NCBI GenBank assembly: GCA_018823125.1
Contig: JAHJIW010000005.1
Span: 67,562 to 131,561 of the forward strand
Length of the DNA stretch: 64,000 nucleotides
Direction: 5' to 3'
From: Candidatus Margulisiibacteriota bacterium
GTDB taxonomy: Bacteria > Margulisbacteria > WOR-1 > JAHJIW01
Shown here in pieces: positions 1 through 64,000 of this stretch. The notes below the pieces were generated by a model. That model saw nothing but the letters and a program-made list of their open reading frames with translations. It had not been told where the DNA came from and did no database searches. How positions within the stretch are numbered: position 1 is the stretch's first letter; every line of letters starts with the position of its first letter. The position numbers and the translations under genes are program-made.

Positions 1-758
1 GCGGCAAAAGATTTCGACCGGCTTTGATGCTTTTAGTATGTGAAGCGCTTTCCGGAAAAGTTAAACAAGTATTGGCGGCGGCCTGTGCGGTTGAGCTGAT
101 TCATACTTTTACCCTGATTCACGATGATCTGCCTTGTATGGATGACGATGATTATCGGCGGGGCAAACTTACTTCACATAAAAAGTTTGGCGAGGATATG
201 GCAACTTTAGCGGGGGACGCCATGCAGGCGCTGGCCTATGAGATATTACTGAAAGAAACTAAAGGGGTTTCTCTACAGTATAAGATGCGTGCATTAGAAA
301 CGATATTAGAGGCGATTGGATCGGATGGGGTGGTGACCGGACAGGTGCTCGATATTCAATCCGAGGGAAAGAAAATAAGTTTATCGGCACTGGAAAATAT
401 CCATTTAAAGAAAACGGCGGCGTTGATTCAGGCTGCGGTGAAAGCGGCCGCCATTCTTTGCGGTGCATCTACTAAAAAAATTACCCAGCTGGATCGTTAC
501 GCCCAGCATTTAGGGCTGTCATTTCAAATTGCGGATGATCTCTTGGATTACACTTCTTCATTTGCTAAGATGGGTAAGCAGCCCGGTAGTGATAAGAAGC
601 AAAAAAAATCTACTTACGTATCGTTACTCGGAAAAGAAAAGGCACGCCAACTGATGGTTAAAGAACGCGATCAGACCCGGCGGGCAATTTCTTTTTTAGG
701 TAAAAAAGGTAAGCGGTTAGCGGAATTAGCCGATTTTGTTATAAAAAGAGAAAGATAA
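1..758 (+). CDS. ispA: Polyprenyl (farnesyl/geranylgeranyl) diphosphate synthase, 5' end outside window
   Basis: Frame is open to position 1 (upstream in-frame residues GKRFRPAL). First and second aspartate-rich motifs present (LIHDDLPCMDDDDYRRGK; FQIADDLLD). Confidence 0.9.
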   Translation, partial: GKRFRPALMLLVCEALSGKVKQVLAAACAVELIHTFTLIHDDLPCMDDDDYRRGKLTSHKKFGEDMATLAGDAMQALAYEILLKETKGVSLQYKMRALETILEAIGSDGVVTGQVLDIQSEGKKISLSALENIHLKKTAALIQAAVKAAAILCGASTKKITQLDRYAQHLGLSFQIADDLLDYTSSFAKMGKQPGSDKKQKKSTYVSLLGKEKARQLMVKERDQTRRAISFLGKKGKRLAELADFVIKRER

Positions 759-778
759 ATTTTTGAGAGGAGCGCCAA

Positions 779-1264
779 ATGAAGATGCTGTGGGATATTG
801 TTAATTCACTTTTAGTTAATTACGTGCTGGTGATCGTGGCGTTTGCCTGGTTTGCGGCGCAGGTAATTAAAGTTTTTTATTACTGGATCGTGGACAAAGA
901 ATTTGATATTTTGCACTTTTTTGAGGCGGGAGGGATGCCCTCGGCACATTCGGCAACCGTATCGGCATTAACCATTGCGGTCGGACTAGTTTACGGCTGG
1001 GATTCTCCGCTGTTTGCGATTTCCGTAGTGTTAGCCTTAATTGTGATGTACGACGCTACCGGAGTTAGACGGGAAGCCGGCCGGCAGGCGTTACTGTTAA
1101 ATAAAATGGTTGAAGAAATTTATGCTTCGGATGGGGATAAGATTAAAAAACTAAAGGAATTAATTGGACATACACCCTTGGAAGTTATCGTGGGGGCGAC
1201 GATTGGCGTGGTAATTGCCTTTGTAAGTTATTATATTATTCATAGCGTATTATTCTTCGTATAA
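779..1264 (+). CDS. Divergent PAP2 / DUF212 family membrane protein (YuiD/OapA-like)
   Basis: 161 aa, hydrophobic, GGMPSAHSA motif typical of DUF212. RBS GAGAGGAG upstream of ATG. Sits between ispA and dxs. Confidence 0.75.
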   Translation: MKMLWDIVNSLLVNYVLVIVAFAWFAAQVIKVFYYWIVDKEFDILHFFEAGGMPSAHSATVSALTIAVGLVYGWDSPLFAISVVLALIVMYDATGVRREAGRQALLLNKMVEEIYASDGDKIKKLKELIGHTPLEVIVGATIGVVIAFVSYYIIHSVLFFV

Positions 1265-1279
1265 GAAATAGGATTGAGC

Positions 1280-3169
1280 ATGGGTCGGATTATCGACGAA
1301 ATTAAACTGCCGCAAGGATTAAATTATCTTTCTACCGAACAACTGGAACAGGTTGCCAAAGAGGTTAGAGGAGTTATTATCAAGGCAACTTCTAAGGTAG
1401 GCGGGCATCTTTCTTCAAGTTTAGGAGCAGTAGAACTTTCGATTGCTTTGCATTCGATTTATGACAGTCCCCGCGATAAAATAGTTTGGGACGTGGGACA
1501 TCAGGCCTACGCCCACAAAATTTTAACCGGAAGATTAGAAAGATTTGATACTATCCGCCAGTACGGTGGTTTATCCGGTTTTCCTAATATTACCGAAAGC
1601 CCGCACGATCATTTTACGGTGGGGCATGCCAGCACTTCAATTTCGTCCGCTCTGGGATTAGCGCAGGCCCGGGATTTAAAAGGTGAAAAACATGCAGTCG
1701 TGGCCGTGATCGGTGACGCTTCACTTTCGGGTGGGTTAGCACTCGAAGCCGTTAATAATTTAGTTCATTTAAAAAGCAATCTGATCATTGTACTGAATGA
1801 TAACGAAATGTTTATTTCTAAAGGAGTCGGGGCGCTTTCTAATTATTTAACCAGGGTTAGAACCAATCCCCTTTACTTCAACGTAAAGGAAAGAATTGAA
1901 AAATTAATTTCAAAAATTCCCCGCATCGGAGTACCGCTGGTGCGCAGTGCCGAAAAATTAAAAGATCGCACTAAACATTTCTTTGTTGACTTTAAAGTAG
2001 GGGTTATATTTGAAGAACTTGGTTTTAAATATTTTGGCCCCATCGACGGGCATAATATTCCGCTGCTCATGTCAACTTTGCACCATGCCAAGGAAGTTAA
2101 CGGTCCGGTTTTAATTCATATCTTAACCAAAAAAGGAAAAGGCTATGCCCCGGCCGAGAAAAATCCTACGCTTTTTCATAGTGCTCCGCCGTTCGATTTA
2201 AAAACCGGAAAGCCGATTCCTAAAAACGGCCGGCCTTCATATACCAGTGTTTTTGGTAAAGCCATGGTAAAAATTGCTAAACAAAATGACAAAGTAGCGG
2301 CAATCACGGCGGCGATGGTCGATGGTACCGGATTAGTGGATTTTGCTAAAGAATTTCCAAAGCGCTTTTTTGACGTAGGGATTGCAGAAGGCCATGCGGT
2401 AACTTTTGCGGGAGGTCTTTGTAAGGGCGGATTTAAGCCGGTCGTGGCAATTTACTCTACATTTTTACAGAGATCTTACGATCATATTATTCATGATGTG
2501 GCGCTGCAAAATTTACCGGTAGTTTTTGCCATTGATCGAGCCGGAATTGTGGGTGAGGACGGGGCAACCCATAACGGTTGTTTTGATATAACTTATATGC
2601 GTTCAATCCCCAATATGGTAGTGATGGCGCCTAAAGACGAAAACGAATTACAAAATATGCTTTTTACCGCGGCTAATTATCAGGATGGGCCGATATCGAT
2701 AAGATATCCGCGGGGCAGAGGGTTTGGGGTTGCATTAGATGAAAAACTTAAAAATATTCCTGTCGGTCAGGCGGAAGTAGTATTTAATCCGCCATCTGGT
2801 GCAGCGGACGTATCCATTATTGCCATTGGTTCGATGGTTTATCCCTCAATTGAAGCGGCCAAATCATTAAAAAAAGAAGGAATTGCCGCATCGGTTATTA
2901 ATGCGCGTTACGTTAAGCCGCTGGATGAAGCATTAATCTTAAAAGAAGTTGGCAATAAAAAATTAATCGTGACGGTTGAAGAAGGAACCCTCGAAGGCGG
3001 CTTTGGATCGGCGGTAGCTGAATTATTATTAAATCATAAAATTGTTACTCCGGTGAAACGCTTGGGTATTCCGGATAAATTTGTACAACACGGAGACAGA
3101 AATATAATATTAGAACTTTGTGGATTAACGCCGGAAAAGATTGTTGAAAATGTAAAGAAAGGTCTTTAA
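1280..3169 (+). CDS. dxs: 1-deoxy-D-xylulose-5-phosphate synthase
   Basis: About 630 aa with transketolase-like TPP-binding signatures (GGHLSSSLGAVEL, WDVGHQAYAHKILTGR, GDASLSGG). Start moved to ATG at 1280 (MGRIIDEI); the track start at 1274 is an in-frame TTG. Confidence 0.95.
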   Translation: MGRIIDEIKLPQGLNYLSTEQLEQVAKEVRGVIIKATSKVGGHLSSSLGAVELSIALHSIYDSPRDKIVWDVGHQAYAHKILTGRLERFDTIRQYGGLSGFPNITESPHDHFTVGHASTSISSALGLAQARDLKGEKHAVVAVIGDASLSGGLALEAVNNLVHLKSNLIIVLNDNEMFISKGVGALSNYLTRVRTNPLYFNVKERIEKLISKIPRIGVPLVRSAEKLKDRTKHFFVDFKVGVIFEELGFKYFGPIDGHNIPLLMSTLHHAKEVNGPVLIHILTKKGKGYAPAEKNPTLFHSAPPFDLKTGKPIPKNGRPSYTSVFGKAMVKIAKQNDKVAAITAAMVDGTGLVDFAKEFPKRFFDVGIAEGHAVTFAGGLCKGGFKPVVAIYSTFLQRSYDHIIHDVALQNLPVVFAIDRAGIVGEDGATHNGCFDITYMRSIPNMVVMAPKDENELQNMLFTAANYQDGPISIRYPRGRGFGVALDEKLKNIPVGQAEVVFNPPSGAADVSIIAIGSMVYPSIEAAKSLKKEGIAASVINARYVKPLDEALILKEVGNKKLIVTVEEGTLEGGFGSAVAELLLNHKIVTPVKRLGIPDKFVQHGDRNIILELCGLTPEKIVENVKKGL

Positions 3170-3181
3170 AATTCATAGCAT

Positions 3182-4837
3182 ATGTTAACTGATATTGAAA
3201 TTGCGCAAAGCGCCAAATTAAAACCAATTACTAAAATTGCTAAGGCCGCGGGATTTTCTCAGGATGAACTCGAGCCCCACGGAAAATATAAAGGAAAAAT
3301 TTGTCTTTCTGCTTATCGCCGCCGCATCCATAAAAAAGACGGTAAGTTAATTTTAGTAACTACCATGACCCCCACCCGCAGCGGTGAAGGAAAAACCACT
3401 TTAACTATTGGGCTGGGGCAGGCGCTTAAAAAAATTGGCAAAAAATCTTTTATTGCAGTTCGAGAGCCGTCTTTGGGGCCGGTGATGGGGATGAAGGGTG
3501 GTGCGGCCGGTGGTGGTTATTCGCAAGTGCTTCCCATGGACGAGATTAATCTGCACTTCGTAGGAGATATGCACGAAATCACGGCGGCCCATGATTTGTT
3601 GGCGGCGATAGTTGATAATCATATCTATCAGGGTAATGCTTTAGGGATTGATCCCAAGCGAGTGGTTTGGCACCGCGTCATGGATATGAATGATCGTGCT
3701 TTGCGCAATATTACACTGCATTCTAAAAAGGGTGATCGCAAAGATCGTTTTGATATTACCGCTTCATCCGAAGTTATGGCCATCATGTGTTTATCCGAAA
3801 GCATTGAAGATATGAAGAAAAGATTTGCCCGCATCATTGTTGGCTATACCCATGCGGGAAAAGCAATTACGGCCGGGGATCTGCATGTGCAGGGAGCGAT
3901 GGCGCTTTTGATGAAAAATGCGCTTAAACCAAATTTAGTGCAAACCATCGAAGGGGTTCCAACCTTTGTGCACGGCGGACCTTTTGCTAATATTGCTCAC
4001 GGCTGCAGCAGTTTAATGGCCACTAAATTAGCGCTTAAAGTAGCCGATTATGTGGTAACCGAAGCGGGCTTTGGTTCTGATTTAGGTGCCGAAAAGTTTT
4101 TTGATATTAAATGTAGGGTGGGAAATTTAAATCCTTCCGCGGTAGTTTTAGTGGTTACGGTCCGCGCGCTAAAACTGCAGGGCGGTGCCGGGAAAGAAGA
4201 TCTTATTAATCAGGATGATGCGGCATTGAAAAAAGGTTTTGAAAACCTCAATCAACATTTTCATAATATTCAAGCATTTGGAGTTCCTTGTATTTTAGCC
4301 TTAAATAAAATGCCGTGTGATACGCCTGAAGAAATCGAACTAGTGCTCAATACTTGTCAGGGCTTGGGTTACGATATTGCTTTGGCTGAAGTATGGGAAA
4401 AGGGTGGTGCCGGAGGAAAAGACTTAGCTAAAAAAGTGGTGAATGCTGCCAAACAAAAAAGCACGTTGAAGTTTTTATATAACCCTAAAGATGGTATTGA
4501 AATTAACTTAGGGAAAATTGCTAAAAATATATATGGAGCTTCGGGTGTAGAATACGAATCAGAAGCCATCAAAGATATTAAACATATTGCTGCGCTGGGC
4601 CTGGATAAATTACCAATTTGTGTAGCAAAAACTCAATATTCTCTTTCGCATGATCCAAAACTTTTAGGCCGGCCCAAAAACTATAAGCTGAAAGTAAGAG
4701 AACTCCAGGCCGATGCCGGTGCCGGATTTATAGTAGCTTACACCGGTGATATCCTTACCATGCCGGGTCTTCCTAAATGTCCCGCTGCCGCTAACATGGA
4801 TATTACCGAAGACGGAAAGATTACGGGGTTATTTTAA
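3182..4837 (+). CDS. fhs: Formate--tetrahydrofolate ligase
   Basis: 551 aa; N-terminus MLTDIEIAQ and P-loop-like [11 protein letters not shown] are characteristic of Fhs. Confidence 0.95.
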
Positions 4838-4841
4838 AGTT

Positions 4842-5423
4842 ATGACAGAAAAAAAATCAATCAACCTAAAAAAGATCGAAAAAGCATTCAAAGAAATATT
4901 AGTGGCCATCGGCGAAGATCCAAAGCGTAAAGGCATTCAGGATACGCCGCGCCGCGTAGCCAAAATGTACGCTGAGATTTTTGCGGGACTGCAAAAAGAT
5001 CCCAAAAAGGAATTAACCGTTTTTCACGAAGAAGAACACGAAGAAATGGTGATGGTGAAAAACATTCCTTTTTATTCGATGTGTGAACACCATTTTGTGC
5101 CGTTTATTGGGAAAGCTCACGTGGTGTATATTCCAACCAAGGGCTATGTAACCGGACTATCAAAGCTGGTTAGAGTAATCGAAGGTTTTGCCAAGCGGCC
5201 GCAGCTGCAGGAACGCCTAACTACCCAAATTGCGGATACGTTAATGAAGGGATTGAAGCCGCAGGGTGTTATGGTGGTAATCGAAGCAGAGCATCTTTGC
5301 ATGTCACTTAGAGGGGTTAAAAAACCGGGCTCCATCACGGTTACTTCTGCGGTACGCGGTGTCTTCCGCAAAAATCCTACCACGCGCGCTGAAGCCATGT
5401 CGCTGATTAAGGATTCAAAATAG
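4842..5423 (+). CDS. folE: GTP cyclohydrolase I
   Basis: Conserved CEHHFVPF motif and length. Start set to ATG at 4842 (MTEKK) immediately after the fhs stop; the track ORF extends upstream into fhs. Confidence 0.9.
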
Positions 5424-5430
5424 GTAACTT

Positions 5431-6537
5431 ATGCGAGACGAATTCAAGTATTTATTAGCACTTTCATCCGTTCCGGGTATTGGCAACGCTACGCTCAAAG
5501 CGCTTTTGACTCACTTTGAGCTGGCGGAAGATATTTGTACCGCTACGGAAAAAGAATTACTAAGTGTGCCGGGGATCAATCCCAAAATTGTAGCGGAAAT
5601 TATAAAAGCCCGTGAAACTCATAATTTTGATATTCAGCTTAAAATTGACATGCCTTCGCATACGGAAATTATTGAATACACTAATGAAAAATATCCGCAG
5701 CTATTAAAAACCATTTATGACCCACCGCCGTATTTATTTGCCAGGGGTAATTTAGATTTACTAGATGAGCTATGCTTTGGTGTGGTTGGAACCAGAAAAG
5801 CTACCAGTTACGGCTTAAAAATGGCGCAGCATATTTCAACCGGGCTGGCTCAAGCTGGTTTTACCATTGTTTCCGGAATGGCCGAAGGAGTGGATGCGGA
5901 GGCGCACCGGGCGGCACTAGCCGTGACCGGAAAAACGATTGCGGTGCTTGGTTGCGGCGTAGATATAGTTTATCCATCCATTAACCAATCACTTTATAAA
6001 GAAATTTATAAACACGGTTTAATTATTTCCGAATTTTTACCGGCGAGCGAACCCACTAAATATACTTTCCCTAAAAGAAACCGTATAATTTCAGGATTAT
6101 CAAAAGGGGTTTTGTTTGTTGAAGGCGGGAAAAAGAGCGGGGCCATGATTACCGTTGATTATGCACTGGAGCAGGGGCGAGATGTTTTTGCCATACCGGG
6201 AAGAATTGATACCGATGCGGCGCAAGGTACCAACTGGCTGATTCAACACGGCGCTAAATTAGTACAAAACGCAAATGATATTTCAGAAGAATACGGAATG
6301 GTTTGTGATGCCCACAATGTTTGCAGTGTTAATCGGGTCAAGGCCATTATTAAAAATTATCAGCTTGACCAGGAAAGCGAAAGAATATTAGAAGCCCTGG
6401 CCGAAGGTGAACAAAATATCGAAATTTTATCCCGCCTTTTAGATATGGATATTCGATCGCTGCAGGCAAAATTAACCATGCTGGAGTTAAAGGGAATCGT
6501 GAAGCGGGTTTCGGGCAGGGTGTTTGGCCTGGCGTAA
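5431..6537 (+). CDS. dprA: DNA processing protein DprA (Smf)
   Basis: 368 aa; Rossmann-like core GVVGTRKATSYG ... IVSGMAEGVDAEAHRAAL typical of DprA. Confidence 0.9.
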   Translation: MRDEFKYLLALSSVPGIGNATLKALLTHFELAEDICTATEKELLSVPGINPKIVAEIIKARETHNFDIQLKIDMPSHTEIIEYTNEKYPQLLKTIYDPPPYLFARGNLDLLDELCFGVVGTRKATSYGLKMAQHISTGLAQAGFTIVSGMAEGVDAEAHRAALAVTGKTIAVLGCGVDIVYPSINQSLYKEIYKHGLIISEFLPASEPTKYTFPKRNRIISGLSKGVLFVEGGKKSGAMITVDYALEQGRDVFAIPGRIDTDAAQGTNWLIQHGAKLVQNANDISEEYGMVCDAHNVCSVNRVKAIIKNYQLDQESERILEALAEGEQNIEILSRLLDMDIRSLQAKLTMLELKGIVKRVSGRVFGLA

Positions 6538-6543
6538 GCGCAG

Positions 6544-7206
6544 CTATAGATTAGTACTAAACTTATAACCTTTTTCTTTAATCAGTTTTATTATTTCAGG
6601 TAGTGCAATAATCAATTCTTCTCTTTTGGGACCGCCGTCGTGCATGAGGATGATCGCACCGTCCGCTAGATTATTATTCACCGTTTTAACATATTCTTTG
6701 GCGGCATGAACATTCCAGTCGCTGATATCAAAGGTCCAAAATGCAATTTTGTAACCCTTTTCTTTGGCTAGTTTAAAAGCGCGCCAGTTAAAAAAGCCGT
6801 AAGGGGGACGAAATAATTTTACATTTACGCCGCTGGCGTCGAAAATTGTTTGATGCGTATTGTCTAACTCCTTTTTGATGACCGCTCGATCAATAACATA
6901 ACCATCGATGTGTGTATAAGTATGGTTTGCCAGGGTATGTCCCTCAATATTGATTCTTTCAATGATTTGAGGATTAGCCTTAGCTTTATAACCAATAACA
7001 AAAAAAGTGGCTTTGACCCCATTATCCCTGAGGATGTCCAGTATTTTAGGGGTATTAACCGGGTCGGGACCATCGTCAAAGGTTAGATATACGGTTTGCG
7101 GAGTATTTTTTTGCCAAATAATTTCACCGGCCTGCGGTACACAGGAAGTAAGTAAAAACGACAAAAAAACTAATATAATTAAGCCGGGGATCAATGTTTT
7201 TTTCAT
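6544..7206 (-). CDS. Polysaccharide deacetylase (NodB-homology) lipoprotein
   Basis: Signal peptide ending LLTSC (lipobox-like); TFDDGPDP motif and downstream His residues typical of CE4 deacetylases. Confidence 0.85.
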   Translation of the reverse strand: MKKTLIPGLIILVFLSFLLTSCVPQAGEIIWQKNTPQTVYLTFDDGPDPVNTPKILDILRDNGVKATFFVIGYKAKANPQIIERINIEGHTLANHTYTHIDGYVIDRAVIKKELDNTHQTIFDASGVNVKLFRPPYGFFNWRAFKLAKEKGYKIAFWTFDISDWNVHAAKEYVKTVNNNLADGAIILMHDGGPKREELIIALPEIIKLIKEKGYKFSTNL

Positions 7207-7305
7207 GATGAATCATTTTAGCATATTATTATCAATAATGTCTTTGCACTAATAACAGGCCCACTGCTATAATTGATTTAAGTTTACAAATTATTGGAGA
7301 ATAAA

Positions 7306-8574
7306 ATGGTTTTATTTAGTGAAATGTATGCTTCAAAATTAAAAAGAGTTGCCGTAGTTGACCGCATCCAGGAGCCGGTAGGCAAAGTTAAGGATTTAGT
7401 CATTACAATTACCGAACCGTATCCCGTCGTTTCGGGTCTCTTAATTACTACTAACGCAGGTAAAGAATATATTATTTTAATGGCTGAGATCGACATGATT
7501 GGCCAGCAATTTGTTGCTACCCGCACCACCAAGGACCGCATCCCCTTTACTAACCACCGCAATCATGAACTCTATGCTTTTAGAGATATATTTGATAAAC
7601 AGATTGTAGATATTAACGGGGCGCGGGTAATTCGGGTCAACGATTTAAAGTTGGCTAAGGTTGAGCAAAGTGTAAATTTAATTGCAGTCGATGTAGGGGC
7701 GAGGGGACTACTAAGAAGAATTGGCATTGAAGGTTTGGTTGATTGGTTGCTGGGATTGTTTAAAATTACAATTCCGGAACGTTTAATTGGTTGGGACCAC
7801 GTCGAACAATTCCAAACTGGGTCGCATCTTGGCCCAATTACCATTCCGCATAATCGGATCACTGAACTGCATCCGGCGGACGTTGCCAATATTATTAGTC
7901 AGGTGCACTCCGAAGAAAAAACCGCCATCTTTAAATCTTTAAGTGATAAGACCGCCGCTGAAGCGCTGCACGAATTAGAACCTAAAATTCAGGCCATGTT
8001 GCTTTTAACCATTGATACTAAAAAAGCCCTGCGGATTATCGAAAAAATGCCGGTAGACGAAATTGCAGACGTATTAGGCGATCTTCCGCAGGAGAAAGCC
8101 AATGAATTGTTAAGGTTGCTGGGTCCGCGTAAGATGCAAAAAGTAAAAGAATTATTAAGTCACCCCGAAGAAACCGCGGGCGGTTTGATGACCACCGAAT
8201 TTATTAGTGTACCTTTGCATTTTTCGGTTGAAGATACCATTTTAAAACTCAGAGAGGTGGCTCCGGACGCCGAAACTATTTATTACGTTTACGTTTTAGA
8301 TAATGATGAAAAATTGATCGGGGTCTTTTCCCTCCGTGAATTAATTATTGCTCAGCCGCAGGTAAAAATCAGCCAAATTATGACTACCAATTTAAAAACG
8401 GTGGATTCGGATGATAATCAAAAAGAAGTGGCGGATATCATATCAAAATATAATTTGTTTTCAGTGCCGGTAGTTGATAAAAATAATAAAATGTTAGGCA
8501 TTGTTACAGTAGATGACGTCGTAGACTTTATTTTACCTCCCATATCTCGCAGAAAGAGGCATATTTTAGGATGA
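7306..8574 (+). CDS. Soluble PRC-barrel / MgtE N-terminal domain / CBS-pair protein (no transmembrane domain)
   Basis: MgtE_N-like helical segment followed by two CBS-like segments; no hydrophobic C-terminal region. Start set to ATG at 7306 with GGAG six nt upstream (track start is an in-frame TTG at 7294). Stop overlaps the next gene's start (ATGA). Confidence 0.75.
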   Translation: MVLFSEMYASKLKRVAVVDRIQEPVGKVKDLVITITEPYPVVSGLLITTNAGKEYIILMAEIDMIGQQFVATRTTKDRIPFTNHRNHELYAFRDIFDKQIVDINGARVIRVNDLKLAKVEQSVNLIAVDVGARGLLRRIGIEGLVDWLLGLFKITIPERLIGWDHVEQFQTGSHLGPITIPHNRITELHPADVANIISQVHSEEKTAIFKSLSDKTAAEALHELEPKIQAMLLLTIDTKKALRIIEKMPVDEIADVLGDLPQEKANELLRLLGPRKMQKVKELLSHPEETAGGLMTTEFISVPLHFSVEDTILKLREVAPDAETIYYVYVLDNDEKLIGVFSLRELIIAQPQVKISQIMTTNLKTVDSDDNQKEVADIISKYNLFSVPVVDKNNKMLGIVTVDDVVDFILPPISRRKRHILG

Positions 8575-9815
8575 AAGCTCCCCGCGCACCTTTTTACAAA
8601 AGAATGTGGTTTTTCCTTTTAATCCTGGGACCAGGGATGGTTTCGGCTATGGCAGGCAACGATGCGGGAGGTACGGCAACTTATTCGGTGATCGGGGCCA
8701 ATTATGGTTTTAAAATGCTCTGGCTTTTGGTAATTGTTGGAATTGGACTAGCTACCATTCAAGAGATGTGTGCTCGGATGGGCGTGGTTACGGGGAAAGG
8801 CTTGTCAGACTTAATTAGAGAAGAGTTTGGGGTACGCTGGACGCTTTTTGCGATGATTATCCTTTTAGTAGCCAATATTGCCGTAACTATTGCCGAATTT
8901 GCCGGAATTGCCGCCTCCCTGGAAATTTTTGGAATCACTCGATATTTAACCATTCCGATTACGGCCGTGTTTATCTGGTGGTTAATTACCAAAGGAACCT
9001 ATCGGTTTGTAGAACGGTTTTTTATTGCGGTATGCTTTATTTATTTTTCTTATATTATTTCAGGTTTAATGGCCAAGCCGGATTGGGCTTTGGTTTTGCA
9101 AAATACGGTGGTTCCTCATTTTGAGTTTAAAGCAAATTTTATTATGATTGCGATTGCCATGATTGGTACTACCATTACTCCCTGGATGCAGTTTTATCTG
9201 CAGTCATCGATTGTGGAAAGAGGGTATAAAACCAGACAATACGGCATGGAGCGCTGGGACGTAATTTTAGGAGCGGTGGTTGCGGTGGTGATTGCCTATT
9301 TTATTATTGTTGCCTGTGGAGCAACGCTGCATACGGCCGGGATACAAGTTCACAGTGCTAAGGATGCGGCCTTAGCGCTTTCGCCGTTGGTGGGTAGTAG
9401 TGCGGCAATGCTATTTGCGCTGGGTCTTTTTGGCTCATCATTTTTAGGCGCCACTATTTTACCGCTTTCTTCCGCTTACGCCATTTGTGAGGCTTTTGGT
9501 CTGGAAAACGGCATTAGTAAAAAATTATCTGAGGCTCCGGTTTTTTTCTTTTTATTTACCGCTTTAATTCTGATTGGAGCCGGGGTAGTTTTAATTCCCA
9601 GTGTTTCACTGATTAATGTAATGGTTATTTCCCAAACTGCCAACGGAATTCTTTTGCCGTTTATCTTGATTTTTATGCTGCTTTTGGGGAATAACAAAAA
9701 ACTGATGGGGGAGCACAAGAATTCTGCTTTTTATAATATTGTTATCTGGGGAATTGCGCTATTCTTAATTCTGCTTACTATAATCCTGTTATTTTCTTCT
9801 TTGGTTCATTTCTGA
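8571..9815 (+). CDS. NRAMP (SLC11) family divalent cation transporter, NRMT-like
   Basis: 414 aa polytopic membrane protein. The TM1 region LGPGMVSAMAGNDAGG resembles the NRAMP GPGFL...DPGN signature but with DAGG. TM6 region reads GTTITPW where canonical NRAMP has A..MPH. Confidence 0.75.
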   Translation: MKAPRAPFYKRMWFFLLILGPGMVSAMAGNDAGGTATYSVIGANYGFKMLWLLVIVGIGLATIQEMCARMGVVTGKGLSDLIREEFGVRWTLFAMIILLVANIAVTIAEFAGIAASLEIFGITRYLTIPITAVFIWWLITKGTYRFVERFFIAVCFIYFSYIISGLMAKPDWALVLQNTVVPHFEFKANFIMIAIAMIGTTITPWMQFYLQSSIVERGYKTRQYGMERWDVILGAVVAVVIAYFIIVACGATLHTAGIQVHSAKDAALALSPLVGSSAAMLFALGLFGSSFLGATILPLSSAYAICEAFGLENGISKKLSEAPVFFFLFTALILIGAGVVLIPSVSLINVMVISQTANGILLPFILIFMLLLGNNKKLMGEHKNSAFYNIVIWGIALFLILLTIILLFSSLVHF

Positions 9816-9820
9816 TGCCA

Positions 9821-9853
9821 TAAAAAAACTAGGATGTTTAATAATAAACATCC
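9821..9853 (-). terminator. Rho-independent terminator (reads on minus strand; possibly bidirectional)
   Basis: Perfect 9-bp stem GGATGTTTA/TAAACATCC with a 4-nt loop, followed on the minus strand by a run of 7 T; lies just downstream of the small minus-strand ORF. Confidence 0.5.
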
Positions 9854-9879
9854 CAGTTTGATAAAGGTAACCCTAAAAA

Positions 9880-10038
9880 CTATTTATTCTTTTTTAGAAG
9901 TTTATGTTTCTTAATAACACCCCAGATTACTTGGGTCATTTTAGTAACAGGTATTGGCTTCGCTCCAAATACTTTTTCTAGAGTTTCGCCTCTTCCTTTA
10001 AAATTAACGGTCATTTTCTTTAATCCACCTCTTGCCAT
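9880..10038 (-). CDS. Small ORF (52 aa), resembles the N-terminal half of a SWIB/MDM2-type domain
   Basis: Not in the ORF track (under 60 aa). ATG preceded by AAAGGAGGTGA; followed by a terminator hairpin. Translation MARGGLKKMTVNFKGRGETLEKVFGAKPIPVTKMTQVIWGVIKKHKLLKKNK. Confidence 0.35.
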   Translation of the reverse strand: MARGGLKKMTVNFKGRGETLEKVFGAKPIPVTKMTQVIWGVIKKHKLLKKNK

Positions 10039-10294
10039 TTAAACTCACCTCCTTTATGTTGAGAGTTCTAGTCATGAAATTAAGCTCGATTATGCTAAAA
10101 CTCATGAATTAGGAGTATTATAAACATATTTATGAGTAAAAATCTACAATTATTTTAATTTTTTTCTCTGAAAAACCATTTTTTATCTCTAAGAAGTTTG
10201 CGGTATTTTGTTGATCGGCACGCTATTTATGGGTTTACGAACCAAAATGAATAGCTTACAATATTTACAGCTTATAAAACTGGAGATGATTGAT

Positions 10295-10684
10295 ATGCGA
10301 AAAATATTTTTATTAACTGGTTTGCTGGTTTTCACTTTGCTGATGGTTAGTTGTGTAGTATCGAAGACCCAATTATTTAATCAGGATGATAACGGCGGAG
10401 GGTTTACAGTTGAAGTAAATAAGGTTTTTAAAGTAACGCTGCCGGCTAACCCAACAACCGGTTACGGCTGGTATTTCAATAAGCTGGATACGGAAGCGTT
10501 TAAGGTGGTTGAGAGTGGTTATAATTCTGAATCGGATAGTCGGGTGGGGGCGGGTGGAAACAGCTGGTGGAAGATCAAAACGCTGGCTAAGGGCGAAAAA
10601 ACCTTAAGTTTATTATATTATCGATCGTGGGAGGGACCCCAAAAAGCGGTAAACCAATATGAAATTACATTAATTATAAAGTAA
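10295..10684 (+). CDS. Chagasin-family (I42) peptidase inhibitor lipoprotein
   Basis: NPTTGYGW motif characteristic of chagasin/I42. Start set to ATG at 10295 (MRKIFLL, RBS GGAG upstream), giving a signal peptide ending LLMVSC. Confidence 0.8.
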
Positions 10685-10733
10685 TTCAGTATCTAATTGC
10701 ATTTCCTCCCATATTTCCCTATAATGTATCGCC

Positions 10734-12098
10734 ATGTTCAAAAAAATCCTGATTGCTAACCGCGGCGAGATCGCCGTACGCATCATCCGGGCCTGTAATG
10801 AGTTAGGCATTAAAACCGTTGCCGTGTACTCAGCCCCCGACAAAGACTCACTTCACGTTAAACTGGCGGACGAAGCCTTTTGTATCGGTCCCGCATCCCC
10901 GGCCGAATCTTATCTGAACGTTCCCAATCTGATTAGTGTCGCCGAAGTTTCCGGTGCCGAAGCGGTTCATCCGGGATACGGCTTTTTGGCCGAAAACGCT
11001 AAGTTTGTGGAAATTTGTGAATCCCATAATATTGTATTTATTGGTCCCCCGATTTCGGCGATGGAAAAAATGGGGGATAAAGCGACGGCTCGCAAAACCG
11101 TGCAAAAAGCCGGAGTTCCGGTTGTTCCTGGATCGGATGGAACCATTTCCGATGAGGATGAGTTAAGGCAAGTAGTAGCTAAAATTGGTTACCCGGTAAT
11201 CATGAAAGCAACTGCGGGTGGTGGAGGAAAAGGGATGCGCGTTGCCAGAAACGATGATGAGCTGATCCGCTTCTTTAAAACTGCCCGGGTTGAAGCCGAA
11301 GCGGCGTTTGGCAACCCTGAAATGTATGTCGAAAAATTTATCGAAGAACCCCGCCACATCGAAGTTCAAATTTTAGCCGATAAACACGGCAATGTTATTC
11401 ATCTGGGTGAGAGGGATTGTTCGATTCAACGCCGCCACCAAAAATTAATCGAAGAAGCGCCTTCTCCAATTATTAATGAAAAACTGCGTAATAAAATAGG
11501 GGAGGCAGCGGTTAAAACGGCGAAAGCGGTTAAATATTATAGTGCCGGCACCATTGAGTTTTTATTTGATAACGGCAAATTTTATTTCATGGAAATGAAT
11601 ACCCGGATTCAGGTAGAACACCCGGTTACCGAAATGATCACTAATATTGATATTATTAAAGAACAAATTGCCATCGCGGCGGGCGAAAAGCTGCGTTTTA
11701 AACAAAAGGACGTTAAGTTTAGCGGGCATGCCATTGAGTGCCGTATCAATGCCGAAAACCCGGCAAAAAACTTTATGCCTTCACCGGGGGATATTCCGGT
11801 TTATCTGCCGCCGGGAGGTCCGGGGGTCAGGGTAGACAGCCATGCTTATCAGGGCTATACAATCCTTCCTTACTATGATTCTTTAGTTTCAAAGCTGATT
11901 GTCTGGGGAAATGACCGCACCGAGTGCATTCAGCGTATGCTGCGCGCATTAGATGAATATGTAATTGATGGAATCCATACTACGATTCCTTTCCACCAAA
12001 AAGTGTTAGAGCATGAAGCCTTTATTTCCGGAGATTTTAATACTAAGTTCATAGAAAAATACTTCAGTAATAATAAGGAAGCAGTTAAGCATGGGTAA
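10734..12098 (+). CDS. accC: Biotin carboxylase subunit of acetyl-CoA carboxylase
   Basis: 454 aa; [22 protein letters not shown]-terminus and ATP-grasp motifs. No accB seen adjacent. Confidence 0.9.
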
Positions 12099-12489
12099 AA
12101 GGTCAACGGCCCGCCGTCTCGCCATGCAAGCCCTCTTTCAATCCGATCTGAGTGGATATGATATAGATAAAACCTTAAAAGATACTTTTGATACCGGTGA
12201 ATTTATTGACGACACCAAGTCTTTTTCAACTGAACTGGCTAAAGGTACCTGGGACCACAAAGACGAAATTGATAAAACTATTTCTGCTCAAGCAGTAGAC
12301 TGGTCTCTTGAACGGATGGGTGTGGTGGATCGAAATATTCTACGTCTGGGAATTTTTGAGCTTAAGTATCAAAAAGGAACGCCTGCATCCGTGATTATTA
12401 ATGAAGCGGTTGAACTGGCTAAAAAATTCGGCTCCGATGACTCGGCTAAGTTTATTAACGGTATCCTCGGCGCATTAGCCAAAAAATAA
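12091..12489 (+). CDS. nusB: Transcription antitermination factor NusB
   Basis: 132 aa; [10 protein letters not shown] motif; overlaps the accC stop by 8 nt. Confidence 0.9.
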
Positions 12490-12571
12490 CCCTCAAAAAA
12501 ATACCTTCCAAAAAGTGAAATTTCCCCGTAAATCTTCCGATAATAAATTGGAATAATCTTCATAAAGCGAG

Positions 12572-13690
12572 ATGAAAATGCCGGGAAGAAGTGCAGTAAT
12601 TTATAAACGTTCTCAAGCCCCCCGAATAGATAGTCAGCAATTTTTGGCTAAAAGTCGAGCGATTCGTACAACCGAAAATAGGGGGGTATTGGCCACAAAG
12701 ATGGATACCGATAGTGTTGATCAACCATCCCCGATAATTGGACTAACCGCACCTGATGCCAGAACTTTCAGATCAGTTTTATTCAATTTACTTAGCAATC
12801 CTGCCATTCAAGTTAATCCTAAAGCACTTAGGTTAACTGCATTCGAAGGGAAGTTTGGCCCACAACTGGATGCGATCGCCGCCCATCAACCCAAAGATGC
12901 TACAGACATATTAGATTTAACACAAGTCGAGGGTTGGAGCGAAGCCCACAACTTATCTGGCGATAAAATCGGTTTTCATTTGGTAAGCGGCGGACTAATT
13001 CCGCAATCTCCGATAGATCTTAGCTTTGCCCGGGCCTGGGCCATGTTTAATTTTACCCAATCGATTACCTCTGCTCAAGCAAGAATTGAAGAAAGTGATA
13101 AATTTTTTGCGCAAATTGTTCGTGAAATTGATGCTTTTGATAAATTAAACGAAAACCCTCTCTTGGACGAGAGCGGTCTTCCGCGGTGCGCTGATTCTGA
13201 ACTTTTGAGAAGAGAAGATTTTCATTTAAGATGTTTTCATAATGCAGGGATTGTTACCATCAAGGTGTCACGGGGAGACTTGACCGACCCGTATTTTGCG
13301 GTTGCTGCCCGGGATACGTATACTTTTTATAAACTGTTATCCAGGGGCCTGGTAAATTCGTATTATGATGGTGAAATAGGAAGGTTTAACGGGGCTTTTG
13401 CACGTTTCTTTGATGGGATTGCCGCACAAGAACACGATCCTAACTTTTCTTTAGCCAGTATTCCTGATTTTCAATGTAGCGTGCCTTTGGGCAGCAACGG
13501 AATTGATGTTGGGATCAGGACCCTCCCTTTAGGTTTAGGAAGGTACCAAGATGAAATTTCGTTTGCAAAAGTTTGGTTTACTTTTGAAACCGGAGGAAGA
13601 AATACTTCGGGACGTCAATTAGCTCAATCAGTGGTTGACGACATCTCAATCCAGATGCATATCCATGCCTCGCAGCTGGATAGAGGATAA
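12572..13690 (+). CDS. Hypothetical protein (372 aa), no family recognised
   Basis: Long open frame with A/T-rich third positions like neighbouring genes; no deaminase (HAE/PCxxC) or other known motif found. Weak RBS, so the true start is uncertain. Confidence 0.5.
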   Translation: MKMPGRSAVIYKRSQAPRIDSQQFLAKSRAIRTTENRGVLATKMDTDSVDQPSPIIGLTAPDARTFRSVLFNLLSNPAIQVNPKALRLTAFEGKFGPQLDAIAAHQPKDATDILDLTQVEGWSEAHNLSGDKIGFHLVSGGLIPQSPIDLSFARAWAMFNFTQSITSAQARIEESDKFFAQIVREIDAFDKLNENPLLDESGLPRCADSELLRREDFHLRCFHNAGIVTIKVSRGDLTDPYFAVAARDTYTFYKLLSRGLVNSYYDGEIGRFNGAFARFFDGIAAQEHDPNFSLASIPDFQCSVPLGSNGIDVGIRTLPLGLGRYQDEISFAKVWFTFETGGRNTSGRQLAQSVVDDISIQMHIHASQLDRG

Positions 13691-13765
13691 ATGCTTACTC
13701 TTGTTTTTCCGCATATTTTCAAGTAAAATGAAGGTTCTAGTTTTTCAAATTTAGGTGGAGGATCT

Positions 13766-14431
13766 ATGTTTACCGGCATCGTCCAGGAACTAGGCAAAAT
13801 CAAAAACATAACCCAAAAAAAGAACCTCAAAAGATTCTTTATTAAGTCAAAATTGGTAAAAAAAGAGCTTAAATTAGGGTCTTCGGTAAGTATTAATGGT
13901 GTATGTTTGACCGTGGTTGATCTTAAATGGGACTATTTTGCAGTGGAAGCGGTGGCCGAAACCTTAAGAACCACTAATTTATCTTCACTTCAGGCTGGCG
14001 ATACGGTTAATCTTGAACCGGCTCTACTGGCGACCGGTCGATTAGACGGTCATTTTGTCACCGGGCATATTGATACCCAGGGCACTATCACGAAAAGACA
14101 AACCGTTGGTCAGCAGGAAGAAATTTATATCAAAATCCCTCTCGAATTTCAAGCCCTGATGGTAAGCAAAGGATCTATTTGTATCGATGGTATCAGCCTA
14201 ACCATTGCGGCGATCAGAGGGGATACCTTTAAAGTAGTGATCATTCCGCATACCCTGAAAAACACGACCCTAAATCAAAAACAAGTTAATCAACTGGTGA
14301 ATATCGAATTTGATATTTTAGGAAAATACACTTTGGCTAAAACCAATAATTTGCAATTTTCTGATCAAAGCCAGCTTAAGGCTAAGCTCATTGAATATTC
14401 AAAATTTGCGTTCCGGGCCAATTTGAATTAG
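13766..14431 (+). CDS. ribE: Riboflavin synthase (alpha subunit)
   Basis: [11 protein letters not shown]-terminus and internal lumazine-binding repeat; RBS GGTGGAGGA. Confidence 0.9.
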
Positions 14432-14439
14432 GTTTAGTT

Positions 14440-15642
14440 ATGAAATTTAGTACCATTGAACAAGCTATAACCGAAATTCGAAACGGCCGGATAGTGATCG
14501 TGGTTGACGATGAATCGCGTGAAAACGAGGGCGATCTGGTTTTGGCGGCAGAAAAAGTTACTCCCCAAGCCATCAACTTTATGATTACCCACGGTAAAGG
14601 TCTAGTTTGTGTTCCGATGCAGGGCGACCGCTTAGACCGGCTTGGCATCCAGCAGATGGTTTCTCAAAATACCGAAGCGATGCGTACCGCCTTTACGGTT
14701 TCCGTAGATGCCGCAAAAATGCACAAGGTTACCACCGGGATTTCTCCTGCGGATCGAGCTAAAACCATCGAGGTATTAATTAATCCGGCCAGTAAAAAAA
14801 GCGAATTAGTTCATCCCGGGCACATCTTTCCTTTGAGAGCATTTCCAGGCGGAGTGTTAAGGCGTGCCGGACATACCGAAGCCGCAGTCGATTTAGCTAC
14901 TTTGGCGGGCTTGTTTCCGGCCGGGGTCATCTGTGAAGTAATCAAAAAAGACGGCCACATGGCGCGCACGCCTGATCTTTTTAAGTTAGCTAAAAAACAT
15001 AACCTTAAAATTATCAGCATTGCAGATTTAATCCGCTACCGGATGCGCAAAGAGGGACTGGTTAAAAAAGTTACTAAGGCAAACTTGCCGACGCGTTTTG
15101 GGGATTTTACTTTAGTTACTTATAAAGATAAAATAAGCGGGGACATTCACCTGGCTTTAGTTAAGGGCAAAGTTTCCGGCAAAAAGAACGTACTGGTCAG
15201 AGTTCATTCCGAATGTTTAACCGGGGATGTTTTTGGATCGAAACGCTGCGATTGCGGAGATCAGCTGGAAATCGCGCTTAAAAGGATTAACCAGGAAAAG
15301 TCCGGAGTATTGTTATACATGCGGCAGGAAGGGCGCGGAATCGGCCTGGAAGCTAAATTAAAGGCTTATCAGCTGCAGGATCAGGGATTAGATACGGTAG
15401 AGGCCAATGAATCACTAGGTTTTGCTGCGGATCTTAGAGATTATGGAATCGGAGCACAAATTTTAGCGGATTTAGGATTATCAACCATAAAGCTGATGAC
15501 TAATAATCCTAAAAAAATAGTTGGCTTAGAAGGTTACGGATTAAAAATTGCAGAACGGGTTCCGGTTAAAATTGCGCCGAATCTGCATAACAAAAGGTAT
15601 TTGAAAACCAAACACGAAAAATTAGGGCATTGGTTGTCATAA
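14440..15642 (+). CDS. ribBA: Bifunctional 3,4-dihydroxy-2-butanone-4-phosphate synthase / GTP cyclohydrolase II
   Basis: 400 aa; DHBP synthase half ([11 protein letters not shown]) and GTP cyclohydrolase II half ([15 protein letters not shown]). Confidence 0.9.
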
Positions 15643-15658
15643 AAAGGAGGAATGAATC

Positions 15659-16123
15659 ATGGTAAAAATAATTGAAGGAAAGCTAAATGCAGAAGGGTTT
15701 AAGTTTGGGATCGTAGTTTCACGTTTTAATGAGTTGGTGTCTAAAGGATTGCTCGAAGGAGCGCTGGACTGCCTGAGGCGCCACGGAGCAAAAGATGCCG
15801 CCATCGATGTGGTATGGGCTCCGGGTTCTTTTGAAATGCCGATGGTGACCAAAATGATTTTGAAAAAGAATAAATATGATGCAGTCATCTGTGTAGGGGC
15901 TGTCATCCGGGGCAGTACTCCTCATTTTGATTTTGTGGCATCCGAAGCCGCCAAAGGCATTGCTAAAGTTTCTTTAGATTCTGCGGTACCAGTAATCTTT
16001 GGCGTACTCACCACCGATACACTTGAGCAAGCACTGGAAAGAGCCGGAGCAAAGCCGGGCAACAAAGGCTTCCAGGCCGCCATGTCTGCCATTGAGATGG
16101 CCAATTTAGTAGAAAGCATATAA
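15659..16123 (+). CDS. ribH: 6,7-dimethyl-8-ribityllumazine synthase
   Basis: 154 aa; [10 protein letters not shown]-terminal motif. Confidence 0.9.
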
Positions 16124-16143
16124 TTCCTTAAAAGGAGGCGACC

Positions 16144-17244
16144 GTGGCACAAGTTAAAATTGAAGGTGTAACCAAAAGATTTGATGATGTAGTAGCAGTA
16201 AAAAATGTTGATTTACATATTAAGGACCAGGAGTTTTTAGTTTTAGTTGGCCCTTCGGGTTGCGGAAAAACCACGCTGTTAAGAATGATCGCTGGTTTAG
16301 AAGAAATTTCCGAAGGAACCGTCTCGATTGGAGATTTAGTGGTAAATGACGTTCCTCCTAAGGATCGTAATATTGCCATGGTTTTCCAAAACTACGCACT
16401 TTACCCGCACATGAAAGTTTACGAAAATATGGCCTTTGGCTTAAAATTGCGCGGGCATTCTAAAAAAGAAATTGACCGACGGGTAGCCGATGCCGCCGAA
16501 ATTTTGGATTTATCTAATCTTTTAAAACGGCTGCCGAAACAGCTTTCCGGCGGTCAGCGTCAAAGAGTAGCTTTGGGTAGAGCCATCGTTAGACATCCTC
16601 AAGTATTTTTGATGGACGAGCCGCTTTCAAACCTGGACGCTAAACTTCGAGTGCAAATGCGTGCCGAGCTTAAAAAAATCCACGACCGCTTAAAAACCAC
16701 CATTGTTTATGTAACTCACGATCAGGTTGAAGCGATGACCCTGGGAGAGCGCATCGCAGTTATTTTAAAGGGCGAACTGCAACAGGTTGATTCGCCGCTC
16801 AAGATTTATGAAAAACCGGATAATCGATTTGTCGCTGGCTTTATCGGCAGTCCTCCGATGAACTTTATTAAAGGGGGATTAGCGCAGGAAGGCGACCGCC
16901 TGGTTTTTAAATGCTCCAGTTTTAAATTTCCGATCCCAAAAGATTTTGAGGAATTTATCAGGGAATACGTTGGTAAAGATGTTACGCTGGGGATTAGACC
17001 CGAAGATATTATTGATGCTAAAAACCAGGATTGGCTGACCGAGAAAATGGCGGTATCCACTAAAGTTAACTTTAGAGAGCTGATGGGATCCGAAACCTAT
17101 CTTTATTTAAAAGCCGGTTCCGAAAGCTTAGTATCCAGGGTGGACGCAATGTGTGATACGGCCTCCGGTTCAGCTTTTAATGTAGTAATAAATTTAAGAA
17201 AGATTCATCTTTTTGACTGCGATACCCAAAAAGTAATCTTTTAG
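16144..17244 (+). CDS. ABC transporter ATP-binding protein, MalK/UgpC-type (sugar import ATPase)
   Basis: Walker A GPSGCGKTT, signature LSGGQRQR, Walker B LMDEPLSNLD and a C-terminal TOBE-like domain. GTG start with RBS AAAGGAGG. No permease genes adjacent. Confidence 0.85.
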   Translation: MAQVKIEGVTKRFDDVVAVKNVDLHIKDQEFLVLVGPSGCGKTTLLRMIAGLEEISEGTVSIGDLVVNDVPPKDRNIAMVFQNYALYPHMKVYENMAFGLKLRGHSKKEIDRRVADAAEILDLSNLLKRLPKQLSGGQRQRVALGRAIVRHPQVFLMDEPLSNLDAKLRVQMRAELKKIHDRLKTTIVYVTHDQVEAMTLGERIAVILKGELQQVDSPLKIYEKPDNRFVAGFIGSPPMNFIKGGLAQEGDRLVFKCSSFKFPIPKDFEEFIREYVGKDVTLGIRPEDIIDAKNQDWLTEKMAVSTKVNFRELMGSETYLYLKAGSESLVSRVDAMCDTASGSAFNVVINLRKIHLFDCDTQKVIF

Positions 17245-17256
17245 TAGAAGATAGCC

Positions 17257-18720
17257 TTGGCAGAAGAAAAAATTGTAGAAAAACTTATCTTTGAATTATC
17301 GGACGAGGGAAACTGCGGAACCTTTCTCCCCGAACTAGATGTACCCCAGGTGAGCTTGCCCGAAAATTTATCCAGAAAAAACCTGCCGCTGCCCGAAGTT
17401 TCAGAAGTAGAAACCGTCAGGCACTTTACTAAGCTTTCTCGGTTAAATTTTGGCGTAGATTTAGGATTTTATCCTTTGGGATCCTGCACCATGAAGTATA
17501 ATCCCAAGATCAATGAAGAAATTGCAGCATTAGCTGGTTTTGCCAGGCTCCATCCATACCTGGAAGAAGATCAAATCCAGGGGATATTGGAACTCCTCTA
17601 TAACTTTGAGGAATATCTTAAAGCATTGTTTGGTTTTTCTGCCTATACTTTTCAACCCGCCGCCGGTGCCCACGGTGAACTTACCGCATTGATGATGATT
17701 AAGGCCTACCATAAAGACCAGAGACAGGAGACCAGAGATAAGATTATAGTTCCAGATTCTTCGCATGGGACTAATCCGGCGTCAGTTACTATGGTTGGTT
17801 TCAAATCGGTGGTAGTGAAATCAAATCCGCAGGGTGGGGTCGATTTAGATGCATTAAAAGCTGTGGTAGGTGACGATACCGCGGGTATTATGCTAACTAA
17901 TCCCAATACTTTAGGTCTTTTTGACGAAAATGTTATTAAGATTGCAGAGGTTATCCACAAGGCGGGCGGTCTTTTATACTATGACGGCGCGAATGCTAAT
18001 GCCTTATTAGGAAAATCACGTCCGTCCGATTTAGGTTTTGACGTTGCTCACTTTAATTTGCATAAAACATTTTCCACTCCGCATGGTGGGGGCGGGCCGG
18101 GGTCCGGTCCGGTAGGAGTAGCGGAAAAATTAGTTCCTTATCTTCCACAACCCAGAGTTATTAAAGAAGGTAATAAGTTCAAATTAAAAACTGCCGACCC
18201 AGATAAATCGATTGGCAAAGTGCATTCGTTCAATGGAAATATTGGAGTGATCATAAAAGCTTTCTGTTACGTAAGACTTTTAGGGAAAGCTATTCAAGAA
18301 GTCAGCGAAGATGCGGTTTTGGCAGCCAATTATCTTATGCAGAAGCTTAAAAAGTATTATTACCTGCCGTACGATCGAACCTGCCAGCATGAGTTTGTGC
18401 TTTCGGCCAAATGGCAGAAAGAAAAATATGGAGTGAAGGCTTTGGATATTGCCAAGCGGCTGATCGATTATGGAATTCATCCGCCAACCGTATATTTTCC
18501 TTTAATTGTTGAAGAAGCTTTAATGATTGAGCCTACCGAAACCGAGTCAAAAGCTACCCTGGACCGCTTTATTGAGGTGATGATTCAAATTGCCAAGGAA
18601 TGCGAACAAAATCCGGAAATAGTTAAATCATCACCTAAAAGTACTCCGGTTTCCAGGTTAAACGAAACCCAGGCGGCCCGTAATCCAAAACTAAAATGGG
18701 AACCCCAAACCTCAAAATAG
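17257..18720 (+). CDS. gcvPB: Glycine dehydrogenase (decarboxylating) subunit 2
   Basis: 487 aa; PLP-dependent GcvPB-like motifs ([27 protein letters not shown]). TTG start as given by the track. Confidence 0.85.
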
Positions 18721-19406
18721 AGATATCTCCAAAATTTGCTGGGCCGCAAAACATGGCGGTCGACGTACAGCTTCTTAAGGACTTCGAAAAAGGTAAAATC
18801 GGCGCAACATTGCGAATTTACTCCTGGGCACCAGCTTGTTTATCTTTAGGCTATTCTCAAAAAAAAGAAAAATTACTAAATGAAAGATTAGTTAAACAAT
18901 ACGGCTGGGATGTAGTTAAACGCCCAACCGGAGGAGGAATTGTTTTTCATAACGAGGATGAGATTACATATTGTTTAATTTTACCTTATGATTTTAAAGG
19001 ATTACCGCAAGGATTAATCCCTTTATATAAGTACATCTCGGAGATTATTGTATCTGCACTTAAAAAGATTGGCGTACCTGCCGCAATTAGTAATAATGCA
19101 GCCCGCCGTGAAAATGCGGACCTTTGTTTTTCTTATCCGGCCGAATATGAAGTTGTAGCTAATGGAAAGAAAATCGTGGGGAGCGCTCAAAAACGCGGCA
19201 AAAGAGGCTTTTTACAACATGGGAGTATCTTTGTCACAAGAAAAAACTATGATAATTTTTTTAAAGTATTAAAAGCCGGATCAGCTACCGATCTCGAAAG
19301 TGCGATTTCGGTTGAAGAAGTTTTAGAAAAAAAAATCGATGATAAAGAAATTATTGCAGCGCTTAAAGAAAGTTTTACTTCTGTTTTTAATAGGAATACA
19401 ATATAA
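18696..19406 (+). CDS. Lipoate/octanoate-protein ligase family protein (BPL/LPL catalytic domain)
   Basis: [18 protein letters not shown] and [11 protein letters not shown] motifs typical of LipM/LplA-type enzymes. Overlaps the gcvPB 3' end; exact start uncertain. Confidence 0.7.
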
Positions 19407-19408
19407 AT

Positions 19409-20854
19409 ATGGCCACCTGGCAGGAAACTTTTAAAAAAATCAATGAGTTCAAATACGAGCTGCCGAAATCCTTCCTTGAAGGGATGCGGGTTCCCGGCAT
19501 TATTTATGCCGATGAGCAGATGATGGATCATATTTTTTCGGAGAATGCGCATATCCAGGTTGCCAATGTGGCTTATTTACCTGGGATTGTCAGGGCGTCA
19601 CTGGCGATGCCGGATATCCATTATGGTTACGGTTTTCCGATTGGAGGCGTAGCGGCCTTTGATCCTGAAAACGGCGGGATCATTTCACCCGGCGGAGTTG
19701 GTTTTGACATAAATTGCGGAGTGCGAATCCTACGTACTGATCTTAAAAGAGAAAAAGTTTTACCCAAAATAAAAGATATGGTTTACGCCTTAGCCAATAA
19801 CGTGCCGTGCGGAGTGGGTAGAGTCGGATCCATAAAACTTAAACTTTCGGATTTAGAAAAGATTATGAAAAAAGGATCAACCTGGGCAGTAGAAAATGGT
19901 TACGGCTGGCAAGAGGATGTTATTCATACCGAGGGAAAAGGGTGTCTGGAAGGAGCTGATCCGGAATGCGTTAGCAGCCGGGCTAAAGAACGCGGTCTTC
20001 CACAGCAGGGAACCTTGGGTTCAGGCAATCATTTTGTGGAAGTGCAATACGTTCAAGAAATTTATGATGAGGCTGCGGCGCGCGTGATGGGGATCGAAAA
20101 AGACACGGTTACGATTATGATTCATAGCGGGTCGCGGGGATTAGGACATCAGGTCTGTACGGATTATATTTCGATTATGTTAAATGCGTCTCGAAAATAT
20201 GGAATTGCTCTTCCTGATCGCCAACTTTGCTGTGCTCCGGTTAATTCTCCTGAAGGCAATGAATATTTTGCGGCGATGGCTGGTGCAGCTAACTATGCCT
20301 GGACTAATCGGCAGATGATGATGCATTGGGCTCGAGAAGCTTTTGCGCAAGTAGTGGGCGGGACTCCGGAAAAACTAGGTATGGATCTTATTTATGACGT
20401 TGCTCACAATATCGCTAAAATGGAAATGCATAACGGAAAATTACTTTGTGTGCATCGCAAAGGGGCAACGCGAGCTTTTCCTGCCGGCCATCCGGAGATT
20501 CCAGAGGATTATAAGGAAATTGGTCAGCCGGTTATTGTTCCGGGGGATATGGGACGCTGTTCTTTCTTGTTAGTGGGAACGCAAAAAGCAATGGAAGAAT
20601 CATTTGGTTCGGTTTGTCACGGTGCCGGCCGGATGATGAGTAGAACCAAGGCTTCGCATACTTTTAAAGCTGATAAACTAGTTGCAGATTTAGCCGGTAA
20701 AGGAATTGTAGTTCACGGCGCCAGTAAACGGGGCCTATCCGAAGAAGCTCCGGAAGCCTATAAAGATGTACGGAATGTGGTAAATGTAGTGGAAGGCGCT
20801 GGGTTAGCCAAAAAGGTAGCCAAGTTAAAACCCCTCGGCGTAATCAAAGGATAA
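19409..20854 (+). CDS. rtcB: RNA-splicing ligase RtcB
   Basis: 481 aa; conserved metal-binding His/Cys residues (GSGNHF, DINCGVR). Confidence 0.9.
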   Translation: MATWQETFKKINEFKYELPKSFLEGMRVPGIIYADEQMMDHIFSENAHIQVANVAYLPGIVRASLAMPDIHYGYGFPIGGVAAFDPENGGIISPGGVGFDINCGVRILRTDLKREKVLPKIKDMVYALANNVPCGVGRVGSIKLKLSDLEKIMKKGSTWAVENGYGWQEDVIHTEGKGCLEGADPECVSSRAKERGLPQQGTLGSGNHFVEVQYVQEIYDEAAARVMGIEKDTVTIMIHSGSRGLGHQVCTDYISIMLNASRKYGIALPDRQLCCAPVNSPEGNEYFAAMAGAANYAWTNRQMMMHWAREAFAQVVGGTPEKLGMDLIYDVAHNIAKMEMHNGKLLCVHRKGATRAFPAGHPEIPEDYKEIGQPVIVPGDMGRCSFLLVGTQKAMEESFGSVCHGAGRMMSRTKASHTFKADKLVADLAGKGIVVHGASKRGLSEEAPEAYKDVRNVVNVVEGAGLAKKVAKLKPLGVIKG

Positions 20855-20997
20855 AAATCTCCGATTTTTCAAAAAAAATGCCTCTCAAACTGAAATTTCA
20901 TACCGGAAACGCAGATATACCAATGCAAAGAGGCAAACCCCGATTCGCCACGATGAACATATGCCCTGAAATAAATATTAACTAAGGAACAGGGCTT

Positions 20998-22347
20998 ATG
21001 AGTATTAATTTTTATCCTACAATTTTAGTAGCTTCTACTGGTTTATCTGCCAAGCAGGGTGTGTCTAATGATCCACAAAAGCTGATAAAAAAAGCTGAAC
21101 ACCTGATTCGTATGGGTAATTTTGGGGGAGCAATTGATCAAATTGAGACAGCACTAACGTTAATCCTAACCCCCACACAAAAGGATAAAATAAATGATTG
21201 CTTGAGTTATATTGTTTCGAAATTGGAAAAGCAGCCAACGCATACGCCAAAAAGAATGTTGGTGTTAGCTAAGGCATATTTATTATTGGATAGAAAAGAA
21301 GAGGCATATTATCAATTTCGGCAATGTCTTGAATATCCAGGAGTTTCTAATGAGGCTCAAGGATATGTTGATAAAATTGTCCAGTCTTTAATTTCCGATA
21401 ATTTACATTTAGCAGGCTTATTTTTTACAGAAGGAGAAATTGACGAGGCGATAAGTTGTTATCAATCAATTCTTGAATTTGTGCCGGATTCGGTTGAGGC
21501 CCACGTTCAATTAGCACTGCTTTATTCTCAAATTCCAGATCACTTTGAAAAGGCGATTGTCGAAGCTGAGCTAGCTTTAAGCTATGATCCGGATAATCGG
21601 TTTGCTTACGTTGCCTTGCTTACCGCGTACACCAATACGTTTCAATACGATAAAGTTTTGAGTCTGGTAGAGGATGAGCATCTATTAGAGAAATATCCTA
21701 ATGATGCCAGTATTAACTATCTTTATGGAAAAACGCTTTTTGATTATGTTCCAACCCAACCGGCTACCCGAGAAATTTTGGGGCAAATGCTAGAAAATGA
21801 TTCTATTGATTTTTCCGCTCAGCAATTATCAGAAATAAATTACTTTATGTCTTTTGCCGTTTATTTTGATGTGAATGCAGTTAGTAATTTTGAAGAAAAT
21901 CGTAAAACGATTATCGATTTATTAGAAAATGCAGTGCGTCTGAATCCGCATTATCAGGATGCCTGGGTGCTTTTATCGTATGCCAGATATCAGGCTGGGG
22001 CCTTTTTAGTAGGGCAAAACCGTAAAATTGAAGCGCTAAATTATCTTAATGATGCACTTGAAGCTGCCGAACAAGTGTATAAAAACGGCAGTCATGATTT
22101 GCGGTACTTAAGATATTGTGGAAGCAATGAAGAAACAACTGAGACCATAAATAAAATACTTTATGTATTATTACACGAATATTCAGAAACCGAAGTTAAG
22201 TTACTTTTAGGAAGAGCTTGTATGCTATGCGGTGATTACGAGGCTGCGGTAAATTATTTTAGTTCGTTTAAAAATGATAATGGTGAAATTCCGGAAGAAA
22301 TCCAAAGAAAATTCGATTATATTGCCACATTAATTGAAGTGCATTAG
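20998..22347 (+). CDS. Hypothetical protein with TPR-like helical repeats
   Basis: 449 aa, helical repeat-like composition; no catalytic motif recognised. Confidence 0.5.
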   Translation: MSINFYPTILVASTGLSAKQGVSNDPQKLIKKAEHLIRMGNFGGAIDQIETALTLILTPTQKDKINDCLSYIVSKLEKQPTHTPKRMLVLAKAYLLLDRKEEAYYQFRQCLEYPGVSNEAQGYVDKIVQSLISDNLHLAGLFFTEGEIDEAISCYQSILEFVPDSVEAHVQLALLYSQIPDHFEKAIVEAELALSYDPDNRFAYVALLTAYTNTFQYDKVLSLVEDEHLLEKYPNDASINYLYGKTLFDYVPTQPATREILGQMLENDSIDFSAQQLSEINYFMSFAVYFDVNAVSNFEENRKTIIDLLENAVRLNPHYQDAWVLLSYARYQAGAFLVGQNRKIEALNYLNDALEAAEQVYKNGSHDLRYLRYCGSNEETTETINKILYVLLHEYSETEVKLLLGRACMLCGDYEAAVNYFSSFKNDNGEIPEEIQRKFDYIATLIEVH

Positions 22348-22369
22348 TCTAAAGCTAACCTAGTTTTGC

Positions 22370-22825
22370 TTAAAAACCCGGACGAATATAATAAGGGATA
22401 TCAATTGGCCAGCCTTCATCTGAGGTTAATAATGAATTTTGATAGGCATTTAAACTTCCCCTTAAGGCTTCAGCCATTTTATTAGCATCCTCTTGGGTAA
22501 GATTTCCCATTATTCCTCGATTAACCGATACCTCTAGGCTTCTAATTGATCCATCCGTTTCTAGTACAAGACGTACGATTATTTCGCCTTTTTTTTCCGT
22601 GTCGCCTTTAAGTATGGAATTATTATAGGCAGCTCTTACTGCTTTTTTTAAGCGGGCTCGAAATGGACTAGTTTCATCCATAACCATTTTTTCTGCAGTA
22701 AAGATTCTACCGTCTTGAGTAGTAACCGTTCTTTCCTCTGTTTTGTTACCTGCATCCTGTGTAAATCCGTGGTAGCGACTTGGAATTCTTGGATTATTTA
22801 CTCTGCCAAAACCATGGATAGTCAT
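22370..22825 (-). CDS. Hypothetical protein (151 aa)
   Basis: Open frame convergent with the TPR gene; no signal peptide; possible TonB-C-like fold is only a guess. Confidence 0.4.
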   Translation of the reverse strand: MTIHGFGRVNNPRIPSRYHGFTQDAGNKTEERTVTTQDGRIFTAEKMVMDETSPFRARLKKAVRAAYNNSILKGDTEKKGEIIVRLVLETDGSIRSLEVSVNRGIMGNLTQEDANKMAEALRGSLNAYQNSLLTSDEGWPIDIPYYIRPGF

Positions 22826-23016
22826 GATACCTTCACTCCCTGAAAGAGGCCTTTTGAGCTAATCGTTAAAGAATGCCCCTTTCTATATATATTATCGTGA
22901 TAAATGGCCTAAAACTTGCATGAAATTGGCGATTTTAAGCAAAATAGTGGGGGGCAGAAGTGAAATTTATCGACAAAAGGCTCGATAGGTAGTAAGTAAA
23001 GATTTAGCTCTATCAA

Positions 23017-23355
23017 ATGGAGGATTTTATGCCACTAGTTAAGGGAACCGAAGGCGGCGCTTATAAAATTATGAGGTTCCCCAAGAAAATAAATATAATC
23101 CGCAAGCAGACTGTGATCAAAAAAGGCAAAGAACAAACCGAAAAGACGGTTTTTTCAATATCTTCTAACGTATCGCCGCAGGAATTGACGCGAAGCGTCA
23201 ACTTTTTATTGGGAACGCAGATTGAGAACATTGATATTAATGACGATGGTGAAATTTCGGATAATGAATTGATTGCGCTGGATCAGATATTAGAAGATAG
23301 GGAAAAAGAAAAGCAAGAAAACACCATTATTCTGGATGTAACTTACGGAAAATAA
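23017..23355 (+). CDS. Hypothetical small protein (112 aa), K/E/D-rich
   Basis: RBS GGAGGA shortly before the ATG; first gene of an apparent three-gene cluster. Confidence 0.45.
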   Translation: MEDFMPLVKGTEGGAYKIMRFPKKINIIRKQTVIKKGKEQTEKTVFSISSNVSPQELTRSVNFLLGTQIENIDINDDGEISDNELIALDQILEDREKEKQENTIILDVTYGK

Positions 23356-23373
23356 ATTATTAGGAGTTAAGCT

Positions 23374-24126
23374 ATGGCAGTTATAGATGGCAAATTAAAT
23401 ATTGCGGGAAAATATTTTCGGGGAGGCAGGGCTCCCGGAATCAGGGAAGCGGCGCACATATTCAGACAACGGGGTGAGGCTGGGAGACTGTTGAGGACCG
23501 GTTGCGATAGTTTTGCGGTGATGCGTTCGGAAGATGCAGGATTAACTGTTCCGGAGCGGGTCAACCGGCTGATGTTAAGCCGGCAGGCCATGACCAGGAT
23601 CATGTGTGTTCCTGAAGCAAGGATTACTCCGCTTGAAATTTTATTTTTGTCGGACCTGGGCGTGGTGGAAGAGATTATTGTTCCTCCTAGGTTTTTTAAT
23701 AAAGGCGAAAAGAGCCGCAGACTTGAATTTTTGATCGGGATCCGGGCGGACCAAAACGGCAGGGATTTTTTGGACGTAACTACCGGTCGGGAAAATTACC
23801 GCGTAAATGCAGAAGGGCTCGCGGTGGGGCTAACCCGGCACATGGCGGAGGAGATTATTTCGGCCATAAATGTTAAAACTACGCTGGGCGTCAGATTTCC
23901 TGCCTCGAATGAAAGCCGGTATCTGTCGGTTGCGGTCAGGGATGAAGTCTGGAAGTCTGAAAGGCGCTTAAGACATACCGGGATGTCCGGGTATTTTTTG
24001 GCAAAGGATCCAGATGGAACCCCGCGGATACAGGGTTTGCGCTATTCGGTTGAGCAATTTACCGAAACCAAAGATAATGTAGATCGTGATTTCGGCGTGG
24101 TGCTGGCCCGCGAAATAATGTTATAA
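23374..24126 (+). CDS. Hypothetical protein (250 aa), Arg-rich, atypical codon composition
   Basis: RBS TAGGAG before the ATG. G/C-ending codons (CGG, AGG, GCG, CCG) are frequent, unlike flanking genes; no known motif recognised. Confidence 0.45.
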   Translation: MAVIDGKLNIAGKYFRGGRAPGIREAAHIFRQRGEAGRLLRTGCDSFAVMRSEDAGLTVPERVNRLMLSRQAMTRIMCVPEARITPLEILFLSDLGVVEEIIVPPRFFNKGEKSRRLEFLIGIRADQNGRDFLDVTTGRENYRVNAEGLAVGLTRHMAEEIISAINVKTTLGVRFPASNESRYLSVAVRDEVWKSERRLRHTGMSGYFLAKDPDGTPRIQGLRYSVEQFTETKDNVDRDFGVVLAREIML

Positions 24127-24137
24127 TCACCTTCGTT

Positions 24138-25199
24138 ATGCAAACCGAAGCCCACGAAGCAATGTTTTACGATAAATTAAAGGACGGTTCTGTTAAATGC
24201 CGCCTTTGCCCCTGGAATTGTGTAATTGATGATGGGCGAGCCGGCTATTGCGGGGTACGCCAAAACGTTGATGGAACCCTTTATTCAGTTATCTACGGCA
24301 AAGCCACCAGTGTGGCGGCGGATCCCATCGAGAAAAAGCCTCTCTATAATTTCAGGCCGGGAACCAGAGTTTTATCTTTAGGTACTTACGGTTGTAATAT
24401 GCGCTGCGGGCACTGTCAAAACTGGCAGATCTCACACGTGATTCCGGTCAAAGATTTTACTTCGGGAAAAACTTTTAAAGTGGTGGAACCGCCGCGCTCC
24501 GAAGAGATTCCCCCCGAAAAATTAGTTACGCTGGCGATCGAAAATGATTGTGCGGGAATTGCCTGGACCTATAACGAACCTACCATCTGGTTTGAATATG
24601 CTTATGACGGTGCCAAACTGGCTAAACAAAATGATTTGTATACCGTTTTTGTTACTAATGGTTATATCAACCTGGAACCATTGGCGGCCATTGCTCCATA
24701 TTTAGACGCTTACCGCGTAGATATTAAAGCCTTTAATGACGATGCCTATAAGTTATTATGCAAAGTCCGATCAATGCAGCCGGTTTTGGATGCAGCCAAG
24801 GCCGCTAAACATAAACATAACATGCACGTCGAAGTAGTTACTTTAATTATTCCCACCTTAAACGATGATGATAAGCAATTAACCGGCATTGCCAATTTTA
24901 TCAAAAATGAATTAGGTGCCGATGTTCCCTGGCATGTAACCCGTTTTGTACCTTATCTGGAATTTAAAAATTACGAAGTAACTCCGGTAGAAACGCTGGA
25001 AAGAGCCGTAGAGATTGGTTATAAAGCCGGATTAAAGTACGTATATATTGGTAATGTTGCTGGTCATCCCGCGGAGCATACTTATTGCCCCAAATGTAAA
25101 AAAGGCTTAATTGAAAGGCACGGCTTTAGTATCGGAGCTTTTAATATTGATGAAGCTAATCAATGTATTTTCTGCGGCGAAAAGATCGATATTACTTAA
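24138..25199 (+). CDS. Radical SAM enzyme, AmmeMemoRadiSam-system (AmrS)-like / PFL-AE family
   Basis: CNMRCGHC (CX3CX2C) radical SAM motif plus an N-terminal Cys cluster KCRLCPWNC. Neighbouring-gene-like codon usage. Confidence 0.75.
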   Translation: MQTEAHEAMFYDKLKDGSVKCRLCPWNCVIDDGRAGYCGVRQNVDGTLYSVIYGKATSVAADPIEKKPLYNFRPGTRVLSLGTYGCNMRCGHCQNWQISHVIPVKDFTSGKTFKVVEPPRSEEIPPEKLVTLAIENDCAGIAWTYNEPTIWFEYAYDGAKLAKQNDLYTVFVTNGYINLEPLAAIAPYLDAYRVDIKAFNDDAYKLLCKVRSMQPVLDAAKAAKHKHNMHVEVVTLIIPTLNDDDKQLTGIANFIKNELGADVPWHVTRFVPYLEFKNYEVTPVETLERAVEIGYKAGLKYVYIGNVAGHPAEHTYCPKCKKGLIERHGFSIGAFNIDEANQCIFCGEKIDIT

Positions 25200-25203
25200 T
25201 TTT

Positions 25204-25686
25204 TTACCTTCTGAATACTATTCTGAGGACAACCAACACGATTACCGCTGCCATGGTAAAGAATAAAAGTATTACGCGGGTAGCTTTAATGGGATGCACG
25301 GTTTGGTGTCCCGGAGCAACAATTTCTAGGCTATCAGCATGAATATCTAAGTCTCCCCCGTGTTGTTTACAAGCCCGATGAAATACTCCAATTACGGTTA
25401 CGGTGTCGCCTTTGAAGTTGTAAGATCCGGCTTGTTTGATTTTATCGGCCATTTCATTTGGCATGAAAATTCCGATGGCGTTATATCTATCCGATACATT
25501 AACCCAGGCATATTTTCCGCGTTTCATTACATTGCCGATAACTTCACCATTAAATTCAACCGTTTTGCCGTCTAAAATTTGTTCGTTATCGATTAGATAT
25601 GAACTGTCAACGGTAGTGGCGGCAAAAGCAGCGACAGCAAGTAGGGTACAAAGTGCAAACACTAAGATTATAATTTTTTTAAGCAT
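25204..25686 (-). CDS. Hypothetical secreted/membrane-anchored protein, possible OB-fold
   Basis: Start set to ATG at 25686 (MLKKIIILVF, RBS AGGAAAGGGA), one nt after the trkH stop. N-terminal signal peptide and C-terminal hydrophobic segment. Confidence 0.5.
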   Translation of the reverse strand: MLKKIIILVFALCTLLAVAAFAATTVDSSYLIDNEQILDGKTVEFNGEVIGNVMKRGKYAWVNVSDRYNAIGIFMPNEMADKIKQAGSYNFKGDTVTVIGVFHRACKQHGGDLDIHADSLEIVAPGHQTVHPIKATRVILLFFTMAAVIVLVVLRIVFRR

Positions 25687-25687
25687 A

Positions 25688-27193
25688 TTATCCCTTTCCT
25701 CTAAAGGTAGCAATAAAGAAACCGATTAAAGCAAAGATCGACATAAATTCGAGTCGACCTAACCACATCTGAAGAATAAACACTACTTTTAATCCAGCGG
25801 GCATCGCAGGACTGGTAATTCCACAGGATAAACCAACGTTGGCGGCCGCGGATACCGATTCGAAAGCGGCCTGCTCAAGCGGATAGCCGTAAATGATGCC
25901 GGCTACGGTACCTAAGAAATAAGTGATTAAATAAGCCAGAATAATTAACAGCGTAGTTCTGACAAATTTTTCTGTCATGATAATATCTTTGATATGGTGA
26001 AATTTAGCTGAGATTACCGCGGTTCCAGGAGACATAACGCGTTTTACATCCTGGAATAATGCTTTAATAAAAATCCCAACACGTAAAACTTTGATTCCGC
26101 CGGCAGTTGAACAAGCCGATCCGCCGATGGCCATGGCCAGCATGGCACCAAACATAGCAATCGTTTTCCATTCAAATACAAATTGCTGAGCATAAATAGT
26201 CATGTAGCCGGTGCCGCTGTGCGCGGATAAGATCTGATAAAATCCCTTTCTAAAAAGAGCTAACCAATTGGGGTAAGTATCCATGCGGGTGAGTCCGATC
26301 GCGGTTAAGGTAAAAATAATTAGTACGCTAAAGAGCAGGGTTTTAGTTTCGATGTTGGTTCTTAATTCTTTCCATTTTCGATCCCACAGGGCGTAATGCA
26401 GACCAAAGTTAAGGGTACCTAAAATCATTAATGCCATGGTAACCAATTCAAACGGAAAGCTGTGATAATAAAGAATACTTTGCGAATAAGGAGTAAATCC
26501 TCCGGTATCAAACGCCGCCATAAAAATCCAGAGACCGTTTAAAAATGATTCTAAAAGCGGGATACCTTCAAAAAAAGCAACGACCGTCAACATGAAAGTG
26601 CCGATTACTAAATAAACGATACTGATCAGCCAGATAAAACGTGCGGTTTGAATTACATTGGGCAAAACCTTTTCTTCGCGGGCTTCGCCGACGTACATGC
26701 GGTAGGCCCCGGCGGTTCCTTTAATTAAAAAAGTTAAACCGATAACCACAATTCCCTGACCACCTAAAAACATCATCAAATGGCGCCACATATTTAAGGA
26801 AATTGAAATGTGGTCTTTGCCTTGCAGGATGGAAAGCCCGGTGGTGGCAAACCCGCTCATCGAATCAAAGCAAGCGTCCAAAAATGAGCCAAATTGTCCC
26901 GAAAGATATAAAGGAATGGCGCCGATAAACATGGCCGCCAACCATGCGGTAGCAGCCACTACCAGGCCGTGCATCCAGTTTAAGTCCTTACGCGTTGAAC
27001 AAATGATTTGCAGCACTAATCCGATGGCTAAACCGGCAAAAAGGGCAATCCCGAAATTCAGCGCCATGGCGTATTCTAAAAAGAGAATGCCGGTAATGAG
27101 GGGAATGATCATGACTAGTCCCAAGGCAACGATTAATCGTCCGATGTGGAAACCAATTACTTTGAAATCATCTAGTCTGGGTCTGAGTAGCAT
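25688..27193 (-). CDS. trkH: Trk/Ktr-type potassium uptake membrane subunit
   Basis: 501 aa polytopic membrane protein with TrkH-like repeated pore loops. Confidence 0.9.
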   Translation of the reverse strand: MLLRPRLDDFKVIGFHIGRLIVALGLVMIIPLITGILFLEYAMALNFGIALFAGLAIGLVLQIICSTRKDLNWMHGLVVAATAWLAAMFIGAIPLYLSGQFGSFLDACFDSMSGFATTGLSILQGKDHISISLNMWRHLMMFLGGQGIVVIGLTFLIKGTAGAYRMYVGEAREEKVLPNVIQTARFIWLISIVYLVIGTFMLTVVAFFEGIPLLESFLNGLWIFMAAFDTGGFTPYSQSILYYHSFPFELVTMALMILGTLNFGLHYALWDRKWKELRTNIETKTLLFSVLIIFTLTAIGLTRMDTYPNWLALFRKGFYQILSAHSGTGYMTIYAQQFVFEWKTIAMFGAMLAMAIGGSACSTAGGIKVLRVGIFIKALFQDVKRVMSPGTAVISAKFHHIKDIIMTEKFVRTTLLIILAYLITYFLGTVAGIIYGYPLEQAAFESVSAAANVGLSCGITSPAMPAGLKVVFILQMWLGRLEFMSIFALIGFFIATFRGKG

Positions 27194-27197
27194 ATTT

Positions 27198-27860
27198 TTA
27201 AGACTTCCCTAAAAATATTCTTTTTAGTTCTTTTTCTTTGCTGGGGAGCGCCAATGCAATTACGTCGTCGCCAACTTCAATGACCGTATTTCCTTTAGGG
27301 AAAATAACTTTATCTCCACGGATGATGGTAGTAATAACCGATTCGGCGGGCAGGACTAAATCTTTAATCATCTTGCGGGCGGCCGGTGAGGCTGCGTTGA
27401 TCACGGTTTCGGTAATGGCAATTTGACCTCTTTTTAAGGTGAGGAGGGTAATAATGTCGCCGACGGTGGCTTCTTCTTCGATCAGTTTAGCGATAACCGT
27501 GGTGCTGGAAACGGCATCGACGCCCAATGAATTAAAGGTTTCCTGGTTTTTGGGGTTATTGATGCGGGCAATGGCGCGGGGTACCCCAAAAGTTTCTTTG
27601 GCCAGCTGACAAATAACTAAGTTATCTTCGTCATCGCCGGTAACTGCCGCAACTACCTGGGCGCGCTCCATGCCGGCGTCTTCCAATATATGCGGATCGC
27701 AGCCGTCGCCGCTAATGACTAAAATATTATCGACGTCTTCTGAAAGTTTTTGGGTAATATTTGCATCTTTTTCTACTAAAACAATATCGTGTCCGCGGCT
27801 TTTTAAGGTTTTAGCTAAAAATTCTCCGACTTTTCCGCCGCCCACAATTACAATAAACAT
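27198..27860 (-). CDS. trkA: Trk system NAD-binding subunit (RCK domain)
   Basis: N-terminal Rossmann motif VIVGGGKVG and an RCK C-terminal domain. Confidence 0.85.
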   Translation of the reverse strand: MFIVIVGGGKVGEFLAKTLKSRGHDIVLVEKDANITQKLSEDVDNILVISGDGCDPHILEDAGMERAQVVAAVTGDDEDNLVICQLAKETFGVPRAIARINNPKNQETFNSLGVDAVSSTTVIAKLIEEEATVGDIITLLTLKRGQIAITETVINAASPAARKMIKDLVLPAESVITTIIRGDKVIFPKGNTVIEVGDDVIALALPSKEKELKRIFLGKS

Positions 27861-28540
27861 TATGCTTTAGCCTCCGTTTTTGCCAGTAGGCCTTTTTTTA
27901 ATCCCAGGTGGTCTCTTAGCTTTTTAAGCGCGGTTACTTTGGCCAGCCCTAAAATCAGGTCGTCAGTTTTGATTATAACCTCTGGAGTGGGAAGGATTAC
28001 TTGCCCTTTTCTTAAGATTGCAGTGGCGGCAAAGTCAGACCCAATATTTAGATCTTCAACTTTTTTCCCGTCAAATTTAATGCCGATTTCAAATTCGATC
28101 AAGGCGTGTTCTTTGCCGACCGGGATATGATAGATAAATACTTCCTGGAGCAGCATGTTTTTAATAATATCGGCCGAGATTTTGGTGGTGCAAATGGTTT
28201 CTAGGCCGAATCGGCGGTAAATGACGGATCTTTCGGGATCGTAAATGCGGGTGATGACCTTAGGAACTTTAAAGATGCGTTTGGCAACTTGAGAAGCCAT
28301 GATATTGGAGTTGTCGCCGTTGGTAACTACCGCCATGGCGTCGGCGCGTTCGATGCCGGCTCTTTTTAAAATATCGGGGTCAAATCCGATGCCGGTGATT
28401 GTGATGCCGTTAAAAGCTGATCCGAGGCGGTTGAATGACTTGGGGTTTTTATCAACGATCACTACGTTATGGCCTTCCTGAGAAAGCATCTGGGCCATTT
28501 GGGATCCGACTCTTCCGCAGCCGACAATAATTATATGCAT
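27860..28540 (-). CDS. trkA: Trk system NAD-binding subunit (RCK domain), second paralog
   Basis: N-terminal IIVGCGRVG Rossmann motif; tandem with the other trkA-like gene. Confidence 0.85.
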   Translation of the reverse strand: MHIIIVGCGRVGSQMAQMLSQEGHNVVIVDKNPKSFNRLGSAFNGITITGIGFDPDILKRAGIERADAMAVVTNGDNSNIMASQVAKRIFKVPKVITRIYDPERSVIYRRFGLETICTTKISADIIKNMLLQEVFIYHIPVGKEHALIEFEIGIKFDGKKVEDLNIGSDFAATAILRKGQVILPTPEVIIKTDDLILGLAKVTALKKLRDHLGLKKGLLAKTEAKA

Positions 28541-28565
28541 GTGCTAAATCCCCTTAATAAACTTG

Positions 28566-30596
28566 CTATCCGATAAAACGACTGATAAAAGCTGCGACGT
28601 ACTGATTTAAAAAGATAATCAAGGGCGCAAATACCAGAGATACTACCGTGATTAATTTTATTAAAATATTGATTGCCGGTCCAGCGGTATCTTTAAAAGG
28701 ATCGCCCACGGTGTCGCCAATGACGGTGGCGGCGTGTTCGGGACTCTTTTTACCGCCGAAATGACCTTCTTCAATATATTTCTTAGCGTTGTCCCAGGCG
28801 CCGCCGGCATTCGCCAGAAAAATGGCCATCGGTACACCGGTAATTAAAACGCCGGCTAAAAGACCCGCGAGAGCTTCCGGTCCAAATGCGATTCCCACCA
28901 AAAGAGGAATTAAAACCGCTGCCAGTCCCGGAGCAATCATTTCTTTTAATGCCGCTTGAGTCGTAATATCTACGCAGCGGGCATAATCGGCTTTGGCTTG
29001 ATTTTCCATTAAGCCTTTGATTTCTTTAAACTGGCGTCTTACTTCACCCACCACTAAAAATGCAGCTCTGCCTACCGCTTGCATAGTTTGGGTAGTGAAG
29101 AGAAACGGAATAACACCGCCTACAAATAATCCGGCAATAACGCGCGGCTGCATAATATCAATAACGGTCATACCGGCAACCTGAGTGTAAGCAGAGAATA
29201 ACGCTAACGCGGTCAATGCCGCTGATCCAATTGCAAATCCTTTGGCGATGGCGGCGGTGGTGTTTCCAGCCGCATCTAAAGAGTCGGTGATTTTTCTGAT
29301 TTCTGGCCCAAGATGGCTCATTTCAGCAATGCCGCCGGCGTTATCAGCGATCGGGCCGTAGGCGTCAACCGAAACCGTCATGCCGGCAATGGAAAGCATG
29401 CCGAGTGCCGCGAGGGCGACGCCAAACATACCTACGAAATGATAAGAAACTAAAATGGTAATACCGATAACCACTAACGGCAGAACCGTACTTTTCATTC
29501 CGGTTGCAATACCGGCAATAATGACGGTGGCCGGACCGGTTTGTGCCGATTCAGCAATTTTTACTACTTGTTTTCCAGAGGTAAAATACTCGGCTACGTA
29601 ACCCATTACTAATCCGGAAATCAGACCAAATAAAATGGCCCAGAAAGGATTGATGCTGCCGTACCAGAGTGTAGACAAAAGTAAGGCCGCAATAATAAAT
29701 AAAGTTGCGGAGGCAATCGTTCCGTTACGCAATGATTTTTGGGGGTTCATATTTTTTCCGGTTCTGACAAAGAAAGTTCCGATAATCGAAGCAACGATGC
29801 CGATCGCTGCCAAAAGCAAACAGAAAACCACTCCTTTTACTTTTGCGGCCGGAGTAGGGAGGGTGGCCACTGCAATTACGATTCCGGCAATAATGGCGCC
29901 TACGTAAGATTCATACAAATCGGCTCCCATCCCGGCTACGTCGCCTACGTTATCTCCAACTAAGTCGGCAATCACGGCAGGGTTGCGAGGATCATCCTCA
30001 GGAATTCCGGCTTCTACTTTACCTACTAAATCGGCACCGACGTCCGCCGCTTTGGTATAAATACCGCCACCGACACGGGCAAATAATGCTACCGATGAAG
30101 CTCCCATCGAAAATCCGGCGATTAAACTGGTCGCTAGTCCTAAACCAAAACTTTGATAGAAAATAAAATACAATAGTGAAAGCGCAAAAAGACCGATGGA
30201 AACTACGTACATTCCCATCACTGCGCCGCCGCTAAAAGCAATTTCTAAAGCATGATTAAAGCTTTTGGTAGCGCCGTGGGCGGTACGGGTATTGGCGCGG
30301 GTCGCAATTTTCATTCCTAAATATCCGGCCGAAAGCGAACAAACTGCTCCTACTAAATAGGCGACGGAGGTTTGCCAGTTTATGCCAAAAAATAAAACTA
30401 CGGTTAAAACCACCACAAAAATAGCGATGGCTTTATACTCGCGTTTTAAGAAGGCCATGGCTCCGGTGTGAATGGCTTCCGAAATTTCAACCATGGTTTC
30501 GTTTCCGGGATCCTCCTTCATTACTTTGGCGGCCAGGTACACGATGAAAATAATTCCGATAGCTCCGGTCAGTGTTGCGATCAAGATAAGATTCAT
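28566..30596 (-). CDS. hppA: Membrane-bound ion-translocating pyrophosphatase (H+/Na+-PPase)
   Basis: 676 aa; [17 protein letters not shown] and related V-PPase motifs. Confidence 0.9.
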
Positions 30597-30611
30597 TTAC
30601 TTTTCCCCTTT

Positions 30612-31220
30612 CTAATGACAGGCGCTGGTTGCGCTTTTATGGGTTAATAAATTCATTAACCCGATTAACAAACCTAAAACTAAAAATGCTCCGGGCGGCA
30701 AGACCATGATTAGGGCCGGATTATAGGATGGGCCAAGCAAACTAAATCCTAAAATGCTGCCGCTGCCTAAAATTTCGCGGACCGAGCTGACTAAAATTAA
30801 AGCTAAAAGAAAACCAAATCCCATGCCGAGTGCATCCATAATTGAATTGGACAGCGTGTTTTTAGATGCAAAAGCTTCGGCGCGGCCAAAAATAATGCAG
30901 TTAACCACAATTAATGGAATAAAGATTCCTAATGATTTATGCAGGGCCGGCGCAAAGGCGGCTAATAATAAATCCGCAATGGTGGTAAAAGACGCGATTA
31001 CAATAATATAAGTAGGAATGCGGATTTTTTTGGGAGTAATGTTTTTAATTAATGAAACGATGATGTTTGAACCTAATAAAACAAAAGTTGAAGCAACCGC
31101 CATGCCGATTCCATTGATGACGGTGGTGGTAACCGCCAGCGTGGGACACATGCCCAGGAGTAATCTGAAAACCGGGTTTTCCTTATAAATGCCTTTGGTA
31201 AATTCCGAAACTAAGCTCAT
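30612..31220 (-). CDS. RnfA/RnfE (NqrD/E) family membrane subunit, solitary
   Basis: 202 aa; LGMCPTLAVT and GIFIPLIVVNC motifs typical of RnfA/RnfE; no other rnf genes adjacent. Confidence 0.7.
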   Translation of the reverse strand: MSLVSEFTKGIYKENPVFRLLLGMCPTLAVTTTVINGIGMAVASTFVLLGSNIIVSLIKNITPKKIRIPTYIIVIASFTTIADLLLAAFAPALHKSLGIFIPLIVVNCIIFGRAEAFASKNTLSNSIMDALGMGFGFLLALILVSSVREILGSGSILGFSLLGPSYNPALIMVLPPGAFLVLGLLIGLMNLLTHKSATSACH

Positions 31221-31847
31221 TTAACTCTCAATCTGCTGGATTTGCCTTTTCTTGGGTGACAGTACTCCACCCGAAACTAAAAGTTTAACGGCATCTTCCA
31301 GCCGCATATCTAACATTATTACATCTTTTTTAGGGAAAGCTACTACATAACCGGTAGCCGGAGTAGGGCTGGTTGGAACAAAAACGGTATAAAGATCGGT
31401 TTTGGTTGCCTCCGCAATATCTTCCGGTCCGTTGCCGGTCACAAAGCCGATCGCCCAGACACCCTTGCGCGGATACTCAACTGCACAAACTTTGCGGAAA
31501 GCTTTAGTTTCTTTTTGTAAGAAAAGTAATTCATTGACCTGTTTTACTGACGAATAAATGGTGTTAACCACGGGCAGTTTGTATAATATTTTTTCGCCTT
31601 GACCTAATATTTGCTTGCCAAAAAGGTGAGTGGTTAAGAAACCAACCACAAAAAAGATAAGCAGGGTTAATAAAATACCCTGGCCGGGGATCGAAATTCC
31701 AAAAATATCGGTAATATAACTTCCTAAAAAGTTATCGGCAAAGGTAAAAATGAAAATTAAAAGCCAAAGGGTAACCAGCAGAGGTAAAATAGTGATCATG
31801 CCGTTAAATAAATATTTGGTTATTCTTCCCCAGATTTCCTTAGCCAT
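31221..31847 (-). CDS. DUF502-like membrane protein
   Basis: 208 aa, N-terminal TM helices, IYSSVKQVN motif; paralog of the next gene. Confidence 0.65.
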   Translation of the reverse strand: MAKEIWGRITKYLFNGMITILPLLVTLWLLIFIFTFADNFLGSYITDIFGISIPGQGILLTLLIFFVVGFLTTHLFGKQILGQGEKILYKLPVVNTIYSSVKQVNELLFLQKETKAFRKVCAVEYPRKGVWAIGFVTGNGPEDIAEATKTDLYTVFVPTSPTPATGYVVAFPKKDVIMLDMRLEDAVKLLVSGGVLSPKKRQIQQIES

Positions 31848-32454
31848 TTTTCCTTAGTTCCTCAACTTCGGCGGGTTTGAGCACCCCGCCCGAAATAACG
31901 TAACGGAAGGCTTCGTCCATTTTCATGTCTAAAAGTATAACATCTTTAGCTGGAACTACAATTAAAAAGCCGGTCGCCGGAGTAGGGGTATTAGCGATGA
32001 AAATATTGATTAATTTTTCTTTGGCTTTACTCTCAATTTCGCTGGCGGCGTCGGAAGTGATGAACCCGACGGTGTAGATCCCTTTGCGCGGGTATTCAAC
32101 CAGGCAGGCCCGCCTAAATTCGCCCGCGCCTTTGTGTAGAAACAAGACGTCGTTAACTTGTTTTACTGATGAATAAATACTTTTTACGATCGGAACGTGG
32201 CTTAAAAATAATTCTCCCCAGTTAAATAGTTTAGCCCCGATAATATAAGACGCAAAATATCCTACCAGAAAGATTAAAACAATGATCCCGATAATTCCGG
32301 CGCCGGGCATCGGTCGGCCGAAAATCATGTTAAAAAGCGGGCCCAAGATACCGTCGAGGAAGTTAAACATGAACATTAAAATCCAGATGGTGACCAAAAG
32401 CGGGAGGAGCGTAACCAATCCACGGAAGAAAACGGCGCTAATTCGTTGCCACAT
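31840..32454 (-). CDS. DUF502-like membrane protein (paralog)
   Basis: 204 aa, same architecture and IYSSVKQVN motif as the adjacent gene; overlaps it by 8 nt. Confidence 0.65.
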   Translation of the reverse strand: MWQRISAVFFRGLVTLLPLLVTIWILMFMFNFLDGILGPLFNMIFGRPMPGAGIIGIIVLIFLVGYFASYIIGAKLFNWGELFLSHVPIVKSIYSSVKQVNDVLFLHKGAGEFRRACLVEYPRKGIYTVGFITSDAASEIESKAKEKLINIFIANTPTPATGFLIVVPAKDVILLDMKMDEAFRYVISGGVLKPAEVEELRKNG

Positions 32455-32538
32455 GCATATACTCCTTTTTGAGACAAATTCGAAGTGAATTTTAGCATAG
32501 AATAGAGCATTATTAAAACGGATTTTTCTGGAGTGTTC

Positions 32539-32590
32539 AGAAGGGATAAGAGGGATTAAGAGGGCGGAAGAAGGGAAAAACCCTTCTTTC
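32539..32590. repeat. Purine-rich tandem repeat (AAGAGGGA-like units) ending in a hairpin with a T-run
   Basis: Sequence agaagggataagagggattaagagggcggaagaagggaaaaacccttctttc; GAAGGG/CCCTTC stem with AAAAA loop. Lies in the divergent intergenic region. Confidence 0.4.
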
Positions 32591-32652
32591 TAGTTGTCCC
32601 TCATTTCAACCATATGCTATAATAACCCCACTTTAGTTAAGGAGGACCCATT

Positions 32653-32892
32653 ATGAAACCGACTAGTGCTTATATTTTGATCGAGTCACTCCCCGGCAAG
32701 GCCCTGGATTTAGTCAATACCGTTAAGGAAGTTGAAGGAGTTAAGACCGTTCACCTCGTTACCGGACCCTACGACGTAATTGCCTTTGTGGAAGCCTCGG
32801 ATCTTAAGTCTTTAGGCGAGCTGATCGTGAAGAAAATTCAAGCTTCCGGTTGTGTAGCTAGGACTTTAACCTGTATTACGGTAGAAAAATAG
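32653..32892 (+). CDS. Stand-alone Lrp/AsnC C-terminal (RAM) ligand-binding domain protein
   Basis: 79 aa with the beta-alpha-beta-beta-alpha-beta pattern typical of AsnC C-terminal domains; extended -10 (TGCTATAAT) upstream. Confidence 0.6.
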   Translation: MKPTSAYILIESLPGKALDLVNTVKEVEGVKTVHLVTGPYDVIAFVEASDLKSLGELIVKKIQASGCVARTLTCITVEK

Positions 32893-34404
32893 TTATTCTG
32901 CCGCGCTCACCAGTCGATTGATTGCCGCTAGATAGGCCTTGGCGGAAGCCACCAAAATATCGGTATCTGCTCCGTGGCCGACAAAGATTCGGCCTTTATC
33001 CGTTAGCCTTACCGTTACCTCACCTTGTGCATCCGTACCGCCGGTAATCGCCTGAATGACATAATCTACTAGTTTTGGATCAGTTTTAGTAAGCTTTTTG
33101 ACCGCTTTGTAGGTAGCATCCACCGGTCCGGAGCCCGTCGCTTTAGTTTTAATGGTTTTGCCCTTGTGGATAAGTACGAGTTCCGTGGACGGTTTTCGTT
33201 TCGTTCCGGCAGTAATGTTCAATGATTTCAGCTTATACACTTCGGGAGCAGTATATATTTCTTCTGAAACAATCGATTCGAGATCACGGTCGGTGATATC
33301 TTTTTTCTTGTCAGCCAGCTTAATAAATGAATGATAAGACTTTTCCAGATTAACTTTGCTGAGTTTATAACCCAAAGCTTCCAGTCGTTTTTTAAGTGCG
33401 CTTCTTCCGGAATGTTTGCCGAGGACTAGTTTGCTTTCTTTAAGTCCGATATCCGATGGATCCATGATTTCGTAGGTTTCCCGGGCGCACATTACACCAT
33501 GCTGGTGAATGCCGGCTTCGTGGGCAAAGGCGTTGGCGCCCACGATGGCTTTATTGGGTTGGACCAGAAGACCGGTCAAGTTACTGACCAGACGGCTGGC
33601 TTTATAAATTTCCTTGGTGTTTATATTTGTTGCCAGACCAAAAAAATCATTACGGGTTTTAATGGCCATCACAATTTCTTCAAGTGAGGCGTTTCCGGCC
33701 CGTTCCCCAATTCCGTTAATGGTACATTCAACTTGAGTAGCTCCAGCCTTAACCGCAGCCAATGAATTAGCGACTCCCAAACCAAGATCGTTGTGACAGT
33801 GAACACTGATGGCGGCTTTATCCATATTTGGAACATTTTTAATAATGGATTTAATCAAATTGCCGTATTCATCGGGAAGGGTATAACCGACGGTGTCCGG
33901 GATATTGACCGTGGTTGTACCTGCATCGATTACTGCTTCGATAATTTTATATAGAAATTCCGGATCGGAGCGGCTGGCGTCTTCACAGGAAAATTCAACG
34001 GCAGCGCAATGTGATTTGGCGAGCTTTACCATTTCAACGGCTCTTTCCAAAACTTCAGCCGGTTTCATGCGCAGCTTTTTTTCCATGTGAATCGGAGAGG
34101 TTGCAATAAAAGTATGAATCATCGGTTTTTCAGCATCTTTTACGGCTTCCCAGGCGGCTTCAATATCGGCTTTTTTACAGCGAGCCAGTGAACAGATATA
34201 AGGTCCCTTAACGGTTCGGGCAATTTGTTGAATGGCGTCCAGGTCACCAGGTGAAGCGATGGCGAAGCCGGCTTCGATTACATCGACGTTAAGACGGGCC
34301 AGTTGACGGGCAATATCCAATTTTTCTTCCGTGTTTAGACTGGCCCCCGGGCATTGCTCGCCGTCGCGAAGGGTAGTATCAAATATTTTAATTATTTTAG
34401 TCAT
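32893..34404 (-). CDS. leuA: 2-isopropylmalate synthase
   Basis: 503 aa; [11 protein letters not shown]-terminal motif, HxH metal site (HCHNDLG) and a LeuA-type regulatory C-terminal domain. Confidence 0.85.
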
Positions 34405-34486
34405 ACATTAAAACCTATAAACCTTAAAACCTTTTCAGTATGCGGAATTCTAGCATGGTAAAAAGTTAGATTCAAACGTTATGGTC

Positions 34487-35824
34487 TTAATGTCCGCCGA
34501 CGGCGACATTTTCTACGACTAGAGTAGGGCTGCCGATAGTGGGGGTAAAACGCAGGTCATTGCCGATAGCCGTGATCGATTTAAGCAGTTCAATGATATT
34601 TCCGGCAATGGTAATTCCTCGCGTTGAATAAGTCTTTTCGCCGTTTTCGATGACGATGCCTTGAGCGCCAAAAGAAAAATCACCCGAAATTGGATTGGCA
34701 GTGTGAACGCCCATCACCCGGGTAATATAAATTCCATCTTTAATATTTTTAATTAATTTATCAGGAGCATCCGTTCCGTTTTCGATATAAAAGTTAGTAG
34801 TAGATAAAACCGGAAAAGATTGATAAGAGCCGCGCGCAGCGTTGCCGGTAGGTTTATTTTTAGTTGCATTGGCCGAATAAATATTATGTAAAAAGCCTCG
34901 CAGGACGCCGCCGCTAATTAATGATGTTTTTTGGGATGGGATCCCTTCGCCGTCAAAGGGAGCGGTGGCTATACCATTAGCTAAGGTTCCATCATCAACA
35001 ATATTAATAATTTTAGCGGCAACTAATTTGCCTTTTTTATCTTTAAAAAGTGATTTACCTTTAATTAACGCTTCACCGGAAAGTGGCGTAGTTAAAATTC
35101 CTAAAATTTGGGCGGCAATCCGCGGGCTTAACACTAAAGTGGTTTTTCGGCTGCGGGTAGGTCTGGGACCCAAAAGCTCAATGGCATTTTCGGCGGCTTC
35201 TTTTCCGATAGCGGTTGCATCTAAATCTTTAAATCTTTTGGCAAAAGAAAAACCCATGCCGGCTTCCAGCGCTTTTCCGTCGCCGGCCACAATTTGAGCA
35301 AACCCACCGCAATGATTTCCTTTAAAGCTTCCCGAAAAACCGCCGGAATTTTGCAGGTATACTTCATATTCGGCTTCTTCGTAGGTAACTTTTTCGGTTT
35401 TTAAAACTCTTTTATCATAAGCGCGGGCGGCTTCTTCCATGGTTTTAGCCAGCGCGATTTTATTTTCCAGTGGAGTAGCGGAGATATCCGGGCTGTAAAT
35501 CTCCATTTTAGTTTTAGGCAGGTTATTTTTAGAGAAAGATAAAAATGGATTGGCAGAGGTGCATTTAGTATTATGTAATGCTTTTTTTAAACAATCATCA
35601 ATGGAGTCGTCATTTAATTCGGAAGTGTAAGCAAAGCCTAATTTTTCTTCCTCTAAAACACGGATGCCCACGCCGGTTTCGGTATGCGAATCCAGGGCTT
35701 CGATTTGTCCGTCCAGAATATCAATTTCGAGAGAGGCGTGGGTGGAGACAAATACTTCGACTTCGCCGTTTTGGGCATCTTTGGCTAGTTTTATAATTTG
35801 GTCCGCAATGTCTTTTGGTTTCAC
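34487..35824 (-). CDS. TldD/PmbA family metalloprotease
   Basis: 445 aa with the PmbA/TldD family pattern. Confidence 0.85.
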   Translation of the reverse strand: MKPKDIADQIIKLAKDAQNGEVEVFVSTHASLEIDILDGQIEALDSHTETGVGIRVLEEEKLGFAYTSELNDDSIDDCLKKALHNTKCTSANPFLSFSKNNLPKTKMEIYSPDISATPLENKIALAKTMEEAARAYDKRVLKTEKVTYEEAEYEVYLQNSGGFSGSFKGNHCGGFAQIVAGDGKALEAGMGFSFAKRFKDLDATAIGKEAAENAIELLGPRPTRSRKTTLVLSPRIAAQILGILTTPLSGEALIKGKSLFKDKKGKLVAAKIINIVDDGTLANGIATAPFDGEGIPSQKTSLISGGVLRGFLHNIYSANATKNKPTGNAARGSYQSFPVLSTTNFYIENGTDAPDKLIKNIKDGIYITRVMGVHTANPISGDFSFGAQGIVIENGEKTYSTRGITIAGNIIELLKSITAIGNDLRFTPTIGSPTLVVENVAVGGH

Positions 35825-35828
35825 AGTA

Positions 35829-36824
35829 TTATTTTACCTGTAAGCAAGTTATGACTGAAACGTTAACGATATCGTCCACGCTGCAGCCGCGTGATAAATC
35901 GTTAATCGGTTTTGCGCATCCCTGAAAAATTGGACCGACCGCGGTAGCTTTGCCGATACGTTCGGCGATTTTATAACCAATATTGCCGGAAGTTAAATCC
36001 GGAAAGATTAAAATATTGGCTTTACCAGCCACATTAGATCCGCGGGCTTTTTTCTTGGCGACGGCCGGAATGATTGCGGCATCCAGCTGCAGTTCTCCGT
36101 CGACGGCTAACTTGGGCATTTTTTGTTTAACGATTTCGGTGGCCTGGACCACTTTTTCCAATGAAGGATGTTTAGCACTGCCTTTAGTAGAAAAAGATAA
36201 CATGGCAACCCGCGGAGTGCGGTCAATAAGTTTTTTAAATGAATTGGTGGTTTGCATGGCGATTTCGGCGAGCTGCTCGGCATTTGGATCCGGAACTACG
36301 CCGCAATCAGCAAAGAACATAATTCCGTTAACACCAAAACTGGTATCGGGAAGGAGCATCACGAAAAAGCTGGAAATAAGGGAGCTGTTTTCTGCTAAGC
36401 CAACGCTATAGACTGCGGCCTGAATGGTATGCGTGGTAGGGTTCATAGACCCGGAAACTAAACCATCGGCTAAACCGGCTTTGATTAAGTAGCAGCCGAA
36501 ATAAACGTTGTCGTTAAGCATGATTTTTGCGGCTTCGTCAGGGGTCATGCCTTTATTTTTTCTTCTGGCGTAAAGCATTTCGGAAAAATCGTGAGTGTAT
36601 TCGGATTGGCGCGGATTTATTATTTTAGCTTGGCTTAGGTCAAGGCCGCGTTCAGCTGCTAATTTATTGATTTCATCCGGATTGCCCACTAAGGTGATTT
36701 TTGCCAGTTTATTTTTGGCTAAAACTTCAGCGGCCGCTAAAATACGCGGATCTTCGGTTTCGGGCAATACTATTTTTTTGTTAAGCTTTTTTGCTTTCAG
36801 ATAAATAGACTGTAAAAAATCCAT
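35829..36824 (-). CDS. pta: Phosphate acetyltransferase
   Basis: 331 aa, Pta/Ptb fold; N-terminus KIVLPETEDPRIL. Confidence 0.8.
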   Translation of the reverse strand: MDFLQSIYLKAKKLNKKIVLPETEDPRILAAAEVLAKNKLAKITLVGNPDEINKLAAERGLDLSQAKIINPRQSEYTHDFSEMLYARRKNKGMTPDEAAKIMLNDNVYFGCYLIKAGLADGLVSGSMNPTTHTIQAAVYSVGLAENSSLISSFFVMLLPDTSFGVNGIMFFADCGVVPDPNAEQLAEIAMQTTNSFKKLIDRTPRVAMLSFSTKGSAKHPSLEKVVQATEIVKQKMPKLAVDGELQLDAAIIPAVAKKKARGSNVAGKANILIFPDLTSGNIGYKIAERIGKATAVGPIFQGCAKPINDLSRGCSVDDIVNVSVITCLQVK

Positions 36825-36866
36825 TGTGCAACCTTTCGGGTTTTATTTTAACAAGGGATGAGCCGT

Positions 36867-37529
36867 TTAGCAAATCAGACCATTTTGTATCAGATCCGCC
36901 TGCGATAAAATATTTTTCTTTTTCAATAGATTTAATAGCTTTAACCAGACCTGATAAGTAATTTCGCAATCGCCTAGGGCCCGGTGTCTGACCGGAGTTT
37001 CGATTTTAAAATAATGGGCAATGGTGTGCAATTTATGATTAACTAATTTTGGTAAAAGAAAACGGGCCAGCTGCAGCGTGCAGATGGATGGATTGGTTAG
37101 CTCCCGATCAAATTCCATTTTAAGGTGCTGTTTTACAAAAGAAACGTCAAAATCAGCGTTATGCGCAACCAAGATATGGTTGCCGATGAACTGCATGAAA
37201 TCGTTTAATGCATTTTTGATTCCCGGGTAGCCGGTTACCATCTCATTGCTGATGCCGGTAATTTTTTCGATGTGGGGCGGGATCGGAGAGAGCGGAAAAA
37301 CTAAAGTGTTGAAGATTTCTTTGATCTCCTTATTTTCAATTTTGACGGCTCCGATTTCAATAATTTCGCAAGTGGTGGGCTCGAGACCGGTAGTTTCCAG
37401 ATCAAAAATTACGTAAGCATCGTTTTCGAGCGGAGATGGTTTTTCGCCTAAAGCTTCCCGGGCGCGGGATAAAAAGGGATATTCTTTCTCGAGCTTTTTA
37501 TAATTATTATCATCCAGTAATGAGTTCAT
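36867..37529 (-). CDS. DnaQ-like 3'-5' exonuclease (DEDD family)
   Basis: Exo I motif YVIFDLETTG and a later HNADFD motif. Start moved to an internal ATG (MNSLLDD) to limit overlap with the upstream gene. Confidence 0.75.
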   Translation of the reverse strand: MNSLLDDNNYKKLEKEYPFLSRAREALGEKPSPLENDAYVIFDLETTGLEPTTCEIIEIGAVKIENKEIKEIFNTLVFPLSPIPPHIEKITGISNEMVTGYPGIKNALNDFMQFIGNHILVAHNADFDVSFVKQHLKMEFDRELTNPSICTLQLARFLLPKLVNHKLHTIAHYFKIETPVRHRALGDCEITYQVWLKLLNLLKKKNILSQADLIQNGLIC

Positions 37530-38541
37530 ATTGCCTCTGGCCCAGTCCGATTTTTTGGGCATATTGCAGTTGAACGGTGCCATCCACGTTTGGATAGAGC
37601 TCTTTAAATATATCCTTGCCGGCTTTTTGATTAACTAAATCGAGTGAGGCTTGATCGATCGCTACCGGATCATCGGAAAATAGTATTCCAATGTCCGGCA
37701 CGATGGGGGGATCGTTGTGAGCATAACAATCACAGTTTGGTGAAATTTCCAGTAAGAAATTAAAATAAATAATTTTTCCTTTTTTGTCTTTGATGGCTCC
37801 GGCGGCGTATTCGGCTATTTTTTCCTGAACCGAATTAGGAGTACCGGCCCACGATATGCCGATGGCTGCAAACCGACAGGCAGCTATGCATTCGGCACAG
37901 CCAATGCATTTTGCTAAGTCAATCCTGGCGATTTTTTTATCCATGGTGATGGCTGAAGTAGGGCACCATTTGACACAGATGCCGCAGCCGGTACAGCTTT
38001 TGGCAATGACCTGCGGTTTGATGTCAGCATGCATCAGTTGTTTGCCGGCCCGCGATCCATTGCCCATCCCCATATTTTTTAGCGCTCCGCCAAATCCGGT
38101 AACGTCATGGCCTTTAAAATGAGTGAAACAAACGATGGCGTCGGCTTCTACTATGCAGGCACCTAAACTTACTTCTTTGAAATGTTTTAAATCTACAGTT
38201 ACTTTAATAACATTATGGCCAAATAAACCGTCGGCAATAATTAAGGGAGCAAAATCGTAACCGTGTTTTTTGGCAGTTTTTAAATGATTAACTGAATCAG
38301 AGCGGGAACCTTTGTAAATAGTGTTGCAGTCGGTTAAAAATGTGTGGGGGGCAACTTTTTCGATCGCACTGAAAATTGGTTTTATATTTTGTGGTTTTAG
38401 ATAGGCTTTATTTCCTTCTTCACCAAAATGAATTTTGCCGGCAACGTAGTCATCGGATTTTATATATCTGGTTAAGTCAATTTGGTTGAGAAGTTTATCG
38501 AGTTCGGTAATATTATTAATAAAATATACTTTTGATTTCAT
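37510..38541 (-). CDS. DUF362 domain protein with 2x[4Fe-4S] ferredoxin insert
   Basis: Two CxxCxxCxxxCP ferredoxin motifs (CTGCGICVKWCP, CIGCAECIAAC) embedded in a DUF362-like scaffold. Confidence 0.7.
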   Translation of the reverse strand: MKSKVYFINNITELDKLLNQIDLTRYIKSDDYVAGKIHFGEEGNKAYLKPQNIKPIFSAIEKVAPHTFLTDCNTIYKGSRSDSVNHLKTAKKHGYDFAPLIIADGLFGHNVIKVTVDLKHFKEVSLGACIVEADAIVCFTHFKGHDVTGFGGALKNMGMGNGSRAGKQLMHADIKPQVIAKSCTGCGICVKWCPTSAITMDKKIARIDLAKCIGCAECIAACRFAAIGISWAGTPNSVQEKIAEYAAGAIKDKKGKIIYFNFLLEISPNCDCYAHNDPPIVPDIGILFSDDPVAIDQASLDLVNQKAGKDIFKELYPNVDGTVQLQYAQKIGLGQRQYELITG

Positions 38542-39722
38542 GGGTTCACGTATAAATTTGGAAAATTACCGGTTACCACCAGCATGGATAATAATCGTAA
38601 GGTGTCCTGGTAATATCCCCAGTCACCGCCGGTTTCCATCTCGCGCAGGTAGGCGTACATTTTATTGAGCCAGGGCTGCAGCTCCGGTAAAACCATGGTG
38701 GCGGCGGTCATCGGGCCCACAAAAGCGGCATTATGATATTTTCCGATAGCTTCACCGTTTAAGGTATAACCGTCCACAATTTTTTTAGGATCTTCGTCGG
38801 TTTTAGTTTGAATCCAGGCCGAAAGACGATGATTCATTAAGTAGGGGACGGGGCTGCCTTGATTTCCGTACCACAAATATTCGATGGTGAATTTTAAGGG
38901 CATCTGGCAGGCGTTGTATAAATAATTATAATCTAATTTTCCGGAAGGTTGGCCGTTGGCTTTGCACCAGTCGGGAACCAGGCCGGTTTCAAAGTTATCA
39001 TAAAAATACTGAAACATTTTATAGGATTTTTCGCGGATCTTGAGCCAGTTTTTGTCTTTGGTAAAATCAGCAAAGATCGGGTAGTAAGCGGTGGAATGAT
39101 AGATTGGATTAGTGGCGGTTGATCCGCCCCAGGTATCCCCGGGTTTTATAACAAAAGTGCCGGGTTCGATCTCATGTTTTTTAATTCGATCTAAGATGCT
39201 TTTAGCTTCGGTTTTGTAATTAAATTTTCCTGAATTACCCCATTGCTGATGAGCAAAAATTAAAGCTAATGCCGCGTTTTCGTCGGCTTCGGTGGCGGAA
39301 TTGGCTTTTATGATTTTTCCGTCTTTGCTGATTTTCCAGTGCATTAAACCAAAGGCATCCAGATATTTTTTGTAATAGGCATACAACCCGTCAAAATATT
39401 TTTGGGTATTATATTTTTGATTGTCCATCAGCACCATGATTAACATGCCAAAGCCGATGCTTTCGGAGGTTGACTCAAAATCATAAGCTTTACCCATGTG
39501 AACGCGATATGCCTGATGCGGAGCGCCGTCGCTGGTTACATAGGCATGAAACCAATCTTGATACGCTTTTTCTACATCTTGATCCATTTGCTCTTTAGTG
39601 AAGTTGTCGGGCATGATGGTTTTCTCCATTTTCATTTTATGGGGATATGGATAGTTGGCGGCGTAAAGGATTCCGGTAAAGATTAATAAAAGCAAGCCAG
39701 CATAAATTATTTTTTTAAGCAT
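38538..39722 (-). CDS. Glycoside hydrolase family 8-like secreted enzyme
   Basis: Signal peptide MLKKIIYAGLLLLIF; TSESIGFGM and ATEADENAALAL resemble the GH8 catalytic Glu/Asp regions. Start set to the internal ATG at 39722. Confidence 0.6.
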   Translation of the reverse strand: MLKKIIYAGLLLLIFTGILYAANYPYPHKMKMEKTIMPDNFTKEQMDQDVEKAYQDWFHAYVTSDGAPHQAYRVHMGKAYDFESTSESIGFGMLIMVLMDNQKYNTQKYFDGLYAYYKKYLDAFGLMHWKISKDGKIIKANSATEADENAALALIFAHQQWGNSGKFNYKTEAKSILDRIKKHEIEPGTFVIKPGDTWGGSTATNPIYHSTAYYPIFADFTKDKNWLKIREKSYKMFQYFYDNFETGLVPDWCKANGQPSGKLDYNYLYNACQMPLKFTIEYLWYGNQGSPVPYLMNHRLSAWIQTKTDEDPKKIVDGYTLNGEAIGKYHNAAFVGPMTAATMVLPELQPWLNKMYAYLREMETGGDWGYYQDTLRLLSMLVVTGNFPNLYVNP

Positions 39723-40509
39723 ATAAACCCTTGTATACCTCGGGCTTGCGGTGCTTGAGGTGCGGCATAAAATCCCGGACTTTGGCAATTTCATCTAAAT
39801 CAATTTCAGAAAAAAGCACGCCTTCTTCTTCTTCGAGCATGTCCATGATTTTTCCGTTGGGATTAATGACCATCGATTTGCCAAAATGTTTTAACTTTTG
39901 GCCGCCGATGCGGTTAACGCCCACCACAAAAATCTGATTTTCGATGGCGCGGGCGCGTAAAATAATTTCCCAGTGATCGGATCTGGGTTTAGGGAATTGC
40001 GCCGGCACAAAAATAATTTCGGCTCCCTTTAAGGTTTTGGCGCGGATTAATTCGGGAAAGCGCAAGTCATAACAAAGCGCTACCGAAATCACCCCGAATT
40101 TGGTTTTTAATACTAAAATGCTTTTGCCGTGTTCAAAGTAGGCGTCTTCGCCGGTTTGCGGAAAAGGGTGGACCTTGCGGTATTTGGCAATCTCTTTTCC
40201 TTCGGGAGAATAAATAAAACAGGTATTGTATAATTTGTCCGCTTCAACCTCCGGCACGGATCCGCCGATGATGTAAGCCCCGGTTTTTTTAGCCGACATT
40301 TTAAAAAAGGAATCAAAGGCAGCTTTATATTTTTGGGCGTACATTTTGAGCTCATCAAAAGCAAAGCCGGTTGCAAACATTTCAGGGAAAGCCAGAAAAT
40401 TGGGCTTAAATTTTGCGGCAGAGGCAACAAATTGTTCAGCTTTTTTTAGATTTTGATCAATGTGTCCGGTTTTGACATCCATCTGGACGGCAGCAATTTT
40501 TACTTTCAC
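39715..40509 (-). CDS. Carbon-nitrogen hydrolase (nitrilase superfamily)
   Basis: 264 aa; catalytic Glu (FPEMF) and Cys (VALCYD) regions. Confidence 0.85.
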   Translation of the reverse strand: MKVKIAAVQMDVKTGHIDQNLKKAEQFVASAAKFKPNFLAFPEMFATGFAFDELKMYAQKYKAAFDSFFKMSAKKTGAYIIGGSVPEVEADKLYNTCFIYSPEGKEIAKYRKVHPFPQTGEDAYFEHGKSILVLKTKFGVISVALCYDLRFPELIRAKTLKGAEIIFVPAQFPKPRSDHWEIILRARAIENQIFVVGVNRIGGQKLKHFGKSMVINPNGKIMDMLEEEEGVLFSEIDLDEIAKVRDFMPHLKHRKPEVYKGLYA

Positions 40510-41147
40510 TGATTACTTCCTTCCAGCTCTCTGACTTTTTTATGAAATTCAAGAGCGTTTACTACTTCTTTCATGTCGTTCCAGGTGTGCCATTTGGGGC
40601 CGCCCTCATTTTTAGAGGCGTTCCGTAAGAGGTAGGAAGGGTGAAAAATAGGCATTACGTCAATATTGGTACCGGGCAGTTTAAACCATTTACCACGCAG
40701 ACTACCCATGGGATCGGTCTTGCCTAATACTACTTTAGTAGAAGGGGCACCGGCTAATAAGATAATTTTAGGGTTAATCAGCCTAATTTGGGCCCGCAAA
40801 TAAGGAAAGCAAGCTTCGGTTTCATTGGCGAGTGGGGCGCGGTTTTTAGGCGGCCGGCACTTTACGATGTTGGCAATGTAAACCTGTTTTTCTCGGTCAA
40901 TGTTGACCGATTCAAATATTTTAGTGAGTAATTTTCCGGCGCGGCCGACAAAAGGTAATCCAGAAAGATCTTCATTTTCTCCGGGACCTTCGCCGATCAG
41001 CATTAAATCGCAGGGAACCGGACCATGTCCAAAAACAACTTTAGTGCGGCCTTTGTGCAGGGGACATTTGGTACATTTTTCAGCGGTTTTCTTGAGTTTT
41101 TCGTAAGAAAACTGGCTGTATTCATCGTTTTTGCTGAATAAGTCCAT
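40506..41147 (-). CDS. Uracil-DNA glycosylase, family 4
   Basis: CTKCPLH 4Fe-4S cysteine motif and GEGPGENED motif. Confidence 0.85.
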   Translation of the reverse strand: MDLFSKNDEYSQFSYEKLKKTAEKCTKCPLHKGRTKVVFGHGPVPCDLMLIGEGPGENEDLSGLPFVGRAGKLLTKIFESVNIDREKQVYIANIVKCRPPKNRAPLANETEACFPYLRAQIRLINPKIILLAGAPSTKVVLGKTDPMGSLRGKWFKLPGTNIDVMPIFHPSYLLRNASKNEGGPKWHTWNDMKEVVNALEFHKKVRELEGSNQ

Positions 41148-41229
41148 ACTTTATTATGCTAGCACGCCAAAAATGAATCAGCAACTACATTCCAGGCGCA
41201 AATTTACGTTCCCTCTTGATCAAACAATA

Positions 41230-41238
41230 TGATATAAT
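41230..41238 (+). promoter_or_regulatory. Extended -10 promoter element (TGaTATAAT) upstream of cimA
   Basis: TGATATAAT lies about 30 nt upstream of the cimA TTG start, followed by RBS AAGGAAAAG. Confidence 0.4.
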
Positions 41239-41267
41239 CAATCGCATCTTTTAAAAAGGAAAAGATT

Positions 41268-42827
41268 TTGAAACAGATCACAATTCTTGATACTACGCTG
41301 AGGGACGGCTCTCAAATGGAGGGAGTCTCATTTACGGTTGAAGATAAGCTGAAAATTGCCCGTCTTTTGGACGAAATCGGCATTCAATATGTCGAAGGCG
41401 GCTGGCCGGGATCAAACCCTAAAGACATTAACTTTTTTAAGAAGGCCAAAAAGCTCAATTTAAAACAATCAAAATTAACTGCTTTTGCTTCGACGCGCCG
41501 CGCTAAATATGCGGCTGAAAAAGATCCCAATCTACAGGCTTTAATCGAGTGTGAAGCTCCGGTAGTATCGATTTTTGGAAAAACCTGGGATTTTCACGTT
41601 AAAGAAGCCCTTAAAATATCCAACGAAGAAAATCTTAAATTAATTGAAGATTCAATTGCTTATCTAAAATCGCAGGGCCGGGAAGTACTGTTTGACGCCG
41701 AACACTTTTTTGACGGGTATAAAGCTAATCCGGAGTATGCTTTGCAGTGCTTAAGTGTGGCCGAAAAGGCCGGAGCCGACGTTTTAGTATTATGTGATAC
41801 TAACGGCGGATCTTTGCCTTCGGAAATTACCAGTATCATGCAGGCAGTTAAAAAAATGATCAACGCTCCGTTAGGAATTCATGCGCACAATGATTCTAAT
41901 ATGGGAGTGGCCAATTCAATTGCCGCGGTCGAAGCCGGGGCGGTTAACGTACAAGGAACCATTAATGGTTATGGTGAGCGCTGCGGAAATGCCGATCTTT
42001 GTTCGGTCATCCCGGTATTAATGCTGAAGATGGGCTATAAAGTAATCGGCGAAGAACATTTAAAAACCTTAAAAGAAATTTCCCGCCACTTAAGTGAAAT
42101 CGCCAATATGGCGCCGATCCCCAATCAGCCGTTTGTGGGCCGCACCGCTTTTGCGCATAAGGGCGGCATCCACGTGAGCGCGGTTTTAAAACATCCCGGA
42201 ACTTATGAGCATATTCAGCCCGAGTTGGTGGGCAACGAACGTCGGGTGACCATTTCCGAATTATCCGGAATCAGTAATTTAATTTACAAAGCCAAGGAAT
42301 ACGGGGTCGATCTTAAAAAAGATTCCCCCCAAATTAAAAAATTATTAAACCAACTCAAAGAATTGGAGCACGAAGGGTATCAATTTGAAGAAGGCGAAGC
42401 TTCTTTTGAACTGCTGGTTAAAAAAGCAGTAGGGGAAGTAAACCCATTTTTTAAGTTAAAAGATTTTAAGGTTTCTTCAATCAAGAGCGGAGCGAAGGCC
42501 ACGGTGGTTCAAGCTAAACTAGTGCTTGCGGTTAAAGGCAAAGAAAAAGTTACCAAAGCCGAAGGCGATGGTCCGGTTAACGCATTGGATGGAGCGCTGC
42601 GTAAAGCCATTGTTGATATTTATCCGGAAGTCAGCAAAGTTAGATTAACCGACTATAAAGTAAGAGTACTGGACAGCCGCGAAGGAACCGCCGCCAAAGT
42701 CAGGGTTATGATTGAATCGGCCGACGAAGAAAAAGTATGGGTGACGGTTGGGGTTTCTACTAATATCATTGAAGCTTCCTGGCTGGCATTAGTAGACGGG
42801 ATTGAATATAAGTTGATGAAAGGATAA
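41268..42827 (+). CDS. cimA: (R)-citramalate synthase
   Basis: 519 aa; LRDGSQMEGVSF N-terminus and a LeuA-dimer C-terminal domain; length fits CimA better than LeuA. TTG start. Confidence 0.8.
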   Translation: MKQITILDTTLRDGSQMEGVSFTVEDKLKIARLLDEIGIQYVEGGWPGSNPKDINFFKKAKKLNLKQSKLTAFASTRRAKYAAEKDPNLQALIECEAPVVSIFGKTWDFHVKEALKISNEENLKLIEDSIAYLKSQGREVLFDAEHFFDGYKANPEYALQCLSVAEKAGADVLVLCDTNGGSLPSEITSIMQAVKKMINAPLGIHAHNDSNMGVANSIAAVEAGAVNVQGTINGYGERCGNADLCSVIPVLMLKMGYKVIGEEHLKTLKEISRHLSEIANMAPIPNQPFVGRTAFAHKGGIHVSAVLKHPGTYEHIQPELVGNERRVTISELSGISNLIYKAKEYGVDLKKDSPQIKKLLNQLKELEHEGYQFEEGEASFELLVKKAVGEVNPFFKLKDFKVSSIKSGAKATVVQAKLVLAVKGKEKVTKAEGDGPVNALDGALRKAIVDIYPEVSKVRLTDYKVRVLDSREGTAAKVRVMIESADEEKVWVTVGVSTNIIEASWLALVDGIEYKLMKG

Positions 42828-42832
42828 ATCAA

Positions 42833-44125
42833 ATGAGTTTTCCCGCTACCGCAAAAATTACCAAAGAAGGAATAATAGAAATTGGTGGAGTTTCGGTTGA
42901 AGTTTTGGCCGAAAAATTCGGCACCCCCTTATACGTGATGGACGAGCAGACCATCCGTCAAAAATGCCGTGAATACCGCCTGGCTTTTCAAAATAAATAT
43001 CCTAATACCAGTTTTATTTATGCCTCTAAAGCGCTTTCCACTCTTTCAATTTTAAAAATTGTTGCCGAAGAAGGCTTTGGCCTGGATATTTCTTCGGGCG
43101 GCGAGCTTTATACCGCGCTCAAAGCCGGCGTGGATCCCGAAACTATTTATTTCCACGGCAATAATAAACCGGCGGATGAAATTACCGAAGCCCTCGAAGC
43201 AAAAATCGGCCGCTTTGTGGTAGATAACCTGGAAGAATTAAATGAACTTAACATGCAGGCTCTAAAACGCGGCGAAAAAGCCAATATTTTAGTCAGACTA
43301 AACCCCGGAGTTGAAGCGCATACCCACGAGTTCATTCAGACCGGAAAAATTGATTCGAAATTTGGTTTTCCGCAGTCAGGAATTCCGGAGCTGATTAAAA
43401 AAATTAAAGCGGCTAAAGCCATTAACTTTGTCGGCATTCATGCGCACATTGGTTCGCAAATTTTTGAAGCCGATTCTTTTGCCAAAGAAACCGATGTGTT
43501 AATTGAACTGGGTGCCAAATTTAAAAAAGAGGGACTGGAAGTAAAAGAAATCAATATCGGAGGCGGGATCGGCATTTCCTACGTTGATTCGGATGATCCT
43601 CCGCCCATCGAAGCCTTTGCTGAAAAGATTGCGGCGGTGCTGATTGAAAAAGCCGAGGCCGCAGGGTTAGATACACCCAAACTTGTTCTTGAACCCGGAA
43701 GATCAATTGTCGGTGAAGCCGGAATTACAATTTACCGGGTTGGTTCGGTCAAGCACATTCCCGGAATCAGAACTTACGTATCGGTAGACGGCGGCATGTT
43801 GGATAATCCGCGGCCCATTTTGTACGGCGCACAGTATAAAGTTTTGGTAGCCAACCGCGCCTTAGACGAAGAAAAACATAAACAGACCATCGGCGGAAGA
43901 TTTTGCGAATCGGGGGACATTTTATTTAAAGATGTGCATATTCCAATGGTTAAAAAAGATGATTTGTTAGTAGTTTTTTGTACCGGCGCCTATGGATACT
44001 CGATGGCCAGCAATTATAACCGGGTTCCCAGACCGGCGATGGTATTAGTTAACGACGGAAAAGCAAAATTAATTATCAAAAGAGAGACTTACCAGGATCT
44101 GATAAAAAATGATATACTCATTTAG
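42833..44125 (+). CDS. lysA: Diaminopimelate decarboxylase
   Basis: 430 aa; PLP fold-III motifs (YASKAL, SSGGELYTA, CESGD). Confidence 0.9.
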   Translation: MSFPATAKITKEGIIEIGGVSVEVLAEKFGTPLYVMDEQTIRQKCREYRLAFQNKYPNTSFIYASKALSTLSILKIVAEEGFGLDISSGGELYTALKAGVDPETIYFHGNNKPADEITEALEAKIGRFVVDNLEELNELNMQALKRGEKANILVRLNPGVEAHTHEFIQTGKIDSKFGFPQSGIPELIKKIKAAKAINFVGIHAHIGSQIFEADSFAKETDVLIELGAKFKKEGLEVKEINIGGGIGISYVDSDDPPPIEAFAEKIAAVLIEKAEAAGLDTPKLVLEPGRSIVGEAGITIYRVGSVKHIPGIRTYVSVDGGMLDNPRPILYGAQYKVLVANRALDEEKHKQTIGGRFCESGDILFKDVHIPMVKKDDLLVVFCTGAYGYSMASNYNRVPRPAMVLVNDGKAKLIIKRETYQDLIKNDILI

Positions 44126-44136
44126 AAGGAGTATCC

Positions 44137-44955
44137 GTGTTTAATATTCCGTTTGAGATTAGATTTGTTGACTTCATCGATATCGCGATCGTCGCGATTA
44201 TGTTTTATTACATCCTGCTTTGGATTAAGGGCACCCGCGCGGTTCAGCTGATTCGAGGGCTTTTACTGATCGTTTTAATCTATGCGGCAGGCCGGTTTTT
44301 TGGATTTTATACCATTAACTGGCTGTTTGATAAGTTTGCGGCGGTTATTTTAGTTTTATTAATCATTATTTTCCAGCCGGAGCTGCGCCGCACCCTCGAG
44401 CGTTTTGGCAGAGGAAAAATTTTGGGTAGAATGGGTTTTCAGGTTGAGCCGCACGGTTCGTGGTTTGTCAGGCACTTAGTGCGCGCGGTCGAAATTTTAT
44501 CCGAAAATAAAATTGGCGCCTTAGTGGTTTTAGAGCGTAATTCGGGACTGACCGAATTTTTAGAATCCGGCGTCAGAATCGATGCGATTACCTCGGCCGA
44601 ATTAATTGTTTCTATCTTTACCCTCAAAAGTCCGCTGCACGACGGCGCGATCATTATTCAGGGTGAAAGAGTTTTGTCTGCGGGATGTCTTTTGCCTTTG
44701 TCTGAAAGCAGACTTTTGGATAAAAGGCTGGGTACCCGGCACCGTGCCGCAGTTGGACTAACTGAACAAACCGATGCATTGGTCCTGGTGGTTTCAGAAA
44801 GATCGGGAACAATTTCTATAGCAGAAAACGGCTTTTTGACCCGCTTCTTAACCCGGGAAATGCTCGAAGAAAAGCTTTTTAATTTATACAAAGCCGAAGG
44901 GGCAAAGGCTGATGTTATTCCATGGCAAATCCTAAAGAAAAAAATCAAAAAATAA
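44137..44955 (+). CDS. cdaA: Diadenylate cyclase (DAC domain, membrane-anchored)
   Basis: N-terminal TM helices; DAC motifs DGAIII and GTRHRAA. Confidence 0.85.
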   Translation: MFNIPFEIRFVDFIDIAIVAIMFYYILLWIKGTRAVQLIRGLLLIVLIYAAGRFFGFYTINWLFDKFAAVILVLLIIIFQPELRRTLERFGRGKILGRMGFQVEPHGSWFVRHLVRAVEILSENKIGALVVLERNSGLTEFLESGVRIDAITSAELIVSIFTLKSPLHDGAIIIQGERVLSAGCLLPLSESRLLDKRLGTRHRAAVGLTEQTDALVLVVSERSGTISIAENGFLTRFLTREMLEEKLFNLYKAEGAKADVIPWQILKKKIKK

Positions 44956-45707
44956 GCGTATCATCCCTCAAGCAATTCAAGCAGAACCATAAAAAAATTA
45001 CCGCCTTAACTGCTTATGATTTTCCTACGGCAAAAATTTTAGATGAAGCCGGCCTCGATATTATTTTAGTGGGCGATTCATTGGGTAACGTAATTTTAGG
45101 TTATGAAAATACTTTGCCGGTAACCATGGCAGATATGCTGCATCATCTAAAGGCGGTAAGGCGTGCGGTAAAGAAAAGTTTACTAGTTGTTGATCTTCCG
45201 CTATTAGGGACTAGAGACCAGAGACCAGGGACCAGAGTCAAGAATATTTTGAAGCTAATCGATGCGGGTGCCGAAGCGGTAAAAATTGAAGGACTAGAGC
45301 ATCTGGATTTAATTAAAGAATGTATTAAAGCCGGCATTCCGGTTATGGGACACATTGGCTTTACTCCTCAGGATATCGAAAAGTTGGGCGGCGCAAAAAT
45401 GCAGGGAAAAACCAAAGAAGCGGCCGAAAAATTAATTAAAGATGCAAAACAGCTAGAAGCCGCCGGTGTTTTTGCGATAGTGATTGAGTTGGTACCCGAA
45501 GATGTTGCTACGCAAATCACGGCAGCGGTAGAAATTCCAACGATTGGAATCGGGGCAGGGCGACATACCGACGGACAAGTTTTAGTTTTACACGATATAT
45601 TAGGCCTGACCCAAGGCAAAACTCCGAAGTTTGTAAAACAGTACGCTAATTTAGGCGATTTGACCAAGCAAGCGGTTCAAAGTTATATTCGTGACGTTAC
45701 TGCTTAA
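44922..45707 (+). CDS. panB: 3-methyl-2-oxobutanoate hydroxymethyltransferase
   Basis: 261 aa; KITALTAYDFPTA and LVGDSLGNV motifs. Overlaps the cdaA 3' end by 34 nt. Confidence 0.85.
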   Translation: MANPKEKNQKISVSSLKQFKQNHKKITALTAYDFPTAKILDEAGLDIILVGDSLGNVILGYENTLPVTMADMLHHLKAVRRAVKKSLLVVDLPLLGTRDQRPGTRVKNILKLIDAGAEAVKIEGLEHLDLIKECIKAGIPVMGHIGFTPQDIEKLGGAKMQGKTKEAAEKLIKDAKQLEAAGVFAIVIELVPEDVATQITAAVEIPTIGIGAGRHTDGQVLVLHDILGLTQGKTPKFVKQYANLGDLTKQAVQSYIRDVTA

Positions 45708-45712
45708 TGCAT

Positions 45713-45785
45713 GCCCCCGTAGCTCAGTGGATAGAGCAGCGGTTTCCTAAACCGTTGGTCGGAGGTTCAACTCCTCTCGGGGGTA
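45713..45785 (+). tRNA. tRNA-Arg (anticodon CCU)
   Basis: 73-nt cloverleaf folded by hand: 7-bp acceptor stem, D-stem GCTC/GAGC, anticodon stem GCGGT/ACCGT with loop TTCCTAA (U33, anticodon CCT, A37), T-loop TTCAACT. CCA not encoded; followed by a T-run. Confidence 0.85.
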
Positions 45786-45788
45786 TTT

Positions 45789-46259
45789 TTATTTCATCCT
45801 CTTATAAATAATATACAACCCGATCAAAACTAACGGCATAACTAAGTCTGATAAAATAATATTCGGACCGATATTGTAAGCTGCCAGATTGCCGCTGATA
45901 TACAAACTATGTACATGTCCGATCATGCAGGCTAAAAGAAAGAAGCTTTCTGCGATAATTGCGGCCAGCCAGAAAGTGCCGCGGATAAACAAACACAAAA
46001 AAGCAACCAGGCCCATGGCCATATCGGCTACGCCAACTTCATATTGAAAGGGACTGCCCGGTGCCCAGCCGATACGGGCCGCAGTTGCCGGACCGTCAAA
46101 AACATGAAATACTCCGGAAACGATGCTGGATAAACCCACGTTGATGGCCAAAAGATACATTAAAATAACGCCAACAATTTTTTTAGCGGATCTTTCTTTC
46201 ATCAAAAACACATGAATCACAATTGCGATTACCGAAATTATAAAGAAAAAGAAAAACAT
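45789..46259 (-). CDS. Hypothetical polytopic membrane protein
   Basis: Start set to the internal ATG (MFFFFFIISV) preceded by AAAGGAG; about 4 predicted TM helices. Confidence 0.5.
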   Translation of the reverse strand: MFFFFFIISVIAIVIHVFLMKERSAKKIVGVILMYLLAINVGLSSIVSGVFHVFDGPATAARIGWAPGSPFQYEVGVADMAMGLVAFLCLFIRGTFWLAAIIAESFFLLACMIGHVHSLYISGNLAAYNIGPNIILSDLVMPLVLIGLYIIYKRMK

Positions 46260-46364
46260 ACTTATCAACTCCTTTATTAAATTATACACCGAAAAGATTG
46301 ACACAAAAAGATCCGGGTGGCACAATATTTACACGGCGGTGAGTTTTTTTGCCGTGGTGATAAA

Positions 46365-47006
46365 ATGCTGTCATTGCTGGTAAAAGTTATACCATTAAAT
46401 ATGGCGTCAGCCTTAAGCCCGGGGATCCTGGCGGTGTCAGTTTTACTGCTGGGAGGAAAACGCCAGCCGGTTTTGCGCAGTTTGGCGTTTTTTTTAGGTA
46501 CGCTGGTGGTTGGAGTAATTGCGGTTTCCGCCGGATTTTTTCTGGGCCAGGCGCTGTCCACCGGGATGAAACAGGGAGCGGCTTCGTCTGTAATTGATCT
46601 GATCCTCGGAGTGATCTTTATTGTTTTCGGGTTCAAGCTTTTTTTTGCCCGGGAAATCAATCCGTCTCTCAAAGAGTACCGCCATCAGCTGCTGACGCTG
46701 TTTGCGGGCGGGCTTATTTTAAGCGGCACCAATTTTGACGCCTTGTTTTTGTCTTTTGCCGCCGCCAAGGAAGTGGGCGGCACCCCGGACATCCAGATGA
46801 TTTCCAGGATATGCCTCTTGGTTTTGAATTTGATATTTTTTACCCTGCCGGTCCTGCTGCCGCTTTTGGCCTTTATTTATTTTCCGCGCTACGCTGCCGG
46901 TTTTTTTAAAAAGATCAATCAGTATGCATTAAAGTACAGCCGCTTCATGCTTTCGGTTTTATTTATCGTGTTTGGAGTGGTGTTGGTGCTACGGGGAATA
47001 AGGTAG
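46365..47006 (+). CDS. Hypothetical polytopic membrane protein
   Basis: Start set to ATG at 46365 (MLSLLVK); hydrophobic throughout. A TTGACA-N17-CACAAT promoter-like element lies upstream at 46298-46326. Confidence 0.5.
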   Translation: MLSLLVKVIPLNMASALSPGILAVSVLLLGGKRQPVLRSLAFFLGTLVVGVIAVSAGFFLGQALSTGMKQGAASSVIDLILGVIFIVFGFKLFFAREINPSLKEYRHQLLTLFAGGLILSGTNFDALFLSFAAAKEVGGTPDIQMISRICLLVLNLIFFTLPVLLPLLAFIYFPRYAAGFFKKINQYALKYSRFMLSVLFIVFGVVLVLRGIR

Positions 47007-47074
47007 GGTTTTCTTTATTGACATTAAAAATATTGAATGGGAAAATACTATTAATTCTAAAGGGGAGGTAAACA

Positions 47075-47623
47075 ATGAAAGTATTAAAATGGATCCTGAT
47101 TATTGTTTTGGTTCTGGTACTGCTCCTGATTGCGTTTCTGGCTTACATGGGGATGATTTTACCGTTGAAAATTAATGAAACTAAGATGGGCCCTTATACC
47201 ATTGCCTACGAAAGCTTTACCGGCCCTTACGCAGAGACGGGACCGGTTTTTGATAAAGTTTACAAAGCATTAAAAGCAGAAGGGATCGGTTCCACTAGAG
47301 GGCTTGGTATTTATTACGATAATCCGAGCAATGTGCCAGCGGACAAGCTGCGTAGTGACTGTGGCGTAATCATTGAAGCTGCAGACCTGGCTAAGTTTAA
47401 TAAAGTAAGAAGAAAATTTAAAATTAAACAAATTCCGCAAGGCGACTGCGTGGTAGTAGAATTTCCGCTGCGCAACATGCTTTCTTACATGATGGGGCCG
47501 ATGAAAGTTTATCCAACGCTGATGAAATATATTCAGGCGAAAGGTTATAAAGTTTCGATGTCCTATGAGCTTTATGATGAACTGCAGAAGAAAATTTATT
47601 TTGTGATGGGGATTACGAAGTAA
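47075..47623 (+). CDS. Membrane-anchored GyrI-like / effector-binding domain protein
   Basis: N-terminal TM helix followed by a roughly 150 aa domain resembling GyrI-like small-molecule-binding domains. A TTGACA-N17-GAAAAT element lies upstream at 47018-47046. Confidence 0.5.
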   Translation: MKVLKWILIIVLVLVLLLIAFLAYMGMILPLKINETKMGPYTIAYESFTGPYAETGPVFDKVYKALKAEGIGSTRGLGIYYDNPSNVPADKLRSDCGVIIEAADLAKFNKVRRKFKIKQIPQGDCVVVEFPLRNMLSYMMGPMKVYPTLMKYIQAKGYKVSMSYELYDELQKKIYFVMGITK

Positions 47624-47662
47624 AAAGGAGAAAATAATATAAATCCTTAAGGAAGTGAAGTT

Positions 47663-49312
47663 ATGAATCTAAAAAAAATAATCCTGTTAGCCGTGATTGT
47701 GATCCTGGTCGTAGTCCTGTCTATTCCTTTAGCCCGCAACCTCATCCGCTCTTTTTACACTTATGACATTTTAATTAAAGGCGGCACGGTCTATGATGGA
47801 AGCAAAGAAAAACCTAAAGTTGAAGATATCGGGATCAAGGGTGACAAAATCACCGCGGTAGGAAAAGATCTTTCCGGATCGGCCATGAAAACGATCAATG
47901 CCGAAGGTTTGATCGTCACGCCCGGTTTCATCGATTGCCATAACCATACCGACCTAAATATTTTAATGGCCCTCCTCATGTCCGGTAAAACGGATGATTT
48001 TTCCATGATCACTCCGGCCTGGAGAAATAATCATAATTATATAACTCAGGGGGTTACAACTATAGTTACCGGGTTATGCGGCGGAGGGCTGCCAGACACA
48101 AACATGTGGCTGGGCCTGATTGATTCTCAGAAATTTGCAAGCAATGTTTATCACCTGATACCTTACGGCATATTAAGACAGCAGCTTTTCGGGGACAACC
48201 AGCCAACAACCCTAACTGCGGAGCAGCTTGATACTCTTAAAAAGATGGTGGAGAAAGAAATGCAGAACGGCGCCATCGGCGTTACCGTGGGTTTGGAATA
48301 CGCACCCACTTGTTTCACAACTACCGATGAGCTGGTTGAGATCGCCAAAGTGGTCAATAAATACGGCGGACTCTACGATGCTCATATCCGGGACCAGACC
48401 GGCACCATGCATGATAACGGCCAGCCAGGGGTGCTGAATTCGATTAAAGAAACCATCGAGATCGGCAAACGCGCCAATATCCCTGTCCACATCTCGCATA
48501 TTCAGCTCAACCTTCCCTGGAATAATGTCCAGGCAAAACAAATGTACGGCTTAATTGAGCAGGCCCGTGCTGAAGGTGTAGATATTACTGCTGACCAGCA
48601 TCCCTACGATGCCGGTTATGCGGTGCTTTCCTACCGCCTGCCGGATAAGTTCAAGACCGGCCTCGGCGTCAATGCAAAATATAAGAATCCCGAAGGCAAA
48701 GCGGAGATGATAGCAGCTACCAAAAAGATATTTACTTTCCTTGGTCCGGATAAGATCATGCTTACTTCAGGGCCTGAAAAATACATCAACAAGACCATCC
48801 AGGAGATCGCAAAAATGGAAGGAAAGGATCCGGCTGAAGTTTATGTCGACCTTTCCTGCCTGGATCCGGCGCCCTTTGCGCTCTTCCAGGAAATCAGCGA
48901 TAAAGTTAATCGGGAAAACATGCAGCACGATTACGTTTTCACCGCTTCCGATGGTTTTACGGTTTTTGAATCTGCGGATTCACCGCATCCCAGATTTTTT
49001 GGCTGTTTCCCGCGCAAAATTAAAAAATATGCGGTGGAGGAAAAATTGCTGAGCTTAAATGACGCGATCCGTTCGATGACTTCGCTGCCGGCGGCCAAGT
49101 TTAAGCTTAAAGACCGGGGCGTGATCGCCGTGGGAAAATACGCGGATATTGCGGTCATCGATCTAAAAAATCTTAAAGAAAATGCTACTTACGCTGAACG
49201 CGGGCTTTATTCCGAAGGCATTGAATATTTATTGGTCAACGGTAAACTGGCAATCGATAACGGTAAGATAACCGGCAAAAAAGCCGGGCGCGCATTGAGG
49301 CTTGGACAATAA
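47663..49312 (+). CDS. Amidohydrolase-family D-aminoacylase (N-acyl-D-amino-acid deacylase-like)
   Basis: Signal/anchor segment; metal-binding GFIDCHNH motif and overall D-aminoacylase-like layout. Confidence 0.8.
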   Translation: MNLKKIILLAVIVILVVVLSIPLARNLIRSFYTYDILIKGGTVYDGSKEKPKVEDIGIKGDKITAVGKDLSGSAMKTINAEGLIVTPGFIDCHNHTDLNILMALLMSGKTDDFSMITPAWRNNHNYITQGVTTIVTGLCGGGLPDTNMWLGLIDSQKFASNVYHLIPYGILRQQLFGDNQPTTLTAEQLDTLKKMVEKEMQNGAIGVTVGLEYAPTCFTTTDELVEIAKVVNKYGGLYDAHIRDQTGTMHDNGQPGVLNSIKETIEIGKRANIPVHISHIQLNLPWNNVQAKQMYGLIEQARAEGVDITADQHPYDAGYAVLSYRLPDKFKTGLGVNAKYKNPEGKAEMIAATKKIFTFLGPDKIMLTSGPEKYINKTIQEIAKMEGKDPAEVYVDLSCLDPAPFALFQEISDKVNRENMQHDYVFTASDGFTVFESADSPHPRFFGCFPRKIKKYAVEEKLLSLNDAIRSMTSLPAAKFKLKDRGVIAVGKYADIAVIDLKNLKENATYAERGLYSEGIEYLLVNGKLAIDNGKITGKKAGRALRLGQ

Positions 49313-49947
49313 TGTTTTTTTTGAAACGATTTTTACTGATAATTGTTTTACTTATCAGCTTAGCCTCTTTTGCCCGGGCTGAAGTATTGAGCAGTGCGAT
49401 CCCGGTCAGTTTAGGACAGTGGGTCCTTGCTCCGTTTATCGGGCAGCAAACCAATGTTAATAATAATTCTGCGCTTTCCCAGACGCTCTATGGATTTTCG
49501 GCTGGCTACGGGTTATGCGACCGTACGGAGCTGGATCTGATCTATGAGTATGGCACCTTCAGCGGGGTTCCCGGCATGGAAATGTTGTTGCAGAGCTACA
49601 GTTGCTCATTGAAATATAATCTTTTGCTGGAGGCGCCGGTTTCGCTGTCGGTGGGGGCCAATTATTCTTTAATATCACAACGCGATAATTTTGCCGGATC
49701 GCCCAGCGGCAGTAACTATGGCTTTAAGGTATTGATCAGTAAAGTATTTTCTTCTTTGCATGCTTACGTCTGCTTAAACCGTTCCATCACTTCACTGGCC
49801 GGAGAAAGCAGTGCCACCGAGGCCACGCTGGGCGGCATGTGGGTGATAACGAACCAAATTGTTTTGATAACCGAAAATACCTGGCAGCTGCAATCGGCCG
49901 GTTACACCAGTAATCAATTATGCTTCAGCGCTGCTTATGTTTTGTGA
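49312..49947 (+). CDS. Hypothetical secreted protein, possible small outer-membrane beta-barrel
   Basis: Start overlaps the upstream stop (TAATG). Signal peptide ending FARA, alternating beta-like pattern, aromatic-rich C-terminus. Confidence 0.45.
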   Translation: MFFLKRFLLIIVLLISLASFARAEVLSSAIPVSLGQWVLAPFIGQQTNVNNNSALSQTLYGFSAGYGLCDRTELDLIYEYGTFSGVPGMEMLLQSYSCSLKYNLLLEAPVSLSVGANYSLISQRDNFAGSPSGSNYGFKVLISKVFSSLHAYVCLNRSITSLAGESSATEATLGGMWVITNQIVLITENTWQLQSAGYTSNQLCFSAAYVL

Positions 49948-49968
49948 TAAAGATTTGAGTCAGATATA

Positions 49969-51273
49969 TTAACTGCCTGCTTTTTTCAGCTTGAACTTGA
50001 AGGGCTCGGTAAATACCAGCGAGGGATCGCCGGTTGCCGGATCGATCGGCCCATCCTTAAGATAAAATTTTATTTCAATGCTGCGCTCGTTGATATCGTA
50101 GAGCATGGTCCAGAGCGTCCGGTGAGGCAAAGGACCGACTGACTGTTCAGCTATGTCAGTGGTATGGGCATAGACCAGGCTCATCGCCTCCTGGACATCA
50201 TCCGGTGAAAATTTCCCCTGATGGGCCTTGACATAATCAGTAAGCTTGGCGTAGCGGTAAAAAGTATTGTAAGTGCCTTTGGTTGTATAGGTCGGGAACT
50301 TGCTGGCGTCGGGATAGAGGTAAACCGCGTGATTGGTTATGACCTGCGGCCGGTCATTGTTATCGATGAAGTGATAACTGAAATCCTTGGGTGAAATATC
50401 GAAAATGAAAGACTTGCCGGAGCGGTCACAGATCAGAAGATGTCCGGGCATGAATCCCGCGACCAGCTTGTTATTGAGGATTGCCATTTTGGCCTCGTCC
50501 ACCGTCGCGCAGGTATCCAGGATCAATCTGTCCAGCTGCAGCATGTTCAGGCCGCCAACATCATCGCCCAGCGGATTGCTATCGGTACTGGGCGTGCCAA
50601 GATCATCTTCCAGCAGGGCCACGATCAGACCTTCGGAGTTCATCCCCCCCTGGAAGCCGTTTAATAAGTCCAGAGCGCCCACGACGATAGAGGAATACCC
50701 TTTATCCGGGTAGAGTTCTATGACAAAATCCCTGGAATAAAGATTATGCTCGCCCTCGACCCGCTTCATCCCCATCATCTCCCGCATGGTCGCGGTGTGA
50801 AAATCTATATTGTGGCCAACCAGATCGTGGCCATTGGCCGTGGAATCGGCCGGGAAAAATACCGCCGAGCAGCCGGGAGGAGTGATAAAGATATCGTAAT
50901 AAAGGCCGCTGGTGACATAAGTGTTATCTGTGGGAGACAGGCCGTATGATTTGGCCACGCCTTTCATCCGTTCAAGCAGGATCGGGTAGTTCTTTTCCAT
51001 GTACTGGCGGCGAGCCTCGGCGTAAAGCGGTCCGGCATAAGGGAGAAGCTTTTTGATGCCGAGCCACTCCTGGGCGATATCGCCCAAGGCTTTGCCGATC
51101 TCCTCATTGGTCCCGCGCAAAACGATGTGCCGGATCTCCAGATAAGTATCCGGCTCCTTTGCCAATATCACTTCATTGGTGACTATAACCGGGTTGGAGT
51201 TTTTGGCTAAGACGCCGGTCCCGAATCCGGCGATGAAACAAGAAACAAGTAAAAGACTAAGCAATTTTTTCAT
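49969..51273 (-). CDS. Peptidase C45-type Ntn-hydrolase (acyl-CoA:6-APA acyltransferase-like), secreted
   Basis: Signal peptide; putative autoprocessing site PPGCSAVFF. Start set to the internal ATG (MKKLLSL) preceded by AGAGGGGGAG. Confidence 0.7.
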   Translation of the reverse strand: MKKLLSLLLVSCFIAGFGTGVLAKNSNPVIVTNEVILAKEPDTYLEIRHIVLRGTNEEIGKALGDIAQEWLGIKKLLPYAGPLYAEARRQYMEKNYPILLERMKGVAKSYGLSPTDNTYVTSGLYYDIFITPPGCSAVFFPADSTANGHDLVGHNIDFHTATMREMMGMKRVEGEHNLYSRDFVIELYPDKGYSSIVVGALDLLNGFQGGMNSEGLIVALLEDDLGTPSTDSNPLGDDVGGLNMLQLDRLILDTCATVDEAKMAILNNKLVAGFMPGHLLICDRSGKSFIFDISPKDFSYHFIDNNDRPQVITNHAVYLYPDASKFPTYTTKGTYNTFYRYAKLTDYVKAHQGKFSPDDVQEAMSLVYAHTTDIAEQSVGPLPHRTLWTMLYDINERSIEIKFYLKDGPIDPATGDPSLVFTEPFKFKLKKAGS

Positions 51274-51310
51274 AATTTCTCCCCCTCTAAAAATATTATA
51301 TCCCTGCAGA

Positions 51311-52498
51311 TCATTTATTTTCAAATAACGGTTTTAGATCAAGCTCCGTCCATCCTGGATTGCCAAGCGCTTTGATCCACATCTTGAGCTCTGCCGGTAC
51401 AACCACTAACTGCTGAATTGCCAGGTTAGGCCGGGTGGCGCCACCCAGAGTGATCGGAGTATCGAGTACTTGCCTCATCACTTGCGCATTGAATTTGCCC
51501 TTATATTTTTCCCCCAGGGCTATCAAATTCTTATAGCGGGTGTAAGAGCGCGTTTCGCCGCCTTCGGTCGGCTCCATATTCCAGGCCGGATTCACAAAAT
51601 GATTGGTCTCGACCAGTAAGCCATCTTTGTCCGGCATTCTTTTCTTGGTATCATCAATCGAACATTCATAGGCGAAGGCGGTATTTTTATCTGCAACGGT
51701 AAAGATCTCAGCCAAACCGAGGCGGATCGAGTTGAGCGCCGCGTCCAGCTGCGTTATGTTCGAAGAATCAAATAAAAAGCTGGTGATGTAAAGTAGCGTC
51801 ATTTGCCGGTTGTCTACCGACGCGGTCCCGCACGATGCGGCCCCGTCGTTAAGCTCCATGAATAATCCATCTTTATTTAATCCGTGCATGGCTGTCACGC
51901 CGCCGGGATAGCCCACGACCGCGGTCGGCACTGCGTCTTCCGGCTGGTAAACGATCACGCTGAGATAGGGGTTAAATTTTTCATAGTATTCCGGATAATC
52001 AAAATTCCGGCCGAAAACCAGCGGCCCGCCGCCGGTATATTCTCCCCAGGCAACGATGGCTGAACAATGGACTGCAGTCTCGGAAATGATGGGCAGGACA
52101 TTGATCTGGTCGAGCGCCAATAATTTATCAAGCTCCAGGCCGGAAGTCTCGGCCATGCCGTAAATAATGTCCTGAAAACGTTTGGGATATACGGCAAAGA
52201 TCCCTCTGGTGGTATCATTAATATCTTCAAGCTTCAATCCTACTTCTTTGACGTAAGTTTCTTCAATTGCAACTTTATACATCTGTGCTAACTGTTCCTT
52301 AAGCAATTTTCCTTCCTGCCGTCCCATCTCCCGGTAAGTGCCGCGCAGCACGACCACGTTGAGATTGCCCGCTTTATATAATTTGCCGCCCTCGTACTCT
52401 GAAACCAATTTTAGCTCGACCGCCAAAGCCGGCAGTGAAATGGAAAACGAAAAGAAAAGGATCAAGATGAACAAAAGGGTAGCTTTTTTTAATAACAT
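51311..52498 (-). CDS. Peptidase C45-type Ntn-hydrolase paralog, secreted
   Basis: Signal peptide; HCSAIVAWGEY...GRNFDY motif aligning with the other two paralogs. Confidence 0.7.
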   Translation of the reverse strand: MLLKKATLLFILILFFSFSISLPALAVELKLVSEYEGGKLYKAGNLNVVVLRGTYREMGRQEGKLLKEQLAQMYKVAIEETYVKEVGLKLEDINDTTRGIFAVYPKRFQDIIYGMAETSGLELDKLLALDQINVLPIISETAVHCSAIVAWGEYTGGGPLVFGRNFDYPEYYEKFNPYLSVIVYQPEDAVPTAVVGYPGGVTAMHGLNKDGLFMELNDGAASCGTASVDNRQMTLLYITSFLFDSSNITQLDAALNSIRLGLAEIFTVADKNTAFAYECSIDDTKKRMPDKDGLLVETNHFVNPAWNMEPTEGGETRSYTRYKNLIALGEKYKGKFNAQVMRQVLDTPITLGGATRPNLAIQQLVVVPAELKMWIKALGNPGWTELDLKPLFENK

Positions 52499-52532
52499 TT
52501 GAAGTCTCCTTTTGGTGAATTATAACACTTTT

Positions 52533-53723
52533 TTATTCAAATAGCGGCTTCAGATCGATTTCGGTCCAGCCCTGATAATTGGTCAGATTTATCCACCACT
52601 TCAGTTCCGCGGGAACGGCTATCACCTGGTATAAGGTCTCTTCATCAGCGCTTATAGGCCGTGTCGCGCCGCCCTTGTCAATGGGCGTCTTCAACAGCTC
52701 TTTCATAGTATCGACATTAAGCCGGCCTTTGTACTTTTCTCCGAGGGCGTAGAGGTTTTCACGCCTCTGTGCGCTCTCTGCTAATGGACACGGCCATCGG
52801 CCCCAGGCCGGATCAACAAAATCGTTTGATGCCGCCAGCAGCCCGTCCGCTCGGCCGGCTACCCGCTGTAATCCGTAGGTGGCCCATTCATATGAATAAG
52901 CCGCATTCTTATCAGCTACCTGGATGATACAGGCGAAATCCGGCAGCGTGGTATTGAATCCGGTGTTGATGCCGTCCATGGTGGAGTTGTCAAGCAGGAA
53001 GAACAATAAATTGGCCATGTTCGGGACCCGGTCGTGCCGGGTGATGATCGCGGTCGTAATATCATCATCGAGTTCGAGGAATATCCCGCTTTTGTTCATG
53101 GCGTTCTGGGTGTAGGCTGCGCCCAGAAACGCAAAACTGGCAGTCGGGATTCCGCCGTCATCCGGATTATAAACAACGCATTCCATAAAAGGCAGGAACT
53201 CCTCAAAATAAGACATATAATCATAATTGCGGCCTACGACCAGCGGACGGCCGCCTGTATATTCGCCCCAGGCCGCGATCGCGGAACAACCCTGAGTATT
53301 CGTCGCTAACATACCGTACACGCCCCAGATCTCGGCGCAGGCATCAAGCGTGTTTAGCAGGATATGTTTTTCCAGAGAGATGCCGGACGTTTCCGCCATC
53401 CCGTATATCAGGTCCTGCGATCTCTTCGGCAGTCTCCTGAAATAGTCGCTGGCGATCTTATCAAGCGTTTCATAAGTCATGCCGTTCTTGCCGATGAAGC
53501 GTTCTTCAAAAGCTTTCTTATAGCACGGTTCCCAATCGTTTTTGAGAAGAGCGCCGTACTGCCGGCCCATCTGGCGGTAGCTCCCGTGAAGCTTAAGGAC
53601 GTTTATCTTCCCGGCCTTATACAGCTTTCCCCCTTCAAATTCAGAAACATATTTCAGCTCCTGAGCGTGAACCATCGAAACCAAAAAACACAAAGCCAGT
53701 ACGATTCCAAATAACTTTTTCAT
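52533..53723 (-). CDS. Peptidase C45-type Ntn-hydrolase paralog, secreted
   Basis: Signal peptide; GCSAIAAWGEY...GRNYDY motif; shares the SEFEGGKLYKAG N-terminal block with the 51311..52498 paralog. Confidence 0.7.
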   Translation of the reverse strand: MKKLFGIVLALCFLVSMVHAQELKYVSEFEGGKLYKAGKINVLKLHGSYRQMGRQYGALLKNDWEPCYKKAFEERFIGKNGMTYETLDKIASDYFRRLPKRSQDLIYGMAETSGISLEKHILLNTLDACAEIWGVYGMLATNTQGCSAIAAWGEYTGGRPLVVGRNYDYMSYFEEFLPFMECVVYNPDDGGIPTASFAFLGAAYTQNAMNKSGIFLELDDDITTAIITRHDRVPNMANLLFFLLDNSTMDGINTGFNTTLPDFACIIQVADKNAAYSYEWATYGLQRVAGRADGLLAASNDFVDPAWGRWPCPLAESAQRRENLYALGEKYKGRLNVDTMKELLKTPIDKGGATRPISADEETLYQVIAVPAELKWWINLTNYQGWTEIDLKPLFE

Positions 53724-53979
53724 TGTACCTTTTTACCTCGCCGTATATTTTATCGCACCTGGCGGCTGAAGTAAATGCTGCTGCATTGACACAAAAACCA
53801 TCCCGCGCTGCAAAACCAACCGGATTTGGGGGCAGGATTGCGGCTCGAATTATGAGCATAGCCCATAGTCCCATATACAAGAGCGTGGCGGCCGCACTAA
53901 AGCTTCAACCCGAAGATGATTTTCTTGAAAAGTGAAATTTATCCTTGCTTTTCTCGATAAAAAACCAAAGGACCCTTAA

Positions 53980-54657
53980 ATGGCAGTAAAACCAATAACC
54001 AGAAAACTATCGCAGGCGATACCTAAGGCACGTCCAATTTTAAAAAAATTGGGAAGAGCCAGTTTAAGTTCACTCCCTATACTTGGAACCTTTGCTACAG
54101 GAATTGCGGCCTATCATATTCACCCCGTATTTCAAGCCGAAGTTGATCGTGGCCGTGAATTTCTTTTAGCGCACAATCCGCATACCATCGAAGTGTTAGC
54201 TTCTGCAACTTTACTGGCAACTTCTGACATCATTGCCCAACGCTACGAAGGAAATAGTTTTAGTTATTCGAGGCTAGGGCGCATGTTTGTTTTTGGAGGG
54301 TTATCTGGTTTTTTTGCGCGACAGTTTTATGATTTACTTGATCAAATGTATCCTCCGGAGAATGGCCGACAAATTGTTAAAAGAGTGCTAATTGATCAAG
54401 GTAATTATGCTCCGCTTTTTTTGGCATCCTTTCATACCTTTAATCATGTCTTACAAGGAAAACCAATCACCGAATTAGCCGGCAGCATAAGAAAATTTGT
54501 TTTTAAATTTATACCTTTAAGCTGGAGCTTTTGGACCCCCGGTGCAACCTTAATTTATTGCTTGCCTGATGATTTGAAAGTATATACTTCAGCCATCCTT
54601 GGTTTAGTGTGGGGAATAGTATTATCCAGAATCGGGCATGACCTGCCGCGGGAATAA
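53980..54657 (+). CDS. Membrane protein resembling the Mpv17/PMP22 family
   Basis: 225 aa; segments TSDIIAQ, LIDQGNYAPLF and a C-terminal W-rich helix resemble Mpv17/PMP22 signatures (by recollection). Confidence 0.45.
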   Translation: MAVKPITRKLSQAIPKARPILKKLGRASLSSLPILGTFATGIAAYHIHPVFQAEVDRGREFLLAHNPHTIEVLASATLLATSDIIAQRYEGNSFSYSRLGRMFVFGGLSGFFARQFYDLLDQMYPPENGRQIVKRVLIDQGNYAPLFLASFHTFNHVLQGKPITELAGSIRKFVFKFIPLSWSFWTPGATLIYCLPDDLKVYTSAILGLVWGIVLSRIGHDLPRE

Positions 54658-54678
54658 CCGTATGCTATAATTCTCTCT

Positions 54679-55731
54679 GTGAAAAAGTTAATCGTACTGG
54701 CTCTCTGTTTAGTTTATCTTGCCCCAATTGCTCAAGCCGGCTCGATTGGCGGGATGCCTTACGTTATATACAACTCAACCTACGGTGCAGAATACGGCCT
54801 GATTGGCCGGCTGAGAAATTACCTGGGATATCACGAATCGCTGACCCTGTCGGCTACCTTGATTGAGAACGGAGGCAACATCAATAATTTTGTGCTTTCT
54901 TTTCCGGATCAGGATTACCGGCACGGTCAAGTTTTTGACCTGGCGGTTGACGTTGAAGGGGCCGTCGGCACCTACATTAACGAAAGATATTACGGATTGG
55001 GAAGCAATACTCCGGGAACCAATTACACGACCTTTAACAATGGGCACAGCCGCGTCAATATTATCCTGACGCGCGCCTACCAAAGCAATTTTTCTCTGGC
55101 GGTCGGTCTGCTGCTGGCGGGTAATTCCTTTTCCAATATTACGCAAGGGGTTAATCCCTTGACGCAAAATGCCCAGGACATCTGCTCAAAATATTACGCG
55201 GGAAGCTTGGGGCTAACCCTGGATAATCGGGATAACAGCATGGATCCGCACGGCGGCAATTATATTTTAACTGATTTTGATTACGGGATTACGGCCGCCG
55301 GGAGTCCGGTGAAATATGCAAAGCTGACGACCGATTTGCGGCGTTACGACACGCCGTTCCAAAAAGACCAGGTCCTGGCCAGCCGGGTGATGCTGGCCAC
55401 GATGACGGGAGATGTCATTCCGATATACGAATATGCTTCGCTAGGCGGGCGTGATACTTTACGGGGCTACGCCATGGACCGCTTCCGCGATAAAAGCGCC
55501 GCCCTGATCAATCTCGAATACCGTTTTCCGATTATCTGGGTTTTTAGCGCTGCGGTTTTTTACGAAGCCGGAAAAGTTGCTCCGCTGCTGACGGATATTG
55601 GATTTAATGATTGGGCCTCTGACTACGGGGCCGGACTGCGCATCAATTTTGGCAATGTAATCGTGCGTGGAGACTTTGGTCGCAGCAGTGAAGGAACCAA
55701 CGCCTACTTTTTCTACAATCAGGCGTTTTGA
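54679..55731 (+). CDS. Omp85 (BamA/TamA) family outer-membrane beta-barrel protein, barrel only
   Basis: Signal peptide ending IAQA; C-terminal barrel pattern with LGGRDTLRGY and terminal residues ...NQAF. GTG start. Confidence 0.6.
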   Translation: MKKLIVLALCLVYLAPIAQAGSIGGMPYVIYNSTYGAEYGLIGRLRNYLGYHESLTLSATLIENGGNINNFVLSFPDQDYRHGQVFDLAVDVEGAVGTYINERYYGLGSNTPGTNYTTFNNGHSRVNIILTRAYQSNFSLAVGLLLAGNSFSNITQGVNPLTQNAQDICSKYYAGSLGLTLDNRDNSMDPHGGNYILTDFDYGITAAGSPVKYAKLTTDLRRYDTPFQKDQVLASRVMLATMTGDVIPIYEYASLGGRDTLRGYAMDRFRDKSAALINLEYRFPIIWVFSAAVFYEAGKVAPLLTDIGFNDWASDYGAGLRINFGNVIVRGDFGRSSEGTNAYFFYNQAF

Positions 55732-56918
55732 TCGTCCCGCCGGATAACTAACGGCCCTTTGGTTGCTTTCATGATGTGGGACACCGGCAGATTATTTTGC
55801 CACAACTGAACCATGCCCCGCATGTATTTATTGATGTGACTGAAATATTTTTTATAGCCGGCGCAGAGGTAATTTAATCCCGGCTCATCCGATGGAGTTT
55901 TTAGGAAGCGCCGTTTGGGACATTCTCCGCGGCAGGCAAAAAGGTAAGTGCATTTTTTACAGTACTGCGGTAATTTGTCCGCTTTAGCCGCGCCAAAGTT
56001 TTTCTGTTTTGGCAGTTCAACCAGATCCTTAAGCTGATCTTTTAGGACATTGCCCAGCAGATATTCCGGATAAACAAAGTGGTCGCAGGAATAAACATCG
56101 CCGTTATGTTCGATCACCAGCGACCGGCCGCACTCAGGCGCAAAGAGGCAAAGCGGGGCAGGGTTGCCGGCCCAGTTATTTAAAGCCCATTCAAAGTTCA
56201 TGACGAAAATTTTGCCGACGTCGTGTCTGACCCATTGATCAAAGATTGCAATCAGGAAATCACCATATTTCTCCGGTTCAACTGACCAGGGTGTAATCAT
56301 GCCGTTTGGATCGCGCTCAACCACGGCGGTAAATTGAACAAACTCAACCCCTTCGCTTTTCAAGAACGCATAGACTTCCAAAGGTTTGTAAGCGGTTTCT
56401 TTGGCAACGCAGGCCAGCACGTTAAATTCGACACCGTGTTTTTTAAGCAGGCGCAATCCTTTGATAACTGCATCAAAGGTTCCGCGGCCCGAGCGATCTT
56501 TGCGGTAAATATCATGAATCTCTTTGGTCCCGTCCAGACTGATGCCGACAAAAAAATTATTCTTGCTTAGAAATTCTGCCCATGCATCATTGAGCAGTAC
56601 GCCGTTGGTTTGCAGTGAGTTTTTGATCTTGTTGCCTTGCTGGTATTTCTTTTGCAGTTTAAGGACCTGGCGGTAAAAAGCCAGGTCCGCAAGCAGGGGT
56701 TCTCCGCCGTGCCAGACAAATTCTACTTCTGCCTGCGGCTGGGATTCGAGGTACTGGCGGATAAAAGCTTCCAGCACCTCGCCGGTCATGCGGAAATTTT
56801 TGCCACTGGGGAAAAGTTTTTCTTTTTCCAGGTAAAAGCAGTAATCGCAGTTTAAATTGCAGGCCGGACCAACCGGCTTTGTAATCACATGAAAACTGGC
56901 AGGTAACTGATTAGCCAT
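55719..56918 (-). CDS. Anaerobic sulfatase-maturating enzyme (radical SAM/SPASM)
   Basis: CNLNCDYC radical SAM motif near the N-terminus and C-terminal Cys clusters (CKKCTYLFACRGECP). Confidence 0.85.
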   Translation of the reverse strand: MANQLPASFHVITKPVGPACNLNCDYCFYLEKEKLFPSGKNFRMTGEVLEAFIRQYLESQPQAEVEFVWHGGEPLLADLAFYRQVLKLQKKYQQGNKIKNSLQTNGVLLNDAWAEFLSKNNFFVGISLDGTKEIHDIYRKDRSGRGTFDAVIKGLRLLKKHGVEFNVLACVAKETAYKPLEVYAFLKSEGVEFVQFTAVVERDPNGMITPWSVEPEKYGDFLIAIFDQWVRHDVGKIFVMNFEWALNNWAGNPAPLCLFAPECGRSLVIEHNGDVYSCDHFVYPEYLLGNVLKDQLKDLVELPKQKNFGAAKADKLPQYCKKCTYLFACRGECPKRRFLKTPSDEPGLNYLCAGYKKYFSHINKYMRGMVQLWQNNLPVSHIMKATKGPLVIRRDDQNA

Positions 56919-56919
56919 T

Positions 56920-58557
56920 TTATGGAACTTGCAGTCCGACCTTTTTAGGCGGATATTTTTTAAAAGAGAGCAGGTGGCGCTGGCCCTCCAGGTTCATGGG
57001 TACGATAGTCCACTCGTACTGTCCGCCTTGACCCGGATAACGTTCTTTGGGATCACGATACAGGCTGTAGGTCCAGGGATAAAGGGTATCGAGCACCAGG
57101 GTGTTCTGCCAGCCGCCGTTGCTGGAATAAGACATATTATCGACCGCGTTAATTTTTAAATGCGACTTAAATTCGCGCCAGCGCAGGGCCATAAAATCAT
57201 ATTGGTTCCAGACAAAGATTGATTGGCGATTGGATTCACCGTTGTCTGAAAGTAAAAATGATGTTTGGTTAATGCCGTCATAGTAGCGGTCTTTGGGCAG
57301 CTTCTGCCAGCTGACCCCGCCGATGGCCAGCGAAGTGTTGAAGAGGTCCATCAAATCGAACAGGCCGTCGGAATCCCGGCCGCCCTTAATCATGCCCGGC
57401 CAGTATGCAATACCGGGGATACGAATGCCGCCTTCCCAGGTATGTCCTTTGGCTCCGCGGAAGGGGGTTACGCCGCAATCATAATATGCGCTTTCTTCCG
57501 GACCATTGTCTGAAGTGACAAAAACAAAAGTATTTTCTGCCTGTCCGGTTTCCTCAAGTACTTTGATCAGCTTTCCGATGATGTCATCTACTTCAACCAC
57601 CGCATCCTTGTAAGGAGTTCCTGCCGGGCTTTTACCCTGATAGCCCTCGGCCGGCCAGTTGTCAAAATGTACTTTGGCGGTAGCGTGAATCAGGTAAAAA
57701 GGCTGATTTTTTTCTGCCTGTTTGTGAATAAATTGTTCGGAAAATTTCAGGAAATCCTGGTCGCAATTAGCAATGCCTTCGATATCCAGCAGTTTAACGT
57801 CTTCCTTGAAGCCGCCTTTTTTCGCGTGAATAATATGGTTATCAAAACCTTTGTGAAGATAGGTTTCCCTCAACAGCGGGTGGTTAACCAGTTCGGGATA
57901 GCGCCGCACATCCCAAGGTGGAGTGTATTCGGCGGTTACAACCAGAAAGCCGTAAAACTCATCATAACCGTTATCCTGCGGCTCTAACCCTTTGCCTTCA
58001 CCGAGATGCCATTTTCCTGATAAAGCGGTAGTGTATCCTGCCTTGCCTAATATCTTGGCGGCAGTCTGTTCATCGGACCAAGGGTTGCGGGTTAGTTTTT
58101 CTCCTGCCATGATCGGACGGATCAGGCCGGTGCGCGCCGGCAAACGTCCGGTCATAAGAGAAGCGCGCGTAGGCGTTGACATCGGTTGAGAATAACAGGA
58201 TGTTAGCCGTAAACCTTGCTCAGCCAGACGGTCCATGTTTGGAGTAGGTGCGCCCACCGCATTTCCACCACCGTAGCAACCCGGATCCCCCCAACCCATA
58301 TCGTCCACTACAATAATTAAAATATTGGGTTTTCTTCCCAAACGTTTTTCTAAAGCATTTAGTTTGGCGGCCGCTTCCTCCTGCTGTTTAGGATGCGGAA
58401 TGACCGGTTCCATGTTAGAGGTGAAAGGAACCGCGGGTAAAAATGGATTAGGTTGCATGTCAGCTGCCTTAACCCCTGATCCGGTCAGGCTGGTTACTGC
58501 GGTTGCGATTCCGGCGATCGCTGCGATTGCTGCATGTTTTTTGTTCATAAATGCCAC
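56920..58557 (-). CDS. Sulfatase (arylsulfatase family), Ser-type active site
   Basis: Signal peptide; IIVVDDMGWGD metal-binding region; signature S-T-P-T-R-ASLMTGR, i.e. Ser rather than Cys at the formylglycine position. Confidence 0.85.
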   Translation of the reverse strand: MAFMNKKHAAIAAIAGIATAVTSLTGSGVKAADMQPNPFLPAVPFTSNMEPVIPHPKQQEEAAAKLNALEKRLGRKPNILIIVVDDMGWGDPGCYGGGNAVGAPTPNMDRLAEQGLRLTSCYSQPMSTPTRASLMTGRLPARTGLIRPIMAGEKLTRNPWSDEQTAAKILGKAGYTTALSGKWHLGEGKGLEPQDNGYDEFYGFLVVTAEYTPPWDVRRYPELVNHPLLRETYLHKGFDNHIIHAKKGGFKEDVKLLDIEGIANCDQDFLKFSEQFIHKQAEKNQPFYLIHATAKVHFDNWPAEGYQGKSPAGTPYKDAVVEVDDIIGKLIKVLEETGQAENTFVFVTSDNGPEESAYYDCGVTPFRGAKGHTWEGGIRIPGIAYWPGMIKGGRDSDGLFDLMDLFNTSLAIGGVSWQKLPKDRYYDGINQTSFLLSDNGESNRQSIFVWNQYDFMALRWREFKSHLKINAVDNMSYSSNGGWQNTLVLDTLYPWTYSLYRDPKERYPGQGGQYEWTIVPMNLEGQRHLLSFKKYPPKKVGLQVP

Positions 58558-58620
58558 CTTCTTTATTAATTATTCAAATTCTACTCCATCCCCACAAAAA
58601 ATCAATTACTCTTTCCTTCA

Positions 58621-58649
58621 TTGACATCAAAATAGGGTAGTGGGAGAAT
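58621..58649 (+). promoter_or_regulatory. Sigma-70-like promoter (TTGACA-N17-GAGAAT), copy 1 of a conserved ~40-bp block
   Basis: Block CTTTCCTTCATTGACATCAAAATAGGGTAGTGGGAGAATA at 58611-58650; RBS AAGGAGG and ATG 21 nt after the -10. Confidence 0.5.
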
Positions 58650-58670
58650 ATCCTTACAAGGAGGTGACAA

Positions 58671-58874
58671 ATGAAAATTGTTATTAAGATTTCGATGTGG
58701 ATACTGGTTATTGGTGGATTGGCCTGGGGTCTGGAAGGTTTAACTGAGATAAATATTTTTGACGTGGTCATTTTATCCGTTGCGCCTCACATTGTTGAGA
58801 ACGCAGTTGAGGTTATCATCGGTTTGGCTGCTTTGATAGGAGCCTATGCTCTGATCGTAAAGAAAGAAGCATAA
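58671..58874 (+). CDS. DUF378-like small membrane protein
   Basis: 67 aa; GGLAWGLEGL motif resembles the DUF378 GGLNWGL signature; strong RBS AAGGAGG. Confidence 0.65.
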   Translation: MKIVIKISMWILVIGGLAWGLEGLTEINIFDVVILSVAPHIVENAVEVIIGLAALIGAYALIVKKEA

Positions 58875-58876
58875 TC

Positions 58877-58920
58877 TTCCAGGGCTGCGAGGAGCAAAAC
58901 TCTTCCCAGCCCTGATTTCT
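58877..58920 (+). terminator. Rho-independent terminator
   Basis: Imperfect GC-rich inverted repeat CCAGGGCTGCGAGGAG...CTCTTCCCAGCCCTG followed by ATTTCTTT. Confidence 0.5.
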
Positions 58921-58936
58921 TTAAGGAGGGTTTTAT

Positions 58937-60073
58937 ATGTTAAAGAAATGTTTAGGTGCGGTTTTGATCCTGGTTCTCTTCCTCTCGGTTTCTGCTTCCG
59001 CGCTGGTTTTTAAGACCGGTGATTCGATCACGATTCCCAAAGGCGAAGTTATCAATGACAACCTTTTTGTATCCGGCAATATGGTTACGATCAACGGGAC
59101 AGTAAGAGGAAACCTTTTGGCCTTTGGAAGCACCGTAGTGATTAATGGCAATATTTCCGGAAGCGTCATTTCCGGTGGTCAGGATGTTAGCATTTCCAGC
59201 CGGTTAAATAACTTATTAGTTGGTGGTAGAACGGTTAGCATTTCCGGCCAGTCAAACAACGTAATCGTCGGCGGAGAAACGGTCAACATCAGCGGATCCG
59301 TGAGTAAGGACCTGATTGCGGGTGGCAAACAGATTATTCTGCAAAAAAGTTCTAAGATTGGCGGGGACGCATTTCTGGGTGCCAGAGACACTAATGTTGC
59401 TGGAAAAATTGGCCGCAATTTAAATATTGGCAGTAATAATATAATTATTGATTCAGCCGCATCGGTAAGGGGGAATTTCACTTATACTGCCCAGAAGCCG
59501 GTCATTTCAGATCAGGCCAAGATAGCTGGAACGGTTACCATAATGGCTCAACCTAAGCCGGTTGAAAAATCTCCCCAGCTCATGTCAGGCTGGTTCTCAT
59601 TCCAAAAGGTTATCGGATTTCTGATGATCTTGTTATTAGGTATATTGATCATTATCTTTATGCCGCATCAAGTTGAATTAGTAACCGATAAAATGAGAAA
59701 ACATTGCTGGAGAAGTTTCGGTTGGGGAATTTTGGCATTGATTGTTCTGCCGATAATTGCGGTTCTGCTGATGATCACCTTAGTTGGAATTCCATTAGGA
59801 ACCATTCTCTTATTCGCTTACCTGGTTGGTGCCTACATAGCATCGATCTTTGTAAGTATTGTTATCGGGAAATGGATCTTGGATAAGGTTGGCAAGTCCA
59901 ATATTTCTTTGATCTGGTCACTTTTACTTGGTTTGATCATACTTAATATTGTGGGCCTAATCCCGATTATCGGAGGCTTGGTCATTTTCGTATTATTCCT
60001 GTGGGCCTTTGGTGCGTTGGTAGCGACTCGTCCTACTACTTATGTTGAGGCTCGCGACGCTAAAATTCTCTAA
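58937..60073 (+). CDS. Bactofilin-like beta-helical repeat domain fused to a C-terminal polytopic membrane domain
   Basis: Signal peptide; repeated G-x-V/I-x-I-x-G units over about 180 aa; C-terminal about 150 aa with four hydrophobic helices. Confidence 0.55.
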   Translation: MLKKCLGAVLILVLFLSVSASALVFKTGDSITIPKGEVINDNLFVSGNMVTINGTVRGNLLAFGSTVVINGNISGSVISGGQDVSISSRLNNLLVGGRTVSISGQSNNVIVGGETVNISGSVSKDLIAGGKQIILQKSSKIGGDAFLGARDTNVAGKIGRNLNIGSNNIIIDSAASVRGNFTYTAQKPVISDQAKIAGTVTIMAQPKPVEKSPQLMSGWFSFQKVIGFLMILLLGILIIIFMPHQVELVTDKMRKHCWRSFGWGILALIVLPIIAVLLMITLVGIPLGTILLFAYLVGAYIASIFVSIVIGKWILDKVGKSNISLIWSLLLGLIILNIVGLIPIIGGLVIFVLFLWAFGALVATRPTTYVEARDAKIL

Positions 60074-60077
60074 AAAG

Positions 60078-60725
60078 CTAATTGAGGTTAACTTTTAGAA
60101 ATAAATCGCCGCGTTTATGACAGAGGGGACATTCATTTCCCCAACCCCTTAAACGCAGTTTGGTTCCGTCGGTGGTTCCTTTAGGAACTTTAACCGTTAA
60201 AGTTTTTCCTTCGGCCATTCTAAGATCAACTTTACCGCCTTGTGCGGCTAGGCTGCGGGGAATTTTAGCGTTGATCATTACATCGGTAGAGACGGCATCG
60301 GGTTTAACATTGACCCGGTAGCCACCTTGAGTGCCCCCGGCAGCTCCCCCAAAAAATTGTGAAAAAGCATCATCGTACATATCGTAATCCATGGTGCTGT
60401 GACACTTGTGTTGTCTACCTCGGCGATGAGTAAATCCAAGATGGGAGAGGAGATCTTCAAAATCAAAACCTTGGGCTGGATCAACTCCACCTCTAGCTCC
60501 CGCGGCAGCGCCCATCTTGCGCTGGTCATCATATTCTTTTCTTCTTTGAGGATTACCTACAACGTAATATGCTTCAGAGATCTTTTTAAATTTTTCTTCC
60601 GCGGCAGACTTGTCACTCTGATGCATATCGGGATGATATTTTTTGGCGAGCGTGCGATAAACGCTTTTTATTTCATCCTGGGTGGCGCTTTCTGATACTC
60701 CTAATACTTTATAGTAATCTTGCAT
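60078..60725 (-). CDS. J-domain (DnaJ-like) protein
   Basis: N-terminal J domain with HPD motif (YYKVLGV...KYHPDMH); Gly-rich linker; C-terminal domain with CPLCH. Confidence 0.7.
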   Translation of the reverse strand: MQDYYKVLGVSESATQDEIKSVYRTLAKKYHPDMHQSDKSAAEEKFKKISEAYYVVGNPQRRKEYDDQRKMGAAAGARGGVDPAQGFDFEDLLSHLGFTHRRGRQHKCHSTMDYDMYDDAFSQFFGGAAGGTQGGYRVNVKPDAVSTDVMINAKIPRSLAAQGGKVDLRMAEGKTLTVKVPKGTTDGTKLRLRGWGNECPLCHKRGDLFLKVNLN

Positions 60726-60753
60726 GGTTTATTTTCCTGCTTTCACATAACAG

Positions 60754-61278
60754 CTAGCGGCCAAAATTTTGCACAGTGGTAATATTTCCGTTAGGAATTG
60801 AATATTTAGTGCCATCGTCGGCCTTGAGAATAGTCAGGCGCAGACTCATGTCAGCGACTTTCCCTTTTATTCCCATGATCTGGACGGTATCCCCAATAGA
60901 GTACTGTTTTTCCAGGATAATGAAGAAGCCGGAGATAAGGTCTCTGACCAGGTTTTGGGAGCCGAAGCTGACAGCCAGTCCCAGGATACCGGCGCTGGCG
61001 ATCAAGGCCGTGATGTTAACGCCCAGTTGCTGCATGGTAGTGATGAACATTACAAAAAATACGCCATATCTAAGGATACTGCGCACGAGGGAAGCGATGA
61101 TATTGAGCCGGTTTTCGGACAAACGGTCTCTGAGCGCGCGGTCCATAGCTACTATAACGATCCGATAAAATACATAGATAACTGCCAGAGAAACGATGAT
61201 CGCGAGGGCTTTCATGATGTAGGCGACCATTTTTTCCGGAGAAAAGAGCACAGTTTTCATTTCATTGAAAATGTCCAT
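60754..61278 (-). CDS. Small mechanosensitive channel, MscS family
   Basis: 174 aa; pore-helix-like GVNITALIASAGILGLAVSFGSQNLVRDLISG followed by a beta domain. Confidence 0.7.
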   Translation of the reverse strand: MDIFNEMKTVLFSPEKMVAYIMKALAIIVSLAVIYVFYRIVIVAMDRALRDRLSENRLNIIASLVRSILRYGVFFVMFITTMQQLGVNITALIASAGILGLAVSFGSQNLVRDLISGFFIILEKQYSIGDTVQIMGIKGKVADMSLRLTILKADDGTKYSIPNGNITTVQNFGR

Positions 61279-61337
61279 GATAAGGATATACTAGCATTTT
61301 TTGATGAAGGGAGGCAAATGCATGCGCCTTTCTTTCA

Positions 61338-61366
61338 TTGACATCAAAATAGGGGAGTGGGAGAAT
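61338..61366 (+). promoter_or_regulatory. Sigma-70-like promoter (TTGACA-N17-GAGAAT), copy 2 of the conserved block
   Basis: CCTTTCTTTCATTGACATCAAAATAGGGGAGTGGGAGAATA, near-identical to copy 1; ATG at 61398. Confidence 0.5.
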
Positions 61367-61397
61367 AGTATACCTAAAAAAATGAAAGGGGTTTTAA

Positions 61398-62936
61398 ATG
61401 ATAATTAAAAAAATTTCACTTTGCATGCTGCTTCTGGTGTTTATTTCAATGCTTTTTGCCCAAACAGTTTCGGCAGAGGAATTCGCCTACTCCAAAAAGG
61501 TGGATGCTCTGGTCGCAGAACTTGAAGCTGACGGATTCATTGTCCAGGAAAGCGGCTACCAGATGATCGACATCCTTAAGCTTTGCAGTGAAGGGTGGTT
61601 TGAATACTGCTTTGGCAATAACGCCGGCTTCCCCTATCTCTGCTATACCATGCCGCCGGCACCCGGACAAAAACCATCCCGCGGTCAAAACCCGCCAGTA
61701 GGTTTTGACCCAAAAGACCCGAATAATTATCCGGCAAACCTTGATTTTACCCCGCCGGGTACAACCTTTAAGCTGCGTCCGGATGAAGCTATTCTCCTGG
61801 TGGGCAAGACCCCGCCTCAAGCCCGTTATTTCAGTTACCGCAGCTATGTTGGCTTTGTGGAAAATAAGCCGGGCAAAGATTATTCTGATATCTTTGTTGT
61901 TAACTCTGCTGACGGCGCGGCCTATCACCGCGTCTTTGCCAGCCTGGGCGACCCGCTCAATCATTTGAGTCCCAATACCAGCGGCACCCCTGATCACAGC
62001 GCAGGCAATGCCTTTGACAAGGAAATAGTGCTCATCACCACGCCGCACCAAGGCGTTAACCAACGCGTGCGCCAGGCTATAAAAAAATCCGGTATTTCTG
62101 AATCCATTGTCAACGATGACATTATTCCCGCTTCACTGGTCAACCTGGGACTGGAAGATGGAAAAGATACTTTTTTGGTTATAACCCGCGCTGCTCTCTG
62201 GGAAAACAATGAACAAGGCCAGGCTTTTTTAAATGACCCCACCAAGACCTGCCGGGTTTTTCGCATTACTCCGAAAGAAGAGCTGGCGGCTGATCCCTAT
62301 CCTGTTCCAAAACTTAAACAACGCGGCAATGGTATATCCGAATTTAAAATCCTGCCCACTGCCAAAGATGATCTGGAAACACTGCGAGAGGCAATCCTGA
62401 AAAAGCACGGCTTGCCCCAATACAAAACCAGGGAGCTGCACACTGATATCTGGCTGCCTGAAGGTTTTATTGGCATCTGCGATGACCTGGACATCCTGGC
62501 TGAGGACCGCGACACTGTTTATCTTCAGAGCGAGGACTTTCAACTTAAGTCAGATGATGATTTTATTATTGTCTACGGCGTAAATCATGAAAAAACCGGC
62601 AAGGCCATCTACTGCAACTTAAGCTTTTACGGCAAAGAGCTGATCAATGGTGTAGCTGGCTCCAACAGCTCCCTCTTCACTGGTTCAGCCAGGGAATATT
62701 TTCCAGCTGGGTATGAGAACGCGGATAATTATTATGTGGTTAAGCTTGCCCGCAAAGGTGATGACTGTGTGATCGTTGAAAAAAGCACGGATAACCCGCG
62801 CGGCAAGGCTTATGGAGTGGACAACAACAAAGATTCTTATATCATAACCCGCTCCTATATTGAAAAACCGAACCAGGTCGGTCCAGCCCATTATGAGCTG
62901 ATCTACGACCGGACGATCCTTTTCACAAAGAAATAA
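61398..62936 (+). CDS. Hypothetical secreted protein (512 aa), no family recognised
   Basis: Signal peptide MIIKKISLCMLLLVFISMLFAQTVSA; GC-richer than core genes by eye; preceded by the conserved promoter block. Confidence 0.5.
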   Translation: MIIKKISLCMLLLVFISMLFAQTVSAEEFAYSKKVDALVAELEADGFIVQESGYQMIDILKLCSEGWFEYCFGNNAGFPYLCYTMPPAPGQKPSRGQNPPVGFDPKDPNNYPANLDFTPPGTTFKLRPDEAILLVGKTPPQARYFSYRSYVGFVENKPGKDYSDIFVVNSADGAAYHRVFASLGDPLNHLSPNTSGTPDHSAGNAFDKEIVLITTPHQGVNQRVRQAIKKSGISESIVNDDIIPASLVNLGLEDGKDTFLVITRAALWENNEQGQAFLNDPTKTCRVFRITPKEELAADPYPVPKLKQRGNGISEFKILPTAKDDLETLREAILKKHGLPQYKTRELHTDIWLPEGFIGICDDLDILAEDRDTVYLQSEDFQLKSDDDFIIVYGVNHEKTGKAIYCNLSFYGKELINGVAGSNSSLFTGSAREYFPAGYENADNYYVVKLARKGDDCVIVEKSTDNPRGKAYGVDNNKDSYIITRSYIEKPNQVGPAHYELIYDRTILFTKK

Positions 62937-62962
62937 GAGCATAAAAAATCGCGGGCAGAAGA

Positions 62963-63829
62963 ATGCGGCCCCCTTGCGAAAGAGGTGTGAAAATAAAATC
63001 GAATCGATTTATATTATTAGGCTGGGTCTTCATTTTTATTTTAGCGCTTTCTTCCAGCTGCTTGGCAGACCAAGGCTATGGCACATTAAAGGTTTTTACA
63101 GAGATTAAAGGCTCATCAATATATGTTGACGGGGAACTGGCCGGGCACGACACTGTAATAATTAAACAAATAGAACCAGGAACACATTATGTAAAAGTAG
63201 AAGCATCAGGAAAGATCTATTACGATGAAGTTGTTACTGTTGTTGAAAATGAAACTGAAACGGTTTTGGTAAAGGATCCTGCTCCTGCTGCTGTGGTTGC
63301 TGCTCACGCACCTGCACCGGCGAGCGTAATTACGAACTACCTTAATTTTTTTGCTAATTATTCGGACTTAAGTCTTTCTGAGAATGTTTCCGGGGTCAAC
63401 AAAAATTATGGTTATGATCCTGCTTTTGGCATTGGAGTGGAATACAATAAAGGGATAGCTGCTACGAATTTTGGGGCCAATATGGGGATCAATTATAATT
63501 TCCCCTCCAATGTTACTTTGTCCGGATTTTCAGGGGGAAGGAGCCTGGGGATCTCCCATATTTATTTTAATCTTGTTTCAAATGCCGGAAAAAACGATGA
63601 TCTGGAAATGAATTTTGCTATCGGGCTTAATTATTCGTTTTGGGCTGTTTCATCCCCTCTTTCAACCATTAATGGCGGCGTCGGATATCAGGGCTATTAT
63701 GAGTTCCTGATCCCTTCAGGCAATAATTATTACAGCGTTAAAATAGGGCACGCGACATTTTACAGTTCGTCAAACACGAGCACGCAAAGCAGTTCGGGGT
63801 TGTTCCTGAAAGGCGGATTCGCCTATTAG
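62963..63829 (+). CDS. PEGA-domain secreted protein with beta-rich C-terminal region
   Basis: Signal peptide; PEGA-like block (KVFTEIKGSSIYVDGELAG...GTHYVKVEASG); aromatic C-terminus (GGFAY). Start codon uncertain (possible in-frame GTG at 62987). Confidence 0.5.
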   Translation: MRPPCERGVKIKSNRFILLGWVFIFILALSSSCLADQGYGTLKVFTEIKGSSIYVDGELAGHDTVIIKQIEPGTHYVKVEASGKIYYDEVVTVVENETETVLVKDPAPAAVVAAHAPAPASVITNYLNFFANYSDLSLSENVSGVNKNYGYDPAFGIGVEYNKGIAATNFGANMGINYNFPSNVTLSGFSGGRSLGISHIYFNLVSNAGKNDDLEMNFAIGLNYSFWAVSSPLSTINGGVGYQGYYEFLIPSGNNYYSVKIGHATFYSSSNTSTQSSSGLFLKGGFAY

Positions 63830-63867
63830 CCCCCAATTTATATTGACAGGGACTGGCCCTTTCTTCA

Positions 63868-63896
63868 TTGACAACAAAATAGGGGAGGGGAGAATA
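63868..63896 (+). promoter_or_regulatory. Sigma-70-like promoter, copy 3 of the conserved block (1-nt shorter)
   Basis: CTTTCTTCATTGACAACAAAATAGGGGAGGGGAGAATA; followed by the same RBS context (AAGGAGGTGACAAATG) as copy 1. Confidence 0.45.
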
Positions 63897-63915
63897 CTTT
63901 ATAAGGAGGTGACAA

Positions 63916-64000
63916 ATGAAACTTCTTATCAAGATTTCGTTATGGTTACTGGTTTTGGGTGGATTGGCCTGGGGGTTAGAGGGGTTAACTGAGATAAATA
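63916..64000 (+). CDS. DUF378-like small membrane protein paralog, 3' end outside window
   Basis: Translation MKLLIKISLWLLVLGGLAWGLEGLTEIN is near-identical to the 58671..58874 product. Confidence 0.6.
   Translation, partial: MKLLIKISLWLLVLGGLAWGLEGLTEIN

Follow-up and report, generated by a model that had tools for sequence, protein, structure and literature searches.

An ispA-DUF212-dxs gene cluster of a Margulisiibacteriota bacterium very probably lacks an ole-oapA module

The window analyzed here, i.e., the whole stretch of 64,000 nucleotides from Candidatus Margulisiibacteriota bacterium (GCA_018823125.1 JAHJIW010000005.1:67562-131561), opens with three genes on the plus strand. The first, ispA, begins before the window, and its 3′ part of 251 codons occupies positions 1–758, read in frame from base 3 and ending with a TAA codon at 756–758. 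A 20-nt spacer (759–778), in which a Shine-Dalgarno sequence, GAGAGGAG, can be read at 765–772, separates ispA from a gene (779–1264) coding for a 161-amino-acid protein of the DUF212 family (PF02681; “divergent PAP2”, YuiD-like), a predicted four-helix membrane protein. The third gene, dxs, extends to position 3169 and starts either with the TTG at 1274 or with the ATG at 1280, the latter being the choice of other gene callers; the DUF212/dxs spacer (1265–1279, with AGGA at 1270–1273) is accordingly 9 or 15 nt long. Farther downstream, fhs (3182–4837), folE (about 4842–5423) and dprA (5431–6537) follow on the same strand, as ORFs whose names come from Pfam labels on L001, a metagenomic locus of identical contigs that reaches upstream of the window. 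The full-length ispA gene, which codes for 292 amino acids, is found at positions 9102–9980 of L001. A promoter and terminator scan of window positions 1–5500 returned nothing above shuffled expectation. The gene order ispA, DUF212, dxs with about 20 nt after the ispA stop codon, as described in an earlier note on this DNA, is thus confirmed, and a spacer of exactly 20 nt is too short for any structured RNA.

The ispA product matches PF00348 (189.6 bits) and the NCBIfam farnesyl diphosphate (FPP) synthase model NF045485 (302.2 bits, cut-off 275), and DDxxD motifs are present in its translation as DDLPCMDDDD and DDLLD; judged by these matches, ispA is a farnesyl/polyprenyl diphosphate synthase gene. 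The dxs product scores 828.6 bits with the TIGR00204 equivalog model (cut-off 465.95) and carries the Pfam domains DXP_synthase_N, Transket_pyr and Transketolase_C. The protein encoded between them is a full-length, high-scoring member of the DUF212/YuiD family (PF02681, 170.5 bits, cut-off 26.5, profile positions 3–126 of 126), with no structural difference from it; within PF02681, its subclade is marked by conserved linkage to dxs and ispA. It shares 100% identity with a protein encoded in a metagenome-assembled genome (MAG) of Candidatus Margulisbacteria, and its nearest relatives come from Margulisiibacteriota, Saganbacteria and WOR-1. Margulisiibacteriota are placed in the Cyanobacteriota/Melainabacteria group, outside Bacillota.

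The neighbourhood is shared by related bacteria. In relatives at 73–81% identity, the genes are likewise ordered yebC-PHP-(His_biosynth-like)-ispA-DUF212-dxs-fhs-folE-dprA, and the spacings range from abutting or overlapping to 24 nt. In all 20 loci at 55% identity or above, dxs adjoins the DUF212 gene, often with an overlap of 4–10 nt, and fhs and folE usually follow, an order kept in the Margulis-like relatives. More distant relatives keep the DUF212-dxs pair, without OLE RNA or OapA. In a comparison of 59 related metagenomic loci, all of them visible on both sides, DUF212-dxs or ispA-DUF212 adjacency was found in 47: DUF212-dxs without ispA in 22, ispA-DUF212-dxs in 8, ispA-DUF212-[OLE-oapA]-dxs in 6 and ispA-DUF212 only in 11, the remaining 12 having neither. 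Since the order recurs in the closest relatives and adjacency is seen in 47 of the 59 loci, the ispA-DUF212-dxs neighbourhood is not due to chance but forms a conserved, presumed operon.

Adjacent ispA and dxs genes are present in many bacteria, for example, in the xseB-ispA-dxs cluster of E. coli and the xseA-xseB-ispA-dxs cluster of Bacillus, where the FPP synthase gene directly precedes dxs in the same orientation, as it does in the window. The window differs from these clusters by the intercalated DUF212 gene, by the fhs-folE-dprA genes downstream and by the absence of xseA and xseB upstream of ispA (as seen on L001). Upstream of ispA in several related loci are unannotated ORFs of the sizes of folD, xseA and xseB, consistent with xse-ispA-dxs clusters.

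The same flanking genes, in the same orientation, are found at the OLE/OapA locus of Bacillota (ispA-ole-oapA-dxs; Halalkalibacterium halodurans, Clostridium acetobutylicum), which led the earlier note to propose that this lineage either has the neighbourhood without OLE or carries OLE elsewhere in its genome. We searched for OLE RNA with the Rfam RF01071 covariance model (gathering score 50 bits). No match was obtained at the gathering threshold or at E ≤ 10 across the whole 64-kb window, and none was obtained in a further 9 kb upstream of it (L001). With an nhmmer profile made from 26 verified OLE RNAs, no score within the window exceeded 5.6 bits, and an OapA profile matched none of the window ORFs of at least 70 amino acids; in total, no OLE or OapA signal was detected in the ~73 kb scanned. 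As a positive control, the Rfam model scored 356–558 bits on 26 out of 26 true OLE loci, and the negative result for the window is therefore meaningful. These data, together with spacers that leave no room for an RNA of ~600 nt, support the view that the lineage has the neighbourhood but not OLE.

In order to compare the DUF212 protein with bona fide OapA, a 19-nt block that occurs both in the OLE of C. acetobutylicum (Nature 2025 supplement) and in primers for H. halodurans OLE (PMC9723947 supplement) was used to fetch 120 genome loci, 118 of which contained OLE, and the ORFs directly 3′ of OLE in 17 Rfam-verified loci were taken as OapA. The 17 proteins are 186–238 amino acids long. The block ETPFH...RNA...NDVIGD is invariant in the 16 of them that were aligned and includes D101 and D104, the residues substituted in the PM1 mutant (D101A/D104A; PMC9723947 supplement). 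Four OapA sequences match the CNNM family (PF01595) weakly, with 20–23 bits, in line with the relationship of OapA to the CNNM domain of MpfA (PMC11332333); none has a DUF212 match in Pfam. The window protein does not lie 3′ of an OLE RNA, lacks the NDVIGD motif and has no PF01595 match in Pfam, its matches being to PF02681 and, weakly, to PAP2 instead. Searched against the 17 OapA sequences with phmmer, it scored at most 4 bits, and hhalign gave a probability of 1.3% for the DUF212 and OapA profiles. NCBIfam holds no model for either family. The comparison that the earlier note had proposed thus reveals no relationship by sequence, profile or motif, and its premise that the DUF212 gene is the counterpart of oapA, in “the same protein-coding order”, is not supported. 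By sequence, OapA is a weakly CNNM-like protein unrelated to DUF212, and the apparent OLE-shaped hole in the window comes from mixing up two unrelated small membrane proteins. The window differs from the OLE/OapA locus in having neither the RNA nor OapA, in encoding a small membrane protein of another family and in belonging to a host outside Bacillota.

Linking OLE with DUF212 is not baseless. Among metagenomic relatives of the DUF212 gene, some loci have an ORF-free gap of ~600–700 nt followed by an ORF of ~200 amino acids between DUF212 and dxs, and Rfam identified a full-length OLE in each of the eight such gapped loci tested. Over all loci, the order IspA-OLE-OapA-Dxs was seen 50 times and IspA-DUF212-OLE-OapA-Dxs 20 times, in addition to truncated versions of each. 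A further sample, unbiased for DUF212, consisted of 100 OLE loci from named genomes in which at least 700 nt were visible upstream. A DUF212 gene was located 13–375 nt upstream of OLE on the same strand in 15 of the 100 loci, and eight of the 15 ORFs were confirmed as PF02681 (161–178 bits). About 15% of OLE loci thus have the order ispA-DUF212-OLE-oapA-dxs, with DUF212 as an additional gene after ispA; this subset of Clostridia-type loci shares the DUF212 family with the window. The 15 loci include Caloramator, Alkaliphilus, Thermoclostridium, Marinisporobacter, Petromonas, an Oscillospiraceae MAG and other Clostridia MAGs; they belong to Clostridia-type Bacillota wherever a class is named (three MAGs are labelled just “Bacillota” and one just “metagenome chromosome”), and no Bacilli are among them. 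Of the 99 OLE loci whose visible sequence extends 900 nt or more downstream, 96 have an ORF matching the OapA profile on the OLE strand.

It follows from the order ispA-DUF212-OLE-oapA-dxs that the empty slot to inspect in the window is the one between DUF212 and dxs (1265–1279), not the one between ispA and DUF212. This slot, of 9–15 nt, is empty. Among OLE-free Clostridia-type loci, DUF212-dxs spacers of 166–318 nt contained no OLE remnants. A crude neighbour-joining tree places the window DUF212 protein within a Margulis-like clade that is free of OLE; the OLE-linked DUF212 proteins all belong to another clade, interleaved with proteins from OLE-free ispA-DUF212-dxs loci. The earlier note had held that clustering of the DUF212 protein with relatives from non-OLE organisms, with no OLE found, would make this an ordinary, coincidental neighbourhood. 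The clustering was observed and OLE was not found (in the 73 kb scanned); coincidence, on the other hand, is contradicted by the conservation of the gene order.

The predicted structure of the DUF212 protein has the PAP2 helical-bundle fold, in a model of moderate confidence (pLDDT 73.7, low in residues 95–130). Residues K31, P54-S55-x-H57, R97 and H131, each at least 95% conserved in 95 homologues, would correspond to the PAP2 signature (C1 Lys/Arg, C2 PSGH, C3 Arg and His), with non-canonical spacing. PF01569 (PAP2) scores 16.3 bits on the protein, below the cut-off of 27.2. Compared with PAP2 lipid phosphate phosphatases (PgpB of E. coli and B. subtilis, LpxE of A. aeolicus, human LPP1), the DUF212 protein is much smaller, with about 155 amino acids and four helices, and the identity is just 15–22%. 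A PDB sequence search with it produced only a chance match to a designed protein, and no functional study was found in the literature searched for DUF212, YuiD or PF02681.

The two loops that bear the motif residues contain a mean of 10.0 Lys and Arg residues versus 0.4 on the other side, a pattern present in 95 out of 95 proteins. According to the positive-inside rule, the predicted active site would thus face the cytoplasm, whereas the E. coli PAP2 phosphatases of undecaprenyl diphosphate (C55-PP) work on the periplasmic side, and no enzyme has yet been assigned to the dephosphorylation of de novo C55-PP at the cytoplasmic face (PMC4641660). The fold and the linkage to ispA and dxs suggest, as the likeliest role of the DUF212 protein, the dephosphorylation of a prenyl diphosphate, a prenyl phosphate or some related lipid phosphate, a possibility that we put somewhat below even. 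B. subtilis has a DUF212 protein, YuiD, and nevertheless needs UppP or BcrC, which counts against DUF212 as a sufficient C55-PP recycling phosphatase.

Two ways of keeping an OLE function in this bacterium can be considered, and both appear very improbable. One is that OLE and oapA are present at a locus outside the 73 kb examined, which is a small part of the genome; indeed, two of the 58 fully visible OLE loci (L067 and L106) adjoin neither ispA nor dxs. OLE adjoins ispA and/or dxs in the other 56, so that its absence at this locus argues for its absence from the genome. The distribution of OLE points the same way: the RNA is reported from Bacillota only (PMC12265935), our 118 verified OLE loci bear Bacillota names save for two apparently mislabelled assemblies, and neither OLE nor OapA was found in 35 Margulis-like loci (211 kb) or in three close relatives. 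For a phylum outside Bacillota with no OLE at the locus itself, OLE elsewhere in the genome is unlikely. The other possibility, no less remote, is that the DUF212 protein acts as a functional stand-in for OapA, a four-TM protein doing the job of the OLE ribonucleoprotein (RNP) without the RNA. Both proteins are small, polytopic and encoded between ispA and dxs, as such substitution would have it; against it, they share no sequence or profile similarity, their folds and families differ (PAP2 versus CNNM-like), and the alignment contains no residue column that separates OLE-linked from OLE-free DUF212 proteins. Moreover, 29 loci carry both DUF212 and oapA with OLE between them, which fits distinct roles and not substitution.

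A different objection concerns the meaning of the neighbourhood. DUF212 could be a generic, YuiD-like housekeeping gene whose position beside ispA and dxs has no functional meaning, being a neutral insertion kept by operon inertia. The 12 of 59 related loci with linkage to neither gene agree with this, as does the lack of an experimental function for DUF212 in the literature searched. Nevertheless, two deep DUF212 clades (45–60% identity) and at least two phyla retain the linkage to dxs and/or ispA, the coding regions overlap or nearly abut in the manner typical of translational coupling, and a PAP2 fold fits a lipid-phosphate substrate. We therefore regard a neutral insertion as improbable, less markedly so than the two possibilities above.

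We conclude that the window very probably represents an ispA-DUF212-dxs backbone in a tightly packed Margulisbacteria cluster without the ole-oapA module, and that its DUF212 protein is not OapA. The co-directional yebC-PHP-(His_biosynth-like)-ispA-DUF212-dxs-fhs-folE-dprA genes either overlap slightly or lie no more than about 25 nt apart, and the spacers carry their own ribosome-binding sites, so that co-transcription is most likely. A DUF212 gene between ispA and dxs, or directly 5′ of dxs, is a feature of this lineage and of many others, and its product, presumably a small membrane enzyme with four helices and the PAP2 fold that keeps the predicted Lys, Pro-Ser-x-His, Arg and His residues, would have no need of OLE. 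OLE-oapA is a separate module, limited to Bacillota and placed 5′ of dxs; on its other side lies ispA in Bacilli and many Clostridia, and DUF212 in a subset of Clostridia.

A more far-reaching reading combines these elements, and we consider it unlikely, if slightly less so than a neutral insertion. It holds that DUF212 is a cytoplasm-facing PAP2 phosphatase acting on new prenyl diphosphates, of which de novo C55-PP and FPP are examples, and also an overlooked neighbour of the OLE RNP, the Margulisbacteria operon being a pre-OLE backbone. Were this so, the cytoplasm-facing phosphatase role would account for the presence of DUF212 genes inside ispA-dxs operons across phyla, and the ole-oapA module would have been inserted into a backbone of the Margulisbacteria type. 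Given its position immediately 5′ of OLE in ~15% of OLE loci, DUF212 could have a functional connection with the OLE RNP, which is embedded in the membrane.

The OLE papers searched contain no mention of DUF212 or PAP2 beside OLE, and neither they nor the mSphere 2024 supplement connect OLE with ispA/dxs or PAP2/acid phosphatase. Leaving aside the gene-neighbourhood review of Breaker et al. 2023, the associations of DUF212 with ispA/dxs and with OLE are not reported in the literature searched. The window genes are ordinary members of known families, and the two associations are a modest side finding. For the window itself, the consequence is small: this is an isoprenoid operon of the normal kind, and OLE is not expected in the phylum. 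For the DUF212 family, the linkage, the PAP2 fold and the predicted inward-facing active site together make a concrete, testable functional hypothesis. The ole-oapA module occupies one precise slot, with ispA or DUF212 on its 5′ side and dxs directly on its 3′ side, and the interleaving of OLE-free and OLE-bearing loci among Clostridia-type DUF212 relatives bears on how the OLE locus arose.

A DUF212 gene was found directly 5′ of OLE RNA, on the same strand and separated from it by 13-375 nt, in the gene order ispA-DUF212-OLE-oapA-dxs. This adjacency was present in 15 of 100 genome OLE loci (L012, L019, L022, L030, L031, L048, L066, L072, L084, L089, L096, L099, L102, L110 and L120) as well as in metagenome loci (L160-L162, L164, L165, L174, L179, L181-L183, L189, L193, L196 and L198). 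The 15 genome loci comprise Clostridia-type taxa and, among the 15, four records named only as Bacillota or metagenome; none is from Bacilli. No mention of DUF212 upstream of OLE was found in the part of the OLE literature that was covered. In OLE-free Clostridia-type ispA-DUF212-dxs loci (L163, L184 and L186-L188), dxs is preceded by spacers of 166-318 nt, in which no OLE remnant could be detected.

The genome loci had been fetched with a 19-mer common to C. acetobutylicum OLE and H. halodurans OLE primers. Two of the 120 exact matches, in Streptomyces (L038) and candidate division TA06 (L122), lack OLE; these chance matches are consistent with the few that a 19-mer should produce at random in 596 Gb. 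The 19-mer was also matched in assemblies labelled “Pseudomonas sp. ISL-84” (L104) and “Succinivibrio sp.” (L083), which are probably mislabelled or contaminated. Inspection of the gene order in L104 showed a Bacillus-type IspA-OLE-OapA-Dxs locus.

Within the window, the choice between two candidate dxs starts at positions 1274-1282 is ambiguous: the earliest start codon in frame is TTG 1274, while the AGGA sequence at 1270-1273 is better placed for ATG 1280, the start called in public assemblies. A single tRNA gene (45713-45785, 67.8 bits) is the sole Rfam family reaching the gathering score across the 64 kb. At ~7306-9815 (16528-19037 of L001, recovered from identical metagenomic contigs), a gene whose 422-aa product has MgtE_N and CBS domains and is devoid of the MgtE membrane domain shares 4 nt with the beginning of a gene for an Nramp transporter; the two may form a split regulatory and transport pair.

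The DUF212 protein encoded at 779-1264 was considered together with 95 homologues: in 95/95 proteins, lysines and arginines number ~10 in the loops with PAP2 catalytic residues versus 0.4 on the opposite side. This skew predicts a DUF212 active site that faces the cytoplasm, unlike that of PgpB and other E. coli PAP2 C55-PP phosphatases.

Follow-up and report, generated by a model that had tools for sequence, protein, structure and literature searches.

The question raised by this locus is why a soluble protein resembling the cytoplasmic half of MgtE should be encoded in overlap with a transporter of the SLC11 (NRAMP) family. The NRAMP-related Mg2+ transporters (NRMTs) form a fourth class of bacterial Mg2+ importers. 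We analysed a window of 64,000 nucleotides, that is, the whole stretch of DNA, and refer to the upstream gene of the pair as gene A and to the downstream gene as gene B. The features on which the argument draws are as follows.

7207-7305, plus strand: divergent intergenic region, 99 nt, upstream of gene A
7306-8574, plus strand: gene A, 422 aa, PRC-PRC-MgtE_N-CBS-CBS, soluble; the 'MgtE-like fragment' partner of the NRMT
7321-7524, plus strand: first PRC barrel, residues 6-73 (Pfam PF05239)
7576-7809, plus strand: second PRC-like barrel, residues ~91-168 (from the fold model only)
7867-8172, plus strand: MgtE N domain, residues 188-289 (Pfam MgtE_N, 4e-24; alignment to 2yvy/2yvx)
8191-8532, plus strand: CBS pair, residues ~296-409 (Pfam CBS twice, 5e-21)
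8533-8571, plus strand: basic C-terminal tail, LPPISRRKRHILG, where MgtE has its plug helix and membrane domain
8571-8574, plus strand: ATGA stop/start overlap of genes A and B
8571-9815, plus strand: gene B, a 414-aa NRMT of the SLC11 family (Pfam Nramp, 1e-98)
8655-8672, plus strand: TM1 site motif G-N-D-A-G-G, residues 29-34
9165-9188, plus strand: TM6 site motif G-T-T-I-T-P-W-M, residues 199-206
9826-9859, no strand assigned: hairpin of 15 bp

The gene preceding the intergenic region (6544-7206) lies on the minus strand. Between it and gene A there is a candidate promoter, TATAAT, at 7268-7273, which is a match to the consensus only, and a GGAG ribosome-binding site at 7296-7299 precedes the gene A ATG, the open reading frame itself opening at a TTG at 7294. 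The overlap of the gene A stop with the gene B start, given in the preliminary description, can be read directly from the sequence, and the gene calls on GCA_018814585.1 (JAHIZP010000005.1) concur, with identical products of 422 and 414 aa and a 4-nt overlap. A GAGG is found 11 nt 5′ of the gene B ATG. For other pairs with a soluble type of partner, the two genes are separated by −4 to +45 nt. The hairpin starts 11 nt past the gene B stop and has its T-run on the minus-strand side; it therefore serves as terminator for a convergent gene of 52 aa, and transcription of A and B may stop there as well.

The protein encoded by gene A is identical (100%) to a protein from a Ca. Margulisbacteria MAG labelled 'CBS domain-containing protein'. 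It matches the cytoplasmic domain of Thermus thermophilus MgtE (TtMgtE; PDB 2YVX/2YVY) with E=1.5e-44, sharing the N domain and the CBS pair, and a fold model of gene A is consistent with these assignments. The TIGR00400 (mgtE) profile is matched over positions 25-251 of 450 only, scoring 199.7 bits where the cutoff is 232.75. This partial match below the cutoff shows that the cytoplasmic half of MgtE is present and the membrane half absent. There was also no match to PF01769, the MgtE pore domain, and no hydrophobic segment, the highest 19-residue Kyte-Doolittle mean being 1.42. Gene A is therefore not an MgtE transporter, and Pfam, TIGR00400 and hydropathy agree with the earlier reading of an MgtE N domain and CBS pair with a PRC-type N-terminus and no membrane domain. 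Unlike TtMgtE, which has a five-helix membrane pore, it lacks both the plug helix and the pore domain, is encoded apart from the transporter, and carries ~185 extra N-terminal residues that make up two PRC barrels. The first barrel scores 30.7 bits with PF05239 (3e-7), above the cutoff of 21.2, and the fold model places beta strands across residues 6-72 in agreement with it. The second barrel has no Pfam match, and a BLASTP search for a repeat between the two barrels gave nothing significant.

A truncated pseudogene of a full-length MgtE was ruled out as the origin of gene A. At least 120 homologues of the same length, with 58-79% identity, keep the tail, and several phyla have soluble forms. 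Among 60 close homologues, P411, R415 and G422 of the tail do not vary, and L410, P412, R416 and R418 are almost constant; comparable basic tails are present in the soluble partners of other phyla.

Gene B clearly groups by sequence with the NRMT clade, where the preliminary description had placed it, rather than with the Mn2+/Fe2+ NRAMPs. It has many hydrophobic segments in a 19-residue Kyte-Doolittle scan. The match to the Eggerthella lenta transporter EleNRMT (PDB 7QIA/7QIC/7QJI/7QJJ; Ramanadane et al. 2022, eLife 11:e74589) has E=7e-117 over 405 residues of 7qia, ungapped, with 46% identity. In contrast, all canonical NRAMP/MntH chains matched at 1e-29 or weaker, identity to DraNramp was 27%, and the NCBIfam MntH model (NF001923) gave 165.7 against a cutoff of 430. 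Gene B has the LeuT-type SLC11 fold family, the TM1 aspartate and the TM10 glutamine in common with canonical members such as DraNramp, ScaDMT and EcoDMT. However, the canonical DPGN of TM1 and A-x-x-M-P-H of TM6 are absent from it, and DAGG and T-x-x-T-P-W are found instead, as noted earlier, with W205 replacing the canonical histidine.

The residues of the transport site agree closely with those of EleNRMT. D31, A32, G34, T200, W205 and Q355 of gene B correspond to D55, A56, G58, T224, W229 and Q379, and G57 and P228 of EleNRMT are also identical in gene B. These six site positions are conserved in 78-80 of 80 NRMT loci from species-level genomes; within the TM1 DAGG, the D, the A and the last G are found in 80/80 and the middle G in 78/80. 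Neither protein keeps the proton-pathway histidines; residues unable to accept protons stand in their place. Mutation of D55, T224 or Q379 affected transport by EleNRMT, which carries Mg2+ and Mn2+ without proton coupling (PMC8806188). From this likeness we infer the substrate of gene B, which most likely takes up Mg2+, and also Mn2+, in the same uncoupled manner. Two differences were seen, a leucine at the counterpart of N234 and a threonine (T203) in place of Ala227, a position occupied by methionine in canonical NRAMPs. Among the NRMT loci, this column has threonine in 14/80 and alanine in 66/80. The presence of threonine rather than alanine means that selectivity could differ in detail.

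The preliminary description had suggested that the gene pair be sought in related genomes. A partner gene is adjacent and on the same strand in 77 of the 80 NRMT loci, and in the remaining three a contig end truncates the locus. By their labels, the loci with partners belong to no fewer than nine bacterial phyla or candidate phyla, plus one archaeon. Start/stop overlap is frequent, and a Nitrospirae pair (L009) likewise overlaps by ATGA. The pairing is thus real and widespread; it has also been known since 2014, so the earlier impression that the arrangement was undescribed did not hold. Shin et al. 2014 (PLoS Genet 10:e1004429, PMC4072509) reported that most NrmT genes adjoin a homologue of the MgtE cytoplasmic domain, depicted 'mgtE-nramp operons' (their Fig. 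S5), and offered feedback regulation or chaperone activity as speculative roles of the MgtE-like partner. A regulatory role for the partner is therefore not a new idea, and the Margulisbacteria locus is not a new kind of system. Their nrmT operons (Ca_c0685 of C. acetobutylicum; Acp2976/Acp2977 of A. capsulatum) consist of the same two families with the partner upstream on the same strand, and 'most group members' with a partner in that study compares with our 77/80 loci. The C. acetobutylicum partner is split, whereas the Margulisbacteria partner is a single gene.

The partners themselves were found in three forms: proteins of ~600 aa with a degenerate MgtE membrane domain, one-helix proteins (Eggerthellaceae) and soluble proteins with a basic tail, as in this window. 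Tandem PRC barrels are present in every partner. Neither these barrels nor the membrane-anchored and full-length variants are mentioned by Shin et al. 2014 (PMC4072509). Most family members are anchored, either by a single helix or by the degenerate membrane domain, and the family is thereby located at the membrane; this anchoring and the degenerate pore domain suggest that the partners originated as a channel's regulatory half. It is possible, although we put it forward tentatively, that the family arose by the stepwise dismantling of MgtE, with the sensor half retained as a trans-acting Mg2+ gate of the NRMT. In this scheme a full-length PRC-MgtE would have lost its pore signature residues, would then have been reduced to one anchor helix, and would finally have become soluble with a basic tail. 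One apparent natural A-B fusion (L018), the sole candidate for this type of interaction evidence, was discarded as it looks frameshifted and comes from a high-GC MAG.

If gene A is a sensor, its ligand residues should be informative. In the MgtE N domain, E219, D251 and D255 correspond to E59, D91 and D95 of TtMgtE; in the CBS pair, D404 and D407 correspond to D247 and D250, N383 to D226 and L384 to F227. Of the six ligand residues that Maruyama et al. (PMC5882242) examined, gene A therefore keeps five. The D91 and D247 columns are aspartate in all 76 partners aligned, and the D95 column is aspartate or glutamate in 76/76. The exception is D226, which is replaced by N383; this asparagine is invariant in the aligned close homologues of gene A and is found at the same column in 20/76 partners of the wider family. 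A Mg5-type site may thus be weakened. The ATP site has fared differently: the stacking residue F227 is leucine in gene A and leucine, isoleucine or methionine, never phenylalanine, across the partner family, and N203 is not conserved in gene A. With both residues lost, MgtE-style sensing of ATP or energy by the CBS pair was judged unlikely. The retention of Mg2+ ligands with loss of the ATP-stacking phenylalanine, the two PRC barrels in every partner and the three graded forms are the details that this comparison adds, and they sharpen the question of what the partner does.

On balance we think it probable that the locus is an ordinary nrmT operon encoding a Mg2+ importer and an MgtE-derived sensor that acts on it in trans to give feedback inhibition. 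The NRMT and its cytoplasmic accessory protein would be co-transcribed and translationally coupled, and gene A would most likely serve as the Mg2+ sensor. At high cytoplasmic Mg2+, the ion would be bound by the acidic residues inherited from MgtE between N domain and CBS pair, producing a compact form. The PRC barrels and the basic tail would tether this form to the membrane or to the transporter, and compact gene A would then restrain transport. The physical contact of the two proteins and the direction of regulation are inferred; gene structure, domain content, the NRMT site residues, the kept Mg2+ ligands and the conserved synteny are what the sequences show. The C. acetobutylicum NrmT complemented a Mg2+ transport defect without a partner (PMC4072509), and the EleNRMT study reports transporter activity with no mention of a partner (PMC8806188); the partner is therefore not needed for activity. 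When the A. capsulatum pair was co-expressed in B. subtilis, Mg2+ rescue was unchanged by the partner (PMC4072509).

The same acidic residues, conserved among the partners, would also suit a metal chaperone or local buffer placed where ions leave the transporter on its cytoplasmic side, which would receive Mg2+ or Mn2+ and either pass it on or buffer it, leaving the transport rate unchanged. This is the alternative offered by Shin et al. 2014 (PMC4072509), and synteny and coupling fit matched protein amounts under it too. However, free cellular Mg2+ is already millimolar, as the same authors point out, the parent MgtE domain is a gating sensor (PMC5882242), and the anchoring and degenerate pore domain of the partners suggest descent from the regulatory half of a channel. 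We therefore consider a chaperone or buffer quite unlikely. A further point against it is that no dedicated Mg2+ chaperone is known to us.

The feedback reading supposes that Mg2+ is the relevant ion. The pair could instead handle Mn2+, or both ions, with gene B a proton-independent Mn2+ importer and gene A responsive to Mn2+. The A. capsulatum transporter, which belongs to the MgtE-associated branch, behaved as a Mn2+ importer in that it relieved a Mn2+ transport defect but gave only poor rescue of a Mg2+ defect (PMC4072509), and EleNRMT transports Mn2+ too (PMC8806188). The threonine at position 203, alanine in EleNRMT, would fit such a shift, as would the lack of an M-box riboswitch. An Rfam scan of the whole window at gathering thresholds gave no M-box (RF00380), its only match being a tRNA at 45713, and a leader of 99 nt could not hold one; a riboswitch was thus excluded and RNA-level Mg2+ control rejected at this locus. 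The nearest relatives, L002 and L004, also have no M-box. In nrmT operons generally, however, an M-box leader is frequent, though not universal, and in three of the 22 other loci tested (L012, L016 and L019) an M-box precedes the partner gene, which ties the partner-NRMT family to Mg2+. Moreover, every EleNRMT residue shown to be important for Mg2+ is present in gene B, T224 foremost, and the partner retains the MgtE Mg2+-ligand acids. A role in Mn2+ handling is accordingly improbable, though we allow it a modest chance.

PRC barrels are known from RimM. They raise the question of whether the partner serves another target and shares only its expression with the importer, for example as a Mg2+-responsive factor that binds the ribosome or the divisome through its PRC barrels and CBS pair. 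The best fold match for the PRC part of gene A was the archaeal division protein pair CdpB1/CdpB2, and archaeal ribosome-bound CBS proteins were among the weaker sequence and fold matches. We regard this as very unlikely, given the near-constant position of the partner beside the NRMT, the frequent start/stop overlap and the membrane anchoring of most of the family; furthermore, Pfam detected no nucleic-acid-binding domain in gene A.

GlnK-AmtB and KtrA-KtrB are known cases in which a soluble sensor encoded in the same operon gates a membrane transporter in trans. The NRMT pair would resemble these if the feedback reading is right, an adjacent ligand sensor docking on the transporter and throttling uptake, although the protein families are unrelated. 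To our knowledge no SLC11/NRAMP transporter has a regulatory subunit, and a literature search covering papers outside subscription found none, and nothing further on the MgtE-like partner after Shin et al. 2014. If it does act as a trans-acting gate, the soluble partner would be the first such subunit known for any SLC11/NRAMP transporter, and a soluble, tightly coupled pair is the easiest version for expression, complex and Mg2+-gating tests. At the orthologous locus of Eggerthella sinensis, where the NRMT is 96% identical to EleNRMT, the partner has one C-terminal membrane helix and lies 43 nt upstream, and is thus anchored and separated, whereas the Margulisbacteria partner is soluble and overlapping.

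The preliminary description had placed a gene pair in the window whose stop and start codons overlap, and two co-oriented open reading frames were found there, joined by an ATGA in which the TGA of the first gene (A) shares bases with the ATG of the second (B):
7306–8574, + strand: gene A, open reading frame of 422 aa with an ATG start
8571–9815, + strand: gene B, open reading frame of 414 aa
9826–9859: 15-bp hairpin after the stop codon of B, with a T-run that serves a convergent 52-aa gene
The open frame of A starts at a TTG at 7294, and there is a GGAG six bases 5′ of its ATG; a GAGG lies 11 nt 5′ of the start codon of B. Public gene calls for a Candidatus Margulisbacteria MAG (GCA_018814585.1, contig JAHIZP010000005.1) give the same two products with the same overlap, and the deposited protein that is 100% identical to A is labelled only ‘CBS domain-containing protein’. 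Housekeeping genes surround the pair, namely dxs, folE, dprA, accC, nusB, ribE and those for formate-tetrahydrofolate ligase and a divergent polysaccharide deacetylase; no signs of mobile elements were seen.

HMM searches matched MgtE_N and CBS domains in A and Nramp in B. Within A, Pfam placed a PRC barrel at residues 6–73, MgtE_N at 188–289 (4e-24) and two CBS domains. The NCBIfam mgtE equivalog model aligned through its cytoplasmic half only (profile positions 25–251 of 450) and scored below cutoff, and the closest solved structure was the cytoplasmic domain of the Thermus thermophilus channel TtMgtE (E=1.5e-44). A lacks any hydrophobic segment, its Kyte-Doolittle mean over 19 residues peaking at 1.42. 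An AlphaFold2 model (mean pLDDT 83.5) has beta-barrels at residues 6–72 and ∼99–168, followed by a helical domain (190–284) and the CBS pair (301–409). A had been described as an MgtE_N and CBS-pair protein with a PRC-like N-terminus and no membrane domain, and every point of that description held.

B matched Pfam Nramp at 1e-98, and its top match among all solved structures was the Eggerthella lenta NRAMP-related Mg2+ transporter EleNRMT (7qia; E=7e-117), with 405 residues aligned, zero gaps and 46% identity. Canonical NRAMP/MntH chains, in contrast, matched at 1e-29 or worse, with 27% identity to DraNramp. All the EleNRMT residues described by Ramanadane et al. 2022 (PMC8806188) have identical counterparts in B: the metal ligand Asp55 (D31 in B); Gly58, which replaces the Asn of DPGN (G34); Thr224, needed for Mg2+ (T200); Gln379, mutation of which strongly impairs transport (Q355); the acidic Glu133 near the metal site (E109); and Trp229, which takes the position of the first His of TM6 (W205). 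The sole difference is at the former Met position, which is Thr203 in B and Ala227 in EleNRMT. Among 80 NRMT loci, 66 have Ala there and 14 have Thr, so Thr203 falls within the usual variation of the clade. The canonical DPGN and MPH motifs are absent from B, and the NCBIfam MntH model scored far under cutoff. By all sequence criteria B is a member of the NRMT clade, as had been proposed.

To determine whether the pairing is conserved, one genome per species from a GTDB-based collection was scanned for the two NRMT site motifs, which turned up in 349 genomes; a set of 80 loci was then retrieved. A homologue of A, detected by tblastn, adjoins the transporter on the same strand in 77 of them. 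Of the three loci with no partner match, L034 and L051 extend upstream by just 632 and 302 bases, and L021 has 3 kb on that side but only 0.4 kb downstream. The loci are labelled Margulisbacteria/Saganbacteria/WOR-1, Nitrospirae, Bacillota/Clostridia, Actinomycetota (many Eggerthellaceae), Synergistia, Vulcanimicrobiota and Magasanikbacteria, with a Cyanobacteria-labelled MAG and one Woesearchaeota archaeon. The two genes lie close together: the gap to the NRMT start is −4 to +45 nt for soluble partners, with medians of 89 nt for one-membrane-helix and 23 nt for multi-helix partners. Eggerthella sinensis (L065), whose NRMT shares 96% identity with the crystallised EleNRMT, likewise has the partner, 43 nt upstream.

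Four loci from Synergistia and Vulcanimicrobiota MAGs (L005–L008; ∼7260–10950 in locus coordinates) have the inverted order, NRMT first. In L005–L007 two paralogous genes for soluble partners (∼415 and ∼417 aa) come after it, the shorter product ending KPKRRRG or KPKKRRG and the longer TSWKKRLPRMYQ; the partner may thus be heteromeric. L008 shows a single copy before the contig end.

The arrangement had been thought undescribed, but this is refuted by Shin et al. 2014 (PLoS Genet, PMC4072509), the paper that discovered NrmT. It reports that a homologue of the MgtE cytoplasmic domain is encoded next to most NrmT genes, draws ‘mgtE-nramp operons’ in its Fig. S5, reports the partner gene split in two in C. 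acetobutylicum, and speculates on ‘cytoplasmic feedback regulation of transport’ or ‘metal chaperone activity’ for the fragment. The functional question raised by the pair is already a published one. The EleNRMT structural paper makes no mention of the partner, and our literature search found no work on it after 2014. With a soluble partner and no riboswitch, the A–B locus is a typical member of the known arrangement, and the overlapping pair would be a convenient test case for partner function.

An N-terminal extension of ∼180–190 residues precedes MgtE_N in all 76 full-length partners. Since Pfam found a PRC barrel in all four partners scanned from other phyla, the family architecture appears to be PRC-PRC-MgtE_N-CBS-CBS; it is not described in the PMC4072509 passages on the fragment. 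The C-terminus comes in three grades. Sixteen of the 76, including A, stop just past CBS2 in a short tail that is mostly basic; in A this tail is LPPISRRKRHILG, which is strongly conserved in close homologues. A single hydrophobic C-terminal helix is present in 49 (Eggerthellaceae and other Coriobacteriia), two helices are predicted in one, and 10 are ∼600 aa long with three or more helices (L012, L014–L017, L019, L043, L050, L055 and L072). At most of the Eggerthellaceae/Coriobacteriia loci L020–L080 (e.g. L065, 4587–5939), the partner of the EleNRMT-type transporter has an acidic plug-like segment and one C-terminal membrane helix.

A profile of the long partners' C-terminal region matched the TtMgtE plug helix and membrane domain (2yvx) at E=8e-9 and isolated MgtE membrane-domain structures at E ∼2e-5; the long partners are therefore complete, PRC-fused MgtE-like proteins. 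Relative to TtMgtE, however, pore Asp432 aligns to Met or Val and they lack the Gly/Asn-rich motif of TM2, which suggests that their membrane domain serves for anchoring and not as a functional pore. Of 22 loci tested, 3 have an M-box riboswitch 5′ of the partner, all of the long type (of which 4 were tested). The 18 tested loci with a soluble or single-helix partner gave none, and nor did the window or its relatives.

Maruyama et al. 2018 (PMC5882242) probed six Mg2+-ligand residues of TtMgtE, and A retains five (E59, D91, D95, D247 and D250 are E219, D251, D255, D404 and D407), whereas D226 is Asn383. Across the partner family D91 and D247 are invariantly Asp and D95 is always acidic. The MgtE ATP site described by Tomita et al. 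2017 (PMC5529423) is not retained: the adenine-stacking Phe227 is Leu in A, no partner in the family has Phe there, and Asn203 varies.

The feedback proposal of Shin et al. (PMC4072509) is the best-supported reading and now has more sequence support. A would correspond to the sensor part of an MgtE-type protein and act in trans on an SLC11 transporter. When cytoplasmic Mg2+ is high, the ion would bridge N-domain and CBS-pair acidic residues, and compact A, placed by its PRC barrels and basic tail, would restrain uptake; in other lineages a membrane helix would take over the positioning role of the tail. Domain composition, ligand conservation, synteny, coupling and the membrane anchoring of relatives argue for this reading, in which contact between A and B, the sign of the regulation and Mg2+ as the physiological substrate are presumed. 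Counting against it, the sole co-expression test was negative: in a Mg2+-transport-deficient B. subtilis, rescue by the Acidobacterium capsulatum transporter, which chiefly rescued a Mn2+ defect, was not improved by its partner (PMC4072509). NRMTs also function without a partner, and the Mg5-type ligand is Asn in the lineage of A. In rival readings, the partner would be a chaperone or buffer, the function of the pair would be Mn2+-centred, or the partner would act on a target other than the transporter.

Elsewhere in the window, the G+C content climbs to 0.47–0.51 at ∼48000–58000 (most of the window is at 0.40–0.44) and the GC skew becomes flatter; Rfam families, rRNA included, were looked for in this stretch and not found. 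nusB and the riboflavin synthase gene flank a 372-aa open reading frame (12572–13690, + strand) that matches nothing in Pfam, even with the threshold at E=1. The 52-aa gene that converges on B (9880–10038, − strand) has a strong AGGAGG site and the 15-bp terminator hairpin; it is called in the public record without a family, and its half-domain match to SWIB/MDM2 is weak and sub-threshold (E=0.006; 16.8 bits, cutoff 25). Just 3′ of the pair (10295–10684, + strand) lies a chagasin-family cysteine-peptidase inhibitor gene (Inhibitor_I42, 9e-23) encoding a lipoprotein-like N-terminus.

Follow-up and report, generated by a model that had tools for sequence, protein, structure and literature searches.

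The window, the whole 64,000-nucleotide stretch of Candidatus Margulisiibacteriota DNA analysed here, carries the gene order accC-nusB-ORF372-ribE-ribBA-ribH, with every gene on the + strand (Table 1). accC and nusB overlap by 8 nt, and ribE is preceded by a Shine-Dalgarno sequence, GGAGG, at positions 13757-13761. The first-pass annotation of this DNA described ribE, ribBA and ribH as contiguous and co-oriented, and the coordinates, Pfam domains and NCBIfam scores all agree. The three genes are intact and each exceeds its equivalog cut-off, as expected of a riboflavin cluster: ribE scores 224.8 bits against NF006767 (cut-off 155), ribBA, a bifunctional fusion, 634.8 bits against NF006803 (cut-off 569) and ribH 183 bits against TIGR00114 (cut-off 84.6). 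The gap in front of ribE, previously given as 76 nt, is 75 nt on recounting. Nothing relevant was found in the literature on Margulisbacteria and riboflavin.

Table 1. Features of the accC-ribH region, in positions of the window.
Feature	Coordinates	Strand	Evidence or remarks
accC (biotin carboxylase)	10734..12098	+	Pfam domains; conserved left flank
nusB	12091..12489	+	PF01029, E 2e-37; left border of variable slot
ORF372 promoter-like element	12515..12544	+	GTGAAA, 18 nt, GATAAT; consensus scan
ORF372	12572..13690	+	372 codons; orphan-family protein; NCBI name: hypothetical protein
rib promoter-like element	13701..13729	+	TTGTTT (13701-13706), 17 nt, TAAAAT (13724-13729)
ribE (riboflavin synthase)	13766..14431	+	PF00677 + NF006767
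ribBA (DHBP synthase / GTP cyclohydrolase II)	14440..15642	+	PF00926 + PF00925; NF006803
ribH (lumazine synthase)	15659..16123	+	PF00885 + TIGR00114

The cluster had been reported to lack both ribD and an FMN riboswitch. RibD is the diaminohydroxyphosphoribosylaminopyrimidine deaminase / 5-amino-6-(5-phosphoribosylamino)uracil reductase. Its absence holds for the window plus 10 kb on either side, some 84 kb around the cluster in all. Here, tblastn with 46 diverse RibD proteins against the whole 64-kb window gave a best match of only E=0.04, and the RibD zinc motif (H/C-A-E ... P-C-x(5-14)-C) was matched in no window ORF of at least 80 aa by a regular expression that did recognise 46 RibD proteins of the loci used for comparison. 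In addition, the gene tables for the 10 kb past each window end contain no deaminase or RibD_C domain. The deaminase/reductase step would be expected to come from a ribD elsewhere in the genome. The statement about the riboswitch is upheld by covariance-model searches (RF00050), which found none at the gathering score (66.2 bits) across the whole window, none at E<=10 in positions 12000-14000 and none in the relatives L084-L086. As a positive control, the riboswitch was detected in 10 of 10 ribD-led clusters of other phyla, at 89-121 bits.

In place of a riboswitch, a promoter-like element starts 11 nt past the ORF372 stop codon. Its TTG and AGTA(A/G)AAT are invariant in seven sequences from five lineages, irrespective of which gene lies upstream, and this conservation suggests that it acts as the rib promoter. 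As proposed, a sigma-70-like promoter 37-65 nt ahead of the ribE start codon would drive ribE-ribBA-ribH. The leader would then be approximately 30 nt long, and an FMN aptamer would not fit within it. A second promoter-like element precedes ORF372. Its CGATAAT box and the bases downstream are invariant 5' of all three genes of the ORF372 family, consistent with a role as the ORF372 promoter, and ORF372 and the rib genes are probably transcribed separately.

The first-pass annotation placed a 372-aa ORF between nusB and ribE. The ORF is present, but its start is more likely the ATG at 12578, which aligns with the homologue starts and gives 370 aa; the NCBI form is 329 aa, beginning at Met44. 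By our own estimate, which is not a tool result, the chance of 372 stop-free codons at the local base composition is about 5e-10. The codon usage is host-like, as had been claimed (rank 19 of 58 window genes), with a GC content of 0.433 against 0.438 for the window. All six contigs of the same organism are 100% identical and offer no population SNPs for a selection test, and contigs of independent assemblies end at the ORF372/ribE junction. The length of the open frame and a full-length homologue in a related organism show ORF372 to be a real gene and not a chance ORF.

The encoded protein begins with a basic tail (aa 1-50, pI 10.5), and two homologous modules (approximately aa 51-200 and 201-372) make up the rest. 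The internal duplication has a z of 8.5, and 0 of 1000 shuffles reach its score. Nearly all residues shared by the two modules are hydrophobic, and no motif for binding zinc or nucleotides occurs among the conserved residues. There are only three cysteines (206, 221 and 302), and the protein has no hydrophobic segment. It is predicted to be soluble, with the N-terminal tail leading into two alpha+beta modules of about 150 residues each. The hydrophobic nature of the residues conserved between the modules suggests that ORF372 is not an enzyme but an accessory protein with a binding or structural role. AlphaFold2 gave a pLDDT of 33.7 from the single sequence and 49.5 (pTM 0.41) from three sequences. 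Foldseek searches reached a best E of 0.29 in the PDB and 0.06 in BFVD, which is noise level, so that an enzymatic role is possible on structural grounds. An immunity-like or surface-islet-associated role can be offered as speculation.

Across some 15 billion proteins searched, the ORF372 family comprises three proteins in two organisms. The relatives are one homologue (349 aa; 36% identity; E 6e-59 by local BLASTP) and one partial paralogue, both on a single related metagenome contig, L084. An exhaustive phmmer search of 1.84 billion representatives returned ORF372 itself and one homologue (E 1.5e-46), a k-mer plus HMMER search matched nothing but the query, and a profile of the family found nothing beyond its members. 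The JGI metagenome scan recovered the same organism only, and the IMG/VR scan recovered no relative. ORF372 has no match at E<=1 in Pfam or NCBIfam; neither it nor its homologues match Pfam, NCBIfam, PHROGs or PDB sequences, and none of the three family members matches the PADLOC anti-phage defence profiles. The homology searches that the first-pass annotation had called for thus reveal a family foreign to the libraries. They lend nothing to its suggestion of a ribD replacement, as no relation to RibD emerged, and its remark that the ORF lacks zinc-deaminase and reductase motifs was confirmed by regular expression, Pfam, NCBIfam and hhalign. The result documents a small orphan family built of two modules of about 150 aa each.

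The region between nusB and ribE varies among relatives. Between the window and L084 the flanking genes are 69-89% identical (accC 89%, nusB 81%, rib genes 69-83%), whereas ORF372 is only about 35% identical. In L084 the homologue lies among other orphan genes, accompanied by a tandem, truncated paralogue, and another gene stands between the homologue and ribE. In L085 and L086, where nusB is 76% identical, the order is accC-nusB-ribE-ribBA with a gap of only 61 nt, and in L089 it is Nramp-ribE-ribBA. Overall, five related lineages show five contexts upstream of ribE: ORF372, a 281-aa gene, a different gene followed by a terminator-like hairpin, nusB as the immediate neighbour, and Nramp as the immediate neighbour. 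As ribE directly follows nusB or the Nramp gene in the more distant relatives, ORF372 is absent from the slot there; the relatives compared are a handful of short contigs, and both insertion and loss would produce this pattern. The first-pass annotation held that absence of the ORF from this position in close relatives would refute its reading, and L085, L086 and L089 have no ORF372 in the slot. The comparisons document, for an uncultivated phylum, a hypervariable slot beside a conserved promoter-like element. ORF372 itself appears, from these comparisons, to be a fast-evolving orphan gene whose range is limited to one small lineage of Margulisbacteria.

It had been assumed that ribD normally leads the operon. 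This is valid only for operons controlled by an FMN riboswitch; among the loci compared, clusters with neither ribD nor the riboswitch were common. No ribD lay near 12 of the 55 ribE-ribBA clusters of other bacteria that were informative, and the ribD-led form occurs in 43 of 80 comparison loci (40 by automatic classification plus three, with ribD overlapping ribE, counted by hand). The FMN riboswitch was present in none of the 10 ribD-less clusters tested, versus all 10 of the ribD-led ones, which yields an empirical rule: in the sample surveyed, the riboswitch accompanied ribD-led operons only. In a scan of the genome collection, the ribBA relatives among the matches listed are from distant phyla and at most 64% identical. 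The cluster in the window is an ordinary one of the ribD-less, riboswitch-less type that is common in other bacteria.

The locus is probably best explained as two adjoining, independent units, with ORF372 having no part in riboflavin synthesis. The first would be ribE-ribBA-ribH, intact, ribD-less and riboswitch-less, with its own promoter. The second would be ORF372, with its own promoter-like box, sitting in the hypervariable slot that nusB and the rib promoter border. It is very unlikely that ORF372 makes riboflavin. The first-pass annotation had left open an unrelated insertion or a replacement of ribD; the slot and the divergence favour an unrelated gene, and the comparison with RibD profiles goes against a replacement. 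For riboflavin biology the consequences are small, as the cluster is of a common type and its neighbour is best read as unrelated. The clear negative is of use in halting the spread of a "missing ribD replaced" annotation. Counted against the two-unit reading is that ORF372 has about the length of RibD and occupies the place that ribD takes in ribD-led operons.

An unlikely alternative is the recent insertion, between nusB and ribE, of a mobile element or prophage remnant that carried ORF372 as cargo. The differing slot contents among relatives, the orphan status of ORF372 and the breaking of independently assembled contigs at its junction with ribE would all fit such an origin. However, the hallmarks of a mobile element or prophage are lacking: neither the locus nor the L084 islet contains an integrase, transposase or phage gene, direct or inverted repeats at the flanks do not rise above chance, and ORF372 has neither an IMG/VR relative nor a PHROG match. 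Its host-like composition and codon usage also argue against recent arrival, and long residence is favoured by the homologue that a relative, with a ribE at 69% identity, carries in the same slot.

It is highly improbable that ORF372 serves the rib operon as a protein regulator or other flavin-related accessory in lieu of the FMN riboswitch. The gene adjoins the rib promoter-like element, the riboswitch is absent, and the basic N-terminal tail might, for example, bind the adjacent promoter or leader. Yet the element is kept in relatives with no ORF372 in the slot, the protein has no match to a helix-turn-helix or to any other domain that binds DNA or RNA, and a dedicated regulator would not be expected to diverge so fast. 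Moreover, riboswitch-less, ribD-less clusters of other phyla manage without ORF372. The wider proposal that the family is a flavin-pathway component, whether RibD analogue or substitute for the riboswitch, gained in an ancestor shared by L084 and the window organism, we regard as more doubtful again.

There is even less to recommend the idea that ORF372 replaces RibD non-orthologously, with two modules that perform pyrimidine deamination and reduction. RibD has a similar length (~370 aa), two domains and the same position relative to ribE, and ORF372 lies immediately 5' of ribE in the same orientation; no ribD occurs within about 84 kb, and intact ribBA, ribE and ribH imply a need for the missing step. 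The resemblance ends there. The deaminase and reductase domains of RibD are unrelated to each other, whereas the modules of ORF372 are mutually homologous duplicates with no sequence, motif or profile similarity to RibD. ORF372 fails the zinc site and the domain profiles that define RibD (TIGR00326 / PF00383 + PF01872), hhalign of its family against a 14-sequence RibD alignment gave a probability of 0.3%, and its conserved residues, mainly hydrophobic, include no zinc-binding or nucleotide-binding motif. Relatives that retain the same rib cluster leave the slot without ORF372, its identity to the homologue (~35%) falls far below the 69-83% of the rib genes, and in L084 the homologue, accompanied by a truncated paralogue, is split from ribE by another gene. 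Finally, ribD-less clusters are common where nothing similar occupies this place.

The least credible reading, that ORF372 is a chance ORF or decayed remnant and codes for no protein, could appeal to its weak Shine-Dalgarno sequence, low AlphaFold2 confidence, lack of a database family and a start codon that differs between NCBI and other gene callers, but it is opposed by 372 open codons, a full-length homologue at 34-36% identity, the conserved two-module architecture and motifs, and the conserved upstream box.

With two independent units as the preferred reading, each can be set beside a known system. The Bacillus-type rib operon has the arrangement FMN riboswitch - ribD(G) - ribE - ribBA - ribH. 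The window cluster shares with it the order and orientation of ribE-ribBA-ribH and the bifunctional ribBA, and has a short promoter-proximal leader in place of ribD and the FMN riboswitch. Closer counterparts are the ribD-less clusters in MAGs labelled Nitrospirota, Bipolaricaulota, Thermotogae, Dehalococcoidaceae and Thermodesulfobacteriota, which contain the same genes and, like the window, have neither ribD nor the FMN element. In many ribD-less clusters nusB lies 3' of ribH, whereas in the window it is upstream and coupled to accC; the window also differs in the orphan gene placed between nusB and the rib promoter. For that gene, the nearest parallel is with the lineage-specific orphan genes of flexible islets. 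Mobility genes and boundary repeats were not detected here, but ORF372 resembles these orphans in its tiny range, fast divergence, tandem paralogues, varying neighbours and a putative promoter of its own.

The riboflavin genes ribE, ribBA and ribH are contiguous and co-oriented, as the first-pass annotation had described, and all three have Pfam and NCBIfam equivalog support (see the table). The absence of ribD and of an FMN riboswitch noted there was also borne out. A tblastn search of the whole 64 kb with 46 diverse queries for RibD, the deaminase/reductase of riboflavin synthesis, taken from the comparison loci, gave nothing better than E=0.04. The RibD zinc motif is present in no ORF of the window, no flavin-related Pfam domains occur among the other window genes, and the gene tables for 10 kb past either window end contain no deaminase or RibD_C domain, so that the span inspected around the cluster is ~84 kb. 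For the FMN riboswitch (RF00050), a tRNA was the sole match in the whole window at gathering score, and positions 12000-14000 produced only noise at E<=10. The gap ahead of ribE is short, as had been proposed, but measures 75 nt and not 76. As ribE, ribBA and ribH are intact and conserved, RibD activity must exist somewhere. Riboflavin genes are often dispersed and, on this general ground, by far the most likely source is a ribD unlinked to the cluster.

Features of the riboflavin cluster and its upstream region (window coordinates)
Feature	Position	Strand	Basis
accC	10734-12098	+	gene call
nusB	12091-12489	+	gene call
ORF372, 372 codons	12572-13690	+	gene call
ORF372 start by caller: JGI 372 aa; Logan/ENA 370 aa; NCBI (MBU0686465.1, hypothetical protein) 329 aa from Met44	12572-12703		
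rib promoter-like boxes	13701-13706 and 13724-13729	+	cross-lineage conservation
ribE Shine-Dalgarno, GGAGG	13757-13761	+	
ribE	13766-14431	+	Pfam match, NCBIfam equivalog cut-off passed
ribBA	14440-15642	+	Pfam match, NCBIfam equivalog cut-off passed
ribH	15659-16123	+	Pfam match, NCBIfam equivalog cut-off passed

Several neighbors of the cluster are arranged in ways worth recording. Here, nusB lies upstream of the rib genes, sharing 8 nt with the end of accC, whereas many of the comparison loci from other phyla have it directly after ribH. The gene preceding accC is not accB and instead encodes an Inhibitor_I42 (chagasin-like) protein. At the other end, a MalK/UgpC-type ABC ATPase gene with a GTG start (16144-17244) begins 20 nt past ribH; no permease or binding-protein gene adjoins it, and the next gene is gcvPB, with no adjacent gcvPA.

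The window ribE product is 100% identical to an NCBI protein from a Candidatus Margulisbacteria MAG, and the locus recurs as contig JAHIZP010000005.1 of GCA_018814585.1; contigs from the same organism are all identical. Judged by ribE identity, only a few related sequences exist (69%, 66%, 65%, 58% and 58%, then <=52%), and their contigs are short. In the nearest, L084 (ribE 69%), accC-nusB is followed by five genes without a Pfam match and then by ribE-ribBA. In L085 and L086 (58%), the order is accC-nusB-ribE-ribBA with a 61-nt gap and an empty slot, whereas in L089 (58%) an Nramp gene stands immediately upstream of ribE. L087 and L088 (65% to the window and 91% to L084) have a distinct upstream sequence that ends in a terminator-like hairpin. 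These differing contexts make the 5' flank of ribE a variable slot in the lineage. None of the related contigs (L084-L089) carries ribD, and the ribD-less cluster is therefore a shared state of the lineage.

The L084 slot is a 4.5-kb islet (L084:2628-7083) whose products are, in order, 78, 424, 264, 349 and 281 aa. The first is membrane-anchored and Thr/Ser-rich and the second has a signal-peptide-like N-terminus; with their N-terminal hydrophobic segments, these two orphans look secreted or membrane-anchored. The third and fourth are paralogues of the ORF372 family, and the last has a Cys...His...Asp transglutaminase-like core (a weak, below-threshold PF13471 match) and a C-terminal coiled coil. 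Separately, independent assemblies of the window organism break at the ORF372 3' end/rib promoter (window 13560-13700): ENA k141_1377522 and JGI Ga0180007_10000783 end at ~13700, ENA k141_506638 starts at 13560, giving an overlap of exactly 141 nt (=k), and JGI Ga0180007_10001801 starts at 13578. Shared breaks of this kind are the signature of an assembly-graph branch, and suggest either that strains with differing slots co-exist or that the segment is present twice.

ORF372 has no Pfam or NCBIfam match at E<=1 and, as first reported, lacks zinc-deaminase and reductase motifs and is host-like in codon usage; its composition is host-like too. A word-indexed search of 5.8 billion proteins returned only ORF372 itself. 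Exhaustive phmmer against 1.84 billion representatives added one protein, the 349-aa P0122 from the L084 slot (36% identity, E 1.5e-46), which aligns over its full length (34% identity, local E 6e-59); the adjoining 264-aa P0123 is a partial paralogue. A profile built from the three added no member from the protein database, JGI metagenomes, IMG/VR or PDB sequences, and neither PHROGs nor PADLOC gave a match. Neither an integrase nor a transposase was detected, nor were boundary repeats or viral relatives. ORF372 is a genuine gene of orphan status. Comparison of the window with L084 gives identities of 89% for accC, 81% for nusB, 83% for ribBA and 69% for ribE, and only ~35% for ORF372, which therefore evolves far faster than its neighbors.

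The likely start of ORF372 is the ATG at 12578 (370 aa), which rests on alignment of the upstream region and on N-terminal conservation in homologues, as the ~40 residues preceding the NCBI start are conserved among all three family proteins. The whole protein has a pI of 5.9 but its first 50 residues one of 10.5, and no membrane-spanning or signal-peptide hydrophobic segment is present (maximum KD19 0.81). The N- and C-terminal halves are homologous (Smith-Waterman score 66, shuffle mean 28.6, z=8.5, reached by 0/1000 shuffles), as they are within P0122 and P0123. Each ~150-aa module carries P-[IY]-x-[GA]-[LIV]-[TA]-A-x-[DE]-x-x-T-[FL]...L-L and [DE]-x-[SG]-F-A-x-x-W, and in AlphaFold2 models, which are poor (pLDDT 34 and 49.5), bbb-aa-bb-a is repeated per module; no fold search rose above noise. 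Nearly every residue that the modules have in common is hydrophobic, and the modules appear to lack a conserved set of catalytic-looking polar residues.

Upstream of ribE, TTGnnn, 17 nt and TA(A/G)AAT are common to 7 sequences from 5 lineages. The second box is embedded in an invariant AGTA(A/G)AAT, and the whole arrangement is kept whatever gene stands further upstream; in the window, the element begins 11 nt past the ORF372 stop codon. Transcription would start near 13736, leaving a leader of ~30 nt, in which an FMN aptamer would not fit. ORF372 is itself preceded by a GTGAAA-18-GATAAT match, which falls on a CGATAAT box kept without change ahead of all three members of the family. It thus appears that every family gene has a promoter of its own, separate from that of the rib operon.

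The first-pass annotation had left open whether ORF372 is an unrelated insertion or a ribD replacement, and the results favor the former, in a variable slot. The locus would then comprise an ordinary ribE-ribBA-ribH operon, ribD-less and riboswitch-less, and ORF372 would be an independent neighbor: a lineage-restricted, rapidly diverging orphan in a hypervariable slot. Replacement of RibD by ORF372 is disfavored, as the gene is absent from the slot in relatives that keep the same rib cluster (an outcome that the first-pass annotation had itself named as a refutation), its divergence is ~2x that of the rib genes, and the L084 homologue is separated from ribE and has further orphans alongside it, one of them a truncated paralogue. 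Furthermore, its modules are duplicates of each other and not two different catalytic domains, it has no deaminase or reductase signature, and when the family was compared by hhalign with an alignment of 14 RibD sequences the probability was 0.3%. Regulation of the rib genes by ORF372 is unlikely, since relatives without the gene conserve the rib promoter element just as well. Overall, it is highly improbable that the family acts in the flavin pathway, whether as an analogue or as a regulator. For the independent neighbor, we favor a binding or accessory role over an enzymatic one; more speculatively, it might serve an immunity-like function within a variable islet.

Elsewhere in the window, 49969-58557 stands out by a GC of 0.48-0.51 (window average 0.44) and by codon usage that is less host-like than anywhere else in the stretch, and may be horizontally acquired. 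Three genes of 451, 395 and 396 aa lie there in tandem on the - strand; the two scanned match an AAT/Ntn-hydrolase-like family, and the third shares their N-terminal motif. An Omp85-like gene is also present, as is a radical-SAM/SPASM maturase adjoining a sulfatase. At 28566-32454 (-), the gene for an H+-pyrophosphatase precedes that of a single Rnf/Nqr-type membrane subunit, with no other Rnf subunits adjacent, and two tandem DUF502 paralogues.

To place the cluster, RibBA was used as the query to retrieve 80 loci, among the matches listed, from a collection with one genome per species. In 43 of these, ribD is directly upstream of ribE-ribBA (40 classified automatically and 3 counted by hand, in which ribD overlaps ribE and which were first labelled as having ribD elsewhere in the locus). 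Twelve have ribE-ribBA without ribD within ~7 kb, in MAGs labelled Nitrospirota, Bipolaricaulota, Thermotogae, Dehalococcoidaceae and Thermodesulfobacteriota. In 19, ribBA lacks ribE directly upstream (in 4 of the 19, ribD and ribE both occur at another point of the locus), and the remaining 6 had too short an upstream sequence for classification. As a positive control, the FMN element was found just upstream of ribD in 10/10 ribD-led loci tested (89-121 bits), against 0/10 of the ribD-less ribE-ribBA clusters; within this sample, the riboswitch accompanies ribD-led operons. The pattern across L005-L083 suggests that the operon head acquires and loses riboswitch and ribD as a pair. A rib cluster without ribD and riboswitch is, accordingly, not very unusual, and the window cluster belongs to this other common class, the same as that of the ribD-less, riboswitch-less clusters of other phyla. 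The cluster is of a known kind, and ORF372 is a new orphan family.

Follow-up and report, generated by a model that had tools for sequence, protein, structure and literature searches.

The target gene of this analysis belongs to a block of four genes that lies between an rtcB RNA ligase gene and the gene for an AmmeMemoRadiSam radical SAM enzyme. The window is the whole 64-kb stretch of DNA that was analysed, and its numbering is used for the features of interest, which are the following:

19409-20854, + strand: rtcB RNA ligase gene, the upstream anchor (Pfam RtcB, 596 bits)
20855-24137: lineage-specific 3.3-kb block (3283 bp, four genes) between rtcB and the radical SAM gene
20998-22347, + strand: TPR-repeat gene, block member
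22370-22825, - strand: orf151, block member
23017-23355, + strand: orf112, block member, 112 codons
23362-23366, + strand: Shine-Dalgarno-like AGGAG, 7 nt 5' of the target ATG, read from the sequence
23374-24126, + strand: target gene, protein-coding (250 aa, pI 9.5), encoding an Arg-rich member of a rare uncharacterised family
23395-23604, + strand: conserved N-terminal region of the target protein, approximately residues 8-77, delimited from alignments and holding most of the phmmer matches
23605-24123, + strand: less conserved rest of the target protein, closing in a conserved V-L-x-R-E
24138-25199, + strand: AmmeMemoRadiSam radical SAM gene, the downstream anchor (TIGR04337, 328 bits against a cut-off of 220)
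45712-45786, + strand: tRNA-Arg(CCT), the decoder of AGG, found by ARAGORN and Rfam and the only tRNA in the window

The target ORF is a real, ordinary and correctly framed protein-coding gene. It starts 18 nt past the stop of orf112 and its own stop is followed after 11 nt by the start of the radical SAM gene. The annotated frame is interrupted only by its terminal stop, while the other five frames hold 2-16 stops each. The codon log-likelihood of the annotated frame, 0.18 bits per codon, is the sole positive value, the remaining frames being zero or negative (<= 0.004); for comparison, the genes of the window reach 0.32 bits per codon (sd 0.10). Eight distant homologs align in this frame and share nine invariant residues with it. 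Stop counts, codon log-likelihood, the AGGAG and the in-frame homologs together refute the mis-framing that the first-pass annotation had offered as one explanation of the gene's composition. The sequence is also reproducible between samples. An identical protein is on deposit as hypothetical protein KKB81_01295 in the Candidatus Margulisbacteria MAG GCA_018814585.1, and the target contig recurs in several samples, with four sampled contigs identical or one base apart.

An overlapping RNA structure had been named as a further explanation, and it finds no support. Rfam returned no match at E <= 1 over 22300-24400, and across the whole window its sole match is the tRNA. The predicted folding energy of the target ORF is unremarkable and non-significant (MFE z -1.30), with 2 of 20 shuffled sequences folding as well; a control of the same length from the radical SAM gene gave a z of +0.08.

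To place the composition of the gene in its local context, we compared it with a working set of 60 ORFs of the window, none of them overlapping and each with 100 codons or more. GC at the three codon positions of the target is 0.55, 0.44 and 0.52, and its GC3 lies about one sd above the window mean (0.44, sd 0.078, range 0.26-0.63). After correction for amino acids, it contains 121 G/C-ending codons where 104.7 are expected (z 2.2, rank 14 of 60), and by Karlin codon-bias distance to the remaining window it comes 26th of 60. In dinucleotide distance, the 750-nt windows that cross the gene (23251-24500) rank 176-225 of 254, a native-like signature that is nearer the window average than that of most segments. 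The codon usage of the target falls inside the window's normal range, and with ranks of 14 and 26 among 60 genes the claim that it is an outlier largely fails.

Part of the described preference for G/C-ending codons does stand. The target has 72 synonymous codons ending in G where 43.7 would be expected (z 5.0, rank 3 of 60), while those ending in C are depleted (z -1.9). Among its 31 Arg codons, 19 are CGG or AGG, a pair that supplies 26% of Arg codons elsewhere in the window (binomial p = 3.4e-5), and no other gene of the window is as extreme. The over-used AGG is read by the tRNA-Arg(CCT) at 45712-45786. The preference for G-ending codons, especially CGG and AGG, is thus real but not unique to the target, as the G-ending excess is at least as strong in two other window genes, 52533-53723 and 46317-47006, which rank above it.

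Most of the G/C-rich look of the gene comes from amino-acid composition. Arginine accounts for 12.4% of residues, the highest of the 60 genes (the others have a mean of 3.9%, sd 1.5%; z 5.6), which bears out the earlier description of an Arg-rich product, and lysine for only 3.2%. The resulting R:K ratio is 31:8, compared with approximately 1:2 in the other proteins of the window. The GC content of the gene is 0.503, whereas its amino acids combined with average codon usage predict 0.489 and the coding mean of the window is 0.442; consequently, approximately three quarters (~77%) of the GC excess is non-synonymous. Abundant Gly and Ala raise GC at codon positions 1 and 2, and the high basic content, a trait of the whole family, rests in this copy almost wholly on Arg and not on Lys.

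The contrast with the flanking genes owes much to which genes these are. The immediate neighbours do have lower GC3 (0.28, 0.26, 0.43 and 0.40), as the description of A/T-ending flanks implied, and two unusually AT3-rich genes just upstream of the target sharpen the difference. No genes of the window are more AT3-rich than these two, the TPR gene (amino-acid-corrected GC3 z -6.8) and orf151 (z -5.3). They also have an atypical dinucleotide signature (rank 13-26 of 254), and a foreign origin is more readily suspected for them than for the target gene. GC3 is strongly heterogeneous along the contig in general: it is 0.26-0.47 in the first 27 kb of the window and 0.51-0.63 (z up to 8.4) in a run of genes at 46317-58557, which is broken by one AT3-rich gene at 53980-54657 (GC3 0.32).

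Several repeated elements were observed in the window. Orf112 encodes an EF-hand-like loop (DINDDGEISDNE; DNA 23239-23261), the DNA of which is 87% identical over 23 nt to 22273-22295 near the 3' end of the TPR gene (NDNGEIPE), a similarity that may be due to chance. A 40-nt element containing TTGACA occurs in four copies (47008-47047, 58611-58650, 61328-61367 and 63858-63897), of which three lie just 5' of + strand genes and the fourth lies at the window end. Two of its copies are followed by a 102-nt repeat of 86% identity (58654-58755 and 63899-64000). The 40-nt element and the 102-nt repeat, neither with a match in Rfam, look like a shared promoter and leader. Two tandem 48-nt units of 75% identity at 59186-59281, inside the gene at 58937-60073, point to a repeat-containing protein as its product.

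The target product is a soluble, basic, Arg-rich protein that belongs to an unannotated family of very sparse distribution. When 1.84 billion representative proteins were searched exhaustively with phmmer, eight relatives were recovered (P0002-P0009, E 1e-11 to 1e-4), so that the family comprises nine 50%-identity clusters in that set, target included, and one extra member, P0010. Word-index searches of 5.8 billion proteins added no members to those known, a scan of metagenome contigs returned only the source contig and one known member, and no relatives were present among viral contigs, plasmids and phages. Neither the word-index nor the phmmer searches found a homolog with more than 50% identity to the target. 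None of nine members has a Pfam match at E <= 1 or an NCBIfam match, and the window protein has none in PHROGs or PADLOC. Sequence searches of the PDB with the full-length profile, the N-terminal profile and the longer member P0004 gave no real matches, the best scores being to STEAP4 (E 2) and a designed miniprotein (E 0.13).

The alignment of the family has nine invariant residues (R16, R33, G34, A48, M50, R51, D54, R62 and S69). The N-terminal motif reads FRGG...ILRxRGxGGxLLxVG...FAVMRxxDxxL..ER..S, and V-L-x-R-E is conserved at the C-terminus. All members are basic (pI 9.2-10.0) and none has a hydrophobic segment; no Cys is invariant, and P0003 contains none at all. Combined R and K make up approximately 13-16% of the full-length members, and the 31:8 ratio of the target copy is the most extreme of the family. 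The homologs contain 7.7-10.3% Arg, compared with 3-6% in most of their neighbours, and their GC3 is not raised relative to these neighbours; several sit on contigs of 51-54% GC. Relative to local backgrounds, the family as a whole uses CGC and CGT sparingly for Arg and relies mainly on AGR, CGG and CGA, a pattern that would be expected of weakly expressed accessory genes. The high basic content is thus conserved in the family at the protein level, whereas the Arg-for-Lys shift and the G-ending preference belong to the target copy only.

The genomic contexts of the homologs are diverse. P0002, P0003 and P0005, which are mutually less than 50% identical, have a common arrangement (L086-L089) in which dapB and dut/dcd are divergent upstream of the gene and an M16 peptidase gene is convergent downstream. 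Such common synteny speaks for a functional gene that has been inherited vertically over a long time within one lineage. P0008 and P0010 are located between gcvT and leuD; P0004, which is approximately 140 residues longer than the other members, is encoded 3' of a PMT_2 glycosyltransferase gene; and P0009 lies among small genes beside an FBPase gene. No partner gene recurs across these contexts, and no gene in the homolog neighbourhoods resembles the other genes of the window's block.

The position of the target in its own genome was evaluated by comparison with 80 related loci, which were fetched with the radical SAM protein as query. The rtcB gene precedes the radical SAM gene in 13 of the 80 loci, twelve of them labelled Margulisiibacteriota or Saganbacteria and one labelled Omnitrophota (L019). 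The two genes are separated by only 11-18 bp in four loci (L006, L015, L025 and L036), and in the other nine by 0.4-2.5 kb of mostly unrelated cargo. This cargo includes a serpin, a SAM methyltransferase, a HepT/NTase toxin-antitoxin system, a DUF2204 nucleotidyltransferase, an M23 peptidase and unannotated ORFs. At this junction the radical SAM gene has no AMMECR1 or Memo gene beside it. The 3283-bp, four-gene insert of the window is the largest of this slot, and tblastn of its four genes against the 80 related loci found no homolog. The comparison of gene orders thus presents the rtcB/radical SAM junction as a variable slot for accessory genes with what appears to be recurrent insertion. For the window's block, gain is more parsimonious than repeated loss, and insertion is the probable route as judged from relatives that are only 52-73% identical in the radical SAM protein. 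The locus closest by radical SAM identity (L004, 73%) keeps the upstream rib-ABC-gcvPB-lplA synteny; its contig has no rtcB match, and an unannotated 248-codon ORF (4955-5701, - strand) stands before its radical SAM gene.

Features commonly associated with genomic islands are present only in part. The break in synteny is clear. Atypical composition is absent from the target; it is found in the TPR gene and orf151, where it is directed towards AT. The block genes contain no integrase or transposase domains recognised by Pfam, no direct repeats flank the block, and the only tRNA lies 21 kb off, so that mobility genes, a tRNA target and flanking repeats are all lacking. The block genes deviate compositionally both ways, the target in its G-ending codons and the TPR gene and orf151 as AT3-rich genes, and these opposite deviations provide no single donor signature.

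Taken together, these results most probably describe an Arg-rich gene of a rare family in a variable slot, the G-rich look of which stems mostly from amino-acid make-up; we hold this reading with good confidence. It has to be weighed against a recent horizontal acquisition from a GC-rich donor, in which the G-ending codons and the substitution of Arg for Lys would be a donor signature not yet ameliorated. The first-pass annotation had proposed such a recent acquisition, and the synteny break is consistent with it, since none of the related loci contains the block to which the target belongs, and the slot itself varies between genomes. The G-ending excess (z 5.0), an R:K ratio far from the approximately 1:2 of the other window proteins and the most extreme in the family, and the presence of several homologs on contigs of 51-54% GC would also fit; given the Lys-to-Arg shift and the G-ending codons, the donor background of the block would perhaps have been more GC-rich. 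The codon usage on which the proposal had been built does not carry it, however, and neither do the dinucleotides. The ranks in GC3 and codon-bias distance are within the window range, the dinucleotide signature is among the most native-like of the window, and the other block genes depart in the opposite, AT3-rich direction. Neither an integrase, a transposase, a tRNA nor a flanking repeat marks the block, and no homolog of more than 50% identity names a donor. Horizontal gain as such is plausible, on synteny and not on composition; a recent gain with a preserved donor signature is possible and somewhat unlikely. A further candidate cause of the composition is a wrongly called frame, or a structured RNA or other non-coding element that overlaps the ORF. 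The coding strand is indeed G-rich (GC skew +0.24), and frame 2 of the minus strand has only 2 stops over the target. Against this stand the empty Rfam search, the non-significant folding energy, homologs with invariant residues that align in the annotated frame and the zero or negative codon log-likelihood of the remaining frames, and we give this explanation next to no credence.

The rare-family reading leaves room for a functional tie to the neighbouring enzyme. The target probably shares a transcript with orf112 and with the radical SAM gene, the latter because its start lies 11 nt past the target stop. Only one weak terminator-like site, with a 5-bp stem inside the target ORF, precedes the radical SAM gene. 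The target protein could be pictured as a partner or substrate of the adjacent enzyme, replacing AMMECR1 and Memo or adding to them, and such a role would draw on the common strand, the short spacing and the weakness of the terminator-like site. It would also draw on a predicted fold in common with FGE-type maturases, which catalyse a reaction that anaerobes also carry out with radical SAM enzymes. The comparative evidence speaks against such a role. No radical SAM gene of this kind adjoins any of the nine other family members, and the 13 related genomes that have the radical SAM gene at this locus lack the target protein, which was not found next to a radical SAM gene in any of the 80 related loci. 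The target protein does not match the AMMECR1 or Memo models, and the family has neither a conserved Cys nor a Gly-radical-type motif. We regard this role as improbable. The same low expectation applies to the fuller proposal, in which the target represents an undescribed family (approximately 10 sequences among 15 billion) whose basic, cytoplasmic members adopt a C-type-lectin/FGE-like fold, and was recruited in this genome as a partner or substrate in the radical SAM operon. A functional tie to the radical SAM enzyme would nonetheless be the most interesting open possibility at this locus, and if the target does work with that enzyme, it would provide a way into identifying the enzyme's substrate.

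Structure prediction provided some insight into what kind of protein this may be. AlphaFold2 gave a weak model for the window protein with its 9-sequence alignment (pLDDT 55.5), for which Foldseek against the PDB returned nothing significant; the best matches were LAGLIDADG nucleases (E 0.17, TM 0.16). The model of P0003 with 10 sequences was better (pLDDT 68.6, pTM 0.55); taken together, the two models are of low to moderate confidence. A C-type-lectin/FGE-like fold, predicted to span the remainder of the protein and part of the N-terminal region, is the best structural hypothesis. It is a fold resemblance and not demonstrated membership, because the profile test fails and the catalytic and disulfide cysteines are absent. 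As the family has no conserved Cys, the target protein is presumably not a formylglycine-generating enzyme. The cluster of invariant Arg, Asp and Ser residues may bind an anionic ligand in the cytoplasm, with nucleic acids and small molecules that are phosphorylated or carboxylated as candidates. This putative function is predicted from the invariant Arg cluster, as no conserved gene neighbour gives a functional hint.

Two other assignments were considered and rejected. The order of predicted elements (alpha-beta-beta-alpha-beta-beta-alpha) and the weak Foldseek matches had suggested a LAGLIDADG homing endonuclease; this was dismissed on the TM of 0.16, the absence of a Pfam match and an hhalign probability of 0.1% against I-CreI. 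The DGR variable proteins TvpA and Mtd were among the fold matches and had suggested a protein of that type, which was dismissed for want of a template/variable repeat.

As a compositional anomaly the target gene matters little, with codon statistics in range and a GC excess that lies mostly in the protein sequence. Its significance is of a different kind. A family that is unannotated in Pfam and NCBIfam, with an Arg/Gly-rich motif and a predicted fold, is a small addition to the "dark" proteins of Margulisbacteria, and the junction of rtcB and the AmmeMemoRadiSam radical SAM gene is of interest as a recurrent slot for accessory genes in Margulisiibacteriota and Saganbacteria.

Comparison with known systems helps to define the locus. 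Compared with the DGR variable proteins Mtd and TvpA, the target lacks a template/variable repeat pair, no repeats involving 23374-24126 being found within 20500-24500 or across the 64-kb window, and it lacks a reverse transcriptase in the scanned neighbours, as Pfam detected none in the target and seven flanking genes (18696 to 25713). The predicted fold recalls the FGE-sulfatase (DUF323, PF03781) and C-type-lectin-like proteins, such as ToxD, CarF, PvdO, the C-terminal domains of EgtB/OvoA, and SUMF2. The target family differs from these in having no match to PF03781 or another model and in structural alignments of only 10-13% identity. Having no conserved Cys, and none at all in P0003, it lacks both the copper/Cys chemistry of FGE and the C-type-lectin disulfides; the target protein is, moreover, strongly basic, with a predicted cytoplasmic location. 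An Arg/Gly-rich N-terminal segment like that of the target family is not known from any of the FGE-sulfatase/C-type-lectin families. Relative to the AMMECR1 and Memo partners, the target has no similarity in Pfam or NCBIfam and its adjacency is conserved neither in relatives nor in homologs, although it resembles them in lying directly 5' of the system's radical SAM gene on the same strand. In comparison with genomic islets at integration hot spots, the window block has no integrase, transposase, tRNA or flanking direct repeat, and the target's dinucleotides are native-like. The likeness to such islets lies in the arrangement, as an unannotated block splits a conserved rtcB/radical SAM pair and the cargo at this position varies by genome.
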